This document shows positions 1 to 64,000 of a stretch of DNA of 64,000 nucleotides, one piece after another (position 1 is the first letter of the stretch; each line of letters starts with the position of its first letter). The translations under genes and the position numbers were made by a program. This DNA comes from Dehalococcoidia bacterium (lineage in GTDB: Bacteria; Chloroflexota; Dehalococcoidia; Lucifugimonadales; UBA3495): NCBI GenBank assembly GCA_965261945.1, contig CBDHEF010000002.1, positions 1,999,327 through 2,063,326 of the forward strand. Reading direction: 5' to 3'. The notes beneath the pieces were generated by a model. The model was not told the DNA's origin. It saw only the letters and a list, made by a program, of their open reading frames with translations, and made no database searches.

Positions 1-1456
1 CCCGCAGCACCTCCTCACGGTCCGAGGAACCCAGAACTGTCTGGTACCCGCTGGCCCGCCACTCATCCAGGGTGCGCGGGTCCAGGTCCACGACGGTGAA
101 GGGTACATTGTGTTCCCGCATCTCCTGGGCCACCAGAGAGCCGACCCGCCCCAGCCCGCAGATGACCACGTGCCCGAACATCTGCCGGGGACGCTCCTCT
201 CCGTGAGGGTCGCCGATCCGGTAGGGCCTCAGCACGCGGAATCGCCCGCTCAGCACTGACACCAGCTTGGTTCCCCCGGTAATCATGGGAGGGCCGGCCG
301 CCATCGTCAGTACCGCCGATACCACAATCAACGAGTGGAACGACTGCTCCACCACGCCCAGGGCCAGCGCACTGGCCACCAGGATGAAGCTGAACTCACC
401 GATCTGTCCCAAACCCACCCCGGTCAACAGTGAAGTGCTGGGCAGGTATCCCGAAACACGGACGATGATGGCGGTGACGATGAACTTGATGGCGACAGCC
501 GACCCGATGACCGCCAGCACGCTGGCGTAGTTGTCCACGATGAATACCGGATCGGTCAGCATTCCCAGCGAGGCGAAGAACAAAGCGGCGAACACGTCCC
601 GAAGGGGTGCGACCTCGGCCAGCGCCCAGTGGCCAATGTCGGATTCGCTGAGCAGCAGCCCGGCCACAAAGGCCCCCAGCGCCGCCGACAGCCCCACGAA
701 GTTGGTCAGGCCCGAGATGGCGAACACCAGGGCCACCACCATCAGCACGAACACCTCGCGGGATCCCAACAGGGTGATGCGGCTCATCACCATGGGCATG
801 ACCTTGATTCCCAGTATCGCCACGCCGCCGATAATCACCACGGTCTTGAGCACGCCCCAGCCGGCTTCCTTCAGCACGCTGGCCGCGCCGCCCCCCCCGT
901 CCAGCGCCGGCAGCATGGCGATCATCAAGATGAACACCAGGTCCTGCATCAGGAGAAAACCGGTCAGCAGCCGCCCGTGCAGGCTGTGAATTTCCCCCCG
1001 GTCGGTCAGCGTCTTGAGCACAACCATGGTGCTGCTGAGGGCGCCTACCATCCCCAGGATGATCGCCGTGGTCATGTCGAACCCCAGGAGAACGCCGATG
1101 GGCGTCAGCAGCGCGGCAGTCACCGCAATCTGCAGGATGCCTCCGACCACTATCACCTTGCCGAGGCTCACCAGCTCACGGAAGGATATTTCGATGCCGA
1201 TGGCGAACACCAACAGGACGACACCGATCTCGGCCAGCCTGTGTACCGTGTCAACGTCGGCAACAGTGGCGAAGTGCAGCCATTCGTCGCCTGTCCGCCC
1301 GGCCACGTAGGGGCCAATGATCATGCCCATGGCCAGATAGCCCAGCACCGGCGGCGCCCGCAGCACACGAGCCACGACGCCACCCAGGAAAGCGGCAATG
1401 ACAACGGTCACCAAGTCAACGAAAAGGTAACTTTGCAGGTGTCCCTCAAATTCCAT
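1..1456 (-). CDS. Kef-type (CPA2) cation:proton antiporter with C-terminal TrkA-N/RCK domain; the 3' end lies beyond the window
   Basis: Absent from the ORF track because it is open at the window edge. My reverse-strand translation from the ATG (cat at 1454-1456) reads MEFEGHLQSYLFVDLVTVVIAAFLGGVVARVLRAPPVLGYLAMGMIIGPYVAG..., a typical exchanger TM N-terminus. Nt ~60-180 read MFGHVVICGLGRVGSLVAQEMREHNVPFTVVDLD, the Rossmann GxGxxG of TrkA-N. The + strand ORFs at 267..1558 are low-complexity shadows. Confidence 0.8.
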   Translation of the reverse strand, partial: MEFEGHLQSYLFVDLVTVVIAAFLGGVVARVLRAPPVLGYLAMGMIIGPYVAGRTGDEWLHFATVADVDTVHRLAEIGVVLLVFAIGIEISFRELVSLGKVIVVGGILQIAVTAALLTPIGVLLGFDMTTAIILGMVGALSSTMVVLKTLTDRGEIHSLHGRLLTGFLLMQDLVFILMIAMLPALDGGGGAASVLKEAGWGVLKTVVIIGGVAILGIKVMPMVMSRITLLGSREVFVLMVVALVFAISGLTNFVGLSAALGAFVAGLLLSESDIGHWALAEVAPLRDVFAALFFASLGMLTDPVFIVDNYASVLAVIGSAVAIKFIVTAIIVRVSGYLPSTSLLTGVGLGQIGEFSFILVASALALGVVEQSFHSLIVVSAVLTMAAGPPMITGGTKLVSVLSGRFRVLRPYRIGDPHGEERPRQMFGHVVICGLGRVGSLVAQEMREHNVPFTVVDLDPRTLDEWRASGYQTVLGSSDREEVLR

Positions 1457-1665
1457 TCTAAGCCTGAAAGTCCTATTCTTTGCCGCTGGTCAAAACCGGG
1501 GCATTTGCGTTTATTATCAGGCAGACTCCCGGTCTGCGCGGCTGCCCTTGCCCCCTGAGAACGAGCGATTGGGATGCCGCCCGCAGGCAACAGCCCCCAA
1601 CGCCGGAGTCCGGCAAGCTCAATACCTGTGATAATACAACAGGAATCGGTCTGAGGAGAAAGAAA

Positions 1666-2055
1666 ATGCCTGTTGAACATCGAGACTACCCCGACATCGC
1701 GCCAGCGGGGCCCACCTACAGCCGCGGCACACGAGCCGGCAACCTGCTTTTCGTGTCCGGCTGCACCGCCCGCGGCTCGGACGCTCAAGGCAAGCCGCTG
1801 ATGGAGCAACTGGAGGTCACCCTGGACCGGGTCGTGGGGGTGGTCAAGGCCGAGGGCGGCTCGCCCGGCGACATCGCCAAGATTACCTGCTTCGTCACCA
1901 GCATCGCCGACTGGCAGAGCAACCCGGACAGGCAGGCGGAACTCTTCGCCCGCTTTTTCGAGGGAAAGTACCCGGCCAATTCCCTCATCGAGATCAGCGC
2001 CCTCGCCGAGCCGGGCCTCGACGTGGAAATCGAAGCCATCGCCGTTATTGAGTGA
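1666..2055 (+). CDS. RidA/YjgF/UK114 family reactive-intermediate deaminase
   Basis: Track ORF 1480..2055. In-frame ATG at 1666 follows GGAGAAAG. The sequence MPVEHRDYPDIAPAGPTYSRGTRAGNLLFVSGC...PANSLIEISALAEPGLDVEIEAIAV fits the RidA family pattern. Confidence 0.85.
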   Translation: MPVEHRDYPDIAPAGPTYSRGTRAGNLLFVSGCTARGSDAQGKPLMEQLEVTLDRVVGVVKAEGGSPGDIAKITCFVTSIADWQSNPDRQAELFARFFEGKYPANSLIEISALAEPGLDVEIEAIAVIE

Positions 2056-2107
2056 CTGAACCTGGAAGCGAAAAGTTCCCTCTTCCATAGGAAGAGGGAA
2101 CTTTTCA

Positions 2108-2705
2108 GGGAATTGTATCGAATTTTACCCAACCTCAGAAAAACCCCTGTCATTCCCGCGAAAGCGGGAAATTGCGTTGCCAGGCGCCAGCTATTTACCA
2201 GTATCAGGGGCTTTCGCGGAAATGACGGTATGGGCAAGAATGACGATGGAGAGGAAGATGCGCAGGATTCGGTATCATCCCCCAATTTTTCAGGGAATTA
2301 GCGAATTTCACCCAGACAAAAGGGTGTTCTATGGAACATGAGCATGGTCACCAAGGCCAGCGCCAGTAAAATAAGTCTGCTTTCATAATGAACCTCCCTG
2401 GTACCGGCCCGTCCCTTATGCCGTTAGCGTAGTATCGCGCTACGTGATAACAATAGTCAACATTATGAATACATTCAAGTGATTCTTCGCGAGCCAATAT
2501 CGACGACGCCGAGTCAGGCCTCTCCAGTGTGCCGGCCCGCCCGGCAGGGCAACAGCACAGGCGCCGCCAGGGGGACCCATCCGCCGGCAGCAAGTCACCC
2601 GATCTGCAACAGCCATTACTGTGCCCAATTATGCAAACGCCCTCGATCCACACCCCGGCATTTTGTCCACTTTTAGCTACGTGGGTAAAATTCGATATAA
2701 TTCCC
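2108..2705. repeat. 598-bp segment bounded by a 23-bp terminal inverted repeat (MITE-like, no transposase)
   Basis: gggaattgtatcgaattttaccc at 2108-2130 matches the reverse complement of 2683-2705 with 1 mismatch. A third, degenerate direct copy (gggaattagcgaatttcaccc) lies at 2293-2313. The interior holds a family-B palindrome pair (2149-2228). Confidence 0.5.
2348..2386 (-). CDS. 12-codon Trp-rich micro-ORF (MKADLFYWRWPW) with a strong RBS; function unknown
   Basis: The reverse strand reads cAGGGAGGttcattATG aaa gca gac tta ttt tac tgg cgc tgg cct tgg TGA. A sigma70-like promoter lies upstream on the same strand: TTGACT (rc of 2455-2460), 18 nt, GATACT (rc of 2431-2436). Confidence 0.25.
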   Translation of the reverse strand: MKADLFYWRWPW

Positions 2706-2710
2706 GTTTT

Positions 2711-3001
2711 TTATGGGTGTCCGTCCGCTTCCCCAAGCCACCGCCGGGTGTTGCCGGGGCTGAGGGGCAGGCTGTTGACCCGGATGCCGAAGGGCGACAG
2801 GGCGTGGGCCACGGCGTTGCCGAGGGCGGCGCCGGTGGCGAGAATCGCGCCTTCACCGGCTCCCTTTACGCCCAACGGGTTCAGCGGCGAGGGGGCCTCC
2901 TCCATGATGACCGTTTCAACGTCGGGAACGTCCAGGCGGACATCCTCCCGCCTGCGTATGGGGGCTCCCATGTAGGGCTGCATTGGCGGCTGTGTTGTCA
3001 T
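2711..3001 (-). pseudogene. Internally deleted remnant of a CoxL/xanthine-dehydrogenase-family molybdopterin subunit
   Basis: The 96-aa ORF joins an N-terminal-type motif (MGAPIRRREDVRL) directly to the family C-terminus (DVPDVETVIMEEAPSPLNPLGVKGAGEGAILATGAALGNAVAHALSPFGIRVNSLPLSPGNTRRWL). Intact members are about 750-800 aa. Confidence 0.6.
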
Positions 3002-3060
3002 CGCGGCATCCGTCCCTTATTGTGTGGCTCCACCCATTATTCCCCGGTGTCTTGGGGTGG

Positions 3061-4107
3061 CTATTCCTCTTTGGGAGGGCGGCGAACGGGAGGGCGGCGA
3101 ACAGGATGGCGGTCAACAGGATGGCGGTCAACAATGACCCGCCCCCGTTCTACACCCAGCTTCATCCGTTCGTACTCCGAGGAGAATTCGGCCCCGGCTA
3201 TGAGTATCAGGCCGGAGAAGTAGGTCCAGGCCAGCAGCACGATAACCGAGGCCAGGGAGCCGTAGACCTCCTCGTAATATGCAAAGTGGTCCAGATAGAG
3301 GACGAAGGCGCTCTTGAACACCTCAAACAGCACCGCTGCCAGCACCGCCCCCGGCCAGATGTAGCGCCAATACGTGAGAGTGTTCGGCGTGAACTTGTAG
3401 ATAAGCAGGAATATGGTCAGCGAGAACAGGAAGGGCAGCGGGCGAGTCAGCAGGTTGATAACGCCATTGTCCAGGAATTGGTCGCGCCCTATTACCGGCA
3501 CGTTGTGAGTGCCCAGAAATTGCAGAGCCGCAGTGGTGCCGATGGACAAAAGGAACAGGGGGGCGACGCTGAATGCCATCAGGATATGGCGCAGCTTGTC
3601 TATGTAGAAGGGCCGGTCCTGTTGTATGTCCCAAGCCCGGTTGACCGCTCTGGTGATGGCGCCGAACAACAGGCTGGCCGACCAGAACAGGCCGAGAAAG
3701 CTGACAATACCCAGAAAGCCGCGAATGCTGCCCCTGGCCTCCACGTTGGAGGCAAGCAGCTCTTTGGAGCCAGGCAGATAGAGCTGGAAAAATCCGAAAA
3801 CCTCCCCCTCCAGGAACTCCGAGTTCAGCACGAGGCCCAGCAGGCTGATCAACCCGACTGTGAGCGGAAAAAGGGAGAGGACTGCATAGTAGGCCACCCC
3901 CGCCGCCATGTGTGTCGCGTCGTCGGCCCCCATCTCCCGCACTGTCCGGTACACCAGACCCACCGCCGGAATGGCAATCAGCCGCCGCCAGAACCGCCGG
4001 GCGCGTACGCGGACTTTCAGATAGTCGCGGTTGTGCGCCACCCTTCTCCGGAACCGCTCGAAAGGGGTGGTCAGCGTTGATTTGAGGCGTGCCGGAAATA
4101 TCAGCAT
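3061..4107 (-). CDS. YihY/BrkB family membrane protein
   Basis: Track ORF 3061..4200. MAAGVAYYAVLSLFPLTVGLISLLG...FLGLFWSASLLFGAITRAVNRAWD is typical of YihY. I prefer the start at M32 (4107) because the longer ORF runs through a terminator hairpin at 4135-4157. The C-terminus carries 4 tandem 15-bp units (VDRHP VDRHP VRRPP VRRPP). Confidence 0.85.
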   Translation of the reverse strand: MLIFPARLKSTLTTPFERFRRRVAHNRDYLKVRVRARRFWRRLIAIPAVGLVYRTVREMGADDATHMAAGVAYYAVLSLFPLTVGLISLLGLVLNSEFLEGEVFGFFQLYLPGSKELLASNVEARGSIRGFLGIVSFLGLFWSASLLFGAITRAVNRAWDIQQDRPFYIDKLRHILMAFSVAPLFLLSIGTTAALQFLGTHNVPVIGRDQFLDNGVINLLTRPLPFLFSLTIFLLIYKFTPNTLTYWRYIWPGAVLAAVLFEVFKSAFVLYLDHFAYYEEVYGSLASVIVLLAWTYFSGLILIAGAEFSSEYERMKLGVERGRVIVDRHPVDRHPVRRPPVRRPPKEE

Positions 4108-4134
4108 AGCGCTATGATTATAAATGAAATAATC

Positions 4135-4157
4135 GGGGCGGGTTTGAAGCCCGCCCC
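4135..4157 (-). terminator. GC hairpin (ggggcggg-loop-cccgcccc) followed by a T-rich tract on the minus strand
   Basis: The 8-bp GC stem lies 40 nt downstream of the stop at 4197. The minus strand then continues gattatttcatttat. The same hairpin sequence recurs at 59335-59357. Confidence 0.5.
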
Positions 4158-4196
4158 TTCGTCTTGCTGTGCCTGTGCCGTCAGGAAGGCCATCAC

Positions 4197-4774
4197 TCAC
4201 GCGCCGTCCCGCTTCTCCTCGTCCTTCTGTTGCTCGCCGCGGAAGGGAGCTCGCAGGACGACGGAAACCCCGCCGACAACGCCCCCGACGGATTCGGTGG
4301 CTGCGGTGGTAGTGGCCTGCCCGAAGGAGCCGGCGGCGCTGACCGCTCTGTTGGCCGCGGCCGATGCGGCATCTTCGGCGCGAAGCCCGATGCTCTTGGC
4401 CGACCCGATGGACTGCTCAACGGCGTTGCGGGCCACGCTGCCCACGTCGCCGCCCAATTCGCTGGTGCCCTCGATGGCGGCTCGCACCGTGTCGCTGCAA
4501 ACGCCTACGGTCACCGTCGTTACCTCGCCCACGCCGATAACCGCGCCCTTGGCGGTGGAGCCACGGCCTCCACGCCGCCGGTGGTATGTATGGCGCCCTT
4601 CATTACATCTGCGACCAAGCCTTGGAACTCGTTAGATGTCTCCCGGGACCCGGGAAGCGCCCCGACGGTGACTCCCCGCGCCGCCGATATGGTATTCTCC
4701 AGCACGTCCCCGGCCCCGCTGATAGTCCCGGATATCGTGTCTCCTATGGTCCTTCCGATATTGCCAAGAACCAT
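4197..4774 (-). pseudogene. Gly/Ala/Thr-rich repeat protein split by a frameshift (track ORFs 4520..4825 and 4197..4532)
   Basis: MVLGNIGRTIGDTISGTISGAGDVLENTISAARG...VMKGAIHTTGGVEAV continues in another frame as STAKGAVIGVGEVTTVTVGVCSDTVRAAIEGTSELGGDVGSVARNAVEQSIG. The two ORFs overlap by 13 nt. The RBS GAGGAAG precedes the ATG at 4774. Confidence 0.5.
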
Positions 4775-5114
4775 AGCTCTTCCTCTCTTCTCCGAAACGC
4801 TGTAGACGGGAATTCGCAAAACCAAGCCATATCAGTTTACCATAGTGGGTGTGATTGGTTTGAGATTTCCGGCTTAAGGAGACTGCCGATAGCAGGGGGA
4901 ATTCCCCCGTCGGCTGCGGCAGGACGGGGGAATTGTGGAGGCATGAGCGTCATCCAGCGCAACGCCGGAGCAAGTTCCCCAAACGGCTCCGTCCTATCCG
5001 CGCCCTCCGTCTGCTTCCGCATATATAAAAAGGGGCTGCGAAAGTCTAAACTTCACCCAACGCATGAATCCTCTTCGGGCGGTGGTGACGCCGCTTGGAG
5101 CCGGGGGTAACCGG

Positions 5115-6899
5115 ATGAGCCAACATGACGGGGCCAGCGCCATCTCCTGGCGAGACTGGAGCGAGGAAGCCTTTGAGTCCGCCAAATCCGAGGGAAAGCC
5201 GGTGCTGCTTACCTTGGGGGCCACCTGGTGCCACTGGTGCCACGTCATGGACCAGACTTCCTACTCCGACGGGCGTGTCATCGAGCTGGTGAACTCCCGG
5301 TTCATCCCGGTGCGCGTGGATGTTGACCAGCGGCCCGACATATCGCTGCGGTACAACCAGGGCGGGTTCCCGTCGGTGGCCTTCCTGACCGGGGACGGCG
5401 AATTCCTGACCGGCAGGCCCTACACACCGCCGGATGAAATGACCGCCCTGCTGGAGCAGGTATCCAGCGGCGAGGGTTCCCCGGACGATGTATACGCCAA
5501 CAATCGCGGGCCGTCGCCGCGCCGCACCGGGGCCAGCGCCTCGGTTGATGCGGTGCTGGCCCGGCTGACAGAGCTATACGACGAGGAATTCGGCGGTTTC
5601 GGGCTGGAACCCAAGCAGCCCCCGTGGGAGGCGCTGCAATTCCTCACCGCCCGCTACGGAGCCACCGGCGACCGGGCCATCATGCGAATGGTCGAGACCA
5701 CCCTCCAGAGTATGTGGCACGGCATCTACGACCGGAAAGACCAGGGGTTCTTCCGCTACGCGGTGAGCCGCGACTGGAAGGTGCCGCACTACGAAAAGAT
5801 GCTGGTCAGCAACGCCAGCCTGGCAACGGTCTACCTGGAAGCATTCCAGATTACCCGCAAGGCAACCTACAGGTTCGCCGCCGATGGCACCCTGCACTAC
5901 CTGCTCAACACCCTGTTCAGTCCGGCCAAGGGGTTGTTCTTCGCCAGCCAGGACGCCGACGAGCCCTTCTACCAGATGTCCTGGAAGGGCCGCGAGACCC
6001 TTGCGCCGCCGCCCGTTGACCGCACCTTCTACGCCGGTTGGAACGCCCTGGCCGCCCACTCCCTGATTCAGGCGGCCAACGTGCTGGGCAGCCCGGATTA
6101 CCGGCGGCTCGGTTCCGGTATTCTGGAAAGGCTGTGGGGAGAAAGCTGGACCTCCGCAGGAGGCTTGCCCCGGCGCGCGGGCGAGTTGAGCGACGCCACG
6201 CCCATCCTGGCCGACCAGGTGGAGTTCCTGCGGGCGTGGCTGGCCCTGTACCAGTCGACGGGGGAGCCGGAGTGCCTGGCGCGGGCGGTTGAGGTCGCCG
6301 GGACCGTCGAGCGACTGTTCGGCGCACCCAATGGCGGCTGCTACGACACCACGCCGCCCCGTTCTTTCGAGGCAGGTCTGCTTCCCCGGGAACAGCCAGT
6401 GCGGGACAACGCCTGCTGGGTCGAGGCGCTGCTGGCCCTGTATCACCTGACCGGCGACGCCGGATATTCGCAGCGGGCCGCCTCCGCGCTGGACGCTTTT
6501 GAGTCCGTGGTTCCGGGGAAGAGCTACCTCGGCGCCCATCTCTCCCGCCGCATGGAGGAAGACGAAGAAGCCCTGTTCCTGCCGGCGGGCTCGGCCTGGG
6601 GGCGAGCCCGGGATATGCAGACCAACGGGGCAGTGAGCCTGGTGCTGGTGGGCGATTCGTCCGCGCCGGCCTATCGTCGGCTGCACCGTGCGGCCCTGCG
6701 AGCCTACGCTCCCCACCGGGTCGTCCAGCCGCTGGACTCGGAGCGCGACGCCGAACAAATCCGGGAATTGGGTTTCCCGCCGAACAGGGAGGCGGCGCTG
6801 TACGCCTGCATGGGAGACCGTTGCCTCGCCCCCATCACCACGCCCCAGGGCGTCCGGGAGATGGCCCGGTCACGCCCGTGGGCCACCGGCCAGTTCTGA
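5115..6899 (+). CDS. Thioredoxin-domain (DUF255/YyaL-like) protein with a six-hairpin C-terminal domain
   Basis: ISWRDWSEEAFESAKSEGKPVLLTLGATWCHWCHVMDQTSYSD...RFIPVRVDVDQRPD is the DUF255 signature with a CxxC. The start is taken at M18 (5115). Confidence 0.85.
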   Translation: MSQHDGASAISWRDWSEEAFESAKSEGKPVLLTLGATWCHWCHVMDQTSYSDGRVIELVNSRFIPVRVDVDQRPDISLRYNQGGFPSVAFLTGDGEFLTGRPYTPPDEMTALLEQVSSGEGSPDDVYANNRGPSPRRTGASASVDAVLARLTELYDEEFGGFGLEPKQPPWEALQFLTARYGATGDRAIMRMVETTLQSMWHGIYDRKDQGFFRYAVSRDWKVPHYEKMLVSNASLATVYLEAFQITRKATYRFAADGTLHYLLNTLFSPAKGLFFASQDADEPFYQMSWKGRETLAPPPVDRTFYAGWNALAAHSLIQAANVLGSPDYRRLGSGILERLWGESWTSAGGLPRRAGELSDATPILADQVEFLRAWLALYQSTGEPECLARAVEVAGTVERLFGAPNGGCYDTTPPRSFEAGLLPREQPVRDNACWVEALLALYHLTGDAGYSQRAASALDAFESVVPGKSYLGAHLSRRMEEDEEALFLPAGSAWGRARDMQTNGAVSLVLVGDSSAPAYRRLHRAALRAYAPHRVVQPLDSERDAEQIRELGFPPNREAALYACMGDRCLAPITTPQGVREMARSRPWATGQF

Positions 6900-6999
6900 C
6901 CCGGCAGTTTCTTCGCGTGACCCGCAGCGCTCAGGCCGAGGCCCCGAACCGCCAGGCGTTTTCAGGGGCCGGGCCTGTGTCCCGCCCCTTTCGCGTCCC

Positions 7000-7785
7000 T
7001 TATTCCCAGACTTGACCCGCGATTGAGATCGCGTTCAGAGCTGCGGGATAGCCCGCGTATCCTCCGGTCTGCATGAGGACTTCCACAACTTCATCCTTGG
7101 AAAACCCCACGCGGAGGCCGGCCTGCAGGAAGTTGCGGAGCGGGCCATCGGCTCGCAGGGCCGTCAGGGCGGCGGTGGTGCATACCACCCTGGACTTCAG
7201 GTCCAGCCCCGGGCGGAAGAAGATCTCCCCAAACGCAAACTGGTAGGTGAGCGCCCGCAGGTCCGGCGCGAGGTCCACCAGGGCGTTGGCATAGCCGCCC
7301 CGGTCCTCAGTGCCCAAAAGCTGCTCCCGAAGCTCGCGGCCCCGTCGCTCCATCTCTTCCAGGCTGACTTCGGGCACCTCAGTCTGCGGCGCCTCGATGC
7401 CCCTCTCGCGGAAGGCCTCGTGGACCAACTCCAGCGAGTTGACCGCCGACGGGAACCCGGCATAGAGGGAGCAGTGTATTGGCACTTCCTGGATCTCCTC
7501 CGCGCTCATGCCCATGTTCAGCGCGCTGTGAACGTAGGTCTGAAACTGGGAGAGGCGTTGCAGCGAGGACAGGACGGAGAGGGTCGCCAGCATTCGATAC
7601 CGAATGTCCAGGCCGGGACGGGCCCACACCGCTCCGAAAATCGCCTCTCCGGTGTAATTCCTGAGACCCGGGATGCTGGCCACAGCCCTGGGCCGCTCCC
7701 GGGCCGGGTAGGCGCCGTGCTGCAGGCGCTCGCGTATCTCGTTGCCCTTCCGCCGGAGTTCCTCTCGACTGCTCATCGTTACCAT
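7000..7785 (-). CDS. Carboxymuconolactone decarboxylase (AhpD-like) family protein with two CMD repeats
   Basis: GEAIFGAVWARPGLDIRYRMLATLSVLSSL...EEIQEVPIHCSLYAGFPSAVNSL and a second copy FGEIFFRPGLDLKSRVVCTTAALTAL...VEVLMQTGGYAGYPAALNA. The start is uncertain (M24 at 7785 or M27 at 7776). Confidence 0.8.
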   Translation of the reverse strand: MVTMSSREELRRKGNEIRERLQHGAYPARERPRAVASIPGLRNYTGEAIFGAVWARPGLDIRYRMLATLSVLSSLQRLSQFQTYVHSALNMGMSAEEIQEVPIHCSLYAGFPSAVNSLELVHEAFRERGIEAPQTEVPEVSLEEMERRGRELREQLLGTEDRGGYANALVDLAPDLRALTYQFAFGEIFFRPGLDLKSRVVCTTAALTALRADGPLRNFLQAGLRVGFSKDEVVEVLMQTGGYAGYPAALNAISIAGQVWE

Positions 7786-7913
7786 CCCAATTACCTTGTG
7801 TTCAGATCGCGCCCCAGTATACTCCATGAGGGGCGTCGCGAAATGCGCCGGCATGGGAGATACCCCGACGGTGTTAGAATACTGCCCAACGAGAATTCCC
7901 GGAGCGGTTGATT

Positions 7914-9548
7914 ATGAATGTAAACGATGCGGTAGCCCGAATTCTGAAGACCGAGGGCGTTGAATGGGTCTCATGTTTTCCCTCCAATAACCTGATTGAG
8001 TCGGCGGCCAAGGAAGGGATTCGCACTGTACTGTTCCGGCAGGAACGGGGGGCGCTGATGGCCGCCGACGGATACAGCAGGATGAACGACCGGCGCAAGT
8101 TCGGCGTGGCCATCACGCAGGGCGGCCCCGGCTCGGAGAACTCCCACGGGGGCATCGCCCAGGCCTTCTCTGACAACATTCCCATCCTGTATATCACGGG
8201 CGGGCCGGCCTTGGGCCAGTACGCCGTGCGGCCCAACTTCTCCCCCGTGCGTTCATACCAGTCGGTGTCGAAGCACGGCGAGGTCATTACCGCTCCGGGG
8301 CAGGTCGCGGCGGCGATGCGGCGGGCCTTTCATAACCTGCGCAACGGACGTGCGGGCCCAGTGATCCTGGAAATCCCCGCCGACGTGGGCGGGCAGGAGG
8401 TCCCGGAGGCGGCCCTGGCCTACCAGCCGCCCAAGCGTCTGCTCCAGTCTCCTTCCCGTGGCGACGTGGCCGAGGCGGCCCGGTTGCTGCTGAACGCCCG
8501 GAAGCCGGTCATCTGGTCAGGGATGGGCGTCCTTTTTGCCTCGGCGACCGAGGAATTGCGGGAACTGGCCGAGCTGACCCAGATCCCGGTGTACACCACC
8601 ATGCCGGGCAAGTCCTCCTTCGACGAGCGGCACCCCCTGTCGCTGGGAGCGGGCAGCGGCGCCACGTCCCTCCCCGCCCGCAAGTGGCTCCAGGAGTCGG
8701 ACGTGCTGTTCGCCGTGGGGTCGAGCATGACCCGCACCAGCTACGGGCAGCCCATTCCAGACGGCAAGGTCATCATCCACAACGTCGAGAGCATCGAGGA
8801 CATCAACAAGGACTTCTCCGTCGATGTCGGACTGCCCGGCGACGCCCGGCTCACCCTACAGGCGCTGATTGACGAGGTGAAGGCCCAAGTCGGGGAGTCC
8901 GGGCGGCCCGCCAACGGCGTCGCCGAGGAGATAGCAGACGTGCGCAGGGGCTGGCTGGCGGAGTGGGCGCCGCTGCTGGAGACTGACGAGGTGCCCATCG
9001 GCGCCTACCGGGTGATTAACGAGCTGGAGCGGAACCTGGACAAGGAAAACAGCGTGGTCACCCATGACGCCGGGGCGCCCCGCGACTCCATCATCCCCTT
9101 CTACACCGCCACCACGCCCCACAGCTACATCGGCTGGGGCAAGTCCACCCACCTGGGCTACGGCATTCCGCTGATGATCGGGGCTAAGATGGCCGAGCCA
9201 GACCGCTTCTGCCTGAACTTCATGGGCGACGGCGCTTTCGGAATGTCGGGGCTGGACATCGAGACCTCGGTGCGAGCCGGGGCGCCCATCACCACCGTCG
9301 TGCTGAACAACGGCGGCATGGCCACCTACCCCGGCGGTTACCCCGTCGCCAACGAGCTGTTCGGGCTGACCCGCATGGGCGGCGACTACGCCAAGATAGC
9401 CGAGGGCCTGGGAGCCGTGGGCATCACCGTCACCCAGCCGTCGGAAGTCGGCCCGGCCCTGGTCAGGGCCCAACAACTGAACCGCGACGGCCGCACCGTG
9501 CTGCTCGACATTCACACCAACATGGAAGGCCGAAAGTCCACGTTCTAA
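7914..9548 (+). CDS. Thiamine-pyrophosphate-dependent enzyme (acetolactate synthase large-subunit-like)
   Basis: MNVNDAVARILKTEGVEWVSCFPSNNLIESAAKEGIRTVLFRQERGALMAADGYSR...ITQGGPGSENSHGGIAQAFSDNIPILYITGG, plus the C-terminal GDGAFGMSGLDIETSVRAGAPITTVVLNNGG TPP-binding motif. Confidence 0.85.
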   Translation: MNVNDAVARILKTEGVEWVSCFPSNNLIESAAKEGIRTVLFRQERGALMAADGYSRMNDRRKFGVAITQGGPGSENSHGGIAQAFSDNIPILYITGGPALGQYAVRPNFSPVRSYQSVSKHGEVITAPGQVAAAMRRAFHNLRNGRAGPVILEIPADVGGQEVPEAALAYQPPKRLLQSPSRGDVAEAARLLLNARKPVIWSGMGVLFASATEELRELAELTQIPVYTTMPGKSSFDERHPLSLGAGSGATSLPARKWLQESDVLFAVGSSMTRTSYGQPIPDGKVIIHNVESIEDINKDFSVDVGLPGDARLTLQALIDEVKAQVGESGRPANGVAEEIADVRRGWLAEWAPLLETDEVPIGAYRVINELERNLDKENSVVTHDAGAPRDSIIPFYTATTPHSYIGWGKSTHLGYGIPLMIGAKMAEPDRFCLNFMGDGAFGMSGLDIETSVRAGAPITTVVLNNGGMATYPGGYPVANELFGLTRMGGDYAKIAEGLGAVGITVTQPSEVGPALVRAQQLNRDGRTVLLDIHTNMEGRKSTF

Positions 9549-9586
9549 ATCTCACCACGTTCTAATCTCACATGGATGGAGGAGTT

Positions 9587-10018
9587 ATGACACTGCCCGG
9601 AACGCCGCCGGTTGCCACCGACCTGGTGCATCACATCGGCATCGCCGTCGCCAGCCTGGACGAGAGCATTGAGTTCTACCGGGGCCTGTTCGGCTTCAAG
9701 CCCGGCCAGATCATCGTCCGCGAGGACATCGGTGTGCGCGGCTGCTTCGTGCCGGTGGGCGAGACCAACCTGGAACTGCTGGAGGGCACCGGCCCCGACA
9801 GCCTGATCACCACCCACATCGCGCAGCGGGGCGAGGGCCTGCACCACGTCTGCTTCGAGGTGGAGGGAATCGCCGACAAGCTGAAGACGCTGGACGACCT
9901 CGGCGTCCGCCTCATAGACAAGGCGCCGCGCACCGGCCTCATGGGAGGAGACATCGGTTTCATGCACCCGTCGGCGGCCCACGGCGTCCTGATAGAACTG
10001 GCCCAGCACGGTCACTAA
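9587..10018 (+). CDS. mce: Methylmalonyl-CoA epimerase-like VOC family protein
   Basis: LVHHIGIAVASLDESIEFYRGLFGF...NLELLEGTGPDSLITTHIAQRGEGLHHVCFEVEGI...GFMHPSAAHGVLIELAQ. GGAGGAG precedes the ATG at 9587. Confidence 0.7.
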   Translation: MTLPGTPPVATDLVHHIGIAVASLDESIEFYRGLFGFKPGQIIVREDIGVRGCFVPVGETNLELLEGTGPDSLITTHIAQRGEGLHHVCFEVEGIADKLKTLDDLGVRLIDKAPRTGLMGGDIGFMHPSAAHGVLIELAQHGH

Positions 10019-10201
10019 ACTGGGGACAGGCGTTCCCACGGACCTGTCCTCCGGCAGGCACGGTATTAACGGCCGGGGGCTTGTGGCGCTTGTTACAGGC
10101 CCCGGCCGTGTGCGGAGTCTTTCAGCGTCCAGTGTCTTTTATAAAAGGAATTATATCTTTGTGTCCATTAACCGCCACTCAGAGAAAATTGCGGAAGTCC
10201 C

Positions 10202-10399
10202 TCATTGCACTACGGCAATCAACACCACCATGACCGACGTAACGACGGCGATTACCATCGCTACCAGCCAGCGATGGCGCCATTGATCGATGGTCCCTGG
10301 ATTGTCATCAAGATACCAGAACAGGAACCATACAAGAGGCGAGACGAAAAGCAGCATCATCATTAGCGCGAACCGGAGCATTGGGCGCCGGTTCTTCAT
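10202..10399 (-). CDS. Small two-TM membrane protein (passenger ORF, hypothetical)
   Basis: MKNRRPMLRFALMMMLLFVSPLVWFLFWYLDD...WLVAMVIAVVTSVMVVLIAVVQ. The longer track ORF (to 10492) contains a perfect 21-bp tandem duplication (HLGTDAQ x2). Confidence 0.4.
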   Translation of the reverse strand: MKNRRPMLRFALMMMLLFVSPLVWFLFWYLDDNPGTIDQWRHRWLVAMVIAVVTSVMVVLIAVVQ

Positions 10400-10726
10400 C
10401 TCGTGTTCTTGCCCTTCCTCCTGTTGGGCATCTGTGCCAAGATGTTGGGCATCTGTGCCAAGATGGTCGGGTGGGGACATCTGGCAATTCATGGGGAACC
10501 CCCTTGCGGCTGTCGAGGCTGAGCGATTGCTGAAGCCGCCTGACCCCGGTCATTGGGCTGCAAGGGGGCAAGTTGCCCCGCCACACATGTACCCGAATGA
10601 CCGGAAAGGGAGTAACCTAAAATTCAGGAGGCTTCAGCGAGGGGATTCTAACTCGCAACGGTGAGGTTGACAAGCGGGCAACCTATCCTTGAGACTGGAG
10701 GGGGTGGAAGGCTACAGGAAACAGTT

Positions 10727-10900
10727 ATGCCGAAAGTCAAGAAACAGCGGGGCCGCCCGGTCAAGTACCCAAGGCCGGAGCGGATTGACGCCAGCCCGGA
10801 GGAGATCGCCGAGGTGGTGCTGAGGGCCAAGCCAAAGAAGGTCTGGCGGTTTGAGGAGAGGCGGAAGGGAGAGACGGGAACCGAGGTAACAACCGACTAG
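10727..10900 (+). CDS. Small basic protein with an AT-hook-like RGRP motif (hypothetical)
   Basis: MPKVKKQRGRPVKYPRPERIDASPEEIAEVVLRAKPKKVWRFEERRKGETGTEVTTD. The start is taken at the internal ATG of track ORF 10661..10900. Confidence 0.4.
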   Translation: MPKVKKQRGRPVKYPRPERIDASPEEIAEVVLRAKPKKVWRFEERRKGETGTEVTTD

Positions 10901-10910
10901 GCCCGACAAC

Positions 10911-11321
10911 GTGATTAACACCTTTTGGGAGTGGTGGTCTAATCATTGGCTCCGGTTTCAAGCGATAGCCGCCCCGATAGGTTCGCTCCTAGTAACGCTT
11001 GGGTTATCACAGATTGAAAGCGTGGGGTGGTGGTGGAATTCTTGGAACGAGCTGGAAGTAGCAGCCAGCTTCGCATCCATTGGGGTTCTGTTTTATACAG
11101 CGTCCTTTGCGTCGCTCGAAATGGTGGTGATACTCATGGTCTTGGGTTGGAAAGTAAAGGAATACTTCAGCAAAAAGGAAAAAGAGGCGAACAAAGAGCT
11201 TCTCCGCAGTATGGCTAAATCGGGAGACATCGACCTTAACAGAGTTTCTGACACTACCTTGCGCAGACTTGGCCTAAGTAGATCTGACCTGAAGGAACTA
11301 CGGCAAGAGCAGCTAGTCTAA
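10911..11321 (+). CDS. Hypothetical membrane protein (passenger ORF)
   Basis: Trp-rich N-terminus with about 3 TM segments (AIAAPIGSLLVTLGL, VAASFASIGVLFYTASFASLEMVVILMVLGW) and a charged C-tail. GTG start. Low GC. Confidence 0.45.
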   Translation: MINTFWEWWSNHWLRFQAIAAPIGSLLVTLGLSQIESVGWWWNSWNELEVAASFASIGVLFYTASFASLEMVVILMVLGWKVKEYFSKKEKEANKELLRSMAKSGDIDLNRVSDTTLRRLGLSRSDLKELRQEQLV

Positions 11322-12265
11322 TCCGCGGTCAAAGCACCATAGGTCAACCGCTTCCCCTCTGCACCCTTCACCATCGCCGCCATCTGGTCCGCCGTGTCCA
11401 TCGGCCTTACGTTGTGCCTATCCTCAAACTCACTGGCGTACCGCCCCAGGTGCTTAACCGAGATATGGTGGTAAACCCCGTCGATCCCCCGCTTGAACGT
11501 AGCCCAATGGCTCTCCATCCCGTTTGTATGAGCCATCCCCCGGACGTACTCGCCAGCACCGTGAGCGACAGCCTCATGGTGTCGGGGAATGCCCGTATAC
11601 GCCGATGCCTCGTCGGTGTAGACCACCGCATCCTCGGTTGTGTGCTTCAACATGAATCCTTGGAGCGTGGCCTTGTTGGTGGATTCCACGACCTCGGTGT
11701 GGACCTGGCTGGTCTTCCGGTCCTTGACCCCGACCACCGGAGCCTTCCCCACGGCCCCGCGCCCAGCCCGGAGCTTCTTGTCCTCGTGCTTGTTCTTCTC
11801 CAGCCCGCCGATGTAGGTCTCGTCGGCCTCGACCGGGCCAGCGAATTTCTCGGCGGTTTCGTCTTCCCAGGTCTCGCGGATGCGGTGCTCCATGAACCAG
11901 GCCGACTTCTGTGTAATGCCCAAGTCCCGGTGCAGCTTCATGGAGCTGACGCCCTTCAGGTTGGTGGACATCAGGTAGAACGCCAGCGCCCATTTCCGCA
12001 GTGGAATCTTGGAATCCTCCATGATGGTGCCGACCTTGACCGTGAAGTCATACTTGCAGGCGTTGCAGTGATACACCGGGGTTGTGCGGGTGGACTTGCG
12101 GCGCGCCACCCTATCGCTTTCACATTCGAGACACCGGATGCCGTCCAGCCAGCGGCGGGCCACGAACCAATCATTGGCCTTCTCGCCGTCGCCGAACTGC
12201 TCCAGGGCGTCAAGGAGGCTGATGCCCTTGCGGTAGTGTTTGCCGGGGGCGTTTTTTGCGGCCAT
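11318..12265 (-). CDS. IS1595 family transposase (ISXO2-like DDE domain with N-terminal zinc ribbon)
   Basis: WLDGIRCLECESDRVARRKSTRTTPVYHCNACKYDFTVKVGTIMEDSKIPLRKWALAFYLMSTNLKGVSSMKLHRDLGITQKSAWFMEHRIR...ADETYIGG...VYTDEASAYTGI...HTNGMESHWATFKRGIDGVYHHISVKHLGRYASEF. Confidence 0.9.
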   Translation of the reverse strand: MAAKNAPGKHYRKGISLLDALEQFGDGEKANDWFVARRWLDGIRCLECESDRVARRKSTRTTPVYHCNACKYDFTVKVGTIMEDSKIPLRKWALAFYLMSTNLKGVSSMKLHRDLGITQKSAWFMEHRIRETWEDETAEKFAGPVEADETYIGGLEKNKHEDKKLRAGRGAVGKAPVVGVKDRKTSQVHTEVVESTNKATLQGFMLKHTTEDAVVYTDEASAYTGIPRHHEAVAHGAGEYVRGMAHTNGMESHWATFKRGIDGVYHHISVKHLGRYASEFEDRHNVRPMDTADQMAAMVKGAEGKRLTYGALTAD

Positions 12266-12366
12266 TTCGCTCGCTTTCCTATCTGATTTATGGCCGTATT
12301 GTACACCAGATGGGGTGGTGAGTCAAGCGAAAATGTACACAAGGATATAATTCCCTTTATAAAATT

Positions 12367-12478
12367 CTCTCCTACTTCGGGAGGGGGAGGGTTAGGGTGA
12401 GGGCGTCTCCGAGTGGGAAGAAACCGTTGCTGGCGCTAAGGATTCCACCCCAGCCCTCCCCTTCAGGGAATAGGGAGA
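12367..12478. repeat. Family-A REP-like element (gagggg/ggttagggtgagg half-sites)
   Basis: ctctcctacttcgggagggggagggttagggtgagggcg ... ccaccccagccctccccttcagggaatagggaga. This is the same motif family as 19551-19675 and 44620-44754. Confidence 0.6.
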
Positions 12479-12781
12479 ACTTTCAACACCCTGGACCGCG
12501 CCGCGCTCTGATTGACAACGCGGCTCAGGCGATGGTACGTTTTTCGTTGGCTGACTGGCGCGCGGGCGTTTTGCGGGAGCGAAACGTGGCGCCGCCGGAT
12601 TACCACTGCATCCATCATGTGCGGGCCGGGCGGAGCGCCATTCAACCCCGGTCAGGAGCGTCTGCCGTCGGCTGTCCATGGGCCTTATACGTATCTTGCC
12701 GCCTTCACCTCCCCTTCCCGACCCCGGTCTGATGCCCGGGGGAAAGTTGCTTTCCATTTGGTTCCTATATGGGGGACTCGC

Positions 12782-13783
12782 GTGGCGGTAGCCGTGGGCG
12801 GGCGGTTTCGGGCGGGCAGCGTCGGCGCGGAAGGTTGGTTTCGGGGGCTGGCCTGGGCCACGACGGCATCGGTCTTCGCCATGCTGATCCTCGGCGGCGT
12901 GGTGCGGGTCACCGAGTCGGGCCTGGGCTGCGGCGACGACTGGCCGCTGTGTTCCGGCCAATGGTTGCCGCCGCTGGAAACGAAGGCCATCATAGAGTAC
13001 GCCCACCGGATTGCAGCTTCCTTCCTGGTGGGGCCGCTGGTTGCCGCGACGTTTGTCGGGGCTTGGGTGCGCTACCGAGGGGAGCCGTGGATATTCTGGC
13101 CATCCCTTGCCGCCCTGGTCCTGGTCATCGTGCAGGCCCTGCTGGGCGCGGCGGCCGTGGTAACCGAGCTTTCGGCCCATACCGTGATGACGCACCTGGC
13201 CGTGGGCGAATTGACGCTGGCCTGTTGTGTTCTGATACTGGTCATGTCCTACCGTGGCGGGATGCAGGCGGAATCGCCGGCGTGGGCTGTGGGCAAGGCG
13301 CGGCTCTTCCCTCCGCTGTCTCTGGCGGCCGCGGGGGCGCTGTTCCTGCTGCTGCTGTCGGGTTCCTACCTGACCAACACCGCCTCGGCCACCTGGGCCT
13401 GCCCGTCGTGGCCGCTGTGCAGCAACGAGTGGGGCGGCGTGTTTCCCGGCGGTAAGCTGGCGCTGATTCACATGGCGCATCGCTACGTGGCCCTGATAGC
13501 CGGCCTCTTGGTGATTTATGCGCTGCACCTGGGGTTCCGGCGGCCTTCCACTGGCTCAGGACAGCGGCAGCCGCCCGTGGTACGATTGCTGTCCATGGCG
13601 GCGCTGGCGCTGTTCGCCGCGCAGGTTCTGGCCGGGGCCGGGGTAATCTGGGCCGGGTTTGGCCGGGACGTGGAGTTGCGGGCGCTGCACCTGGCGCTGG
13701 CCTCCGGGGTCTGGGCCTGCGCCGCCGCGCTGGCCACGCTGAGCTACTCCCGCGAATCGAGTTCTTCCACTGGCTCAGGATGA
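12782..13783 (+). CDS. ctaA: Heme A synthase (COX15/CtaA)
   Basis: MLILGGVVRVTESGLGCGDDWPLCSGQWLPP...IEYAHRIAASFLV...TWACPSWPLCSNEWGG...ALIHMAHRYVALIAG. The start is proposed at an in-frame GTG (12782) after GGGGGA. The track ORF begins at 12512. Confidence 0.8.
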   Translation: MAVAVGGRFRAGSVGAEGWFRGLAWATTASVFAMLILGGVVRVTESGLGCGDDWPLCSGQWLPPLETKAIIEYAHRIAASFLVGPLVAATFVGAWVRYRGEPWIFWPSLAALVLVIVQALLGAAAVVTELSAHTVMTHLAVGELTLACCVLILVMSYRGGMQAESPAWAVGKARLFPPLSLAAAGALFLLLLSGSYLTNTASATWACPSWPLCSNEWGGVFPGGKLALIHMAHRYVALIAGLLVIYALHLGFRRPSTGSGQRQPPVVRLLSMAALALFAAQVLAGAGVIWAGFGRDVELRALHLALASGVWACAAALATLSYSRESSSSTGSG

Positions 13784-13784
13784 A

Positions 13785-14774
13785 ATGGCTGACCAAGCCG
13801 GACATATAGAGATGGAAATGGAAAACCCCGCCACGAATGCCGCCGCAGATTCCCACCCGGAAACCGGGCGGCGGGAGCGGAGCGGCATTACGGGGCTTCT
13901 GGCCGACTACCTGGCCCTGACCAAGCCGCCCATCATCTCGCTGCTGCTGGTGACCGCCATCGGCGGGATGTTCCTGGCTTCCAGGCACGTCGGAGGATCG
14001 GGAGTTCCCGATCTGCTGACATTGCTGCTGGTCTGTGTGGGCGGCGCCCTGGGGGCCGGGGGCGCCAACGCCATTAACCACTACCTTGACCAGGACATCG
14101 ACGCGCTGATGTCCCGAACGGCGCAGCGTCCGGTGCCGGGGCGCCGGATTCGCCCGCTGATGGCGCTGGCCTTCGGCATCGCGTTGAACGTGGCCGCCTT
14201 CGCCGTGCTGTTCTACGGGGTGAATCTGTTGGCGGCGGCGCTGACTCTGGCGGCGACGCTGTTCTACGTGCTGGTATACACCGGCTGGCTCAAGCGCAGC
14301 ACGCCGCAGAACATCGTCATCGGCGGCGCGGCGGGCAGCATCCCGCCGGCGGTGGGCTGGGTGGCGGTGACCGGGAGCTTCGACCTGCCCGCGCTCTATA
14401 TGTTCGCCATCATCTTCTTCTGGACGCCGCCCCACTTCTGGGCGCTGTCGCTGCTGCTACAGAAGGACTACGAGCGCGCCGGGGTGCCGATGCTGCCGGT
14501 GGTGGCCGGGCCGGAAAAGACGGTGAGCAACATCTTCGCCTACTCCCTGGTGCTGGTGGCCCTGACCCTGGTGTTCGCCGCCACCGGAGCGGTGGGCGCC
14601 ATTTACCTGTTCTCGGCGGTTGTCCTGGGCGCTGCCTTCATCTGGGCAGCCTGGCGGCTGCTGCGGCATCAGAACCGGCAGAAGGCCCGCAACCTGTACC
14701 TCTACTCTCTGCTCTACCTGGCCCTGCTGTTCGGCGCGATGATGGCCGACGGCGTCTACCGCCTGTGGCTCTGA
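13785..14774 (+). CDS. ctaB: Protoheme IX farnesyltransferase (heme O synthase)
   Basis: LADYLALTKPPIISLLLVTAIGGMF...GANAINHYLDQDIDALMSRTAQRPVPGRRI...NIVIGGAAGSIPPAVGWVAV...FFWTPPHFWALSLL. The ATG lies 1 nt after the ctaA stop. Confidence 0.9.
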   Translation: MADQAGHIEMEMENPATNAAADSHPETGRRERSGITGLLADYLALTKPPIISLLLVTAIGGMFLASRHVGGSGVPDLLTLLLVCVGGALGAGGANAINHYLDQDIDALMSRTAQRPVPGRRIRPLMALAFGIALNVAAFAVLFYGVNLLAAALTLAATLFYVLVYTGWLKRSTPQNIVIGGAAGSIPPAVGWVAVTGSFDLPALYMFAIIFFWTPPHFWALSLLLQKDYERAGVPMLPVVAGPEKTVSNIFAYSLVLVALTLVFAATGAVGAIYLFSAVVLGAAFIWAAWRLLRHQNRQKARNLYLYSLLYLALLFGAMMADGVYRLWL

Positions 14775-14961
14775 GCCGCCGGGTGGTCGCGGCCGCCTGA
14801 CGCCATCCCGCCTCGATCGTGTTATCCGGCGGGAAAAGGGCTGAAATTCGCTGGCAGTCCCGGGCAGAAAAAGCGCCTTACCCGCAACCGCCTTACCCGC
14901 AACTGTATCAGAGAGAAATCCACTGAATCCCTGAACCCAATCTCACCGAGGAGGCAGTCCG

Positions 14962-16035
14962 ATGGCAGTACCGGAACAGGTCAGCGTGGAAGAGGCCCAG
15001 GAGTATTACGACACCGCCGACCGCATCCGCATCAAGCCCGGCTGGATGCAGGGAGAGGGCCAACCCATGCCCGAAATCGAACCCTTCCTGTGGCGCTGGT
15101 CGCAGGTGGAGCCGCTGGTACTGAAGAGCGGCGAGCTGGTGACTCCCGACCGGGACGTGGAGCGGCGCACCCTGCGCCTGGCCACGCCGGGGATAGACCG
15201 GGGCACCACCCACACCATCACCGCGGCCCTGCAACTGCTGCTGCCCGGCGAGAACGCCCCCGCCCATCGCCACACCCCCACGGCCATCCGGTGGGTGCTG
15301 AAGGGTCAGGGCGCCTACACCACCGTCGAGGGCGACAAATGCTACATGGAGCCCGGCGACCTGATTCTCACCCCGTCCTGGACCTGGCACGACCACAACA
15401 ACGAGGGTTCGGAGCCGATGATCTGGCTGGACGGCCTGGATGTTCCCCTGGTGCGCTATCTCAGGGCCAACTTCTACGAGGCCTATCCCGAAGACCAGCA
15501 GCCGATCGTCGGCGTGGCCGAGTCGGAGAGGAAGTTCGCCTCCGGCGCCCTCCGTCCGGCGTGGGAGAGTCCCAGCGCGCCTTACTCTCCGTTGTGGCAC
15601 TACAAGTGGGACAAGACCTACGAGGCCCTGCAACGCCTGGCGGAGGTTGACGCCAGCCCTTTCGACGACGTGGCGATGGAGTTCAGCGACCCGGTGACCG
15701 GCGGGCCGGTGCTGCGTTCCATAACCTGCTGGGCCCAGCTCATCCGGCCCGGCATCCGCACCCAGGCGCACCGCCAGACCAGTTGCGCCGTCTACCAGGT
15801 GTACCAGGGCGAGGGATACAGCGTCATCGACGGCCAGCGGTTCGACTGGAACGAGGGCGACTTCTTCGTGGCGCCGCCGTGGGCCTGGCATGAGCACGCC
15901 AACGACTCGGGCAGGGAGGCCGTGCTGTTCTCCATCCAGGACATCCCGGTGATGAAGTACCTGGCCCTCTACCGGGAAGAGCCTTACACGGAAAACGCGG
16001 GCCATCAGCCGGTGACCAGCCGCTTTACGGGATAG
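14962..16035 (+). CDS. Bicupin dioxygenase (gentisate 1,2-dioxygenase-like)
   Basis: ALQLLLPGENAPAHRHTPTAIRWVLKGQGAYTTVEGDKCYMEPGDLILTPSWTWHDH, plus a second cupin (AHRQTSCAVYQVYQGEGYSVIDGQRFDWNEGDFFVAPPWAWHEH). Confidence 0.75.
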   Translation: MAVPEQVSVEEAQEYYDTADRIRIKPGWMQGEGQPMPEIEPFLWRWSQVEPLVLKSGELVTPDRDVERRTLRLATPGIDRGTTHTITAALQLLLPGENAPAHRHTPTAIRWVLKGQGAYTTVEGDKCYMEPGDLILTPSWTWHDHNNEGSEPMIWLDGLDVPLVRYLRANFYEAYPEDQQPIVGVAESERKFASGALRPAWESPSAPYSPLWHYKWDKTYEALQRLAEVDASPFDDVAMEFSDPVTGGPVLRSITCWAQLIRPGIRTQAHRQTSCAVYQVYQGEGYSVIDGQRFDWNEGDFFVAPPWAWHEHANDSGREAVLFSIQDIPVMKYLALYREEPYTENAGHQPVTSRFTG

Positions 16036-16067
16036 CGGCAGGCTAAGCTCACCGGGTGAACGCATGA

Positions 16068-16095
16068 ACAGGGGCGCACAGTCGTGCGCCCCTGT
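16068..16095. terminator. Perfect 12-bp GC hairpin between convergent genes
   Basis: acaggggcgcac-agtc-gtgcgcccctgt lies between the stop codons at 16035 (+) and 16178 (-). Confidence 0.55.
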
Positions 16096-16177
16096 GGGTT
16101 CTTCGGGGCAACCGCCCCGCCATTCGCGGCTGCATCCTACTCGGTCTCCACCCTGCTCGAACTACTCGGCCTCCACC

Positions 16178-19100
16178 CTACTCGAAGAGAAACCCCCGGA
16201 CCACGCGGCTGTATCGCTGGTAGAGAAGACCGCCCGCCACCAGGATCAGACCCAGCGCCAGGAAGGCTATCACCCGGTACTCCTGCTCCAGTTGAAGGGA
16301 GTCGAAGGCGAACAGCTTGACTACCGGGACCGCCAGCAGCGTCAGCCCCGCCAGCCGAACCCACCGAGACCTTCGGACTACGCCCAGCACGATCAGCGCG
16401 GCGGCGTAGACGGCCCAAAGCAGGCTCAACCCCAGGCTCGCTGCGTCTTCCCTGGCCTCGTAGGGCAGATTGAGGAAGTCGCTGTTGGCCGATGTGATGA
16501 CTTCCGCCGAGAGCAGCCAGAGCGTAACCAGATTGCCCAGCGCCAACAGGACGGGCATAGCCGCCCGCCTCTCAGTTTCCTCTATGGGGTTGGCCGAGTC
16601 TTCAGGGCGGCGGAAGGCCAGCCATCCCGCCGTATACAGGGTGGCAATGCCTGCGGCAAACGCCAGGAACCGCCAGTTCAACGCCGGGCGGAAAGTCTCC
16701 AAATCCACGTCAAAGGTGTCCAGCGCCAACAGCCGGAGCAGCATCGCGGCCAGCAGCCCGTAGGCGAACCAGCGCACTTCCCTGATTGCCAGCCTCTCCG
16801 ACAGACCCAGCAGCAGCACAGCTTCCACCGCCCACGCCATGGCAATCCAGACGCCGTCAACCTGTACGGGAACGGCGATGGCGGCGAACGCGCCAGCCGC
16901 CAGGGCAAAGATGACTATGGCGGGCATCTCCCGCGAGTTCAGGGCGTCGCGGCGGCGCCATACCAGATACCCCGCCAGCGCCGACGCGAGTATGGCAACA
17001 CCATAGTTCAGCGTGTGCCAGTTCAGGAAGAAGGTAAAGTCCTCGTCCAGGGCGTAGGGCGAGTCCCAGTCCCACCCCAACAGCCACACTGCGAATAGGG
17101 CAAATTCCTCGTTCAGGGCGTAGGGCAAGTCCCACCACAGCAGCCACGCGGCGAATACCGCGAACAGGAGGTATCCGAACCAGCGAATTTCGCGGATTTG
17201 CAGGGTAAAGGAAAGCCACAGCAGCGCCAGCGCTTCCGCCGCCCAGGCCACGGTTATCCACGGCCACTCCAACTGGATTGGAACGGCCACGGCGGCGGCG
17301 GCGGCGGCTCCCACGGCGAACGCGGGATAGGCCGCCCGCTCGTACCCTTCCAGCCTGTCGCGTTTGTACCAGAGCAGCCAGGCGGACTGAATACCGGACA
17401 GGATTACCGCCAAATACCCCAGCATATTGAGGTTGAGAAAGGGCGTCAGTTTCTCCCGGAACGCATCGGGGGAGTCCACGGCAATGAGCCATGCCGCGCA
17501 CACCAGGTACATCACGTATCCGAACCAGCGCACCTCCCGAATCCCGAGCGGGAAGGACAGCCACAGCAGCAGCGCCGCTTCCACGGCCCAGCCGATGGGG
17601 ATCCAGATGCCGTCAACCTGTATGGGGATGACCACGGCGGCAAAGATGGCGGCCCGCAGCGCAAATGCGGGGATGGCCGCCTGTTCCCGTATCGGCAGGT
17701 CATCGCGGCGCAGATGCAGCAGGTATCCGGCCAGGGCGGGCAGCGCCACCGCCGCACCGTAACTGATCATGTATTCGTTGAAGAAGGGCGTTAGCTCTCT
17801 GCCGAACGCGCCCGGCGTGTCGAGGGCCAGCAACCACACGGCCGACACGGCGAACATCGCATAGCCGGCCCAGCGCAACTCGCGCATTCGGAGCGGGAAG
17901 GACATCCACACCAGGATCAGGCCCTCGACGCCCCAGGCAACGCTGATCCATGGCCCGCCCAACTGTATCGGCACGGCCAGGACAGCGAACACCACGGCCA
18001 GCCCCGCCGCAAACAGAGTCAGGTTGAACTGAGCCTCTCTCCGCCAGCGGCAGCCGACGGCCAGCAGGGCATAGAAGGCGCCCAGCGATGCGGTGAACGC
18101 CCCCATCCAGGGGCGGTATTCGTCGTAAATCAGCCAGTAGCTGATACCGTAGAAGGCCGCCGCGTTCAGCGTAATCAGGGCCAGGTCGAGCATTCCCGAC
18201 GGCTGCTGCCGCACGACGTGGAAGGCGACGGTTGCCCCGGCGAATACGAGAAATATGGCCGTATTGCCAATCTGCGCCAGGGCTACCGACGGTTCCAGTT
18301 CCTGCTGCCAGAACCCGAAGAGAATCAGCGACCCCACCCAGGCCATCAGGGTGAACCAGCGCCAGTTGCGGAAGCTGGCCAGCGCCAGCACTCCCACGTC
18401 CAGCACCAGCACGTAGCCCAGCAGAGTACGCTGGTCGGGCAACCGTTCCTGGAGTAACAGGGGAGTGGCGAATCCGCCGAAAATGGAGAAGACGGCGACG
18501 GCCACCGACTCATGGCGCAGCGACAGCACGGCCCCGGCCAGCGTAATCAGGGAAAAGGAGCCGAAAGCGGCCCAGGGCGAAATCAGCTCGTACAGGGCGA
18601 ATGCCCCGTACACCGACAGGTAGAGGATTGCCAGCCCGCCGCCGGTGACCGTCTGCGCCCAGACGGCATAGCGCCTGCGCCAGTATTCACCCGCGCCGAT
18701 GAACGCCAGACCGCCGGCGACGCCCAGCGCCACCCGCTCAACCTCCCCCAGCCAGCCCCGGTCTATGGCCAGGCTGATGAAGAACGCCACGCCGAATATC
18801 AGCGCCACGATTCCGATGCGGGCCAGCCAGTTGCCGCCCAGCAGCCACTCCCAGTTCCAGTTGGAGAAGTCCATCGATGGCAAAGACGGCAGAGTGGGTA
18901 ATCCGATTCCACCACCCGCCGGAGACGTCACTGCCTCAGAAGGCGAGTACCAGGCGGTTCGTGCGCCCGCTCGTCCCAAGGCGGCGTCAGCCTGTTCGAC
19001 CTGGGACGGGATGGCCGGAGTCGCAGCCGTGGAGGAAGACGGAGCGGGCACGCTCTCCGGCTCAGGCGAGGGCCGCCGGGGAGCGGAAGGGGCCGCTGCC

Positions 19101-19402
19101 GGTGGTGGCAATGGCGGAGCGGATGGTTGCGCCTGCTGAGGGGCGCCGGAGGGGCCTCGTTCCCTTTCCAATACCGACAGCCGCAGCGACAAGCGGGCCA
19201 GTTCGTCGATCATGGAGGTCACGGCGGCACGGAGTTGCCGCAACTCCTCATCCGCCGGGTCCGATGGCCCACGTGCGGGCCCGCCGGTATCTCCGGCAGA
19301 CGACGAAATGTCCGTTTCATCCGAAAGGGGAGCGGGCGCGCCGCACCAGGGACAAAAGCGGTCGCTGGCTGTTGCCGCACGACCGCAGCTACGGCAGTTC
19401 AT
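16178..19402 (-). CDS. DUF2339-type giant polytopic membrane protein with N-terminal zinc ribbon
   Basis: MNCRSCGRAATASDRFCPWCGAP, then a coiled-coil (LRQLRAAVTSMIDELARLSLRLSVLERE), a Pro/Ala-rich linker, and more than 25 TM segments. Four or five ~115-aa internal repeats follow the pattern LWLSFxLxIREVRWFGY.... Confidence 0.8.
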   Translation of the reverse strand: MNCRSCGRAATASDRFCPWCGAPAPLSDETDISSSAGDTGGPARGPSDPADEELRQLRAAVTSMIDELARLSLRLSVLERERGPSGAPQQAQPSAPPLPPPAAAPSAPRRPSPEPESVPAPSSSTAATPAIPSQVEQADAALGRAGARTAWYSPSEAVTSPAGGGIGLPTLPSLPSMDFSNWNWEWLLGGNWLARIGIVALIFGVAFFISLAIDRGWLGEVERVALGVAGGLAFIGAGEYWRRRYAVWAQTVTGGGLAILYLSVYGAFALYELISPWAAFGSFSLITLAGAVLSLRHESVAVAVFSIFGGFATPLLLQERLPDQRTLLGYVLVLDVGVLALASFRNWRWFTLMAWVGSLILFGFWQQELEPSVALAQIGNTAIFLVFAGATVAFHVVRQQPSGMLDLALITLNAAAFYGISYWLIYDEYRPWMGAFTASLGAFYALLAVGCRWRREAQFNLTLFAAGLAVVFAVLAVPIQLGGPWISVAWGVEGLILVWMSFPLRMRELRWAGYAMFAVSAVWLLALDTPGAFGRELTPFFNEYMISYGAAVALPALAGYLLHLRRDDLPIREQAAIPAFALRAAIFAAVVIPIQVDGIWIPIGWAVEAALLLWLSFPLGIREVRWFGYVMYLVCAAWLIAVDSPDAFREKLTPFLNLNMLGYLAVILSGIQSAWLLWYKRDRLEGYERAAYPAFAVGAAAAAAVAVPIQLEWPWITVAWAAEALALLWLSFTLQIREIRWFGYLLFAVFAAWLLWWDLPYALNEEFALFAVWLLGWDWDSPYALDEDFTFFLNWHTLNYGVAILASALAGYLVWRRRDALNSREMPAIVIFALAAGAFAAIAVPVQVDGVWIAMAWAVEAVLLLGLSERLAIREVRWFAYGLLAAMLLRLLALDTFDVDLETFRPALNWRFLAFAAGIATLYTAGWLAFRRPEDSANPIEETERRAAMPVLLALGNLVTLWLLSAEVITSANSDFLNLPYEAREDAASLGLSLLWAVYAAALIVLGVVRRSRWVRLAGLTLLAVPVVKLFAFDSLQLEQEYRVIAFLALGLILVAGGLLYQRYSRVVRGFLFE

Positions 19403-19550
19403 ACGCGCCTACCATCCCGGTCGCCCTCTTGCCCGTCATCCAGCGCCCGGCTCCGGGCTGTCGGCCTTTCAGAAGAATCTCGCGCTGTCTCCGGGGGGAG
19501 CAACCTGCTGCCCCCGGAATTGCATGGTACCGGAGTCTTTTGATTGTTCT

Positions 19551-19675
19551 CACTCTCTGGAGAGAGAGGGCTGGGGTTAGGGTGAAATCCGGGGATGAGA
19601 ATATGTTCCCTCACCAGCGGGGACGCCCCCACCCTAACCCTCTCCCGGGGGGAGAGGGAACAACTAAAAGACCCC
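19551..19675. repeat. Family-A REP/MITE-like element, full-length inverted-half-site copy
   Basis: ctctggagagagagggctggggttagggtgaaatccgggg ... ggacgcccccaccctaaccctctcccggggggagagggaacaactaaaagaccc. The two halves are mutually complementary. Confidence 0.65.
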
Positions 19676-19770
19676 TGCCGCGGCTTCGGGGTGTATACAA
19701 ACACCGGCAAACATCTGCTATAATAAATTCAGGCTGAATGGAAAGTCCAGGCTTTCCAAGGGCGATGCGA

Positions 19771-19845
<75 letters not shown>

Positions 19846-19928
19846 TTTTTATGCCTCGCGTTTTGCGCCTCGCGCCCTTCCCCCATCCGGCCTCCGTTTT
19901 CCCTTCCGCAACTGCGCCTTTCGCGGCC

Positions 19929-20948
19929 CTACGGTTCCACCACCATCTGAAGCTCGCTTGAGGGGCGGCACAGGGACTCGAAGGCTCCCTGTATTCCGTC
20001 CAGCGGCACGAAGTTGGTGGCGTTCAGCATGTGGTCCACCGACACCCGCCCGGTGCGCATCAGCTCCAGCGCGATGCGCCAGTCCTGCGGCAGGGTTCCG
20101 AAGGACGACTGCATCCGCACTTCCCGCGCCATCCAGTTGGGCGGCAGCACTGGCGTCGGCTCCCAGGCGATTGCCAGCATCACCACCTGCCCGCCCCGTG
20201 CGCACAGATCCAGCGCCTGCTCCATCGTGGAAGGCGCGGCGGCGCACTCGAATACCACCTGCGGCCCGGCCCCGCCGGTGAGTTCCAGCACCCGTTCCTC
20301 CAGGCCGCCGTCCAGCGGGTTCAGCACGGCGTCAGCACCCAACCGCCGGGCCGCGTCGGCCCGTCCGGGGGCCGGCTCCGACACTATCACCGTGGTCGCC
20401 CCGGCGGCCCGCGCCGTCTGCATGCAAAGCAGCCCGATGGGACCGGCGCCCAGGACGACCACCGAATCGCCGAGCTTGATATCTGACAGTCGCGCGGCAT
20501 GGACCGTAACTGCGCAGGGCTCCGTCAGCGCCGCCTGCTCGTCGGTAACGTCGTCGGGCACCGGCGTGAATTCCCACTCATCCATCAGCACGTATTCGGC
20601 ATAGCCGAGCTGGCGGGCATTGTGCTGGAAGCCCATCGTCCGGTAGTTGAATCTTGGGTTTGCTCGCGGTCCGGGTGGTGTACCGGCCGGAGGGCGCCCG
20701 CCGCCGCCCACCACGCGGTCGCCGCTCCGCACCAGCGACACGCCTTCCCCCACGTCCACTATCGTTCCGGCGAATTCGTGCCCCAAAACAGTTCCGGGCT
20801 TGGCGATGTCATACATAAAAGCGTGAACATCCGTCCCGCAGATTGCGGCGTATTTGACCTTCATCACCGCCTGCCCAGGCCCCGGAACCGGATCGGGAAC
20901 GTCCTCCACCTGCAGTACCTGTTCTCCCTTGTAGACAGCCGCTCGCAT
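19929..20948 (-). CDS. Zinc-dependent alcohol dehydrogenase (MDR family)
   Basis: MRAAVYKGEQVLQVEDVPDPVPGPGQAVMKVKYAAICGTDVHAF...GHEFAGTIVDVGEGV...VVVLGAGPIGLL. GAGGTGA precedes the ATG at 20948. Confidence 0.85.
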   Translation of the reverse strand: MRAAVYKGEQVLQVEDVPDPVPGPGQAVMKVKYAAICGTDVHAFMYDIAKPGTVLGHEFAGTIVDVGEGVSLVRSGDRVVGGGGRPPAGTPPGPRANPRFNYRTMGFQHNARQLGYAEYVLMDEWEFTPVPDDVTDEQAALTEPCAVTVHAARLSDIKLGDSVVVLGAGPIGLLCMQTARAAGATTVIVSEPAPGRADAARRLGADAVLNPLDGGLEERVLELTGGAGPQVVFECAAAPSTMEQALDLCARGGQVVMLAIAWEPTPVLPPNWMAREVRMQSSFGTLPQDWRIALELMRTGRVSVDHMLNATNFVPLDGIQGAFESLCRPSSELQMVVEP

Positions 20949-21135
20949 ATGCGTCACCTCATCAGGTTTGTTCCTGCCAGTATAACCTTTCTGTTGCAGA
21001 GCCATGTTGCCCCATCAGTTTCAGAATTTTGCATAGCCTCTCCAGAGAATGCAGCATTCTCTGGATTCCACATTCAGGCTCGGTGGGGTTAAACTGGCAC
21101 ACAAAGCTGAGGGTACGCATCAAGGAGGACGACAG

Positions 21136-21897
21136 ATGAATTCACTGGGACGGGTTGCCATAGTTACCGGGGCGGGTTCGGGCGTGGGGCGGGCCTCGGC
21201 CCTGGCGCTGCTGCGCGACGGGTACTCGGTGGCGCTGGCGGGCCGCAGGATAGAAACACTGGAGGCGTCGCTGGCAAAGGCCGGGGAACACCGGGGGCGG
21301 GCCATCGCGGTGACCGCCGACGTGGGCAGCCCCGAATCGGTAAGCGAGATGTTCGCCCGCACACAGGAGGCCTTCGGCGGGCGGCTGGACGCGCTGTTCA
21401 ACAACGCGGGCAGCTCATCGCCGCCGGTCAACATGGAGGACCTGACCTTCGAGCAGTGGATGACCGTGGTCAACGCCAACCTGACCGGCACTTTCCTCTG
21501 CACCCAGGAAGCCATCAGAATTATGAAAGACCAGGACCCGATGGGAGGGCGCATTATCAACAACGGCTCCATCTCGGCCTACGTGCCGCGCCCCAACAGC
21601 GCCCCCTACACCGCCACCAAGCACGGCGTCATGGGGCTGACCAAGGCCACCTCGCTGGACGGGCGCAAGTACAACATCGCCTGTAGCCAGATAGACATCG
21701 GCAACGCGGCCACCGACATGACCGCGCCCATGGAGCGGGGCATCCTCCAGCCCACCGGCGATGTCATCCCGGAACCGCGCTTCGACGTGGAGCACGTCGC
21801 GGAGCAGGTAGTCTACATCGCCAACCTGCCCCTCGACACCAATATCCAGTTCATGACCATCATGGCCACCAAGATGCCATTCATCGGCCGGGGGTGA
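21136..21897 (+). CDS. SDR family oxidoreductase
   Basis: [38 protein letters not shown]...NNAG...[21 protein letters not shown] precedes the ATG at 21136. Confidence 0.85.
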
Positions 21898-21912
21898 TTC
21901 ACCACGACTTTG

Positions 21913-22479
21913 ATGGAAGCCGGCGATTTCAGGTTTGGCGTTGACGTTTCGTGGGGCCGCCTGCCCGACGGTATGGCTGCGGGCGTCGTAACCGGCGTGG
22001 TGGCGGATTCGCAGGACCGGGTCTATCTCTGACGGCAGCAACAGGACCCGCCGGCGCTGGTGTTTGACCGGAACGGAAATTTCCTGGACTCCTGGGGGAC
22101 CGGCTACGTCGTGGAACCCCATTCGATGTACATCGGCCCCGACGACGTGATTCATCTTGCCAACCGGGGCGCCCATGTAGCGATGAAGCTGTCGGTGAGC
22201 GGAGATGTCCTGCTGGAAGTCGGCGACGGGGGCCACCCCTCCGACACCGGATGCTTCGAGGACGAGGGAGTGGCGCTGCGGGCGGGCGGCCCGTTCAACC
22301 GCCCCACCCGGCTCTCGCCTTCGCCGTCAGGCGACCTGTACGCATCCGACGGCTACCGCAACTGCCGGGTGCACCGCTTCGCCGCCGACGGGCAATTCAT
22401 CGCATCCTGGGGACGCCCCCACCCTACCCCCCCGGAGGGAGAGGGAGCAACTAAAAGACCCTGGAGTTCTTGGGCATAA
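21913..22479 (+). pseudogene. NHL/beta-propeller (peptidylglycine-amidating-lyase-like) gene fragment with an in-frame TGA and a truncated 3' end
   Basis: MEAGDFRFGVDVSWGRLPDGMAAGVVTGVVADSQDRVYL-TGA(22030-22032)-RQQQDPPALVFDRNGNFLDSWGTGYVVEPHSMYIGPDD... Homology ends at ...GQFIASWG, where a family-A repeat (22411-22463) supplies the tail and the stop. Confidence 0.55.
22411..22463. repeat. Family-A repeat, half copy
   Basis: ggacgcccccaccctacccccccggagggagagggagcaactaaaagaccct is nearly identical to 19621-19675. Confidence 0.6.
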
Positions 22480-22510
22480 AGGCCCTGCGGCAGACTGAAG
22501 GGCCGTGCCT

Positions 22511-22720
22511 TCAGCCTGAGCCGCGCACGATTAGCTGAGACAGCAGCCGCCTGGACGACTCCGCGATTTCGGCGACGGCGTCGTTGAAGGCTTGAGCGTT
22601 GGCCTGCGAGGGCTGGCGGTAGCCGCTGATTTTGCGGACGAACTGCAACGCCGCCGCCTCAATCTCAGCGTCTGTTGCGGGCGATTCCGGGTTGCGCATG
22701 ACCTTGATGCTGCGACACAT
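22511..22720 (-). CDS. DUF2277 domain protein
   Basis: MCRSIKVMRNPESPATDAEIEAAALQFVRKISGYRQPSQANAQAFNDAVAEIAESSRRLL fits the conserved DUF2277 pattern as I remember it. The start is taken at M30 of the track ORF. Confidence 0.7.
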   Translation of the reverse strand: MCRSIKVMRNPESPATDAEIEAAALQFVRKISGYRQPSQANAQAFNDAVAEIAESSRRLLSQLIVRGSG

Positions 22721-22737
22721 GGCGGTCTCCGCTACAT

Positions 22738-23256
22738 TCAGTTGGCGTTGCCGGGGCGGTACTTGTCGCCCTCCTCGCGGGTGATGCGGCCCGAGGCCAT
22801 CAGCCACATCCGGGCTATCTCCGGCCCCATGAACTTGAAGCTGCGGCGCAGTTCCCGGGCCAGCGGCGGGTACTCGTGGCCCTCAATTGTCTCGTAGAAC
22901 CATTCACAGAAGCTGCCGTGCTCGTCGCGCAGGGACTGGACACGCCGGGCGTTCTCAATAACCGCCTCGATCTTCAGGCGATTGCGGACGATGCCTCCGT
23001 CCTGCCGCAACCGCTCCACGTCGTCCGGGCCCATGTCGGCCACGGCGTCGATCTTCCACCCGGCGAAGGCTCGGCGGAAGGCGTCGCGCTTGTCCAGAAT
23101 CATCTTCCATGTCAATCCGGCCTGGAAGACCTGGAGGCTCATCACCTCGAACAGCGCGTCGTCGTCGGTGGCCCGCCTCCCCCAGATGGTGTTGACGTAC
23201 CAGTCCCGCAGCGGGTCGGGCGGCGTGTTGGGATCGGGGATTGATTCGTGGGGCAT
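22738..23256 (-). CDS. tag: DNA-3-methyladenine glycosylase I family protein
   Basis: LFEVMSLQVFQAGLTWKMILDKRDAFRRAFAGWKIDAVADMGPDDVERLRQDGGIVRNRLKIEAVIENARRVQSLRDEHGSFCEWF. Confidence 0.8.
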   Translation of the reverse strand: MPHESIPDPNTPPDPLRDWYVNTIWGRRATDDDALFEVMSLQVFQAGLTWKMILDKRDAFRRAFAGWKIDAVADMGPDDVERLRQDGGIVRNRLKIEAVIENARRVQSLRDEHGSFCEWFYETIEGHEYPPLARELRRSFKFMGPEIARMWLMASGRITREEGDKYRPGNAN

Positions 23257-23332
23257 GATACTCCTTTCGATTTAACCACAAGCAATACTGATCTCACAGA
23301 GAAAATAGTAGAAGTTACGCAGTTGGAGAATT

Positions 23333-23370
23333 CACCTTCACCCTACCCCCTCAAGGGAGAGGGGATAGGG
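23333..23370. repeat. Family-A repeat, half copy
   Basis: caccttcaccctaccccctcaagggagaggggataggg. Confidence 0.5.
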
Positions 23371-23502
23371 ATTCTCAAAGTGTGTTGGTATTGCCGAAAG
23401 CTCCGTCATCCCCGCTTTCGCGGGGATGACGGGAAAACGAGAAGGGATAGTGGCATTGCCAACACACAAGGGATAGTGGCATTGCCAACACACTTTGAGA
23501 AT
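23371..23502. repeat. MITE-like element with a 25-bp TIR around a family-B palindrome and a perfect 26-bp tandem duplication
   Basis: attctcaaagtgtgttggtattgcc (23371-23395) matches the reverse complement of 23478-23502 at 23/25 positions. The core is gtcatccccgctttcgcggggatgac. aagggatagtggcattgccaacacac is repeated in tandem (23442-23467 and 23468-23493). Confidence 0.6.
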
Positions 23503-23596
23503 ACCAGTCCCTGTGGGTTGCGCCCACGCGTGAGGTCTGATGGTATCTCTCAAGCCAAATCTAAAGTAGCCGCAAACGCGGCACCGGAGAATCGGA

Positions 23597-25180
23597 ATGC
23601 ACCATCTTCTCAAGGGGAATCCATTAATTTTAGTGGTCGCGTTTGTCTTCCTGTTGGCGGGACTCACGGGAGCCGTAAGCTGGCAACTGGCAAGCGCGGA
23701 GGGCGACACTCCGGGGCAGCAGGTAGATGAAATGGAGGATGTAGAGGACGTTCACGATACCCAGGGTGTGGGACCAGTGGGGCAGGTGAGGGAGGAGACG
23801 CACCGCACCGCTGACGACCGGCTGGTAAGCATTGGGGCCACGATTCCCGGATATGGCGGACAGTACATAGACCAAGCCAACCCTGACGTCCTAAACGTGT
23901 TCCTGCTGGACACCGACGACGAGGAGCAGCAGCGAGCAGCAATAGAGGCCGCAATTAGAGCAGAGTTTCCTCACGCCATCCCACCGGGAGGCATCGCTAT
24001 TGTTCAGGGGGACTATAGCATCATCGAACTCAAGGCGTGGTATGACGACGTAATCTTCGCTCTTGCTAGTTCAGGACTTGTACTCAACGGGATGACGTTT
24101 GCTGATTTGGCGGAACATGCCAACCGCATAGATATTGGAGTCGAAAACGAGGAGTTGGCGTCTCAGGTCAGGGAACTTGCAGCGGAAGCGGACATTCCGC
24201 CAGACGCGATTAGGGTCTTCGTCAGCGAACCAGTCCGCTTCCGCAACGGCCCTTCCAACGCCACGGTACGCGACAGATTCCGACCGAATATCGGAGGCAT
24301 CCAGACCCAGGGAGAGAACAAAGGGTACTGCACTCAGGGATTCGTCGTCATCCGCTCTGGCGTGCTAGGGAGTGTCGTCAATTTAAGAATATCGGTCTCC
24401 AAGCGTCTGTTTCCGTCATAGCGCGTGTTTCCGTCATTCCCGCGAAAGCGGGAACCCAGAATCCGGTATCTGGCAAATACGCATTTGCTGCCAATAGCCT
24501 TTGGATTCCCGCGAAAGCGGGAATGACGGTGAATATGACGACACTCCCTAGGCGTTGTCGTCAATGCCCACTGCACAAGTTCGTTCACTTCTATGGACTC
24601 GACCCTCTTCTACCAGCCCACAGAGAATAGCAGCAACCGGATTGGTGAAGAGACCGTCAACGGCGACATCCACGACTGTACAACATGGCCTTGGGCTGGG
24701 TACGAATGTCGCCGTGCCGATGTAGCGTTCGTCGACTTCGACTCCGGGGTCAGCGGAAACAGGGGCCTTATCGCCAGAACGACCGGGAACAACTCCATCA
24801 CCATCGACAACGAATACCCCAGGTGGAGGGTCGTGTCCGAGGAGTCCGATGGCGGTGAGGTAGGTGAGATCATCGTCATGGTGGGACGCACCACGGGCAC
24901 CTACACTCCGGTCATCAGTCGTCGGTGCGTCTACGTACCAAATGAGTTAGATATTGTGATGGAGTGCCAGAACCAGGCCGCAGCCCCTCGCATACCAGAC
25001 GGCGACAGCGGAGCCCCAATCTTCAAGATTACGAACACCCCGCAGTATGGAGACGTCCGCCTTTACGGTATCTTCTGGGGCAGCAACGTGGACGAGATAA
25101 TCTACAGCCCCATGGGTCAAATCCAGGCGGGTAGCGAACTCGGCAGCATAGGCTCTTGTGCCTCCGGATTCGGTTGCTGA
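23597..25180 (+). pseudogene. Secreted S1 (chymotrypsin/alpha-lytic-protease-like) serine protease, interrupted by a 183-bp insertion
   Basis: Track ORFs 23597..24421 and 24593..25180 share one frame. The N-terminus has a signal anchor (LILVVAFVFLLAGLTGAVSW) and a pro-region. Then comes ...GYCTQGFVVIRSGVLG / insertion / LGVVVNAHCTSS (His), ADVAFVDF (Asp) and PDGDSGAPIF (Ser). Confidence 0.7.
24365..24551. mobile_element. Nonautonomous MITE-like insertion (family B) with an 11-bp TIR and a CTAG target duplication
   Basis: CTAG(24365-68)-ggagtgtcgtc(24369-79)...two cccgcgaaagcggg palindromes...gacgacactcc(24537-47)-CTAG(24548-51). Removing the element plus one CTAG restores ...GVLGVVVNAHCT... 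in frame. Confidence 0.65.
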
Positions 25181-25242
25181 CCAACCGCTTTAGGGAGCAT
25201 TGGCCGCTGTTGTCTCGCGTTCGTCAGCTTACGAACACCAAA

Positions 25243-25262
25243 CCCCGGCCTGATGGCCGGGG
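25243..25262. terminator. GC hairpin between convergent genes
   Basis: ccccggcc-tgat-ggccgggg lies between the stops at 25180 (+) and 25318 (-). Confidence 0.5.
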
Positions 25263-25317
25263 CATCGCTTTGTCTCAATATCAAATCTCTGTGTCCTCTG
25301 TGTTGAATTAAACCCGC

Positions 25318-27063
25318 CTACCGCGGCACGATGGGCAGCGACACGTGGGACGGGTGGGCCGAGTCGTGCAGGATGGTCTGGACGGCGGGCTTCAACTCGG
25401 TGTCGGCGGCGATGACTCCGCCGGTGTTGGTGTTGCGGTCGAAGCGGGGAAAGTTGCTGCTGGACACTTCCAGCCGGATGCGATGCCCCGCCTTGAACAC
25501 GTTGCTGGTGGCCAACAGGTCGATGGTGTAGCAGTAGGCCCGGCCCGGCTCCAGCAGCGACGGGGTGGACATTGACTCGCGGTAGCGGGCGCGGATGATG
25601 CCGTCGGTCAGGTTGCGGGCGCAGCCGTCCTCGCACACGTCTACCAACTTGGCCGTGAAGTCGGTGTCGGTGACCGAGGTTGCCGCCCACAGAGTTACGG
25701 TGATCGGCCCTGTGACCTCCGTGTCACGCTCCAGCGGCGGCGTGGAATAGACCAGCACGTCGGCGCGGGCCTCGATTTCGTTCTGGTCGAAGGCCCCGTT
25801 GGCGGCGAAGTATGGGTTGCAGCAGAGCTGCCCCCCCCGTGTTGGCGCCGGGTTGGCGGGGTTGTAGAGGAACACGTCGGGCGGTTCGCCGGAGGGCGGA
25901 ACCGGGCTCAGCTCGCCGTCTCCGTGCAGTGTATTGGCGTTTCCGCCGCTGTGCAGATAGTAGTTGGTGTTGTGGGCGCGGGCCAGCGGCCATTCCTGCT
26001 CGTCGCGCCATACGTCGTCGCCCATGACGAATATCTTGACCGGCGGCTCATCCAGTATCCCGGTATCCTCGCCCTTTAGCCATTGCTGGAACCAGCGCAG
26101 GTGTATCTCGTCCAGGCCCAGGGCCAGGGCGTCGGCGGCCACGCCGAAGTAGTGGCTGCCCACCAGGCTGGTGCCCCGGGAGCTGTGCTGCCAGGGACCG
26201 ATGATGAGTTTCTGGCCGCTCCGGGCTTCCTCGGTGGCCCCATTCTTCCGCATTCCCAGGAAGTTGCGGATGGTGCCACGCAGGAAGATGTCGTACCATC
26301 CGCCGATGTTCAGGGCTGGCGTGGCGATGTTGGAGTGCTGGTCTTCGATACACAGCTTCTTCCAGTAATCGTCGAAGCTGGGATGCTCCAGCCAGTCGAA
26401 GTAATAGTCGGCCAGCCCGCCATTGAGATGCGGGAGGTCCTTCAGGGGCAGGTGGCGGAAGGCTTCGGTCATGCCGTCAATGGACTTGACCAGTTCCGCC
26501 TGCCGGGCCTGGGGGATGCTCTTGACGCCGGAATGCGTCTTGAAGTTGGCCAGCGTGAGCTGGAGGAGCGTCCACGACGCGTTGAATCCCAGCTCAAAGG
26601 CGCCGCCCTGGTAGGTCCAGCCGTCGTGGTAGTTGGAGGCGGTGACGTTGGGGGCAATGGCCGTCAGATGGGGCGGCCGCGTGGTGGCGGCCAGCCATTG
26701 GGTGGCGCCAACGTAGGACGCGCCTATCATGCCTACCTTGCCGCTGGACCACGGCTGCGAGGCCGCCCACTCCACGGTGTCGTATCCGTCGTTAATATCG
26801 TCCACAAAGCAGTTGAACTCTCCGCCGGAGGTATAGCGCCCGCGGGTGTCCTGGATAATCAGGGCGAACCCGGCTTTGGCCGCCTTGATGGGGTCGAGCA
26901 TCTGCGACGCCAGCGACGCCGATTTGTCGTAAGGGGTGCGTTGCAGGATGGTGGGGAACGGGCCGGGGCCGTCGGGCCGGTAAACGTCGGCGTAGAGCGT
27001 AGTACCGTCGCGCATGGCGGCGGCCAGGTTGGTTTCCACCTTGACCGAGACCGAATCTGGCAT
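25318..27063 (-). CDS. CocE/NonD family hydrolase (S15 X-Pro dipeptidyl-peptidase-like)
   Basis: PFPTILQRTPYDKSA...GFALIIQDTRGRYTSGGEF...DGYDTVEWAASQPWSSGKVGMIGASYVGATQW. Confidence 0.85.
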   Translation of the reverse strand: MPDSVSVKVETNLAAAMRDGTTLYADVYRPDGPGPFPTILQRTPYDKSASLASQMLDPIKAAKAGFALIIQDTRGRYTSGGEFNCFVDDINDGYDTVEWAASQPWSSGKVGMIGASYVGATQWLAATTRPPHLTAIAPNVTASNYHDGWTYQGGAFELGFNASWTLLQLTLANFKTHSGVKSIPQARQAELVKSIDGMTEAFRHLPLKDLPHLNGGLADYYFDWLEHPSFDDYWKKLCIEDQHSNIATPALNIGGWYDIFLRGTIRNFLGMRKNGATEEARSGQKLIIGPWQHSSRGTSLVGSHYFGVAADALALGLDEIHLRWFQQWLKGEDTGILDEPPVKIFVMGDDVWRDEQEWPLARAHNTNYYLHSGGNANTLHGDGELSPVPPSGEPPDVFLYNPANPAPTRGGQLCCNPYFAANGAFDQNEIEARADVLVYSTPPLERDTEVTGPITVTLWAATSVTDTDFTAKLVDVCEDGCARNLTDGIIRARYRESMSTPSLLEPGRAYCYTIDLLATSNVFKAGHRIRLEVSSSNFPRFDRNTNTGGVIAADTELKPAVQTILHDSAHPSHVSLPIVPR

Positions 27064-27127
27064 GGCTCACCCTCCAGTGTAGTTTTTTTTGGTTAGGGGA
27101 CTGGCAGACCATCTTCCCCGGCGCGCC

Positions 27128-27221
27128 CGTCATCCCCGCGAAGGCGGGAATCCAGAGTGTCAAGCGTATGTCAGACATCTGGACGCCTTATGCGTGGATT
27201 CCCGCTTTCGCGGGGATGGCG
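27128..27221. repeat. Family-B palindromic repeat pair
   Basis: cgtcatccccgcgaaggcgggaatcca ... tggattcccgctttcgcggggatggcg, two inverted units separated by about 40 nt. Confidence 0.6.
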
Positions 27222-27250
27222 CAGGGCTGGAAATGTTCAGAGCTGATGAC

Positions 27251-28201
27251 CTAGCTGAAGTGGGGCATGACCCGCTCGGCGAACAGGTCCATCTGGCGGT
27301 AGAGTCCGTCGGAGTCATCCGAAAGGAACCCCACGTTGACGTGCTCGACTCCGGCCTCGATTTTCGCCTCCATCTCGCGGGCGCAGTCGTCGGGGGTGCC
27401 GGCGACGCAGAGGGCACGGGCGATGTCCTCGGAGCTGCGCTCCGGCGTAACGTATCGCTCGCCCACGTTGCGCACCGCCAGCCCCAGGGCCTCGTCGCCA
27501 TTCAGAGAGATGGACGTGGGCTGGTTCAGGCCCCAGTGGAACCCGCCCAGCTCGCGCCCGGCTTCGGCGGCGAACTGCTGCACCATCTCGTTGCTCCACT
27601 TGATGCGGCGGTTGGTGAAGAGGTACGGATACCAGCCGTCGCCGTGCAGCGCGGCGCGGCGCATCGCCGCTTCGCTCCGGCCCGACACCCAGATGGGCGG
27701 GTGCGGCCGCTGCGCCGGACGGGGCAGCAGGGTAACGTCGTTGAACTCGAAGAACCGGCCCTGGTGGGAAACGTGTTCCTCGGTCCACAGCCGTTTCATC
27801 ACCTCCAGCATCTCGTCGGTGCGCCGCCCGCGGGTGCGGGTGGAGATGCCGAGGGCGTCGAACTCGACATGGGTGCCGCGCTGCCCACTGATGCCGATAC
27901 CGAAGTCCAGCCTCCCGCCGGATACCTGGTCCACGCTGGCGACCAGCTTGGCCAGCATCACCGGGTGGTACAGCGGCACGATGACTATGCCGGTCATCAC
28001 TCGCAGGTTCTGCGTCGCCCCGGCGGCCGCGGCCATGGCGGGCAGGTTCAACACCGTGGGGCGCGGCGGGTTGCCGTCCATGATGTGCTCGCCCATGGTG
28101 ATGCGCCGGAAACCAAGCTCCTCGGCGCGCCGGGCGAAGGTGGGAACATCCCAGTAGTCCTCGACGCTCAGGCTGCACCCGAAAGTGACGCTGGCGCTCA
28201 T
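27251..28201 (-). CDS. LLM-class (luciferase-like, probably F420/FMN-dependent) oxidoreductase
   Basis: MSASVTFGCSLS...FRRITMGEHIMDG...VMTGIVIVPLYHPVMLAKLVASVDQVSGGRLDFGIGISG...HPPIWVSGRSEAAMRRAALHGDGW. AGGAGAG precedes the ATG at 28201. Confidence 0.85.
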   Translation of the reverse strand: MSASVTFGCSLSVEDYWDVPTFARRAEELGFRRITMGEHIMDGNPPRPTVLNLPAMAAAAGATQNLRVMTGIVIVPLYHPVMLAKLVASVDQVSGGRLDFGIGISGQRGTHVEFDALGISTRTRGRRTDEMLEVMKRLWTEEHVSHQGRFFEFNDVTLLPRPAQRPHPPIWVSGRSEAAMRRAALHGDGWYPYLFTNRRIKWSNEMVQQFAAEAGRELGGFHWGLNQPTSISLNGDEALGLAVRNVGERYVTPERSSEDIARALCVAGTPDDCAREMEAKIEAGVEHVNVGFLSDDSDGLYRQMDLFAERVMPHFS

Positions 28202-28318
28202 GCCGACTCTCCTATGCCGTCCTATGCCGGCGAATGACGCCCCAATTCTACCAGCCGCCCGCCGTTCCTGCTTGTAAGGCAAAGGCTTGTAAGGCAAAAG
28301 CCCGTGTGAGTACAGGAT

Positions 28319-28450
28319 GATTGCAAAGTCTATGCCGCACGGGAATTGTCTGAATCAGGATTATCAAGATTAAAGGATGCTCAGGATTGGGGAATATCCT
28401 GAAAATCTCAAAATCCGGCAAATCCTGATTCAGACAATTACTTTGCAATC
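28319..28450. repeat. Family-C long imperfect hairpin (19-bp and 11-bp inverted arms)
   Basis: aattgtctgaatcaggatt (28344-28362) is perfectly complementary to aatcctgattcagacaatt (28421-28439). The outer arms are gattgcaaagt (28319-29) and actttgcaatc (28440-50). Confidence 0.65.
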
Positions 28451-28548
28451 GTCCTGCGCTTGCGTATGCTAACCTTGCCATGGGTAGCCGCAGATGGATG
28501 CCGGGTGATGCAGTGATGAGTGTCGAGAGCGACGGTAAGGCAACTTCC

Positions 28549-29394
28549 ATGAAGGACAGGACTTGTCTGATTACCGGCGCCAGCGACGGCATCGGCTACG
28601 TCGCCGCCCGCGAGCTGGCCCGCATGGGTGCGCGGGTGGTCATCGTGGGCCGCAACGCCATTAAGACCAACGACGCCGTGGAGCGCATCATCGACGAGAC
28701 CGGCAACGACGCCGTGCGTTGCCTGATGGCCGACCTGTCATCGCAGCGCGATGTGCGCCGCCTGGCCTCCGACGTGCAGAGACAGTTGCCGCGGCTGGAC
28801 GTGCTGCTGAACAACGCCGGGGCCATCTTCCTGTCCACCCAACGCAGCGCCGACGGCATCGAAATGACCTTTGCCCTGAACCACCTGGGCTACTTTCTGC
28901 TGACCGGCCTGCTGCTGGACCGGCTCCAGGCGTCGGCCCCGGCCCGGATTATCAACGTGTCGTCCAGCTCCCACGGCTCGCCGGGAAAGTTCCGGCTGGA
29001 AGACCTGCCCAAACCCGTTGGCAACCGGGGCTATCGCGCCTATGGACGCTCCAAGCTCTGCAACATCCTGTTCACCTACGAGTTGGCGCGCCGGCTGGAA
29101 GATACGGGGGTGACCGTAAACGCTCTGCATCCCGGCCTGGTGCGCACCAACATCGCGCGGAACAACGGCCTCGTGGGCCGAGTGGTCAACGCCTTCATCG
29201 GCGCTCGCGGCGTGGACTCCGCGCGGGGGGCGGAGACGTTGGTGTACCTTGCCTCGTCGCCCGACGTGGAAGATGTGACCGGCAGGTATTTCGTGGACTG
29301 CCGGGCTGTGCCATCGTCCGCCCTCAGTTATGATGCGGAGCTGGCCGCCGACCTGTGGGATATGAGCGCAAGGCTGACCGGACCCGGGCGATAG
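28549..29394 (+). CDS. SDR family oxidoreductase (retinol-dehydrogenase-like)
   Basis: MKDRTCLITGASDGIGYVAARELARMGARVVIVGRN...LLNNAG...YGRSKLCNILFTYELARRL. The start is ambiguous (28516 or 28549). Confidence 0.8.
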   Translation: MKDRTCLITGASDGIGYVAARELARMGARVVIVGRNAIKTNDAVERIIDETGNDAVRCLMADLSSQRDVRRLASDVQRQLPRLDVLLNNAGAIFLSTQRSADGIEMTFALNHLGYFLLTGLLLDRLQASAPARIINVSSSSHGSPGKFRLEDLPKPVGNRGYRAYGRSKLCNILFTYELARRLEDTGVTVNALHPGLVRTNIARNNGLVGRVVNAFIGARGVDSARGAETLVYLASSPDVEDVTGRYFVDCRAVPSSALSYDAELAADLWDMSARLTGPGR

Positions 29395-29472
29395 CGTTTG
29401 CCCGCAAAACCCTGCGCGGTGTGATATTCTCACCCGGACGCAGGAATTTCCCGCAGCGGAGACCGGAGGGGG

Positions 29473-29916
29473 ATGTTGGAAACGGGAGAAACGACACGGA
29501 AACTCCTGGCCGCCAAGAGGGCCAGTGGACTCAGCTTCGCCGAGTTGGGAGAGGCTATCGGGCGCGATGAGGTGTGGGTAGCGGCTCTGGTCTATCGCCA
29601 AGCCAGCGCAGAACGGGATGAAGCCGTCAAGCTGACCGCCACGCTGGGACTCGACTGCGATATTGCCGGGGAGCTCACAGAGCCTCCCCTGAAAGGTCTC
29701 GGTCCCGTTGTTCCCACGGACCCCCTTATTTACAGGTTCTACGAGATAATGCAGGTATATGGTATGCCGTTGAAGGAGATAATCCACGAAAAGTTCGGCG
29801 ACGGCATAATGAGCGCCATAGACTTCACGCTGAATGTGGAAAAAGAAGATGACCCTTACGGCGACCGGGTAAAAGTCACTATGTCCGGGAAATTCCTGCC
29901 TTACAGGAGATGGTAA
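29473..29916 (+). CDS. cynS: Cyanase (cyanate hydratase)
   Basis: The 147-aa product carries [24 protein letters not shown]...[45 protein letters not shown]...[13 protein letters not shown], which is colinear with E. coli CynS (PTDPTMYRFYEMLQVYG...[14 protein letters not shown]). Confidence 0.9.
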
Positions 29917-29993
29917 CGGTAACCGCCTTTTTTACAGTCAGCCGTGGCTGACTCTGGCGCTCAGTCCGCCCCAAAATCGCAGGAGATTTGCTA

Positions 29994-30887
29994 ATGAAGC
30001 AAGCGGTCGAGTTCTACAGCGAGGGATTCAAGCTCCAGGGAGACGTATACACGCCCGACGACCTGGCCCCCGGCGAACAGCGGGCCGCGGTGTTGCTGTG
30101 CCACGGCTACACCGGCGTCAAGGACCTGTACCTCCCCGACAATGCCCGGGTGCTGAACGAAGCGGGCTACGTGGCGATGGCCTTCGACTACAAGGGCTGG
30201 GGCCAGAGCGAGGGCGTCTCGCCGCTGCGGCTGGCGCCCCACAGCCGCGTCTCCGATGTGCAGGCCGCCATGACCTTCCTCGGCGAGCAGCCCGAGGTTG
30301 ACGAGGAACGCATCGGCATCTACGGCACCAGCTACGGCGGCGCCACCGTCTGCTGGACCGCCGCCGTCGACCAGAGGGCCAAGTGCGTGGTCAGCGTCGT
30401 CGGCATCGGCCACGGCGCCCGCTGGATGAGCCGCGTCCGCCGCATGGACGAGTGGTTCGACCTGCTCGACCGCTCCAAGGCCGACCGCATCCAGCGCGCC
30501 ATGACCGGCAAATCCGATATGGTCGAGCGCGGCGAAATCCTGCTCCCCGACCGTCAGTCGGCCGCTCTGGCCGCGGCGCAGCGGGCCAACAACCCCAACG
30601 CCGTTATGACCATACCCGTCGAGTACGTCGACGATACCCTGGGGTTCAACCCGGAGTGGGTGGTGGGCCACATCTCGCCGCGCCCGGCGCTGTTCATCAC
30701 CAGCGACCAGGACCGCCTGGTGCCGCCGGAGGAATCGGAGCAGCTATACGCCCACGCCGGCGAGCCGAAGAAGCTGGTGACGCTGAAGGGCGTCGGCCAC
30801 TACGAGGTCTACGAGGAGCCGGCCTTCAGCCAAGTTATGAAGCACACCATGGACTGGTATCAGCAGCACTTGCCCGCCAGGCGTTAA
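29994..30887 (+). CDS. Alpha/beta hydrolase (dienelactone-hydrolase-like)
   Basis: AAVLLCHGYTGVKDLYLPDNARVLNEAGYVAMAFDYKGWGQSEG...IGIYGTSYGGA...GVGHYEVY. AGGAGA precedes the ATG at 29994. Confidence 0.8.
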   Translation: MKQAVEFYSEGFKLQGDVYTPDDLAPGEQRAAVLLCHGYTGVKDLYLPDNARVLNEAGYVAMAFDYKGWGQSEGVSPLRLAPHSRVSDVQAAMTFLGEQPEVDEERIGIYGTSYGGATVCWTAAVDQRAKCVVSVVGIGHGARWMSRVRRMDEWFDLLDRSKADRIQRAMTGKSDMVERGEILLPDRQSAALAAAQRANNPNAVMTIPVEYVDDTLGFNPEWVVGHISPRPALFITSDQDRLVPPEESEQLYAHAGEPKKLVTLKGVGHYEVYEEPAFSQVMKHTMDWYQQHLPARR

Positions 30888-30903
30888 ACTGGGATTGTCT
30901 GAA

Positions 30904-31938
30904 TCACCCAGCCCCAACCACACGCACCCGATGGTTGTTGCTGTCGGCGATGTATATGTTGCCGAGTGCGTCCACATCGGCCCCGTGGGGGCGGTCCATG
31001 GCTGACTCATCGGCAGGGCCGCCGTCACCGTCGCCGCCCAAGCGTCCGCCGGCGACGGTGGTGACTATGCCAGTGTCGGCGTCGATGCGCCGGATGGCGT
31101 GATTTTCGGTATCCACCACCAGCAGGTTGCCGGCGTGGTCGCAGCGGATGGCCTTGGGGCCGCCCCAGGTGGCCTCCAGCGCCGGGCCGCCGTCGCCGGT
31201 GTAGCCGAACTCTCCCGTCCCGGCCAGCGTGTGCATCACGCCGTGGGCGTCCACCTTGCGGATGCCGTTGCCCTCGCGCTCTGCGATGTACGTGTTGCCC
31301 GCGCCGTCCATGCAGACGGCCCGAGCGCCTAGGATACTGGCTTCCAGCGCCAGGCGTCCGTCGCCGCCGCGCTCCTTCTCGCCGTTGCCTGCAAAGGTGG
31401 CGATGACGCCCGACGCCAAGTCCAGGCGGCGGATGCGCTGGTCCTGCACGTCGGCAATCAGCAGCCCGCCGCGCCCGTCGAGGAAGCAGTCGTTGGGTTC
31501 GCGGAGTTGTGCCCGCGTGGCCGGCCCGCCGTCGCCGCCATAGCCGGATTCGCCGGTCCCTGCAACGGCGCTGATGATGCCGGTCACCGCTTCAATCTTG
31601 CGGATGACGAAATTGAGCCGGTCAACGACGTAAATATCTCCGTTAGTGTCCACCTGCAACGAATAGGGCTGGTTGAATGTAGCCGCAGTAGCCGGCCCGC
31701 CGTCGCCGGAGTACCCCTCGGCCCCGGTTCCGGCTATGGTCACGATTACCCCGGAGTCCCGGTATACACGCCGGATACAGTGATTCATGGCCTCGGCGAT
31801 ATACAGATTGCCAGCCCCGTCGAACGCGCACATGAACGGCTCGCTCAGCAGCGCCACTGTCGCCAGTCCGCCGTCGCCCGAATACCCCCGCTCGCCAGTG
31901 CCAGCAACGGTGGTGATGATGCCGGGTTGGTAGGTCAT
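30904..31938 (-). CDS. NHL-repeat six-bladed beta-propeller protein
   Basis: Six repeats of the type TVAGTGERGYSGDGGLATVALLSEPFMCAFDGAGNLYIAEAMNHCIRRV. GAGGAG precedes the ATG at 31938. Confidence 0.8.
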   Translation of the reverse strand: MTYQPGIITTVAGTGERGYSGDGGLATVALLSEPFMCAFDGAGNLYIAEAMNHCIRRVYRDSGVIVTIAGTGAEGYSGDGGPATAATFNQPYSLQVDTNGDIYVVDRLNFVIRKIEAVTGIISAVAGTGESGYGGDGGPATRAQLREPNDCFLDGRGGLLIADVQDQRIRRLDLASGVIATFAGNGEKERGGDGRLALEASILGARAVCMDGAGNTYIAEREGNGIRKVDAHGVMHTLAGTGEFGYTGDGGPALEATWGGPKAIRCDHAGNLLVVDTENHAIRRIDADTGIVTTVAGGRLGGDGDGGPADESAMDRPHGADVDALGNIYIADSNNHRVRVVGAG

Positions 31939-32009
31939 GGTGGTTGCTCCTCTTTTAGGGTCTGCGGACATTATATGTCAAAATATCGGGATCCCAGAGT
32001 TGAAAATTT

Positions 32010-32039
32010 ACAAGGCGGGAGAGGTCTCTCCCGCCTTGT
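32010..32039. terminator. Perfect 13-bp hairpin
   Basis: acaaggcgggaga-ggtc-tctcccgccttgt lies upstream of the NHL gene start and ahead of the 32323 gene promoter. Confidence 0.5.
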
Positions 32040-32245
32040 CCTTGCCCTGCCCCGTTCCTAGTCGGCCTCGGCTGAATTATCGCCGGCGCCGTGAACTGCG
32101 GATACGGGCAGTGAATGCTTGTACTTGGGCGGTCGTACTGGCCATAGCCCTAATCGTCCTGCTGGCCGTGTGCACTACCGAGTCACCGCTGAGGGTCCCG
32201 TTTTTAGGCGCCAGCGCAAACAATTGTGTGATTGTATTCACAATA

Positions 32246-32274
32246 TTGACAATAAGTATTTGTTACCGTAATAC
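32246..32274 (+). promoter_or_regulatory. Sigma70-like promoter TTGACA-17 nt-TAATAC, with an adjacent attgtg-N10-cacaat palindrome
   Basis: TTGACA at 32246-32251 and TAATAC at 32269-32274 have exactly 17-nt spacing, 49 nt upstream of the ATG at 32323. The palindrome attgtgtgattgtattcacaat (32223-32244) abuts the -35 element. Confidence 0.45.
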
Positions 32275-32322
32275 TGTCCTCAAGTCCTCCGGGACTAATC
32301 TGACCGGACGAGGAGGCAGGCC

Positions 32323-32904
32323 ATGAAAACGAAACTCATCTTCTTGGTGGCAGTGGCGATTGTGGCCTCACTTCTCCTCTCGGGCATCGCGTTCGCCGGC
32401 GGCTTTGGGTCAGGGTCAGGAGAAACTCCGCCTGCCAGCTCGAACAGCGTCCGAATCACCGTAGGGGATGGGACACCCATGACGAACGTGGCCGAGGGCG
32501 ACGTGCTCCACGATGGAGAAGAAAGGGGCGCCAGCGGTGATAGCGGCGACGGGGAAGACACCGGATGCAACGTGCCAGATGTCACAATCAGGGCGTCCGG
32601 GGACGTAAGGAAGGTTCGCGTCGGGCTGAAGGAAGGCACCTGCGACCTCATAGTCAAGGACATTACGATGAACGACACCGTACTCACGCCGCCCGAGGGC
32701 GGAGGCCCTCCGAGCAGCGCATTCTCCACCGGCTTCAACACTCAGGCTGGTTGGGAGTGGTATGTCGAGTCCCTCGCAAAGGTGGTTGGCATCAATTCCA
32801 TCGACGATTTGACCAAGACCTACGCCAAGTTCAATTTCAAGATGGCGAATTATATATTCCTCAGTGCGCTACCCACATACGTTTCAGAAGCGACCAAGCA
32901 ATAG
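32323..32904 (+). CDS. Secreted hypothetical protein (signal peptide)
   Basis: GAGGAGG RBS. MKTKLIFLVAVAIVASLLLSGIAFAGG, then a Gly/Ser/Asp-rich linker. No family recognised. Lower GC. Confidence 0.6.
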   Translation: MKTKLIFLVAVAIVASLLLSGIAFAGGFGSGSGETPPASSNSVRITVGDGTPMTNVAEGDVLHDGEERGASGDSGDGEDTGCNVPDVTIRASGDVRKVRVGLKEGTCDLIVKDITMNDTVLTPPEGGGPPSSAFSTGFNTQAGWEWYVESLAKVVGINSIDDLTKTYAKFNFKMANYIFLSALPTYVSEATKQ

Positions 32905-32911
32905 CAGCACT

Positions 32912-33640
32912 TTAGTCGAGGTCCACGCAGTCCAAGACCTCAGCTTCGTTGCCGCCTATCCACAGGCATAACTTCAGTCCTGGATGAGTAGCGACGGCAG
33001 GGGCAACTTGGGCGACTACAGTAAGAGTTCTATCCTGATATTCGTAGGTATCAGCAATCCACTGATTAGGGCTGGGATTCCAAGACCATCCCGGTTCGCT
33101 TGGCGGAAGTATCGTACCATAGAGCGAAGACCCGACGCTGAAGACTACGTTGGCCGCCCCACCATTCTGCCCGGGAATGATCAATCCATACCCCTCGTCA
33201 ATTGTGGCGATGAAGGAAAATCGGCCAACCCCAGAGACTTGGGGTTTCTGAACCCAGTCAACCAGACTGAAAACAGGCTCGTAATCCAGTTGGCAGTTCT
33301 CACATTCCTTTTCTTCCAGGCGTCCCGGTGTTGCGATGGGTGTTGGCGTGAGTGTCGGGCGTGGTGTAGAGGTAGGTGCCGGTTCTGGTTCGGGTGTGGA
33401 GGCAGCCGTGGGCGCGGAAGCAGGCGTTGCCGTGGGCATGACTGCCACGGTAGCAACTGGGTTAGTTGAATTTGTCGGAATGGGAGCAGACGCTGGAGTA
33501 GATGTCGCCATTGTTCCCGGCGAACAAGCAATCTGCTGGGCCGTTGCAAGCAAGAATATCGTCAGCCAACAAATAGCCCGTAGATTGGCTGTGGAATGGA
33601 CGCGAACAACCAGAGTTGTTAATTTCAATCCGTTCATCAT
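32912..33640 (-). CDS. Putative lipoprotein with a Pro/Thr/Ala-rich linker (hypothetical)
   Basis: ...ICWLTIFLLATAQQIACSPG (a hydrophobic region ending in Cys), then a TSTPASAPIPTNSTNPVATVAVMPTATPASAPTAASTPEPEPAPTSTPRPTLTPTPIATP linker and a globular C-domain. Confidence 0.55.
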   Translation of the reverse strand: MMNGLKLTTLVVRVHSTANLRAICWLTIFLLATAQQIACSPGTMATSTPASAPIPTNSTNPVATVAVMPTATPASAPTAASTPEPEPAPTSTPRPTLTPTPIATPGRLEEKECENCQLDYEPVFSLVDWVQKPQVSGVGRFSFIATIDEGYGLIIPGQNGGAANVVFSVGSSLYGTILPPSEPGWSWNPSPNQWIADTYEYQDRTLTVVAQVAPAVATHPGLKLCLWIGGNEAEVLDCVDLD

Positions 33641-33650
33641 TTCTCAGGAG

Positions 33651-34094
33651 CTAACTCCCCCGAGTCAGCCGCCGCCAGCGGTTGCGCTGGTCGCGGGTTT
33701 CGGGGGTGAAGGTTGGCGGCGTCGTTTCGGCGCGGATGCGCTCCAGCTCCGGCAGCAACGACTTGACTATATCCAGGTAAGCCTCGATAACATCCATAGG
33801 CAGAGAGTTTTCGTAAGAGTTGACGTATAGAACTAGAGCGGGACCGAAGCGAATAATAATTTCGGGCTTGCCCCGCTCATCGGACACTTGCTGAACGACG
33901 TCCACCATCAGGCCGTGGCTATTATAGTTCCATCCCCGTTGTGTAGCGATTGCCTTCACGGATTCAGCCGCGGCTTCCCAGCCTTTTCTCGATGCCTTGC
34001 GCTTTTTTCTTCGCGTCAGGCACTCATCGGCTTGGCGTATACACAACCGGCTCCGTTCCGAGTGTTCGGCTGATTCCGCGCCGTTTGATTCCAT
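33651..34094 (-). CDS. Hypothetical helical protein, possibly PaREP1/HEPN-like
   Basis: SRKGWEAAAESVKAIATQRGWNYNSHGLMVDVVQQVSDERGKPEIIIRFGPALVLYVNSYENSLPMDVIEAYLDIVKSLLPELERI resembles the PaREP1 pattern (W.A....VKA.A...GW...SH..L) from memory only. The start is uncertain (34094 or 34142). Confidence 0.35.
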   Translation of the reverse strand: MESNGAESAEHSERSRLCIRQADECLTRRKKRKASRKGWEAAAESVKAIATQRGWNYNSHGLMVDVVQQVSDERGKPEIIIRFGPALVLYVNSYENSLPMDVIEAYLDIVKSLLPELERIRAETTPPTFTPETRDQRNRWRRLTRGS

Positions 34095-34119
34095 ACTTAC
34101 GGTTCCCTTGTGTTGCCTG

Positions 34120-34995
34120 CTACTGCGCGTTGCCAGTCTCACTATTGTACCAGTCCAGTATCTCGCTGCCGGTCATGAAGACCACGCCCTCGAAGCGGCT
34201 GATGTACTCGAAGATGGCGTCGTAATACTTGATGCGGTGGGCCGCGCCGGTGATGTATGGGTGGGTGGAAATGCACATCACTCGGGCGCTGTCGGCTCCC
34301 TCGCGGTACAGCGTGTCGAAGTGGTCCTTGGCCCGCTCGAACAGCTCCGGCGAGCGGTGGTTCTGAATCAGGTAGATGGGGATGTCGTTCAGCTCGACGG
34401 TGTATGGCAGGGCGACCATGCGGCCTGACTTGACGATCATCTCGTAGGGCTGGTCGTCGTTGCACCAGTCGGCGATGTACTCTATGCCCTCCTCGGCCAG
34501 CACGTCGGGGGTGTCGAAGGTCTCGGCCAGGCCGGGGCCCATCCAGCCTCTGGGAGCCGTGCCGGTGGCCTCGGCGATGGTGTCGATGGCGCGGCGGATG
34601 ACGGCCCGCTCGTCCGGCTCGCGGTTGATTACCCGCTGGATGAAGCCGTGGGCCAGCATCTCCCATCCCGACTTCATGCACTCCTCCACCAGCATGGGGT
34701 AGCTTAGGCAGACCGAAGCGTTGAGGCTGACCGTGGCCCGGATGCCGTACTTATCCAGCACCTGCTTGAACCGCCAGAACCCGACGCGCAGGCCGTAGTC
34801 GAACCAGCCGAAGTTGGGGATGTCGGGGATGGTCGTGACGCCCTGCGGCGTCGGCAGCACGGTGCGGGCCATCGGCTCGTTGATGTCCCACTCCTCCACG
34901 TTGATGACCGGCCAGATGGCGACGCGGGCGTTGTTCGGCAACTTCAGCGGCGGACGGTGGAAGATGGGCGAGAACTCGGCGCGGGGATTGGCCAT
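34120..34995 (-). CDS. Polysaccharide deacetylase family protein (PuuE/allantoinase-like)
   Basis: VAIWPVINVEEWDINEPMARTVLPTPQG...DIPNFGWFDYGLRVGFWRFKQVLDKYGIRATVSLNA...WEMLAHGF...RGWMGPGLAETFDTPDVLAEEGIEYIADW. Confidence 0.85.
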   Translation of the reverse strand: MANPRAEFSPIFHRPPLKLPNNARVAIWPVINVEEWDINEPMARTVLPTPQGVTTIPDIPNFGWFDYGLRVGFWRFKQVLDKYGIRATVSLNASVCLSYPMLVEECMKSGWEMLAHGFIQRVINREPDERAVIRRAIDTIAEATGTAPRGWMGPGLAETFDTPDVLAEEGIEYIADWCNDDQPYEMIVKSGRMVALPYTVELNDIPIYLIQNHRSPELFERAKDHFDTLYREGADSARVMCISTHPYITGAAHRIKYYDAIFEYISRFEGVVFMTGSEILDWYNSETGNAQ

Positions 34996-35037
34996 GACTG
35001 CCTCCTGCGGCTGGACTGAAAGGTAAGTTGCCCTGGA

Positions 35038-35781
35038 TTATCGTCGATTGTCTGAATTCACTTCCCAGCGTATTCCGCGGCCGGGGACATCGTAGATTCG
35101 GAATCGCCAGTTCATTTCGGGGCTGAACAGGGGGTACACCATAATGTAGGACTCTTCGCGAAACTGGCCCTTGTCAGCGGGGTTGAGATCACCTGCCATG
35201 TGCAAAAACCGCCGCCATATCTGCCAGCCGGCTCCCGGGTCCTTCAAGAACAGAAACGAGGGCGGACCGGCGTCTCCCTCCTCCTGTTCCGCTATCGGAC
35301 CCAGCGGCAACGGGCTGCCAACCCCGGACCGGGTATCAATGTCCCCTACTATCGTGCTCTCGCCCTGCGGCGGTCGGCCTGGGGATCTCTGGTCAACGGC
35401 ATTCCAGCGGGCGCTGACGTTCCCGTCGCTTATCGGCTGAATAACCATTCTTACCGACTCCGGCCCCACCATTGGATAGGCGCCGCCCCTGATTTCCACC
35501 ACGCGGAAATTCACACCGATATAGTCGTCAAAATTGACGTTTGTGCCTGTGACAGCATGGCGTATCTCCGCACAGGCGCAAAAGGTTGCGTCCGGATAGC
35601 TGTTTGTCCCGAAAATGTCTTCGGAGATTACGAGGCCCGCGACTGCCTCAATCCCCCTGCGAGCGCATTCCTCCATGGGAAGCCCGCTGGGTTCATTCGA
35701 CCATCTGACTATCGTTCCCCAAGTGTCTTTTTTACTGGCTGCCGGGTCGTGACCGCCAGGCAAGTCCTTTGATGGGCTCAT
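35038..35781 (-). CDS. Hypothetical protein (no family recognised)
   Basis: Track ORF 35038..35820. The amino-acid composition looks coding and no signal peptide is present. The start is uncertain. Confidence 0.5.
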   Translation of the reverse strand: MSPSKDLPGGHDPAASKKDTWGTIVRWSNEPSGLPMEECARRGIEAVAGLVISEDIFGTNSYPDATFCACAEIRHAVTGTNVNFDDYIGVNFRVVEIRGGAYPMVGPESVRMVIQPISDGNVSARWNAVDQRSPGRPPQGESTIVGDIDTRSGVGSPLPLGPIAEQEEGDAGPPSFLFLKDPGAGWQIWRRFLHMAGDLNPADKGQFREESYIMVYPLFSPEMNWRFRIYDVPGRGIRWEVNSDNRR

Positions 35782-35905
35782 GGGTACAACCGCCAAGAGT
35801 GGCTCTGCCAAGATAGGCAAGCGGATATATCAATGGGAATGGGCAAGGAAGTCAAGGGCGATTCTACTTGGGCTGCCAGATAGTGTCCAGCCACGGAAGA
35901 GTCGT

Positions 35906-37318
35906 CTATCCGCCCTCGTAAAGCACCGTCTCCGGGGCGAAGGCGGCCCAGGCGAACCAGAAGTGGTTGCCGTGGACGATGGGCGTCAGGGACTGCCCCG
36001 CCAGCGGCCCGGCGACCGCCTGTCCCAGCACGTTCCACGTCGAGCCGGTCTGCTCGTCGGCGAAGCCGTCGCCCTCGGCGCGGAAGGTCAGCGTCTGCCC
36101 GTCCAGCTCGGCCTCGAATACGCCGGTGGAGCCGACGTCCTTGGAGTCCGCGATGCGAGACTGGTCGAGGGCCGAGGCGGTGCCTGGCCGGAACAGCGCC
36201 ACGATGTCCCGCCCATCCGCCGAATAGTTGACGGCCCGCTCCTCCTCCAGCGTCAGGAAGGGGAATGCCAACGGCTGTCCGTCGAGAGTAAGCGCGGCCA
36301 CCCGCTCCATGGGCAGCAGGCGCTCGTCGGGACGGCCCTTGAAGAGGAACGGCGACTGGTCGGCGCGGTCATATCCGCTGTACGGGTTCTGGCCATAGCT
36401 GCGTGAGTGCCCGGTTTCCCGGGAAAGCACATCGGCGTCCGGGAACGCGACTTTGAAGTCGCGCCACGACACTAACTGCGCCGGAAGCAGGTCCAGTTGG
36501 TAGCCCGCATAAGCGCCGACGATGCCCTCGCCTGTAAGTTGCTGCCACCAGCTCTCCGTCTGCCGATCCCACATCACCAGGTCGCTGTGGCGCAGGTTGC
36601 CCGATACGCCGAAGTCCAGCGTCGCCTCTCCCACCCGCCGGTCAAAGGCCACCGCCGAGTTGCACAGCGGGCAGAAAGTGACCGACACCGGCACCCCTCC
36701 CAGCGTATCGTTGGCAATCTCGTGCCAGGTCAGTATCGCCAGGGGATAGGCCCGGGCCGCGCCGTTGATTTCCAGCGCGACCACCGGCTGCACGTCCTCC
36801 AGCCAGGTGTCCGCGTCGGCGATGCTCTCGAACTGCGGGTCGTCCAGCGGCGGGATGCCGTCGCGGGGGACGCCGCCGGAGAGGAATTCGTCGTAGGGGA
36901 CGGTGTGCAGGCTGAAGTTGGTCAGCCACCGCCCCCGGCCAAACCGGGCAGAGTCTAGGGCGTTCTGAAAGTCCGGGTCCGGGTCCACTATCGGGACGGG
37001 CCAGTCCGAAACTGTGGTTGTGGCGGCGGAGGACGCAGCAGTGGCCGATGGCTCTGCCGTTGGCTGATCGGCGGTGGCTGTCGCAGGGGCAGCCGTCATG
37101 GTCCGCCCCGTGGGCCGGGGCGCCGCCGTCGAGGTTGCAACAGGGTCAGCCACGGCAGTCGGGACGTTATGGGTAGCTGCGGGTGTGGTGGTTGGAATAT
37201 CTTCGGGCGGGAGGCCGATTCCGACGCAGGCCAGCGCCAGCAGGCTGAGGGCGGCCAGCATTAAGCCGGCCAGGACGCTGGGCCGGCCGACGCGGCTAAA
37301 AAAGGTTGCCGCGCCCAA
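35906..37318 (-). CDS. DUF3179 domain protein with N-terminal membrane anchor and a low-complexity linker
   Basis: GVPRDGIPPLDDPQFESIADADTWLEDVQPVVALEINGAARAYPLAILTWHEIANDTLGGVPVSVTFCPLCNSAVAFDRRV...FGVSGNLRHSDLVMWDRQTESWWQQ. Confidence 0.85.
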   Translation of the reverse strand: MGAATFFSRVGRPSVLAGLMLAALSLLALACVGIGLPPEDIPTTTPAATHNVPTAVADPVATSTAAPRPTGRTMTAAPATATADQPTAEPSATAASSAATTTVSDWPVPIVDPDPDFQNALDSARFGRGRWLTNFSLHTVPYDEFLSGGVPRDGIPPLDDPQFESIADADTWLEDVQPVVALEINGAARAYPLAILTWHEIANDTLGGVPVSVTFCPLCNSAVAFDRRVGEATLDFGVSGNLRHSDLVMWDRQTESWWQQLTGEGIVGAYAGYQLDLLPAQLVSWRDFKVAFPDADVLSRETGHSRSYGQNPYSGYDRADQSPFLFKGRPDERLLPMERVAALTLDGQPLAFPFLTLEEERAVNYSADGRDIVALFRPGTASALDQSRIADSKDVGSTGVFEAELDGQTLTFRAEGDGFADEQTGSTWNVLGQAVAGPLAGQSLTPIVHGNHFWFAWAAFAPETVLYEGG

Positions 37319-38195
37319 CGGTCAACCAATAAAAGACGATATAGGCTCCGGCAATAACCATGAAGGCGGCGGCGATGGGCTGGATGTAGGGCAGGACGCG
37401 GCGCATCAGGCGCACCATGGCGCCCTTGAATATCGCCATGCCCAAGGTCATCACCATTATCACCAGCCCCATTCCGAAGGCATACAGGAAGAAGTTGCCC
37501 GCCACCTGCAACAGCGAGTCGGTGGCGCTGCCGATGCCCACCACGGCGATGAAGATGGGCAAAGTGCAACTCAAAGACGCGGTGCCATAAGAGAGGCCGA
37601 AGGTGAAGAAGCTGCGGACGCTCACGGTGTTGGGGTTCCCCAAGCGGTCGGCGGCGCGGGCGGCGATGCCGGTGTAGAGCTTGCCGCCCGCCACCATCCA
37701 GGCGCCTGTCCCGACAAGGACGGCGCCGATAATCAGGCCGAGCCAGGGCAGCAGGTCGCTGATGAACGACGCTGACAGCCCCACCGCACCGCCGGCAACT
37801 CCGAAAAGCAGGATGAACCCGGCAGACACCGAACCACCCACCACCAGACCGCGCAGTATCGCGGCTACTGGCCCGGGGCGGTCCTCCTCTGCCAGGTTGG
37901 AGCCGAGATACAGCCCCAAGTAGGCGGGGAGCATGGCAAACCCGCAGGGATTGACCGCCGAGGCCATACCGGCTGCGAATGCGAACAGGGCGGTGCCCCC
38001 AATCAGACCGCCGAGAAACTTCTGGGAGTTCCCCGACAGCTTGCCCTCGACGAACAGATTGACCGGGTCAATCCCGCCCCCGCTGCCGGCCGCCAACGCG
38101 CCGCCAACGGCCACAGCCAGCGCCGCCGCCGCGACCAGGGCCGTTACCGTCCAGGTGCGCCCCTGACCCGCCAGATACCTTTCTATTACAGCCAC
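37296..38195 (-). CDS. Cytochrome c biogenesis CcdA/DsbD-type thiol-disulfide transporter
   Basis: FAFAAGMASAVNPCGFAMLPAYLGLYLG ... FGLSYGTASLSCTLPIFIAVVG (two conserved Cys-containing TM segments). Confidence 0.85.
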   Translation of the reverse strand: MAVIERYLAGQGRTWTVTALVAAAALAVAVGGALAAGSGGGIDPVNLFVEGKLSGNSQKFLGGLIGGTALFAFAAGMASAVNPCGFAMLPAYLGLYLGSNLAEEDRPGPVAAILRGLVVGGSVSAGFILLFGVAGGAVGLSASFISDLLPWLGLIIGAVLVGTGAWMVAGGKLYTGIAARAADRLGNPNTVSVRSFFTFGLSYGTASLSCTLPIFIAVVGIGSATDSLLQVAGNFFLYAFGMGLVIMVMTLGMAIFKGAMVRLMRRVLPYIQPIAAAFMVIAGAYIVFYWLTVGRGNLF

Positions 38196-38268
38196 CTGAC
38201 CACCACTCGCCGATGCAATGCTTATAGATTGAATACGCTATGAAAATAGCAATGGATTTCCGGGAACT

Positions 38269-38308
38269 CCCTCACCCTAACTCTCTCCCAGGGGGAGAGA
38301 GGACTTTT
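38269..38308. repeat. Family-A repeat, half copy
   Basis: ccctcaccctaactctctcccagggggagagaggactttt. Confidence 0.5.
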
Positions 38309-38322
38309 ATTATCAGAGATTT

Positions 38323-39246
38323 TTACCGGAAGGGCTGAGGGTCGAAGATTCCGGGCGGGGCCAGACCCTCAAAGCGCTCCGGGTGCAGGACTTCGGCCAG
38401 CCCTTCCAGCACGTCCACGACACGCGGCCCGTGACGGCTGGGGATGCGCCCGTCGAACACGTGGGCCCGTCCGTCGCGCACTGCCGGCAGGTCATCCCAG
38501 CCGGGCAGTATTGTCAGCTTGTCCTCAGCTTCCTGCCGCGAGCGTTCCGGGCCGAAGGCGCAGGGCATGATCATCAGATACTCCGGCGCGTAATTCCGCA
38601 CCTCGTCCCATGACAGCTCCCGGGAGTGTCCGCGCGGAATGGCCAGCCCTTCCTCACCGCCGGCCATCTCCGAAATCTCCGGCAGCCATTGCCCGGTATT
38701 GCGCAGCGGGTCCAGCCAGTCCAGACATACGACACGGGGGCGCCTGGCATCCGGGGGCACTCCGTCCGTTACCCTCTCGACCCGCGCTTCCAGCGACTCG
38801 CGCAACTCGCTGCCTCGCCCAGGGACTCCGGCGGCGTTGGCGAGGTTTGTGACATTTTGCAGGATGTCTTCGATCCCGCTGGGGCGGATGCTCAGTATCT
38901 CCGGCTGGTAGTCCAGCGCCCTGGCCGCCGTCTCGAAGACCGAGCCGCTGGCAATGGCGCAGACCTCGCAGAGTTCCTGCGTGATTATCAGGTCGGGGCG
39001 CAGGCGGGCCAGCAGCTCCTCGTCGATCCAGTACATGGGGTTGTTGTTGGCGCGGGCCTGCTGCACCAGTGCGTCAATCTCTCCGCTGTCCAGGTGATTG
39101 ATGTTCCGCAGGCTGTGGCTGACCACCGGTCGCGCCGCCGCCTCTTCGGGGTAGTCGCAGGCATAGGACACGCCCACCAAGTCGTCGCCCAACCCCAGGG
39201 CGAACACCATCTCGGTAGCGCTGGGAAGCAGAGAGGCTATACGCAT
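38323..39246 (-). CDS. Periplasmic-binding-protein type 2 (BtuF/cobalamin- or siderophore-binding-like) protein, no obvious signal peptide
   Basis: MRIASLLPSATEMVFALGLGDDLVGVSYACDYP...RLRPDLIITQELCEVC. GAGGATGG precedes the ATG at 39246. Confidence 0.75.
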   Translation of the reverse strand: MRIASLLPSATEMVFALGLGDDLVGVSYACDYPEEAAARPVVSHSLRNINHLDSGEIDALVQQARANNNPMYWIDEELLARLRPDLIITQELCEVCAIASGSVFETAARALDYQPEILSIRPSGIEDILQNVTNLANAAGVPGRGSELRESLEARVERVTDGVPPDARRPRVVCLDWLDPLRNTGQWLPEISEMAGGEEGLAIPRGHSRELSWDEVRNYAPEYLMIMPCAFGPERSRQEAEDKLTILPGWDDLPAVRDGRAHVFDGRIPSRHGPRVVDVLEGLAEVLHPERFEGLAPPGIFDPQPFR

Positions 39247-39314
39247 CGGCCCATCCTCGGTTCTGCAAGTGCCGTCAGTATAAATCTGCGTTCCGGCGGC
39301 ACACAAGTTAAGTC

Positions 39315-40436
39315 TCACGCGGGTTCTGGCGGTTGCAAAACCGCAACGTCGCCCTGGTAAATGTAATCTTGTAAATTCTTTAGATGTGGGTCCAGTGCCG
39401 CTATCACTGCGTTATCCCGTTGCTCTTCAATCAAATTCCTCACGAATCGCACAAGACTTTCTGCGTTATGGGATTTGTGCGGTGGCCACCAGTTATTCGT
39501 AACATAGTACCGTCCCCCGTACAGTCGGCTCCAATACCTCTGGTGACCGCTGATCTCTCTCCCTTCTTCCTGGCGACGCAATAGGGAGAAGCCACCGAGT
39601 TGCAAATCCATGACGTCGCGGCAGTATGCCAGGTCTGTCAGGTTCCGCAAACGACCTTCGCCCAATAGCGTGGGTTGATCGTCCAAGAGTGTCCGCATCA
39701 AGCCTCGGACAATGCCCTGAAACTTGTCGCTTGGCGTGTACCGGCTAGACCCTTGCTGGTTTTTCAGGATCTTTCTATGTTTCCCCAATTTTTGCGGGGG
39801 CTGGGAAATGCGGCTTGGGCGATCGTTTTCCGCCAAACTCAACAGCTTCACTGACCTGACAAACAATTCAGAAGTGTCGGCAACGGATTCGGCGCTTTTC
39901 AAAGTCGGAGCCAGCATCTCGCTTGCGAACCTCTCGTTGGTCAGCAGATGCCAACGAATGGACGGATACGCTTCCTGCAATCTGCTGAATACGTCCTCCA
40001 GAGGCCCCTGAACTCCGCGGTGCACTTTGGGGGAAACGAAATAGATGTCCCGCTTGGTATCCGACGGATGGTAGGCGTCCAGGACCAGCTTTGTCCGAAG
40101 CAACTTCTTCAAGACTCTTATATGTGGGCCTCCTACGTAATTCAGCCCCGCCTCATGAAAGGCGACTTCCATTGCGTGAACCCCGCCATCTTGGTCCACG
40201 CCCACCACGTCAATTTCCGCCTGCCGCAAGAATTGACCGCTATCTTTTGTCCCCTTGAAGACGCGGCCGTCGCGATCAAATCGTTCTCGCATTTCTTGGA
40301 ACGCGCTCTCCAAAGCGTCATCCCCCATACCATTGGTCCAGGGCACTGACGCCTTCCAGTTGGCCTGTACCAGCCAGCACTGCTTGACATGCCGCAAATA
40401 GGAATATCCGAGGGATTCGCCAATCTCGATTTTCAT
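39315..40436 (-). CDS. Orphan 373-aa hypothetical protein (lower GC); function unknown
   Basis: The real start is MKIEIGESLGYSYLRHVKQCWLVQANW... at 40436 (cat at 40434-36). The upstream 342 codons of track ORF 39315..41462 are antisense to folD. The C-terminal part contains an aromatic motif, HQRYWSRLYGGRYYVTNNWWPP. Confidence 0.6.
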   Translation of the reverse strand: MKIEIGESLGYSYLRHVKQCWLVQANWKASVPWTNGMGDDALESAFQEMRERFDRDGRVFKGTKDSGQFLRQAEIDVVGVDQDGGVHAMEVAFHEAGLNYVGGPHIRVLKKLLRTKLVLDAYHPSDTKRDIYFVSPKVHRGVQGPLEDVFSRLQEAYPSIRWHLLTNERFASEMLAPTLKSAESVADTSELFVRSVKLLSLAENDRPSRISQPPQKLGKHRKILKNQQGSSRYTPSDKFQGIVRGLMRTLLDDQPTLLGEGRLRNLTDLAYCRDVMDLQLGGFSLLRRQEEGREISGHQRYWSRLYGGRYYVTNNWWPPHKSHNAESLVRFVRNLIEEQRDNAVIAALDPHLKNLQDYIYQGDVAVLQPPEPA

Positions 40437-40559
40437 TGCCTTTTTCTTCTCCGCAGTATACCCGGCATCATAGGGCCATCCTTGTACTGCCGCGCCTAAC
40501 CGCTCACCGATGCAGCGCCATGATACACGCCATGATACAATCTCCCAACATAAGCTGCA

Positions 40560-41465
40560 TTGGGAGACGTGGCGGTGGCGGCCAAGATTTTGTCCGGGAG
40601 CGACCTGTCGGCTGAGATACGCGGCGAAGTCGCGTCCGGCGTTGTCGAGATGCAGGAGAAGCACGGAGTGACGCCCGGCCTGGCGGTGGTGCTGGTGGGC
40701 GGCGACCCGGCGTCGGCGGTGTATGTTGCCAACAAACGGAGAGCCTGCCAGCAGGCCGGACTGTTCAGCGATTCCGTTCACCTGCCCGGCACGGCGACCG
40801 AAGCTGAAATCCTTGCGGCCGTCAATGGGTACAGCGAAGACCCGCGAATTCACGGCATCCTGGTGCAGCTCCCTTTGCCTGGCGGGATTGACCAGTACCG
40901 CATAGTCGAAGCCATCGCCCCGTACAAGGACGTTGACGGCATCCATCCCTACAACCTGGGCAAGCTGCTCCAGGGCCGCCCCGACTTCGCGCCCTGCACC
41001 CCCGCCGGCATCGTCGAACTGCTGATACGCAACGGCCACGACCCCAACGGCGCCAACGTGGCGATATGCGGGCGCAGCGACATCGTGGGCAAGCCGCTGG
41101 CGGCCCTGCTGATGCAGCGAGGGCGCGGCGGCAACGCCACGGTCACCGTCTGCCACACCCGCACCCTCAACCTGGGCGACGTCACCCGCAATGCCGACAT
41201 ACTGGTGGCGGCAATTGGGCGGCCTGCGGCTATTACGGCCGATATGGTCAGGGATGGCGCGGTGGTAGTCGACGTGGGCATCAACCGCGTCCCGGATGGC
41301 TCGGCCCGGCGCGGCTACCGGCTGATGGGCGACGTGGATTTCGAGGCGGTCTCCGAAAAGGCCGCGGCCATAACGCCCGTCCCAGGCGGCGTCGGCCCCA
41401 TGACCATCGCCATGCTGCTGGTCAACACCCTCACCGCCGCCCGCATCAGCATCCACGGGCATTAG
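40560..41465 (+). CDS. folD: Bifunctional methylenetetrahydrofolate dehydrogenase/cyclohydrolase
   Basis: AAKILSGSDLSAEIRGEVASGVVEMQEKHGVTPGLAVVLVGGDPASAVYVANKRRACQQAGL...IHGILVQLPLP...PCTPAGIVELL...GRSDIVGKPLAALL. The true start may be the GTG at 40569 or 40575. Confidence 0.9.
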   Translation: MGDVAVAAKILSGSDLSAEIRGEVASGVVEMQEKHGVTPGLAVVLVGGDPASAVYVANKRRACQQAGLFSDSVHLPGTATEAEILAAVNGYSEDPRIHGILVQLPLPGGIDQYRIVEAIAPYKDVDGIHPYNLGKLLQGRPDFAPCTPAGIVELLIRNGHDPNGANVAICGRSDIVGKPLAALLMQRGRGGNATVTVCHTRTLNLGDVTRNADILVAAIGRPAAITADMVRDGAVVVDVGINRVPDGSARRGYRLMGDVDFEAVSEKAAAITPVPGGVGPMTIAMLLVNTLTAARISIHGH

Positions 41466-41472
41466 TCGCTCC

Positions 41473-42615
41473 GTGCATTCCAGGCAACCGGACTTGTCCG
41501 TGCGAACCAGCGATTTCGACTACGAACTGCCCTCCGAACTCATTGCCCAGACGCCAGTGGAGCCGCGCGATTCTTCCCGCCTGCTGATGCTGGACCGGGC
41601 CACCGGCAGGACGGAGCACCGCAGCTTTACCGATATTCCGGGCTATCTGCGCCCCGGCGACCTGATGGTATTCAACCAGAGCCGGGTGATTCCCGCCCGG
41701 CTGTTCGGAGTGCGCGACGACAACGGCGGGCGGGTGGAGTTGCTGCTGCTGCGCCGCGAGGCCGAGGGCGTGTGGGAGGCGCTGGCCCGCCCGGGCCGCC
41801 GCCTGCGCCCCGGCGCGACTGTAACTGTAATTCCACCCGGCAGGGAATTCCCCCAATCCAGCCTTCCCCCTGCTGGGGAGGAAGACAGACCAGACGCACC
41901 CCTGACCGTCGAAATCCTGGAATCGCGGGCCAACGGAGCCAAGGCTGTCCGGCTGTCATCGGAGGATGCGATCGATCGCATGGGGCATACGCCGCTGCCG
42001 CCCTACATCCGCCGGACGCTGGAGGACCCGGAGCGCTACCAGACGGTCTACGCCCGCCAGCCCGGCAGCGCCGCCGCCCCTACCGCGGGCCTGCATTTCA
42101 CGCCGGAATTGCTCTCCCGCATCCGCGCCGCCGGAGTGGAGACCGCGTTTGTCACGCTGCACGTCGGGCTGGATACCTTCCGTCCCATTCAGGAGGAAGA
42201 CCCCACGAAGCACACCATACACACGGAGCGCTACTCCCTGGACAGCGACGCAGCCGACGCCCTGAACCGCGCCCGGGGCGAGGGCAGGCGCACCATTGCC
42301 GTCGGAACCACCAGCGTCCGCGTGCTGGAGCAGGCCGCCGCCGACGCCGCGAGGGATGGCCGGGCAGTCTTCGCGCCGGTGGAGGCCGACGCCGGCATTT
42401 ATATCCTCCCCGGCCACCGCTTCCGCGCCGTGGACGCGACGCTCACCAACTTCCACCTGCCCCGCTCGACCCTGCTGATGCTGGTCTCGGCCTTCGCCCA
42501 GCACGGAGCGGACGAGGGAACTTCGGGACGGGACATGATACTGGGTGTCTACACCGAGGCCATCCGGCAGCGTTACCGCTTCTACAGCTTCGGCGACGCC
42601 ATGCTGATTGTGTAG
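41473..42615 (+). CDS. queA: S-adenosylmethionine:tRNA ribosyltransferase-isomerase
   Basis: SDFDYELPSELIAQTPVEPRDSSRLLMLDR...GDLMVFNQSRVIPARL...MGHTPLPPYI...YQTVYA...GSAAAPTAGLHFT...LHVGLDTF...VGTTSVRVLE. An alternative GTG start lies at 41500. Confidence 0.9.
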   Translation: MHSRQPDLSVRTSDFDYELPSELIAQTPVEPRDSSRLLMLDRATGRTEHRSFTDIPGYLRPGDLMVFNQSRVIPARLFGVRDDNGGRVELLLLRREAEGVWEALARPGRRLRPGATVTVIPPGREFPQSSLPPAGEEDRPDAPLTVEILESRANGAKAVRLSSEDAIDRMGHTPLPPYIRRTLEDPERYQTVYARQPGSAAAPTAGLHFTPELLSRIRAAGVETAFVTLHVGLDTFRPIQEEDPTKHTIHTERYSLDSDAADALNRARGEGRRTIAVGTTSVRVLEQAAADAARDGRAVFAPVEADAGIYILPGHRFRAVDATLTNFHLPRSTLLMLVSAFAQHGADEGTSGRDMILGVYTEAIRQRYRFYSFGDAMLIV

Positions 42616-42651
42616 CCGGGTCGGGCTGGCCTTCGGGTGAGTCGCAACCGT

Positions 42652-43446
42652 TCAGCCGACGCTCAAACGGATGTCGCCCAGCCCCTCGAAGGTGAAGGCT
42701 GCTTCGTCGCCGGGGTTCAGGAACTTGGTGCTTACAATGCTGCCGGTCATCACCAGCATACCCGGTTGCAATTCCTTGCCTCTCCCGGCCAGGGTATTGG
42801 CCAGCCAGGCCAGCGCGTCCAGAGGATGCCCCAGCACGTCGCGCCCGTAGCCCTCACCGGCAGGCTGCCCGTTGATGGTCATCGCGCCCTTGGAGCCTTC
42901 CAGGTCGAGGTTCTGCCAGTCCGCCTGTTCCCGCCCCAGCACCACGCCGGCGTTCCAGGCGTTGTCGGCGGCGACTCCCAGGAAGTAGAGATTGCTGTAA
43001 TCGGCCCCCCGGTCGTCCACCAGCTCGAAGGCGGGCATCAGGGCGCCCACCGCCGCCGCCACGCCGTCGCGGCCATAGGGGGCGCCACTGGCGGGCAGGC
43101 CCGATTGCAGGCGCACCGCGACCTCGCACTCCGCCCCCAGCCGGACGTAGCCGGCGGCCTTCACCGCCGCCGGGGAGTGATGCACACCGCTCTCGAAGAC
43201 CGCCCCGGCGCAGGGGGCGTCGAACCCGACCATACGCTGCATCACCGGCGTGGTGAGCGCAATCTTGTAGCCGACGATTGCCCCTCGCTCCGGCGCCAGC
43301 AAAGACTGAAACGCCTCCTGCATATCGTAGGCTTCCTCGATGGTGGCAGGCGAGATGTCATCGGGCAGCGGCTGGTAGGGCTGCCGGTCGCGGTGTACCT
43401 CAAACAGATGCCGGGCCGCTCTTTCCGCCTTGCTCAGTTGGGCCAT
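42652..43446 (-). CDS. 2-keto-4-pentenoate hydratase / FAH-family hydratase
   Basis: IEEAYDMQEAFQSLLAPERGAIVGYKIALTTPVMQRMVGFDAPCAGAVF...ECEVAVRL...PAFELVDDR...GMLVMTGSI. GGAGG precedes the ATG at 43446. Confidence 0.8.
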   Translation of the reverse strand: MAQLSKAERAARHLFEVHRDRQPYQPLPDDISPATIEEAYDMQEAFQSLLAPERGAIVGYKIALTTPVMQRMVGFDAPCAGAVFESGVHHSPAAVKAAGYVRLGAECEVAVRLQSGLPASGAPYGRDGVAAAVGALMPAFELVDDRGADYSNLYFLGVAADNAWNAGVVLGREQADWQNLDLEGSKGAMTINGQPAGEGYGRDVLGHPLDALAWLANTLAGRGKELQPGMLVMTGSIVSTKFLNPGDEAAFTFEGLGDIRLSVG

Positions 43447-43473
43447 TACGGGACCTCCACAGCGTATGATCAT

Positions 43474-43510
43474 GTTCCCTCTCCCTTTGGGAGAAGGTAA
43501 GGGTAAGGGC
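43474..43510. repeat. Family-A repeat, half copy
   Basis: gttccctctccctttgggagaaggtaagggtaagggc. Confidence 0.5.
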
Positions 43511-43529
43511 ATACCCTGCACTATGCGAA

Positions 43530-43901
43530 TTATACAAGTTGCAGCAGTTGCAGCGTGTTTCCGTCGGGATCGCGGAAGGTGGCGACCCAGCCTCCCCAAC
43601 TCTCCTGTTCCGGGTGCCGTATGAACTCCACCCCCGCCTCGGCCAGCCGGGCCGCGACGGCGTGGATGTCGGCCACGCCCAGGTGGGGCATGAAACGGAA
43701 GGGGTCTTTCGACACCCCTGAAACCCGGTCGTGCAGCCCGATATTGAAGCGCACCTCGCCCCCCCCGGGTCCAACCAGAGAGAAGGCGATGAAGTCGGGA
43801 TGCCGGGAGTGCAGGGGCAGTTGCAGCACATCGTTGTAGAAGCGAAACATCCGCTTCAGGTCGTCAGTCCAGAATGTGACGCCCACGACTCCTGTAATCA
43901 T
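43530..43901 (-). CDS. VOC (glyoxalase/bleomycin-resistance) family protein
   Basis: MITGVVGVTFWTDDLKRMFRFYNDVLQLPL...PHLGVADIHAVAARLAEAGVEFIRHPEQESWGGWVATFRDPDGNTLQLLQL. Confidence 0.8.
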   Translation of the reverse strand: MITGVVGVTFWTDDLKRMFRFYNDVLQLPLHSRHPDFIAFSLVGPGGGEVRFNIGLHDRVSGVSKDPFRFMPHLGVADIHAVAARLAEAGVEFIRHPEQESWGGWVATFRDPDGNTLQLLQLV

Positions 43902-44033
43902 TGCCGAAACCTCCGCAAAACGAAACCGGCCAGTGCGAGACACCGGCCGGTTTCTCCATTACTCTCACAGCACTGCTACGCCCCCACCCTGACCGTCTAC
44001 CGGAGGGGGAGGGAGCAATGTGGCGTGGCCCGT

Positions 44034-44495
44034 TCAGACTTCCGCCAGTTCTCCCCTGCGCTTGGCGGCGGCGCAGCGGGGGCACAGGCCGTAGAAGTCG
44101 ACCCGCTGCCATCCCACCTCGAAGTCGGTGCTGTTGGCGATGCTGTTCCGCAGGCTCACCACCAAGTCGTGGACTTCGCTGGCGGTATCGGCGTCAATGA
44201 CGTTCTCGCACTCAATGCAGACCAAGTTGACGTGCGGCTCCATGTTGGGCTCGTAGCGCGACATCCGCTGAAAAGGGAGCTCCTGAATCAGACCGCTCTT
44301 TTGCAGCACACCCAGCGTCGAGTATATGGTGGCCAGGGTCATCGAAGGGAAGTGGCCGCGCACCCGCTCGTAAATCTGCTGCACCGTCGGGTGGTCCTGC
44401 GAGTTCAGCACCACTTCGGCGATGGCCAGCCGTTGCGGAGTAACCCGGACGGCCCATTCCCGCATCCGGTCTACCAACTCCTGCTGTGTCAACAT
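44034..44495 (-). CDS. Fur family transcriptional regulator
   Basis: RVTPQRLAIAEVVLNSQDHPTVQQIYERVRGHFPSMTLATIYSTLGVLQKSGLIQEL...HVNLVCIECENVID...FYGLCPRC (winged helix plus CxxC...CxxC). Confidence 0.85.
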   Translation of the reverse strand: MLTQQELVDRMREWAVRVTPQRLAIAEVVLNSQDHPTVQQIYERVRGHFPSMTLATIYSTLGVLQKSGLIQELPFQRMSRYEPNMEPHVNLVCIECENVIDADTASEVHDLVVSLRNSIANSTDFEVGWQRVDFYGLCPRCAAAKRRGELAEV

Positions 44496-44601
44496 AGACT
44501 GCTCCGGGGCGGCGCTACCACCACCAAGGCGGGCGCTCCGACACCCACCAAATGAATTTCGTAATCTTATCTAATATATCCTTATTTGCGAAGACAGACA
44601 A

Positions 44602-44772
44602 CCCCGGCGGCCGCGCGTTCAGAGACCTTTCGATTCCCTCCCTGGAGGGAGAGGGCTGGAGTGAGGGTGAAATCCTGGGTCTGTACGGTAGTCGCCCACC
44701 ACCAGTGACGCCCCAGCCCTGACCCTCTCCCGGGGGGGGGAGGGGGCAATCCCCCCCCGGGGGCCGCGCGTT
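44602..44772. repeat. Family-A full-length element (135 bp) flanked by 18-bp direct repeats
   Basis: ccccggcggccgcgcgtt (44602-19) and ccccgggggccgcgcgtt (44755-72) match at 17/18 positions. They flank ccctggagggagagggctggagtgagggtgaaatcctggg...ccccagccctgaccctctcccggggggggg. Confidence 0.6.
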
Positions 44773-44800
44773 GGCGTGAAAGTCTCCGGGTGCATATAAT
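44771..44800 (+). promoter_or_regulatory. Sigma70-like promoter TTGGCG-18 nt-TATAAT upstream of the metE-like gene
   Basis: TATAAT lies at 44795-44800, 31 nt before the GGGAGG RBS and ATG at 44831. The -35 hexamer overlaps the right direct repeat of the family-A element. Confidence 0.4.
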
Positions 44801-44830
44801 CACCAGAGGCATTGAATAGCGGGAGGAACC

Positions 44831-45991
44831 ATGAAGAGAAGCGGCTCCAGGATTCTCACCACCCACACCGGCAGCCTGCCCCGGTCGCCCCAACTCCAGG
44901 AACTCCTGCGGGAGCGCGAAGACCGGGCCGGGTTCGACCCCGGGCGGCTCGCCGCCGGTGTGCGTGAATCAGTATCCGAGGTGGTGACCAGGCAGCAGGA
45001 GATCGGCATCGACGTGGTAAACGACGGCGAGCAGGGTCGCTCCCAGTATGCCACCTATGTGAAAGAGCGTCTGTCGGGGTTCGAGGGGGAGCGGCGGGTG
45101 CGCGCCCGCCCGCGCCTGGACGACGCCGATTTCCCCGATTTCGCAGCGACACAGGCGCATTTCTCCTCGCGCAATATGCCTCAACCGGCTTGCACCGGCT
45201 CCATCGCATGGAAGGACTGGCCGGCGGTGGAGCGGGACATCACAACCCTGAAAGAGGTGTCGGCGAAAGAGGTGTCGGCGAACACGTCGGCGGAAGAAGT
45301 GTTCATGACCGCGGCGTCGCCGGGGGTCATCGCCAACTTTCTTCCCAACGAGTATTACCCCACAGAAGAGGCCTACCTCTACGCCCTGGCAGAGGTTATG
45401 AAGGACGAGTACAACGCCATAGCCGCAGCGGGACTCCTCCTTCAAATCGACTGCCCCGACCTTGCCATGACCCGCGTCTCCCAGTTCTCCCACCTGACCG
45501 AGGAAGAATTCAAGAAGGTGGTGGAACTGCACGTCGAGGTAATCAACTACGCCCTGAAGGACATCGACCCGGAGCGGATGCGGCTGCATCTCTGCTGGGG
45601 GAATACCGAGGGCCCGCACCACCACGACATACCGCTCAAGGAAATCGTGGACATGGTGCTGAAGGCGCGTCCCCTCGGCCTGTCCTTCGAGGGCGCCAAT
45701 CCCCGCCACGCCCACGAGTGGAAGGTGTGGGAAGACATAGACCTGCCCGACGGCAAACTTTTGATCCCCGGCGTGCTGGATACCACCACCAACTTCATAG
45801 AGCACCCGGAGTTGATCGCCCAACGCATCGCCAACTACGCCAACGCCGTGGGCCGGGAAAACGTGATGGCCAGCAGCGACTGCGGTTTCGGCACCTCGGC
45901 CTGGGGTCGAAAGGTCGAGACTCAAATCGCCTGGGCCAAGCTGGCCTGCATGGTAGAGGGCGCCCGGCTGGCCTCCCAAGAGCTGTGGTAA
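44831..45991 (+). CDS. Cobalamin-independent methionine synthase (MetE C-terminal domain-like) family protein
   Basis: ILTTHTGSLPRSPQL...IGIDVVNDGEQGRSQYATYV...RLHLCWGNTEGPHHHD...SSDCGFGT. It contains a perfect in-frame 15-bp tandem duplication (KEVSA x2, 45250-45279). Confidence 0.8.
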   Translation: MKRSGSRILTTHTGSLPRSPQLQELLREREDRAGFDPGRLAAGVRESVSEVVTRQQEIGIDVVNDGEQGRSQYATYVKERLSGFEGERRVRARPRLDDADFPDFAATQAHFSSRNMPQPACTGSIAWKDWPAVERDITTLKEVSAKEVSANTSAEEVFMTAASPGVIANFLPNEYYPTEEAYLYALAEVMKDEYNAIAAAGLLLQIDCPDLAMTRVSQFSHLTEEEFKKVVELHVEVINYALKDIDPERMRLHLCWGNTEGPHHHDIPLKEIVDMVLKARPLGLSFEGANPRHAHEWKVWEDIDLPDGKLLIPGVLDTTTNFIEHPELIAQRIANYANAVGRENVMASSDCGFGTSAWGRKVETQIAWAKLACMVEGARLASQELW

Positions 45992-46025
45992 GGCTCGTAA
46001 CGACGAATCAGGAGCGGGAACAACT

Positions 46026-47435
46026 TTGAGTGAGCAAACACTGGCAACAATCCTCTCAAGCGTGGGCTGGGACACGGCCCGCGCCGCCGAACCGCAAATC
46101 ACTGGCGGCCCGGACCCCATTCTGCCGACGCCCTTCCGCATCGGGGAGACCGCCGCCGCCAGCCTGGCCGCCGTCGGCCTCGCGGTTTCGGACCTCTGGG
46201 AGTTGCGCACCGGGCGCCGTCAGGAGGTCGGGATAGATGCCCGTCAGGCCACGGCTTCGCTGCGCAGCGGCAAGTACCTGGCAATGGACGGGACGCCGGT
46301 GGCCGCCGAGCGCACCCCGGTGATGGGTGTGTATCCGGCGAAAAACGGCCGCTGGAGCTACCTGCACTGCAACTTCCCCAACCACCGCGACGCGGCCCTG
46401 GGGGTGCTGGGCGTCGAGGAAGACCGGGAGGCGGTGCGCCGGGTCGTGGCCGGCTGGGACGCCCTGGAGCTGGAGGAGGCCATCATCGCCGCCAGGGGCG
46501 CCGGCGGAATGGTGCGCTCCATGGCCGAGTGGGCACAACACCCCCAGTCTGCCGCCGTAGCGTCTTTGCCTCTGCTGGAAATCGAGAAGATAGGCGACAG
46601 CCCGCCGGAGCCGATGCCCGAGGGTTCCCGGCCCCTGTCGGGGATACGTGTCTTGGACCTGACCAGGGTGCTGGCAGGCCCGAGTTGCGCCCGCACACTG
46701 GCCGAACACGGGGCGGACGTGATGAAAATCAGCGGCCCCCATCTGCCCTTCAGCCCGACCCAGGAACTGGACACCGGGCACGGCAAGCTCTCCACCCACA
46801 TCGACCTGCGGGAAAACCGGGAAGTGGAAACCCTGCGGGGGCTGGCGCGTGAAGCCGACGTGTTCTCGCAGGGCTACCGCCCGGGAACTCTGTCGCAGCG
46901 GGGACTCTCACCGGAGGAACTGGCCAGGCTGCGGCCTGGCATCGTCTACGTCTCCCTGTCCGCCTTTGGCCGCGTGGGGCCGTGGGCCGAACGGCGCGGC
47001 TTCGATACCGTGGTGCAGACAGTGAGCGGCATAACCGACCGGCAGGGCGAGGTATTCCCCGGCGCGGAGCCGGGGCCGCAGTTCTACCCAGTGTCGGCCA
47101 TTGACTACCTGACCGGCTACCTGATGGCCTTCGGCGCCATGGTGGCCCTCGCCCGCCGGGTGCGTGAAGGTGGAAGCTGGCTGGTCCGCGCGTCCCTGGC
47201 GCAAACCGGCCGCTGGCTGGTGGATCGCGGCCAGGCGCCGGAGGCGGAGCTGCGGAACGTGCCGGAGGAGTTCACCGCCGAGGAAATACGGCGGTGGTCC
47301 ACGGCCAGTAACGTTCCGGCAGGTCAGCTTAGCCACCTGGCGCCGGCGCTGCAACTCTCGGAGACCCGGCCCCACTGGACCAGGCCAACGGTGCCCCTCG
47401 GCTACCACGACCCGGTATGGCCGGAGCGGTCGTAG
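46026..47435 (+). CDS. CaiB/BaiF family (type III) CoA-transferase with an N-terminal extension
   Basis: PLSGIRVLDLTRVLAGPSCARTLAEHGADVMKISGP...VFSQGYRPGTLSQRGLSPEELARLRPGIVYVSLSAFG...GFDTVVQTVSG. TTG start after GGAGCGGGAA. Confidence 0.85.
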   Translation: MSEQTLATILSSVGWDTARAAEPQITGGPDPILPTPFRIGETAAASLAAVGLAVSDLWELRTGRRQEVGIDARQATASLRSGKYLAMDGTPVAAERTPVMGVYPAKNGRWSYLHCNFPNHRDAALGVLGVEEDREAVRRVVAGWDALELEEAIIAARGAGGMVRSMAEWAQHPQSAAVASLPLLEIEKIGDSPPEPMPEGSRPLSGIRVLDLTRVLAGPSCARTLAEHGADVMKISGPHLPFSPTQELDTGHGKLSTHIDLRENREVETLRGLAREADVFSQGYRPGTLSQRGLSPEELARLRPGIVYVSLSAFGRVGPWAERRGFDTVVQTVSGITDRQGEVFPGAEPGPQFYPVSAIDYLTGYLMAFGAMVALARRVREGGSWLVRASLAQTGRWLVDRGQAPEAELRNVPEEFTAEEIRRWSTASNVPAGQLSHLAPALQLSETRPHWTRPTVPLGYHDPVWPERS

Positions 47436-47912
47436 CCGGTGCCGGGTCAGCCGTATCTGCAAAGCCTTCTGTGAAACCTGTCCGTCCTGAGCCAGTCAGA
47501 GGATGGACGGGTTTCACTTGCCTGCAACCCATCCAACCGCCCACCCTGCGAAAAGCTCACGACGAACCGCCAAAAGGACTCGATCGACTTTTCAACCACT
47601 CTGTTTGCTGACAGCAGGCGGTTGACACTCTTTTGTCTGTCCCCATAGCATCGGTGGACGATACTATGGTACGGAAACGGCCCCTCCATTATTACAACGA
47701 CGGATCACAAGAAAAGGACCCTGAGCACCTCTTCATGGCGACCTGCCCACGCCCGTGGCAGCCTTGCGGCCTTGCCTTTCGCGAAGCGATTTCCGGCCAA
47801 AAACTGACCAAATCGAAGAAGCGTCGTTGTAATACTAGAAATCTGGCCGGAAAGTGGAGTCAGCCCGGCCGGCGGCTATACTTGGGGTCAACAAGGGTAG
47901 CGAGGGCTGAGA

Positions 47913-48225
47913 ATGCTGGGAGAGCGGTCGGAGCAGAGGGGTCTGTGGGAAGCGGACCGGTTGTATCTGGACCACGTCGGCAAGGACACCTTCTACGGTC
48001 TGCTGGCCTCATTGCGGGGCCGGCTGTTCCGGGACGCCGATTTCGCGGTGTTCTTTCGCGGCGTTCTACTGCGCCGACAACGGCCGGGATAGTGTGCCGC
48101 CCAGCCTGCTGGCGGCGGCTCTCCTGCTCCAGTCCCACGACAAGACCAGCGACGCCGAGGCCAAGGCCCGGGCCGACTTCGACATCCGCTGGAAGGTGGC
48201 TCTGGGGATTGGCTCGGTGCAGGCA
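47913..48225 (+). pseudogene. N-terminal remnant of an IS5/IS1182-type transposase (DUF772-like), frameshifted and truncated
   Basis: MLGERSEQRGLWEADRLYLDHVGKDTFYGLLASLRGRLFRDADFA, then a 13-bp tandem duplication (48042-54 and 48055-67). The next frame reads FYCADNGRDSVPPSLLAAALLLQSHDKTSDAEAKARADFDIRWKVALGIG. Homology stops at about 48225. Confidence 0.6.
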
Positions 48226-48392
48226 AGGGCGACCAGCAACATGGCAACCCCGGCGACAATAGTGAAGACCATCTTCAGCATGGCCGCCACGATAGCATAT
48301 ATCCCTGCTCCAATGCACTGGCCGCCGCCATCTGCCCCACCCGCCCCTTACGTGGTAGGATACCGGCAACACTCGTTATGGAGGAAAGCGGT

Positions 48393-49160
48393 ATGGCCAT
48401 GGATGTTCAGGTTTATACCCAGCCTGGTTGATTCTCCTGCCGGACTCTGGAAGAGTTCCTCAAGTCCAACGGTATTCCTTACGAACATCACGACCTGCTC
48501 AGCGAACCCGCCGCGGTGGAGCATCTGCGCAGCCGCGGAATCAAGTCGCTGCCGGTCACCATCATCGACGACACAGAGGTCATCATCGGCTACTACCCCA
48601 AGAAGCTGATTCCGGCCCTGAAGCTGGATGTGTCCGTTGACCTGTCGGGCAAGACGGCGTGGCTGGCCGAGAAGTACGACGCAATAATGAGTGCGGCTGT
48701 GCGAGCCAACAACCAGTTCAGCCAGGAGCAGCTCGACACCATCGTACCCTGGCGGCCCTGGAGCCTGCGCGACACCGTGCTGCATATCCTGGCGTTCCCG
48801 GAGATCGCCTACCTGTCACACGAGGTGGGCAGCATGAGCTGGGACGATATGCAGGCCCAGGACAAACGGCTCGAAGGTGTCACCACCGCACCGCAGATTG
48901 CCGAGTACGGACTAAAGGTGCGCGACGACATCATCGCCTTCCTGGACAGCGGCAATACCGCGGGCTTCGAGCGCGAGGTGCCGGCCCACTACGGCGGCGA
49001 AGTGACCGTTCTGGAGCTGCTCAACATCGTGCTCAGCCACAGCACCCACCACCTGAAGCAGGTTTATCACTACATGACCACCGACCTCGGCATGACCTTG
49101 GAGAACCCGGCGACCGAGGCCGACCTTGACGGTATCCAGACACCGGACGCCCTTATCTAA
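48393..49160 (+). CDS. Glutaredoxin/NrdH-like domain fused to a DinB-like domain, with an in-frame TGA at the first CxxC position (candidate selenocysteine, or a nonsense mutation)
   Basis: The RBS GGAGGA (48380-85) lies 7 nt before the ATG at 48393. MAMDVQVYTQPG-TGA(48429-31)-FSCRTLEEFLKSNGIPYEHHDLLSEPAAVEHLRSRGIKSLPVTIIDDTEVIIGYYPKKL continues in the same frame as track ORF 48516..49160 (...VLHILAFPEIAYLSHE...LNIVLSHSTHHLKQVYHYM). Confidence 0.6.
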
Positions 49161-49240
49161 CACGCAATGACGCAAGGGCGCAACGCCGCATTGGAAATCT
49201 TTGCGCCCCTGCGCCTTTGCGTTTCATTAAGGAGCCAACG

Positions 49241-50788
49241 ATGAAATATGACTATATCGTGATTGGCGCCGGTTCCGCCGGTTCCATCATCGCCACACGG
49301 CTGACCGAGGACCCCAACGTGTCGGCGCTGCTGTTGGAGGCAGGGCCGGACTACCCGGACTTCGAGCAACTGCCGGAGGAAGTGAAGTTCGGTTACTCCA
49401 CCGAAATCGACATCATGGTCAGCGACCACAACTGGCAGTTCACCGGCAAGGCCACCGAGAGCGCCCCACCGATGATGGTGCCGAGGGGCAAGGTCACCGG
49501 CGGCTCCAGCGCCATCAACGGTCAGGTCTTCCTGCGCGGCGTGCCGGAGGACTACGATTCGTGGGCCGAGATGGGCAACAATGAGTGGGGCTACACCGAC
49601 TGCCTGCCCTACTTCCGCAAGCTGGAGACCGACACCGACTTTCCCGACGATTTCCACGGCACCGACGGCCCCATCGTCTGCCACCGCTTCAAGCCGGAGA
49701 CGTGGCACCCGGCACAGCATGCGTTCTATGCCGCCTGCCGGGAGGCGGGGTTCCCTGACAGCCCGGACCACAACAACCCGGACTCCACCGGCGTCGGCCC
49801 TACGCCCTTCAACAACCCCGGCGGCGTGCGCATGAGCACCGCCCTGGGCTACCTGGACCAGGCGCGCCACCGTCTGAACCTGACCATCCGCGCCAACTGC
49901 CACGTCCAGAAGATACTGTTCGACGGCAACCGCGCGGTGGGCGCTCGTGTGGAGAGCGGCGGCGAGACCTTCACTGTCGAGGGCGACGAAATTATCCTCA
50001 GTTCCGGCGCCATCGGCTCGCCTCACATCATGCTGCTGTCCGGCATCGGTCCGGCGGCCCACCTGCGGGAGTTCGGCATCCCCGTGGTGGCCGACCTGCC
50101 CGGCGTGGGCCAGAACCTTCGTGATCACCCGCTCGTGTGGGTGACCTGGCGCACGAAGCCGGAGATTCCGCTGGACGGCCTGGCTCCCCGGATGCAGGTG
50201 ACCCTGCGTTACACTGCCGAAGGCTCTGACCTTCGCAACGACATGAAGATGTCCATGCAGTCCTTCGCCACCGAGCGCATCAATCGTGGCGGCGACCGCA
50301 TGGAGCCTGTGGGCATCCGCCTGACCAGCGGAATCCAACTGGCGGCGGGCGCGGGCGAGCTGCGGTTGCAATCGGCTGACCCGGCGGAGCAACCGTTCCT
50401 CGACTACCGCTATCTGGAAGACCCCTTCGACCTGGAGCGGCTGCGGGAGACGGTGCGCCTCTGCGTCCGGCTGGGTGAGAGCGACGCCTTCAACGACATC
50501 ATCCAGGAACGCATCGAACCCACCGACGCCGAGCTGGCCACCGACGAGGCCCTGGACGAGTACCTGTTCCGCGAAGTCACAACGTCGCAGCACGTTTCCT
50601 GCACCGCCAGGATGGGACCCGCCGACGACCCCATGGCTGTGGTCAGCCAGTACGCCAGGGTTCACGGTCTTGAGGGCCTGCGTGTGGCCGACGCCTCCAT
50701 CATGCCCGACTGCATCCGCGCCAACACCAACGTGACCACGATGATGATCGGCGAGCGGGTGGCGGAGTTCATCAAGGCGGGGAAGTAG
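49241..50788 (+). CDS. GMC family oxidoreductase (choline-dehydrogenase-like)
   Basis: MKYDYIVIGAGSAGSIIATRLTEDPNVSALLLEAGPD...GKVTGGSSAINGQVFLRG...HVSCTARMGP...GLRVADASIMP. AAGGAG precedes the ATG at 49241. Confidence 0.9.
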   Translation: MKYDYIVIGAGSAGSIIATRLTEDPNVSALLLEAGPDYPDFEQLPEEVKFGYSTEIDIMVSDHNWQFTGKATESAPPMMVPRGKVTGGSSAINGQVFLRGVPEDYDSWAEMGNNEWGYTDCLPYFRKLETDTDFPDDFHGTDGPIVCHRFKPETWHPAQHAFYAACREAGFPDSPDHNNPDSTGVGPTPFNNPGGVRMSTALGYLDQARHRLNLTIRANCHVQKILFDGNRAVGARVESGGETFTVEGDEIILSSGAIGSPHIMLLSGIGPAAHLREFGIPVVADLPGVGQNLRDHPLVWVTWRTKPEIPLDGLAPRMQVTLRYTAEGSDLRNDMKMSMQSFATERINRGGDRMEPVGIRLTSGIQLAAGAGELRLQSADPAEQPFLDYRYLEDPFDLERLRETVRLCVRLGESDAFNDIIQERIEPTDAELATDEALDEYLFREVTTSQHVSCTARMGPADDPMAVVSQYARVHGLEGLRVADASIMPDCIRANTNVTTMMIGERVAEFIKAGK

Positions 50789-50891
50789 GGGCGGCGGGCT
50801 TGCCTGTCGTCTGGGTTAAGATTTGCCAGACAGCTATGAAAAATCCACAGCCGGACAGGTAATCCCTGTTCAGGCGGCAGGCAGTCCAGCT

Positions 50892-51512
50892 ATGGAAAAA
50901 GTGTTCATCTACTGGGACAATTCCAACATTTTTATCAGCGCACAACAAGTCGCAATAGAGCGCGAGGGCGAGGCGGTTCGATACCGGGCTCGCCTTCACT
51001 TCCGGAATATGATGGAGTTGGCCCGCGCTGGGCGAGACATAGAGCGGGCTATCGCTGTCGGTTCCATTCCGCCTGAACTGCGGCACGTCTGGAACCGGTT
51101 GGAAAATGAAGGGTTCACGGTCCAGTTGCTGGAACGCGGCGCCATACAAGGCCGTGAACAAGGCGTGGACCAAGCGTTACAGACCGTTATGTTGCGAGAT
51201 ACCGTGGACTATAACGGAGATCCGGGAATCGCGGTGCTACTAACCGGCGACGGCAGCGGCTTCGCCGACGGCGTAGGGTTTCATGCCGACTTGGAGCGAA
51301 TGCGCAACCGCGGCTGGCGCATAGAAGTCTTGTCGTGGCGGCATAGCTGCAACCGCCGGATGCGAGAGTGGGCGGAAGAGTACGGCTCTTTCATCGCTTT
51401 GGACGACTTCTACGACAGCGTAACATTCCTGGAGCCGCCCGCCCCCGGGCAGACCGTCGCCAACCCTCGCTACGCCACGCCGCCTGACCTGTCGCGGCGG
51501 GCGATGGGGTAG
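50892..51512 (+). CDS. NYN (LabA-like PIN-fold) domain protein
   Basis: MEKVFIYWDNSNIFISAQ...AIAVGS...VDQALQTVMLRDTVDYNGDPGIAVLLTGDGSGF...GWRIEVLSW. Confidence 0.7.
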   Translation: MEKVFIYWDNSNIFISAQQVAIEREGEAVRYRARLHFRNMMELARAGRDIERAIAVGSIPPELRHVWNRLENEGFTVQLLERGAIQGREQGVDQALQTVMLRDTVDYNGDPGIAVLLTGDGSGFADGVGFHADLERMRNRGWRIEVLSWRHSCNRRMREWAEEYGSFIALDDFYDSVTFLEPPAPGQTVANPRYATPPDLSRRAMG

Positions 51513-51623
51513 TAGGAAACCTTAGTCAGTTTAGGAAAAATTGAGTGAAACTCTCCTACTACAATGCTGTTTCATTTGGCCTTTAGGCTCACACCTTGAA
51601 AAGTGCGGCCCCTTGTCTTGTGT

Positions 51624-52025
51624 TTAGCTCAGGATGGTTTTTAGAAGGCAGGATAGGCTATCGTCCAGCGTCTGGCACTCCCACACCACTACGGAAGTCC
51701 AGCCCAATTCGCGCAATAGCAGCCGGTTTGAGGTGTCGCGGCGCTGATTGCGAGCAATTTTTTCACGCCAGTAGTCAACGTTGGTCGCGGGCATACGGTC
51801 GCCGCGTTTGCATAAGTGACCGTGCCAAAAGCACCCGTGAACGAACAGCGCGATCCGGCGTGACGGAAACGCTAAGTCTGGTTTTCCCGGCAGGTCTTTG
51901 CGGTGCAGGCGGTAGCGATAGCCTATCCGGTGGGCGGTTTTACGAACCCGCATCTCCGGCTTGGTGTTTTTTGACCGGACGCTCGCCATGATACGGCTGC
52001 GGGTGGCTGCATCAACTTTGTCCAT
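51624..52025 (-). CDS. vsr: Very-short-patch repair endonuclease
   Basis: RSRIMASVRSKNTKPEMRVRKTAHRIGYRYRLHRKDLPGKPDLAFPSRRIALFVHGCFWHGH...NVDYWREKIARNQRRD...GWTSVVVWEC. Confidence 0.9.
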   Translation of the reverse strand: MDKVDAATRSRIMASVRSKNTKPEMRVRKTAHRIGYRYRLHRKDLPGKPDLAFPSRRIALFVHGCFWHGHLCKRGDRMPATNVDYWREKIARNQRRDTSNRLLLRELGWTSVVVWECQTLDDSLSCLLKTILS

Positions 52026-52770
52026 GAATAGTTATCCAATCTTGTCGATACCTGACACTTGCTAAAATACTGTCGACAGGAATGACAGGAATGGTTTGCG
52101 TTATGGAGAATTTTTTCGACGATTCAGGTACCGGACGATGGATTGTAAACTGGCTACCATGAGGCTGCCAGGTGAACTGATGTCTGTTAGTTGTGCGGTC
52201 ACGTCCAACTAAATTACCATTTTTGTTGAAACTCCACTCGTATTCTGCTGGAATGTATCTGCTTGCTTCTTCTTCAAAGATTAAAAATTCGCGAGTGTCC
52301 AAGTTCCTAATCATCACCACGACACGCAAATCGTTGAACTGATCCAAAGCTTCATCCACACGGGCATTCCAAACTGAAACGACGGCGTGTCCAGTGGTTT
52401 CGGGATTCTCACGAGGATTTTCTATCCCCACAGAGTAGTTGGGAGAATTTCTGCCGGAAATTAACCGAGCAACTCTTTTCCCGAAGGGTCTTTTCTCTTT
52501 GATAGTCTTGATAGACCAAGCGCATCCATTGGCGACGACATCAGCGACTCCAAGAGGGCTTGCCCTATGTTCCCCACCGATTGCTGTGGCAAATATCGTG
52601 CCAAAATCATCGCCGCTAATGTCAGCTTGGCCGATGGCTATTCGGTGGACGAGTTGTCGTCCAATTTCAAGTATGATTTCGTTAGAAATTTGCCCCAACG
52701 GGTACGGGCCAGTTCTCCTGGGAGCATTTCCCCTCAGTCTGGGATTGTCCAATGGATTGTCCGAGGACAT
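52012..52770 (-). CDS. Putative type II restriction endonuclease (family not recognised)
   Basis: It sits between the C5-methyltransferase and vsr in one overlapping operon. AAGGGG precedes the ATG at 52770. It contains GDDFG...PLGVADVVANGCAWSIKTIK, a possible D...SxK nuclease motif. It overlaps the MTase 3' end by 89 nt and vsr by 14 nt. Confidence 0.5.
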   Translation of the reverse strand: MSSDNPLDNPRLRGNAPRRTGPYPLGQISNEIILEIGRQLVHRIAIGQADISGDDFGTIFATAIGGEHRASPLGVADVVANGCAWSIKTIKEKRPFGKRVARLISGRNSPNYSVGIENPRENPETTGHAVVSVWNARVDEALDQFNDLRVVVMIRNLDTREFLIFEEEASRYIPAEYEWSFNKNGNLVGRDRTTNRHQFTWQPHGSQFTIHRPVPESSKKFSITQTIPVIPVDSILASVRYRQDWITIHGQS

Positions 52771-53701
52771 CAAGCACCCCTTTTATAGCGGCCTCCGCCA
52801 TAGGGACTGGAACGGCGTTTCCCGCTTGTTTTTTGGTTTGGGAATCGTTGCAAACAACCTCAAAAGCATCAGGAAACCCTTGTAGCCGCAACATTTCCCG
52901 GGGCGTTAAGCGCCGCTCCCCGTCAACTAACAGGTAGTTGTAGGAAGCGCCCGCCCGCAAAGCGCACGACCATTCGTAGCTGGAAATGTGCCCTCCCTTG
53001 TTCTCATGCCAAATTGACGGCGTAGCAGTCGGCTTATGAGCTGCGTGGCGCTTGGCGCGAATCCGCCCGGAGACGAAATGCTTGGGGTCAGGATTCTCTT
53101 CGAGAATCTCTGATAGCGGCTTTATTGTAGCCTTACCAATAGGCCAGGGAAATTCCTCGAACGGCTCTAGTGTGGCGACTATGATAGTTCGTTCACGCTT
53201 TTGGGGGAGACCCAAATCGAGTGCATTCAGTATTCGCCAATCCGTGGTGTACCCCATCTCTTTCAAAGGATTGAGGATGTCTTTAAGCACTGCGCCGCGT
53301 TGAGCGGTGGCGAGCTGCTTCACATTTTCCAAGACAATTCCTTGCGGTTTCTTGTCTTGAGCTATACGCAAGATTTCCTTGTAAAGTGTCCCCCGCGGAT
53401 CATCAGTCCCTAGTTTGTTGCCGATAATGGAAAACGGCTGACAGGGAAACCCAGCGAGCAGGATGTCGTGGGCTGGAATGTCTGACGACGGAATGGCTAC
53501 TATATCGCCGCTCGGCCATGTGCCAAAATTATGTTGATAAGCCCTTCGCGCCTCGTCGTCAATGTCGCAGGCGAACACTACATTCAGCCCAAGATTCGCT
53601 GCTGCGGTATGAAATCCGCCGATTCCGCAGAACAAATCGGCGCATCTCAGCGCGTTGTCTCGACGCGCCGCTTGCGAAGGAGCATAGGGCGCGTCGAACA
53701 T
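52682..53701 (-). CDS. DNA (cytosine-5)-methyltransferase
   Basis: Motifs DLFCGIGGF (I), GFPCQPFS (IV), IVLENV (VI), QKRERTIIV (VIII) and GNAVPVPM (X). The start is taken at M39 (53701) of track ORF 52682..53815. Confidence 0.9.
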   Translation of the reverse strand: MFDAPYAPSQAARRDNALRCADLFCGIGGFHTAAANLGLNVVFACDIDDEARRAYQHNFGTWPSGDIVAIPSSDIPAHDILLAGFPCQPFSIIGNKLGTDDPRGTLYKEILRIAQDKKPQGIVLENVKQLATAQRGAVLKDILNPLKEMGYTTDWRILNALDLGLPQKRERTIIVATLEPFEEFPWPIGKATIKPLSEILEENPDPKHFVSGRIRAKRHAAHKPTATPSIWHENKGGHISSYEWSCALRAGASYNYLLVDGERRLTPREMLRLQGFPDAFEVVCNDSQTKKQAGNAVPVPMAEAAIKGVLDVLGQSIGQSQTEGKCSQENWPVPVGANF

Positions 53702-53839
53702 TGAGTGAGTTTCTTGTATGTAGCGCAGGGCAACGCCGCTCGACATAACACATATTCCGGCAATCTGCAAGTAATTGACCGTGCGCATTCTGCCAATTTT
53801 GGCGAACTGTGTCAATCAGGCGTTGTCAGTGCCTCAATC

Positions 53840-54715
53840 CTACCCCCGCCCGAACCAGTCGGGATGCACTGCCTGCAGGCCCAGCTGCGGCCAGGCGGCG
53901 GGGGCGCTGCACTTTTCCAGGCGCTCCTCCAGGGGCAGGGAGTCGTCCCAGTAGTAGGCTATGATGCGTCGGCCGTTCCAGTGGGAGGCGGCTTCTGACG
54001 CAATCCAGACCGCCGGTGACTGCATCGCCTCCGGCTGGATGAGAGCATCGGCGGTGGCCCCTTCCGGCGGTTGCACCATGTTGGTGGCCGTGGCGCCGCC
54101 GGGGGTGAGCACGTTGGCGGTCACGCCGGTGCCTTCCAGGTCTTGGGCCATGATGGCTACCAGGGCCTCGTGTCCCGCCTTGGAAGGGCCGTAGGGCGCG
54201 CCGCCCTTGCGCCACATGGTGTCCATGCTGGTGGTGACGCCGATGATGCGCCCGAACCCCTGCTCGACCATGTGCGGGGTAACAGCGTGGGACATCAGGA
54301 ACGGCCCGCTCAGGTTCACCGAAATCACCCTCAGCCAAGCGTCGGGATCGAGTGTCCAGAAGTCGTTCTGGCTGCCGGCGGCCCGGGCGCCGAAACCGCC
54401 GGTGCGGGCGTTGATGCCGGCGTTGTTGATCAGGATGTGCAGCCCGCCCATCTCGCTGATGGTGCGCTGCACGGCGCTATCCACCGACTCCGGGTCGGTG
54501 ACGTCGGCGATGATGGGCAGCACGGCGTCATCGCCGCCGATTTCGCGCATATCGTTGGCGGTCTGGTCCAGCCAGTCCTCGTTTACGTCCAGCATCGCCA
54601 CCCTAGCCCCGGCGCGCACGAGGCCGGTGGTGATGGAGCGGCCCATGCCGATGGGGCTGGCCGCCCCGGTGACGATGGCGATTCTGCCTTCGAGTGTATT
54701 CGATTGGGTGGTCAT
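53840..54715 (-). CDS. SDR family oxidoreductase
   Basis: LEGRIAIVTGAASPIGMGRSITTGLVRAGARVAMLD...LINNAGIN...YGPSKAGHEALV. Confidence 0.85.
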   Translation of the reverse strand: MTTQSNTLEGRIAIVTGAASPIGMGRSITTGLVRAGARVAMLDVNEDWLDQTANDMREIGGDDAVLPIIADVTDPESVDSAVQRTISEMGGLHILINNAGINARTGGFGARAAGSQNDFWTLDPDAWLRVISVNLSGPFLMSHAVTPHMVEQGFGRIIGVTTSMDTMWRKGGAPYGPSKAGHEALVAIMAQDLEGTGVTANVLTPGGATATNMVQPPEGATADALIQPEAMQSPAVWIASEAASHWNGRRIIAYYWDDSLPLEERLEKCSAPAAWPQLGLQAVHPDWFGRG

Positions 54716-54775
54716 TCCTTACCTCTACTAGCTCTCCTGTTTGAACCGTGGGATTACAGCAGCATGGACGTATGT

Positions 54776-55351
54776 TCAAGCTGCTTTTTCTGTCATCTTG
54801 GTTTTCAGTCTGGCGTTGACAAGCCCATACTCGTCGTCGCTGAGCTGGTCTATATTGATGACTTTGAAACCGCAGAGAATTCCATTACTATCCACTGCTC
54901 CTAATAAATGGCGGTTTTCGGTCTCAATATACCGCCTATCCGTGTTGAGCCAGAATACATCGAAGGAATGCTCGGCCGAGTCGTAACGGACATTGATAAC
55001 GCCTTTTGCAATTGGGTTGTCAGGCTGTTTTTCGGTGTCGAATATGGAAGTATCCACTCGCCGGTAGCTGACCAGTTTGGTCCTTAGATTGATGGTGGTG
55101 TAGGCATTCTTGACATTATCGAACCAGGGGGTAGCGTCTACTTTGAACCCAAACAGGTTGTCATCAAGGTCAACCAGCGCCATTACTTCTTTATGATCTG
55201 TGGGATGGAAGTAGGCGTTGGTGGTTAGCCAAATCACGTCGCAATAGTGCCCGGCGTTGTCGTACCAAATGCCGACTTCTCCGCACTGGATAGGCTTGAC
55301 TTTCTTGGCAATTTCCTCAAAGCGATCTTTCATTGTCTCCCAATCGCTCAC
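54776..55351 (-). CDS. Tandem DUF2283-like protein (putative antitoxin partner)
   Basis: Two similar halves: VGIWYDNAGHYCDVIWLTTNAYFHPTDHKEVMALVDLDDNLFGFKV and INVRYDSAEHSFDVFWLNTDRRYIETENRHLLGAVDSNGILCGFKV. The GTG start overlaps the upstream stop (GTGA). Confidence 0.5.
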   Translation of the reverse strand: MSDWETMKDRFEEIAKKVKPIQCGEVGIWYDNAGHYCDVIWLTTNAYFHPTDHKEVMALVDLDDNLFGFKVDATPWFDNVKNAYTTINLRTKLVSYRRVDTSIFDTEKQPDNPIAKGVINVRYDSAEHSFDVFWLNTDRRYIETENRHLLGAVDSNGILCGFKVINIDQLSDDEYGLVNARLKTKMTEKAA

Positions 55352-55656
55352 AGCGGATCGCCCCCTTCAACTTCAGGCGTGACGTATGAAGTCATAATAA
55401 AAGCATCGTTGGGTAATACCTTGACCACTACGCACACCCACTTGTCGCCTTCAATCGTTCCATAGTACCACTTGTGGTATAGCCGCACGGACTCAGGGTC
55501 TGATTTTGACCGCCGGATTTCTTCCGCTTCCCGTAGTGTTTCGGCTACTTCCCGCCACAGCCCCACCATGTAGGGATGTCGTCCGATGATGTGAGCTATC
55601 CGCTCATTGGTAAGCCGAATCCGGCGACCAAAGATGTCCTCCAGGATCACTGGCAT
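55348..55656 (-). CDS. Small toxin-like protein (DUF4258/RelE-barnase-fold-like; assignment tentative)
   Basis: The 102-aa product reads MPVILEDIFGRRIRLTNERIAHIIGRHPYM...VAETLREAEEIRRSKSDPESVRLYHKWY...KWVCVVVKVLPNDAFIMTSYVT. It shares a 4-bp overlap with the downstream DUF2283-like gene. Low GC. Confidence 0.45.
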   Translation of the reverse strand: MPVILEDIFGRRIRLTNERIAHIIGRHPYMVGLWREVAETLREAEEIRRSKSDPESVRLYHKWYYGTIEGDKWVCVVVKVLPNDAFIMTSYVTPEVEGGDPL

Positions 55657-55663
55657 CCGGGCG

Positions 55664-56593
55664 CTAGAAAATCGCCAGCGGGTTCACGGGGGAGCCGGTG
55701 GCGTTCTTGAAGCGCAGGGGGGCGACGTTGAACATGAACTCGTAGCGGCCCAGCCGCTCGCACACCGCCGCCAGCTCCTCGCAGTTGCCGGCGTCTATGA
55801 GCCAGAGGCCCATGCCGACGATGCCGACCTTGTGGATGGGCAGACCGATGCCGGGGTAGCCGCTGGGTTCGGCGTCCTGGGAGGCGTCGCCTCCTAAGAG
55901 GGATACACCGCGCTCCTTGAGCCACGGCAGCGTCTCGGCGTGCAGGCCGGGGCGTCCGGCGGCGGGCGGGCCAAGCTCCAGGCGGCGCTTGTACCAGCCG
56001 AGGCGCAGCATCAGTGCGTCGCCTTCCTCCACACGCACGCCCTGAGCTTTCTCGGCGGCTTCCAGGTCTTCGGTGAAGACACCCTCGCCGGCCTCCAGCC
56101 ACGGCTTGCCCTTGACTTTGGTGATGTCCAGCATCACGCCGCGGGTGACGATGCCGCTCTGGGCCTTGTCTATGTCCAGGCTGTTGGCCTTGGTCTCGGA
56201 ATTAACGTCCGATGCGGGGTATCCGTTGTACATCTTGCCGTTCCACACCTGATGGCAAAGGCTGTCGATGTGGGTGATGGTCAGGCCGTGGAAGGACAGC
56301 CCGATGAAGTCGGAGGTCCCGCCCGGCCCTTCGTCGGGGCAACTGTCGCCAGCCCGGATCATGTAGTGGAGCGGCGGTATGGAGGTGACGTCGGGCGCGC
56401 CCTCCGGCACGATGAGCCGGGAGCAGGTGACGCTGATGCCTTCCTTGACCAGCGCGGCGGCCTGGGCCCGCTTGGCGTCGGTAATCAGGTTGAGGGTGCC
56501 GAGCTGGTCGTCGTCGCCCCACCGCCCCCAGTTGCTCAGGGTATCCATCCATTCGATGACCTGTTGTTCCGTGGGAATCTGCCGGGTAGTCAT
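55664..56593 (-). CDS. Cyclase family protein (kynurenine-formamidase-like)
   Basis: WGRWGDDDQLGTLNLIT...LSFHGLTITHIDSLCHQVWNGKMYNGY...GVMLDI...GDALMLRLGW...GLHAETLPWLKERGVSLLGGD. Confidence 0.8.
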   Translation of the reverse strand: MTTRQIPTEQQVIEWMDTLSNWGRWGDDDQLGTLNLITDAKRAQAAALVKEGISVTCSRLIVPEGAPDVTSIPPLHYMIRAGDSCPDEGPGGTSDFIGLSFHGLTITHIDSLCHQVWNGKMYNGYPASDVNSETKANSLDIDKAQSGIVTRGVMLDITKVKGKPWLEAGEGVFTEDLEAAEKAQGVRVEEGDALMLRLGWYKRRLELGPPAAGRPGLHAETLPWLKERGVSLLGGDASQDAEPSGYPGIGLPIHKVGIVGMGLWLIDAGNCEELAAVCERLGRYEFMFNVAPLRFKNATGSPVNPLAIF

Positions 56594-56727
56594 TTGGAGC
56601 CTCCCATTAGAGTATTCGGTCTCCCATCTATCTTAATACGCCCTTTGATAAGGGCAGTCAATCGGCGGGGAGCGGGTGCGGCTGTCGGCAGGAAGCCGGA
56701 TCGGGGAATCGAAGGGAGGCAACAGGG

Positions 56728-58383
56728 TTATGGGGGGTTGAGCCTGCCGATGGTTCCGTCAATATAGAGGATTTCTACTGTGCGGGTAACGGCAGCTTCC
56801 AGTTGCGCACGGGCTGGCTGACCCAGCCCTTGCCCCAGGCGGTCCACCAGCGACGATACCGATGTCTGGCCGTCGGTGAATGACACGAGGGCGGCCACAA
56901 GCTCGCTGCACGGCATACCTTCGGGCTGGGACACTGCGCTCAGGCTGTAACCCCAGACGAACTCGCCCTCGGCCAGCACCGGCTTGCGAGCTACGTGAAC
57001 CCCCTCGGCCAGCCGGGGGACGGCGTTCAGTATTTGATTGCGCTGGGGGTCCGACCGCAGGCCGTTGATGCGCTGTACCCGCTCTGCTCTTTCTTCCTCC
57101 ACGGCGCGGACGCTGGCGACGAACTCGGCTGGCGCTTCGCCCCGGTCGAGCACCGCCCGCTCGTAGCCGCGCGGGGGCTGGCCGGCGACCGCCTGGATGA
57201 AGCTGTGGCGGGGCGAAAACTGGTTCTCGCCGGTGATGCGCCGGGCTTCCCAGAAGTAGGAGTCGGAGGTGAGATTGCTGGCATAGAAGAGCCGGGCCAT
57301 CTCGCGGAACTGGTTGTATTCCTTGTAGTAAAGTTCCTGGTAGACCTCGCCGGCGCTTTCCCGCAATTGCTCGTCGCCCTGTTCGGCGGCCTTCAGCGCG
57401 GTGGTGGCGTAGGCGGCGGCCATTACGCCAGACATCAGCGCCAGATGCACCCCCGACGAGAACAGTGGGTCAACGAAACAGGCCGAGTCGCCGGTCAGCA
57501 CGTATCCCGGCCCGGTGGTGCGCTCCGCCGAATAGGACCAGTCGCGTACGACCTTCGGCTCGGACGCCCATCGTGCATTGGCGAGCTTGGCGGCGGTATG
57601 CGGAGCTTGCGATAGCTGCGAGGACAGAAATTCCCTCGCTCCCAGGCGTTGAATTCCCTCCTGCCCGGTGCGGTTGTCCACCACCGCGCCCACGCTGCTC
57701 CATCCAGTGTGCAGCGGGATGCTCCAGAACCAGCCGTGTTCGTAGGCCTCGATGAAGATGTTGTTTTCGTCTGGCGGGGGCAGCGGCTTCGCGCCTTCGA
57801 AATAGGCGTATACCGCCAGATTCTGGAAGAAGGAATCCCAGCGGCGCGTTCCCGTCTGCCGGGCCAGCAGCGCTGCTTGGCCGCTGGCGTCCACCACGAA
57901 CCGGGTCGACAATTCGCCAGGCCCGCCGTTGTCCGCGACATAACGGACTGTCGCCGGAGAGCCAGATTCGCCAAACTCTACGTTGCCGACCCGGCAGCCC
58001 TCCCGCACATCTACGCCGTGGGCGCGGGCGTTTTCCAGCAGTATGTGGTCGAAGGTCGGGCGCCATACCTGGTAAGCGTGAGGGTACTGGAGGCTGGTCT
58101 CCCGGAAGCTCCAGCTCCACGGCTCGGGGTCGCGGCCCCAGACCATGCTCGCGCCGTACTTGGGCAGGAACCCAGCCGCCTGCACCGCCTCCATCGCACC
58201 CAGCTCCTCCAGCACCGGCATGGACGCGGGGAGCAGCGATTCGCCAACGTGCTCGCGGGGGAAGCGCTCCCGCTCCAGCAGCACGACGCGCCACCCCTGC
58301 CGCGCCAGCATGGTGGCCGCGGCGCTGCCGGCGGGCCCGCCGCCGATGACGGCTATGTCTGTGGTTGATCCAGCAGTGGTCAC
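56728..58383 (-). CDS. FAD-dependent oxidoreductase with flavin-dependent-halogenase signature motifs
   Basis: DIAVIGGGPAGSAAA (GxGxxG), LPKYGASMVWG (Lys-containing strand), HGWFWSIPLH (WxWxIP) and CFVDPLFSSGVHLA (FxxPxxSxG-like). Confidence 0.7.
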   Translation of the reverse strand: MTTAGSTTDIAVIGGGPAGSAAATMLARQGWRVVLLERERFPREHVGESLLPASMPVLEELGAMEAVQAAGFLPKYGASMVWGRDPEPWSWSFRETSLQYPHAYQVWRPTFDHILLENARAHGVDVREGCRVGNVEFGESGSPATVRYVADNGGPGELSTRFVVDASGQAALLARQTGTRRWDSFFQNLAVYAYFEGAKPLPPPDENNIFIEAYEHGWFWSIPLHTGWSSVGAVVDNRTGQEGIQRLGAREFLSSQLSQAPHTAAKLANARWASEPKVVRDWSYSAERTTGPGYVLTGDSACFVDPLFSSGVHLALMSGVMAAAYATTALKAAEQGDEQLRESAGEVYQELYYKEYNQFREMARLFYASNLTSDSYFWEARRITGENQFSPRHSFIQAVAGQPPRGYERAVLDRGEAPAEFVASVRAVEEERAERVQRINGLRSDPQRNQILNAVPRLAEGVHVARKPVLAEGEFVWGYSLSAVSQPEGMPCSELVAALVSFTDGQTSVSSLVDRLGQGLGQPARAQLEAAVTRTVEILYIDGTIGRLNPP

Positions 58384-58451
58384 GATTGCTCACCAAGACT
58401 GAAGGTGGTTTGCGGCGGGCGCAAATGAGTAGTGGCCGTCATCTGGTCTTG

Positions 58452-59189
58452 CTACTCTTCCCCTCGGTGGCGTCGCAATTCCTCTTCGAGTTGGCGCAGC
58501 CTGGCTTCAGCATCAAGCCGCGCCGACTGCTCTTCACGGGCGCGAGTTTCTGCGGTTTCCAGTGCGTCCATTGCCTGAGCCTGGTTCAGCAGAAACTCCC
58601 CGGTTGCAGGATCTCGGAACAGCAGCTCCTTGTCTCGCCAGCACAGGTCCAGCCCGAGAGCCGCGCTGTAAGCCCAAAGCAGCCCGTCCGGTTCAGTGTT
58701 CACGGCAATACGCTCGTAAACACCGTTGACCAGGCGGTCTCCGGCAAGGGCGGCGTCGTGGTACTCTCCGCCGGTGTGGTCGAAGCGCCAGTATTCTGCG
58801 ACTCCCAAGACCGCGTACAGCTCTCGTTTGATGGTGTAATCCCGCCGTCCGGTGGCGGACGATGCAACTTCCAGCACGAACTCAGGCGGCTTGCCTACCT
58901 CGCTTATCACGTAGCCGTTGGTAGCGGTGATGCGCTCCGGGTCCACGTCGAATGCCACTACGCAGTCGGGATACGGTGAGCTGCGAATGTTCTGCCGGTC
59001 CGGGCACAGGTAACCTTGGCCGTTGACCAAGGTGCCGGGCCGGCGGCGGAACCAGGTATCCAGGGTCTGATCGGCGCGGGTGATGTGTTTGTTTTGCTGC
59101 ATATCGGGAATGCGCGGCGGGTCGGGCAGCGGCACAATGTCGGGATACCGGCTATCTACAGGGGTCTTCAATGTGCGTTTGGTGGTCAT
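58452..59189 (-). CDS. Uma2 (DUF820) family endonuclease with a C-terminal coiled-coil
   Basis: PEFVLEVASSATGRRDYTIKRELYAVLGVAEYWRFD, then ...ETAETRAREEQSARLDAEARLRQLEEELRRH. Confidence 0.8.
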   Translation of the reverse strand: MTTKRTLKTPVDSRYPDIVPLPDPPRIPDMQQNKHITRADQTLDTWFRRRPGTLVNGQGYLCPDRQNIRSSPYPDCVVAFDVDPERITATNGYVISEVGKPPEFVLEVASSATGRRDYTIKRELYAVLGVAEYWRFDHTGGEYHDAALAGDRLVNGVYERIAVNTEPDGLLWAYSAALGLDLCWRDKELLFRDPATGEFLLNQAQAMDALETAETRAREEQSARLDAEARLRQLEEELRRHRGEE

Positions 59190-59334
59190 CGTAGACCTCG
59201 CGGCTCAGTGCTTGGCGCGAGACTTATCCTTCGGATTGTATATCCCACCTTATCACCCCGTATCACCTTTCGTCAGCGTCTCGAATACAGGAAGCTATTG
59301 GACTCAAGGGTGAGAGACAGGTTATTCGCAGCGA

Positions 59335-59357
59335 GGGGCGGGTTTCAAACCCGCCCC
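59335..59357. terminator. GC hairpin ggggcggg-tttcaaa-cccgcccc (same motif as 4135-4157)
   Basis: It lies 57 nt downstream of the LLM gene stop at 59414 on the minus strand. No clear U-tract follows, so it may be a repeat rather than a terminator. Confidence 0.35.
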
Positions 59358-59413
59358 CGCGCAAAATAGGCCATAGTAGAGCGAAACAGCGCCCAGAAGG
59401 AAAGGTGTTGAGA

Positions 59414-60697
59414 TTAATCGGCGTTATGGCCGCCCTCGGCGCTGGCGGTTTCGTCGGGGAATGGCTTGCCGGTGGCCGGGTTGACCTCGAAGGAGCCGGG
59501 CAGGTCCAGTTCTTTCGCGATTTCCTTGACCGCCGGGATGACCTCTTCGCCCATCAACCTCAGGCTGCGCATGGAGTCGTCGTGGGTCATGGCGCCGTCG
59601 CCGTCCCAGAAGAAGACGCTGCCGGGGCGGAGGTATTCCAGCACGTGGCGGATCTTGGGTATGACCGTCTTGGGGGTGCCGCAGATGATGGTGTAGTCGG
59701 CGATCTGCTGCTCATAAGCTCGGCCCAGAACGCCGGCGGCGCTGGCCGGGCCGCCACGGGCCGCGGTGGCGCTGCCCTGTGTCGGCAGAACGCGGCGGCG
59801 GGAGGTCAGGCCCGGCAGGTTGACCAGCGCCGGGTTGGTGGTGCCTTCGTTGCCCGCCAGGAAGGGGTTGCTCGGCCCCTGCACGAACTTGCGTCCGGCG
59901 GCCTCCGCCAACTCTTCGGTCTCGTCTACGTGCACCTTCCACAGGTAGCCGAGGTTCTGCGGGCCAGACTCGTAGCCCTGATCCGCGGCGGTGTCGTGGT
60001 ATAGCTGGAAAGCCGCCTTGGTCGGCTCAAGCTCGGTGGAGAGCATGATGTAGGGGATGCGCTTTTCGGCAGCCCACATCAGCGAGTCGCGGCTGATTAC
60101 GCCGGGGAGCCAGACCTGCGGGTGGGGCTTCTGGTAGGGCCGCGCCCACGGGTTGACGTGGCGATACTGGAAGTGCTTGCCCTCCCAGCGGAAGGGACCG
60201 GGGGTGGTCCAGGCCTTGACGATGAACTCGTGGGCCTCCTGGAACCGCTCCCAGTTATAAGGAGGAGGCGCGTTATGGGCCACGCTCTCGCGTCCGGTGC
60301 CGCGCACCCAGCCGGAGACCAGCCGCCCGTGGGAGATCATGTCGATCATCGAGAGCTGCTCAACCAGCCAGAGCGGGTCGTCCCAGATGGGGATGATATT
60401 GCCCAGCAGCACTATCTTGGCGCGCTTGGTAATGCGGGCCAGGATGGACGCCTCGACGTTCATGGCGCCGCCCATACAGAAGGGGGTGCCGTGGTGCTCG
60501 TTGAGCATCAGGCCGTCGAAGCCCATCTCCTCGGCGTAGAGCTTCTCGTCGAGGTAGCGATTATAGAGGCTGGCGCCCAACTTAGGGTCGTAAATCTCGT
60601 TGCTGACGGTCAAGTCCATGATGGGCTTGCCGGTGGCGCCGAAGTACCCGGATTCCGGGTCTTGGTAAGGCCGCTCGGTGAAGTATCCGATGTGCAT
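59414..60697 (-). CDS. LLM-class flavin-dependent oxidoreductase (large subtype)
   Basis: MHIGYFTERPYQD...GFDGLMLNEHHGTPFCMGGAMNVEASILARITKRAKIVLLGNIIPIWDDPLWLVEQLSMIDMISHGRLVSGWVRG. Confidence 0.85.
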   Translation of the reverse strand: MHIGYFTERPYQDPESGYFGATGKPIMDLTVSNEIYDPKLGASLYNRYLDEKLYAEEMGFDGLMLNEHHGTPFCMGGAMNVEASILARITKRAKIVLLGNIIPIWDDPLWLVEQLSMIDMISHGRLVSGWVRGTGRESVAHNAPPPYNWERFQEAHEFIVKAWTTPGPFRWEGKHFQYRHVNPWARPYQKPHPQVWLPGVISRDSLMWAAEKRIPYIMLSTELEPTKAAFQLYHDTAADQGYESGPQNLGYLWKVHVDETEELAEAAGRKFVQGPSNPFLAGNEGTTNPALVNLPGLTSRRRVLPTQGSATAARGGPASAAGVLGRAYEQQIADYTIICGTPKTVIPKIRHVLEYLRPGSVFFWDGDGAMTHDDSMRSLRLMGEEVIPAVKEIAKELDLPGSFEVNPATGKPFPDETASAEGGHNAD

Positions 60698-60850
60698 GGT
60701 CTACTCCCTATCATCAGCAATATCCGCCCCTACTTTGAGCTCAGGACAGGCAGGCAGCCCGGAGCGCCGGTGGCGGTGATTGCGGGCATTATAGCATCCC
60801 TGCCAATTCTGCCGCAGGCCGGGTTAGGCCGGTAATTTCAGAGTGCGCGG

Positions 60851-61408
60851 CTACCTGAAAATGTCAGCCAAAGGCAGGGAGAACCCGGGGAGCAACACCT
60901 CGTCGGTAATCACGTCGTCGCCGGTGTGGGTGATGGTGGCGCCGTCGCTGTGGTGGACCGCCACACTGCGGGTCGACGGGTATGCGACCCAGACCCGCTG
61001 GGATCCGGCGGCCAGGTATTCGCTAACCTTTCGTGCTATCTCAGCAGCAGTATTGGATGGCGAAACTATTTCGACGGCTATGTCAGGCGCTCCGGTAACG
61101 AATCCAGTGCTCGGACCATCTCCAGCATGGCTGGAACGCAGATTGAAAGAAACATCCGGGCTGCGAACGATGTCTGGATTCTGGCGCACTCGGTAACCGG
61201 TTTCCACGCCCCCCCTGCCAGTCCCGCGCTGACGAGAATAGACATAAAACGCTCCGCTGATGTTAAAAGCGGTGTCTCCATGCTGTTCGTTGACCGGGGC
61301 CATTTCCACCACCTCGCCGTCCACCAGTTCGTACCTGCCGTCCTTGTGGCTGTAGAGGCGGAAAAATTCGTCGGCAGTCAGCAGCGTCTTCGGTTGAGTC
61401 ACGGTCAC
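60851..61408 (-). CDS. Uma2 (DUF820) family endonuclease
   Basis: LLTADEFFRLYSHKDGRYELVDGEVVEMAPVNEQHGD...PDIAVEIVSPSNTAAEIARKVSEYLAAGSQRVWVAYP. The start is uncertain (GTG at 61408, or upstream to 61483). Confidence 0.75.
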   Translation of the reverse strand: MTVTQPKTLLTADEFFRLYSHKDGRYELVDGEVVEMAPVNEQHGDTAFNISGAFYVYSRQRGTGRGGVETGYRVRQNPDIVRSPDVSFNLRSSHAGDGPSTGFVTGAPDIAVEIVSPSNTAAEIARKVSEYLAAGSQRVWVAYPSTRSVAVHHSDGATITHTGDDVITDEVLLPGFSLPLADIFR

Positions 61409-61464
61409 CCGTCCTGCTGGGAGGCAATCAATATGGCTGGCATTATAGACGATGCCGGGTGTGG

Positions 61465-62349
61465 CTAGGACTCCGGCGCCCATCGGTGGGGGGCGGAGGC
61501 GAGGCGCCCAAAGCCAAGTTCCTCGCACAGAGCTTCGTATTCGCCCCGGCGCACTCCGTCCCAGCAGACATCAGTGGTGGCAGCGCTGATGGGAACGTCG
61601 CATCGGAGGGTGGCCAGGTCTCGGTAGAGTAGGGCGTTGTCGTACTCTTGGGCCAAAATCCCTTGTAGAGCGGCCATTCCCCGCACCGAAGCGTCCCACG
61701 GGATGTCTCTGGGAATGTCTTCGAGATGGCCGTAGCGCGACAGCACGGCGGCGGAAGACTTGGCGCCCCAGCGGGGCAGGCCCGGGATTCCGTCGGCGGT
61801 GTCGCCGGTCAGCGCCAGCAGGTCGGGGATGGAATGCGGGGGAACGCCGAATTTGGCGGATATTCCCGCCGTGTCGATGATTTCGCTCCGGCGGCGGTCG
61901 AGGCACACTATGCGCTCGCCCTCAACGAGTTGGCCCAGATCCTTGTCCGGAGAGCAGATGATGATGCGCTCAACGGCGGGGTCGCCGCGGAGTTGAGCTG
62001 TCGCCGTGGCGATGGCGTCGTCGGCCTCGAACTCCACCATGGGCCAGACGCAGACGCCCAGGGCGGCCACCACCCTCTCCGCCAGCGCGAACTGCGCCAA
62101 CAGGTCGGGGGGCGTTCCCTCACCGGTCTTGTAGCCGGGGAACAGGTCATTGCGGAAGGAGGGTATGACGCTATCGAACGCGCAGCCGATGTGCGTCACC
62201 TCACTTTTCCGCAGCAGGCTGATCAGGCTTTGCGCCAGGCCCCGAACCGCGCCCACCGGCTGCCCGCCGGGGGATTCCAGCTTGGGCAGCGCGAAGTAGG
62301 CGCGGAAGAGCTCGTAGGTGCCGTCAACCAGGTAGACTTCCAATCGCAT
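61465..62349 (-). CDS. 5'-3' exonuclease / flap endonuclease (Pol I N-terminal-domain-like)
   Basis: MRLEVYLVDGTYELFRAYFA...FPGYKTGEGTPPDL...EFEADDAIATA...SPDKDLGQLV...LTGDTADGIPGLPRWGAKSSAAVL. Confidence 0.85.
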   Translation of the reverse strand: MRLEVYLVDGTYELFRAYFALPKLESPGGQPVGAVRGLAQSLISLLRKSEVTHIGCAFDSVIPSFRNDLFPGYKTGEGTPPDLLAQFALAERVVAALGVCVWPMVEFEADDAIATATAQLRGDPAVERIIICSPDKDLGQLVEGERIVCLDRRRSEIIDTAGISAKFGVPPHSIPDLLALTGDTADGIPGLPRWGAKSSAAVLSRYGHLEDIPRDIPWDASVRGMAALQGILAQEYDNALLYRDLATLRCDVPISAATTDVCWDGVRRGEYEALCEELGFGRLASAPHRWAPES

Positions 62350-62421
62350 TCCTCTTTGTGGACGGTTCACCGGCGAATGTGCCGGGGCGCACAGCCGTGC
62401 GCCCCGTGATTATCGAGCAGG

Positions 62422-64000
62422 TCACTCGATGAAGTATACGAAGCGGAACCGGGGTATTACCAGCGGCGAGAGCAGCCACCCCTTGATGTAGGGCTTGATG
62501 AGGTAATGGTCGCCCTTGGAGTGATACAGCGGGGCCCAGGGAGCGCCGTCCAGAATCATTTGCTCGGCCTCCCGATAGAGAGCGAAGCGGGCATCCTGGT
62601 CCTGTTCCACGCGGGCGCGCTCCAGTATCACATCCAGTTCTGGGTCGCTGTAGTGGGTGTGGTTGTTATCGCTTCCGGTGTGGAAAAGCGCGTCCAGGAA
62701 GTTTTCCGGGTCCGGGTAGTCTGCAATCCAGCTCAGTCCGCCGAAAATCTGGAAGCGCCTCTCGCGAAGGTCTTCGAGGTAGGTTGCCCACTCGGTTTGC
62801 AGCAGGTCGATCTGGATGCCCAACTGCTCTTTCCAAGTTGCGATGATGACTTCCATGATCGGGTCAACGGCCGAGCCAAAGGAGCCGGGCAGGGTCATGG
62901 TGATGTCCGGATAGTTGGCGGTGTCGCTGCCGTACTTGGACTCCGCCAACAGTTGGCGCGCCTTTTCCGGGTCGTACTTATACCCCAACAGGGCGGGGTT
63001 GTAGCCGGGAAAGCCGGGCGGGAGTATCCCCCTGGCCGGCACCACCGCGTCTTCCAGCAGCGCCTCTGTCAGGGTTTCCCGGTCGATAGTATAGTTGAGC
63101 GCCAGGCGGACGTTTACGTCGTCAAAGGGCGGCTCGTTGGCGTTCATCCCAATGTATGCCACGTCGAACTCGGGCGGCCCTTGGTGGAACTGGTCATTCA
63201 GCGGGTTGGTTGGGTCTTGGAACATCTCCAGCGCGGATATTCCGACAGCTCCGGCGTGAAGTTCGTCGTTCTCGTACATCAGCAGGCCATCGCCGCCCGC
63301 CAGGTTGAATTCAACGGCGTCCAGCATGGCCGGGCCGAGATGGTAGCCGTCGAAACGCTCCAGGCGCATCAGTACGCCGGGGTCGTATTCGGTCAGCATG
63401 AAGGGACCGGTGCCGTTGGGCGCCTTCACCCAGTCCCGCCCCGTTTCCACGTTGGCGCGGTCAACTACGAAGGATGTGGGGTAAGTCAACTTGGACAGGA
63501 AGTAGGCCTTGGGCGCGTCGATGTCAATTCGCAGCGTCTTCTCGTCGATCACGCTGATGCCGGAAATCGAGTCTGCTTCGCCGTTCAGCTTGGCCTCGAC
63601 CCCCACTATATCGCCGAGGAAGGTGTCCACTGCGGGGGCCTCGGTGGCCGGGTCGGAGGCGCGCTCCAGAGACCATTCCAAGTCGGTGGCGGTGACTTTG
63701 CGGCCGTCGTGGAACGTAACGGAGGGATTCAGGCGGAAGGTGTAGCCCATGCCGTCGGCGTCAAGCTCCCACTCCTGTGCTATGTCGGGCACGATGGCGA
63801 GGTCGGGGTCGATGGTGAGTAGCCCGCCAAAAACCTCAAGTATGTAGCGAGAAGATGTGGCGTCGCCGGTTTGGTGAGGGTCCAGAGTGGGCGGGTCGCT
63901 GCCCAGCAACTTGAGTACGCCGCCTTCGACGGGGGTTCCCTTGAGTTCCCTCTCTCCGGAAGAAGCCGTGCCGCCGCGCGGCTCTCCCGTGGGCTCCGGC
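62422..64000 (-). CDS. ABC transporter substrate-binding protein, family 5 (peptide/nickel type); the 5' end lies beyond the window
   Basis: GSDPPTLDPHQTGDATSSRYILEVFGGLLTIDPDLAIVPDIAQEWELDADGMGYTFRLNPSVTFHDGRKVTATD. The reading frame stays open upstream of the tracked start (63909) to the window edge. Confidence 0.85.
   Translation of the reverse strand, partial: PEPTGEPRGGTASSGERELKGTPVEGGVLKLLGSDPPTLDPHQTGDATSSRYILEVFGGLLTIDPDLAIVPDIAQEWELDADGMGYTFRLNPSVTFHDGRKVTATDLEWSLERASDPATEAPAVDTFLGDIVGVEAKLNGEADSISGISVIDEKTLRIDIDAPKAYFLSKLTYPTSFVVDRANVETGRDWVKAPNGTGPFMLTEYDPGVLMRLERFDGYHLGPAMLDAVEFNLAGGDGLLMYENDELHAGAVGISALEMFQDPTNPLNDQFHQGPPEFDVAYIGMNANEPPFDDVNVRLALNYTIDRETLTEALLEDAVVPARGILPPGFPGYNPALLGYKYDPEKARQLLAESKYGSDTANYPDITMTLPGSFGSAVDPIMEVIIATWKEQLGIQIDLLQTEWATYLEDLRERRFQIFGGLSWIADYPDPENFLDALFHTGSDNNHTHYSDPELDVILERARVEQDQDARFALYREAEQMILDGAPWAPLYHSKGDHYLIKPYIKGWLLSPLVIPRFRFVYFIE

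Follow-up and report, generated by a model that had tools for sequence, protein, structure and literature searches.

A glutaredoxin-DinB fusion gene with a conserved in-frame TGA very likely encodes a UxxC selenoprotein in Dehalococcoidia

Main finding

The gene at positions 48393 (or 48399) to 49160 of the window, i.e. the whole 64,000-nt stretch of Dehalococcoidia DNA analysed here, is very likely a genuine selenoprotein in which a glutaredoxin (Grx) domain is fused to a DinB domain and whose UGA would be recoded via SelB and an mRNA stem-loop. The present study established the conservation of the TGA, the conservation of the frame on both of its sides, the pairing of selenocysteine (Sec) with Cys in homologous proteins, both protein folds, the RNA stem-loop and the linkage with a gene for a GMC-family flavoenzyme. 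Because the same TGA stands at the catalytic Cys column in 80 of 80 species, it is not a mutation, and judging from these alignments it almost certainly encodes Sec.

Gene model and features of the protein

The features of the gene and its product are the following:

48393..49160, forward strand: full coding sequence of the probable selenoprotein, a Grx(UxxC)-DinB fusion; by translation 255 codons including Sec, then TAA
48380..48385, forward strand: Shine-Dalgarno-like GGAGGA, 7 nt 5' of the ATG at 48393 and 13 nt 5' of the ATG at 48399
48405..48575, forward strand: glutaredoxin/NrdH-like thioredoxin-fold domain (Pfam PF00462, aa 5-61; as a fold it reaches about aa 76)
48429..48431, forward strand: probable Sec codon TGA (U13), first position of UxxC; conserved TGA, aligned with the Cys of homologues
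48438..48440, forward strand: resolving Cys codon TGC (C16) of UxxC, from the translation; aligned with C16, which is invariant in the Cys forms
48714..49064, forward strand: DinB_2/YfiT-like four-helix-bundle domain (Pfam PF12867, aa 108-224, and PF05163)
48783..48785, forward strand: codon of His131, first member of the putative metal-binding His triad; invariant, aligned with H130 of the Cys forms
49038..49052, forward strand: H216-S-T-H219-H220 motif (HxxHH); invariant, with H216 and H220 as putative second and third metal ligands

The frame at 48393-49160 reads MAMDVQVYTQPG*FSCRT..., has its sole in-frame TGA at 48429-48431 and ends with a TAA (49158-49160); ORF 48516-49160 of the mechanical list lies in the same frame. 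A preliminary description of this DNA had given these coordinates, the GGAGGA at 48380-48385 with its 7-nt spacing and the frame with one TGA, all of which were borne out on re-reading. The second ATG, at 48399, is the start conserved across orthologues, since codon -10 from the TGA is ATG in 75 of 81 copies and codon -12, the ATG at 48393 of the window, in only 32 of 81. Hence, the product is about 253-255 aa long, depending on whether translation begins at 48393 or 48399. GGAG-type motifs are also found 5' of the start in other loci, and the full gene length is conserved in the 80 species. The IS debris that had been suspected directly upstream was not confirmed, as the ORF fragments 47633-48262, 47913-48092 and 48094-48260 gave no Pfam match. 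When the whole window was searched for a second candidate with an in-frame TGA in a redox motif, none was found; the hits were noise, from GC-rich DNA read in non-coding frames.

Conservation of the TGA at the catalytic position

The column of the catalytic residue is TGA in 80 of 80 loci from 80 GTDB species, and in addition in the window and in locus L081. These species belong to the Dehalococcoidia/SAR202 group, many of them sponge-associated, together with two Entotheonella, and their proteins are 65-96% identical, a divergence because of which the 80 loci cannot be one contaminating sequence. In all 80 species the frame is conserved on both sides of the TGA, and the amino acids are maintained with synonymous variation upstream (V-8, V-6, Y-5, T-4) as well as downstream. 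Neither TGC nor TGT occurs at this column anywhere in the Sec clade, and none of the best 120 protein clusters (at least 63% identity) has Cys there. As many as 118 of these clusters were called as shortened proteins of 176-238 aa with varying starts; the two full-length calls are L081, in which TGA was read as W, and a copy with CGA on a '2x' contig. The Trp protein P0109 and the Arg protein P0094 were rejected as natural non-Sec variants, the former because the DNA shows TGA where the gene caller wrote W, the latter because its CGA lies on the error-ridden 2x contig with fragmented neighbouring genes.

The resolving C16 is the only Cys in the protein and is Cys in 81 of 81 copies (TGC in 77, TGT in 4). 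Downstream of the TGA, 243 +/- 1 codons follow in 81 of 82 copies, and the gene is terminated by TAA or TAG in 78 copies and by TGA in the other 4. Ordinary TGA stops also end two Pfam-verified genes of the window (5064-6899 and 62422-63909). One orthologue, L052, has an extra premature TAG.

Both domains and the Cys-containing homologues

The fusion of Grx and DinB domains proposed in the preliminary description is confirmed by Pfam, where both parts score above their cut-offs: Glutaredoxin PF00462 reaches 38.7 bits (cut-off 22.9, E 1.1e-9, profile positions 1-58 of 60), DinB_2 PF12867 41.6 bits (cut-off 24.8, E 2.1e-10) and DinB PF05163 25.5 (cut-off 23). The DinB part is strongly conserved and carries no further disabling mutations. 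In the Grx part, UFSC at 13-16 and P54-V55-T56 are invariant, and the cis-Pro region LPVT is conserved. The AF2 model used here is that of the homologue P0109, 64% identical to the window protein; its pLDDT is 80.4, mostly >90 in the DinB half and below 50 at residues 14-17, so that the model is weak at the active site. It displays the thioredoxin-fold order beta-alpha-beta-alpha-beta-beta-alpha and then long helices at 88-107, 126-146, 167-185 and 207-232. The Grx half matches PDB entries 7c10, 3zij and 1h75 by sequence, and 7c10, 3zit and 1h75 (cGrx1/NrdH) in Foldseek with TM values of 0.7-0.82; in the alignment with 7c10, a solved Grx, the TGA falls on the first Cys of CPHC, the nucleophilic Cys of Grx/NrdH structures. 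Assignment to a specific curated Grx subfamily (NrdH, YruB, mycoredoxin, Uxx-star) was sought in NCBIfam, where every match stayed under its cut-off (54.3/88.6, 50/85.8, 36.9/66 and 34.6/89.5), the best Uxx-star score being 36.9 against 66. The DinB half matched 3dka, 1rxq, 2p1a, 6iz2 and 8f5v with a Foldseek probability of 1.0, and 2nsf was matched as well.

Fourteen distant full-length Grx-DinB homologues carry PGC[ST]SC, i.e. a CxxC motif, and run uninterrupted through the point of the TGA. Sec and Cys forms were aligned by hhalign over 247 columns with a probability of 99.95% (E 1.2e-37), which pairs U13 with C13, C16 with C16, H131 with H130, H216 with H212 and H220 with H216; C13 and C16 are invariant in the Cys forms. 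The residues H131, H216 and H220 are invariant in both forms and may represent a metal-binding His triad. In the DinB-like structure 3gor, the segment aligned with HSTHHLKQ is DHEIHHKGQ.

A conserved stem-loop downstream of the UGA

The RNA element 3' of the UGA has the following parts:

48436..48474, forward strand: SECIS-like stem-loop (MFE fold, pairing counts, RNAalifold)
about 48436-48441 with 48470-48474, forward strand: basal helix (RNAalifold)
48442-48446 with 48463-48467, forward strand: lower stem GGAC(N)/(N)GUCC (MFE, pairing counts, RNAalifold)
48449-48452 with 48456-48459, forward strand: upper stem (MFE fold)
48453-48455, forward strand: apical loop GAG, beginning 21 nt after the A of the UGA

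The lower stem is paired in 88-99% of 73 distinct sequences. At the pair 48446/48463, U-A occurs in 39 and G-C in 26 sequences, a score matched by 0 of 500 shuffles, while a G.A mismatch occurs in 5; on the gene tree this compensatory change amounts to about 2 independent switches. RNAalifold recovered the same lower stem together with the basal helix, with a weak consensus energy of -2.55 kcal/mol and a covariation term of -0.79. Among 82 MFE folds, 63 contain the conserved stem and 59 an apical loop beginning with G. The stem-loop of the window has an MFE of -11.6 kcal/mol; on average the element reaches -12.9 kcal/mol, compared to -9.4 kcal/mol when other windows across the gene are folded, which makes it only moderately more stable (median rank 0.19). 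Folding 48429-48490 alone, as had been suggested beforehand, gave a result no better than shuffled sequence (z = 0.12).

The preliminary description had placed a hairpin, GGACUCU-GGA-AGAGUUC, at 48442-48458. It exists, and so does a conserved 3' stem-loop, but this short hairpin is not the conserved element, which is longer and has two or three tiers (about 48436-48474). As a SECIS, the 7-bp hairpin was rejected, because 3 of its 7 pairs are broken in 30-44% of the sequences (22-32 of 73) and do not covary. A terminator-like hairpin 5' of the UGA (48407-48427) was likewise discarded; it lies inside the coding sequence, and its pair G48410-C48424 is lost in many variants with His/Gln(CAA) at codon -7.

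Synonymous sites around the TGA are constrained: Gly-1 is GGT in 81 of 81 copies, Pro-2 CCT in 76 of 81, Arg+4 xGG in 81 of 81 and Ser+12 TCC in 75 of 80. The stem-loop model does not account for the strong constraint on the wobble positions of the two codons 5' of the UGA.

Selenium machinery and genomic neighbourhood

The genes selA, selB and selD and tRNA-Sec were not found in the 64-kb window or within the flanks (3 kb) of 60 loci, and a search of the window and the locus flanks for Rfam families returned none. With a genome size of about 4 Mb, this absence carries no information. The Sec machinery of the lineage is documented in the literature on related genomes. The genome of L079 is listed with 46 selenoprotein genes in BSepDB (PMC13326102), Slaby et al. 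(PMC5649159, Table S4) show SelA, SelB and SelD in each of their five SAR202 bins from sponges, and a full Sec gene set is reported for Entotheonella (PMC11703216).

Next to the Grx-DinB gene lie:

49241..50788, forward strand: GMC-family FAD oxidoreductase, MftG-like (Pfam GMC_oxred_N and GMC_oxred_C), preceded by AAGGAG at 49229-49234
49162..49222, no strand assigned: imperfect inverted repeat of 22 nt within the 80-nt spacer that separates the two genes, with arms 49162-49183 and 49201-49222 that are 86% complementary

The GMC gene is found directly downstream on the same strand in about 69 of the 80 loci, with 73-94% identity. Its product matches the NCBIfam model TIGR03970 (MftG) over the full length with 401.8 bits, barely above the cut-off of 387.45. 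Mycofactocin biosynthesis genes mftA-F were absent among the about 45 window ORFs scanned with Pfam. The linkage was rejected as a family-wide trait, as the Cys forms sit in other contexts without a GMC neighbour. Within the Sec clade, synteny suggests that the selenoprotein probably shares one pathway with the adjacent MftG-like dehydrogenase.

Alternative readings

A pseudogene, in which one TGC-to-TGA nonsense mutation killed a Cys-type Grx-DinB gene, possibly tied to IS activity, was the alternative considered in the preliminary description. TGC and TGA differ by one base, IS remnants were suspected upstream, and the L052 orthologue carries its additional TAG; however, the occurrence of TGA in 80 of 80 species at 65-96% identity, with conserved frame and amino acids on both sides and neither TGC nor TGT in the clade, refutes such a mutation, the DinB part is intact with its constant number of codons after the TGA (243 +/- 1 in 81 of 82 copies), and the upstream IS remnants were not confirmed by Pfam. 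The chance of a pseudogene is thus negligible. It is also very improbable that the TGA is a real stop that ends a 12-codon leader peptide and is followed by a separate, shorter DinB protein. All public gene calls begin after the TGA, and in NCBI and JGI the product goes by the name 'DinB family protein', but no downstream start is conserved among these calls, which have lengths of 201, 211, 214, 220, 221, 228, 233 and 237 aa, and at the codon with which the 237-aa calls start, 45 copies, that of the window among them, have CTG. With any downstream start, the Grx fold would be cut and would lack both beta-strand 1 and the nucleophile of the active site, yet the 12 codons before the TGA vary synonymously while their protein sequence (VYTxPG) is conserved, and the Cys-form homologues are continuous at this point.

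It might further be assumed that the UGA is read through without Sec, by near-cognate suppression (Trp, Cys, Arg) or after a lineage-specific reassignment of TGA, given that Sec machinery was not found in the window, that one gene caller translated the TGA as Trp (P0109, P0140, P0174) and that the evidence for a SECIS is moderate, not overwhelming. A reassignment is contradicted by the fact that TGA terminates 4 copies of this very gene as well as the verified window genes 5064-6899 and 62422-63909, whereas Trp or Arg in place of the catalytic Cys of CxxC would destroy function. Moreover, the lineages are documented Sec users, one carrier genome being among the most selenoprotein-rich known, and a stem-loop with the geometry of a bacterial SECIS lies 3' of the UGA, which leaves non-Sec readthrough with a slight chance. 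The UxxC selenoprotein reading put forward in the preliminary description is therefore supported by the TGA, and not TGC, in all 80 species, the aligned Cys homologues and the conserved stem-loop.

Proposed mechanism and relation to known systems

According to the selenoprotein reading, SelB with Sec-tRNASec would bind the mRNA stem-loop at about 48436-48474 directly 3' of the UGA, and the UGA at 48429-48431 would be recoded to Sec by the standard bacterial route. Zhang and Gladyshev (2005) are reported to have laid down a consensus for bacterial SECIS elements in bSECISearch. The element found here resembles bacterial SECIS of the E. coli fdhF type (for an example structure see BSepDB, PMC13326102) in being a stem-loop that starts a few nt after the UGA, whose tiered stems are separated by internal loops, whose small apical loop carries G at its first positions and lies about 20 nt 3' of the UGA, and whose energy is lower than about -7.5 kcal/mol. 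Compared with known SECIS, it shows covariation at one pair only, with about two events, and the likeness is one of geometry, as no similarity is expected at the sequence level.

The Grx part resembles the UxxC Grx and Grx-like selenoproteins (Grx of Clostridium/Alkaliphilus oremlandii, the Sargasso Sea/GOS selenoproteomes, NCBIfam Uxx-star) in its thioredoxin fold with Sec as N-terminal nucleophile right after beta-strand 1, in the in-frame stem-loop after the UGA and in the existence of Cys-containing homologues. Those proteins are stand-alone and about 70-100 aa long, whereas here the domain is fused to a DinB domain of 170 aa with a putative metal site, and the window protein falls below the cut-off of every NCBIfam Grx or selenoprotein model. 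A search for an NCBIfam model or a paper describing a Grx-DinB selenoprotein found none. DinB/YfiT superfamily members use a His-bound metal together with a low-molecular-weight thiol. With the enzymes of this group (YfiT/BstA of B. subtilis, 1rxq; mycothiol S-transferase of M. tuberculosis, 8f5v; mycothiol-dependent maleylpyruvate isomerase, 2nsf; DR0053 of D. radiodurans, 6iz2) the second half shares the four-helix bundle (Foldseek probability 1.0, TM 0.65-0.76 on target), the invariant His triad and the HxxHHxxQ signature, but the sequence identity is only 14-19%, and H143, H199 and H219 are extra invariant His residues of the Sec clade only. The known members lack a fused redoxin and work with a thiol that is free to diffuse (bacillithiol, mycothiol, glutathione), whereas here the selenol/thiol pair is tethered to the bundle. 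The order of a Trx/Grx-like N-domain and a helical domain is also that of canonical glutathione S-transferases, to which weak whole-chain Foldseek matches were obtained; however, the helical domain is a DinB bundle and not GST_C, and homology was dismissed because of an RMSD of 13-18 A and TM <0.35, so that this likeness is an analogy.

By analogy with the thiol S-transferases and isomerases of the DinB superfamily, in which a metal serves to position or activate the thiol, the U13/C16 pair may act together with a metal ion bound by the His triad, with the U13 selenolate as attacking nucleophile and the subsequent formation of a selenenylsulfide with C16. The biochemical function that we infer might be, for example, to process or detoxify an electrophilic product of the GMC enzyme or to recycle a redox partner. 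Going further, the selenoprotein and the MftG-like GMC flavoenzyme could form an obligately Sec-dependent two-gene module, i.e. an undescribed selenoenzyme system of marine and sponge Dehalococcoidia and of Entotheonella, in which a tethered selenolate acting at a His3-metal centre would make up a 'self-contained' metal-dependent selenol transferase or reductase coupled to the GMC oxidation of an alcohol or a mycofactocin-like cofactor. This is a speculative and rather unlikely scenario; if it were true, it would represent a new catalytic use of Sec, beyond another antioxidant redoxin.

Implications

Public annotation shortens the protein in every case seen and lists it as 'DinB family protein', whereby the redox domain is removed and a selenoprotein carried by at least 80 species of an abundant lineage of marine bacteria and sponge symbionts goes unnoticed. 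Its recognition corrects these gene models, extends the bacterial selenoproteome by a fusion architecture in which a redoxin is joined to a putative DinB metal site, and adds to the indications that Dehalococcoidia of the SAR202 type make heavy use of selenium. Furthermore, the conserved pairing with a GMC/MftG-like flavoenzyme provides a concrete starting point for the search for a substrate, and a thiol partner that is covalently attached, invariant and apparently upgraded to selenium offers a clue to the poorly understood chemistry of the DinB fold.

Reading frame and domain structure

The gene at 48393-49160 (+) starts with an ATG that follows the GGAGGA ribosome-binding site (48380-48385) named in the preliminary description. 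It translates as MAMDVQVYTQPG*FSCRTLEEFL..., contains a sole in-frame TGA (48429-48431) and ends with a TAA (49158-49160). When the translation was searched against Pfam with Cys put in place of the in-frame stop, both domains were matched, which confirms the proposed fusion of glutaredoxin and DinB in one frame:

Glutaredoxin, aa 5-61: 38.7 bits, cut-off 22.9
DinB_2, aa 108-224: 41.6 bits, cut-off 24.8

The N-terminal 75 residues correspond to a NrdH/YruB-like glutaredoxin fold and the C-terminal 170 residues to a DinB/YfiT four-helix bundle; U13, encoded by the TGA, and C16 are the only Sec/Cys residues of the protein. Foldseek matches of the redoxin part were cGrx1 (7c10) and NrdH, while the bundle matched YjoA (3dka), YfiT (1rxq), DR0053 (6iz2), the mycothiol-dependent maleylpyruvate isomerase (2nsf) and the M. 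tuberculosis mycothiol S-transferase (8f5v). Moreover, HSTHHLKQ was aligned with the DinB signature DHEIHHKGQ of 3gor.

Conservation of the TGA codon

Among about 5.8 billion protein clusters, 996 relatives were detected, and 118 of the best 120 (63-94% identity) are N-terminally truncated calls of 176-238 aa, the starts of which are scattered just past the TGA column. DNA was compared for 80 relatives, one per GTDB species: two Entotheonella and otherwise Dehalococcoidia/SAR202 MAGs, of which many originate from sponge projects and many are represented by complete chromosomes of 3-5 Mb. The alignment revealed TGA at this column in 80/80 species, with VYTxPG-TGA-FSCRT[LV]EEFL kept on both sides at protein identities of 65 to 96%. 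Across the 12 codons upstream of the TGA, the amino acids are kept while synonymous sites vary, Val-8 occurring in all four codons; therefore, this segment is translated in the same frame. Further disabling mutations are almost lacking, since the frame after the TGA stays open for 243 +/- 1 codons in 81/82 copies. Judged from these sequence patterns, the in-frame TGA is evidently no accident.

In the exceptional copy, L052, an AAG located 11 codons past the Sec codon has become TAG (about 3070). Locus L082 shows CGA (Arg) instead of TGA (4031-4033); its contig is of low coverage and contains numerous fragmented genes. Assembly error or decay of the copy is the probable cause in both cases. Two apparent full-length non-Sec variants were artefacts: the DNA of protein cluster P0109 ('W' at the column; locus L081) has TGA, and P0094 ('R', codon CGA) stems from a contig labelled 2x, on which each neighbouring gene is split into pieces. 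One MAG (Chloroflexota bacterium B73T1L10) holds two different gene copies (L057 and L070), whose proteins share 68% and 65% identity with that of the window and which are either paralogues or the result of a mixed bin. More diverged clusters (P0127, P0129, P0132, P0133, P0135, P0174) are called as truncated at the same point or have 'W' at the column, e.g. VYYRPGWFTCGRTKEFL, which suggests further Sec-containing subfamilies beyond the analyzed clade.

The preliminary description had weighed a TGC-to-TGA nonsense mutation inactivating the gene next to insertion sequence debris. This explanation is refuted by the occurrence of TGA in all 80 species between two conserved flanks, and the supposed debris at 47633-48262 has no Pfam match. 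As to a different genetic code, TGA terminates two Pfam-verified genes of the window (5064-6899 and 62422-63909) and is the terminal stop in 4/82 copies of the Grx-DinB gene itself, hence it is not reassigned. A real stop followed by a downstream restart agrees with the public truncated calls but is not credible, because the called starts differ between orthologues, the commonest one is a CTG codon in the window clade, and every one of them would cut the glutaredoxin fold and remove the nucleophile. Elsewhere in the window, at 11318-12265 (-), a seemingly intact IS1595/ISXO2-like transposase was found (DDE_Tnp_IS1595, E 3e-37).

Pairing with Cys-containing homologues

An HMM was run exhaustively against 1.84 billion cluster representatives and identified distant proteins of full length that share the two-domain architecture and carry CxxC, e.g. 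VYWQPGCSSCLRVKEFL. When the profile of the Sec clade was compared with that of 14 of these Cys forms (probability 99.95%, E 1.2e-37, 247/255 columns), U13 aligned to the invariant Cys13, C16 to the invariant Cys16, and H131/H216/H220 to the invariant H130/H212/H216. Only the C/UxxC pair and the His triad are invariant in both forms. In an alignment with the solved dithiol Grx 7c10, the TGA likewise falls on the first Cys of its CPHC motif. Such Sec-for-Cys alignment with homologues is the classic selenoprotein signature. Hence, the TGA shared by all 80 species, the Sec/Cys pair and the frame conserved on both sides bear out the originally proposed UxxC selenoprotein, and we regard a real, conserved selenoprotein gene as highly probable.

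DinB-superfamily proteins combine a low-molecular-weight thiol with a metal that is bound by three His. By analogy, the tethered selenol/thiol pair of the fusion might act at or next to the putative His3-metal site. The AF2 model, built for homologue P0109 (64% identical; pLDDT 80.4, pTM 0.74), is unreliable at residues 14-17, i.e. where the Sec-to-metal geometry would be read.

RNA element downstream of the UGA

Synonymous sites near the UGA are unusually fixed: GGT encodes Gly-1 in 81/81 copies although the gene otherwise favours GGC, and CCT encodes Pro-2 in 76/81 instead of the usual CCC; likewise, xGG codes for Arg+4 in 81/81, TCC for Ser+12 in 75/80 and GTT for Val+15 in 58/64. The 7-bp hairpin at 48442-48458, first suggested as SECIS, is present in the sequence but is not the conserved element; three of its 7 pairs are broken in 30-44% of distinct sequences without compensatory change. 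A longer SECIS-like stem-loop suits all sequences better:

Basal helix, about 48436-48439 with 48470-48473 (RNAalifold)
Lower stem, GGAC(N) 48442-48446 with (N)GUCC 48463-48467, paired in 88-99% of sequences
Upper stem, above the lower stem
Apical loop, GAG(U), starting 21 nt after the UGA

Its geometry matches a bacterial SECIS. The pair 48446/48463 is U-A in 39 and G-C in 26 distinct sequences, a score reached by 0/500 shuffles; on the gene tree this represents only about 2 switches, and five sequences have G.A and two U.G. The stem appeared in 63/82 MFE folds and a G-first apical loop in 59/82, with a mean energy of -12.9 kcal/mol versus -9.4 for windows elsewhere in this gene (median rank 0.19). 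Folding of the region after the UGA in the window itself was no better than shuffled sequence (z = 0.12). Collectively, these comparisons lend the stem-loop real but modest evolutionary support. It does not account for the near-fixed wobble positions in the two codons that precede the UGA (48423-48428); these may reflect a UGA-context effect on recoding.

Selenocysteine machinery

Among the approximately 45 window ORFs scanned with Pfam no SelA, SelB or SelD was found, the sole tRNA of the window is tRNA-Gly, and the flanks of 60 loci contained no tRNA-Sec. Literature on related genomes fills this gap in part. The BSepDB top-ten table includes the very genome that carries locus L079, Dehalococcoidia bacterium 10f4566d-ab44-49ae-b774-fc9f760c6436, with 46 selenoprotein genes, and also Dehalococcoidia UBA1141 with 49 (PMC13326102). 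Slaby et al. (2017; Table S4, PMC5649159) list SelA, SelB and SelD for each of their five SAR202 bins from sponges, and the complete set of Sec genes is present on Entotheonella chromosomes (PMC11703216).

Genomic neighbourhood

A GMC-family FAD oxidoreductase (49241-50788, +) lies directly downstream in the same orientation in about 69/80 loci (73-94% identity); genes upstream are not conserved, and the GMC neighbour is absent beside Cys-form relatives. It scores just above the cut-off of the NCBIfam MftG (mycofactocin dehydrogenase) equivalog TIGR03970 over its full length (401.8 versus 387.45), and no mftA-F genes were seen among the scanned window ORFs. Further features are:

49162-49222, imperfect 22-nt inverted repeat (86% complementary, 17-nt spacer) in the 80-nt gap between selenoprotein stop and GMC start
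50823-51512, NYN-domain protein
51624-52025 (-), Vsr mismatch endonuclease
52012-52773 (-), ORF without Pfam match, possible restriction enzyme
52682-53815 (-), C5 cytosine methyltransferase
5064-6899 (+), redox-type DUF255/Thioredox_DsbH fusion with GlcNAc 2-epimerase-like domain
7000-7854 (-), redox-type double CMD (AhpD-like) protein

The repeat may act as an attenuator or as a terminator lacking a T-tract, or it may be REP-like. The genes at 50823-53815, after the selenoprotein-GMC module, likely form a restriction-modification islet; the NYN gene follows the GMC gene in only 7/80 loci. AhpD-like proteins are frequent selenoproteins in marine bacteria, and no in-frame TGA was seen in the window's copy. 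A flavin-dependent tryptophan-halogenase-like enzyme (56728-58383, -) and a luciferase-like monooxygenase (59414-60697, -) are also encoded, as is typical of SAR202-type genomes.

Novelty and significance

New selenoprotein families of the UxxC-redoxin type are regular finds. Grx and Grx-like UxxC selenoproteins have been known for long (PMC2398784, PMC13188914). Our literature search found no relevant link between DinB and a selenoprotein, the table of a 2026 review has no DinB, YfiT or PF12867 entry, and no NCBIfam model matched the Grx-DinB protein at its cut-off. Public product names read 'DinB family protein' for the truncated forms and 'glutaredoxin' or 'hypothetical protein' for the Cys forms; the Grx part may appear under a non-specific name in the homology-driven BSepDB. 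We regard the kind of UxxC redoxin as already known and the fusion architecture, the obligate Sec clade and the conserved GMC partner as new. Follow-up work is worthwhile in view of the fusion to DinB, the extent of the mis-annotation and the link to the GMC gene.
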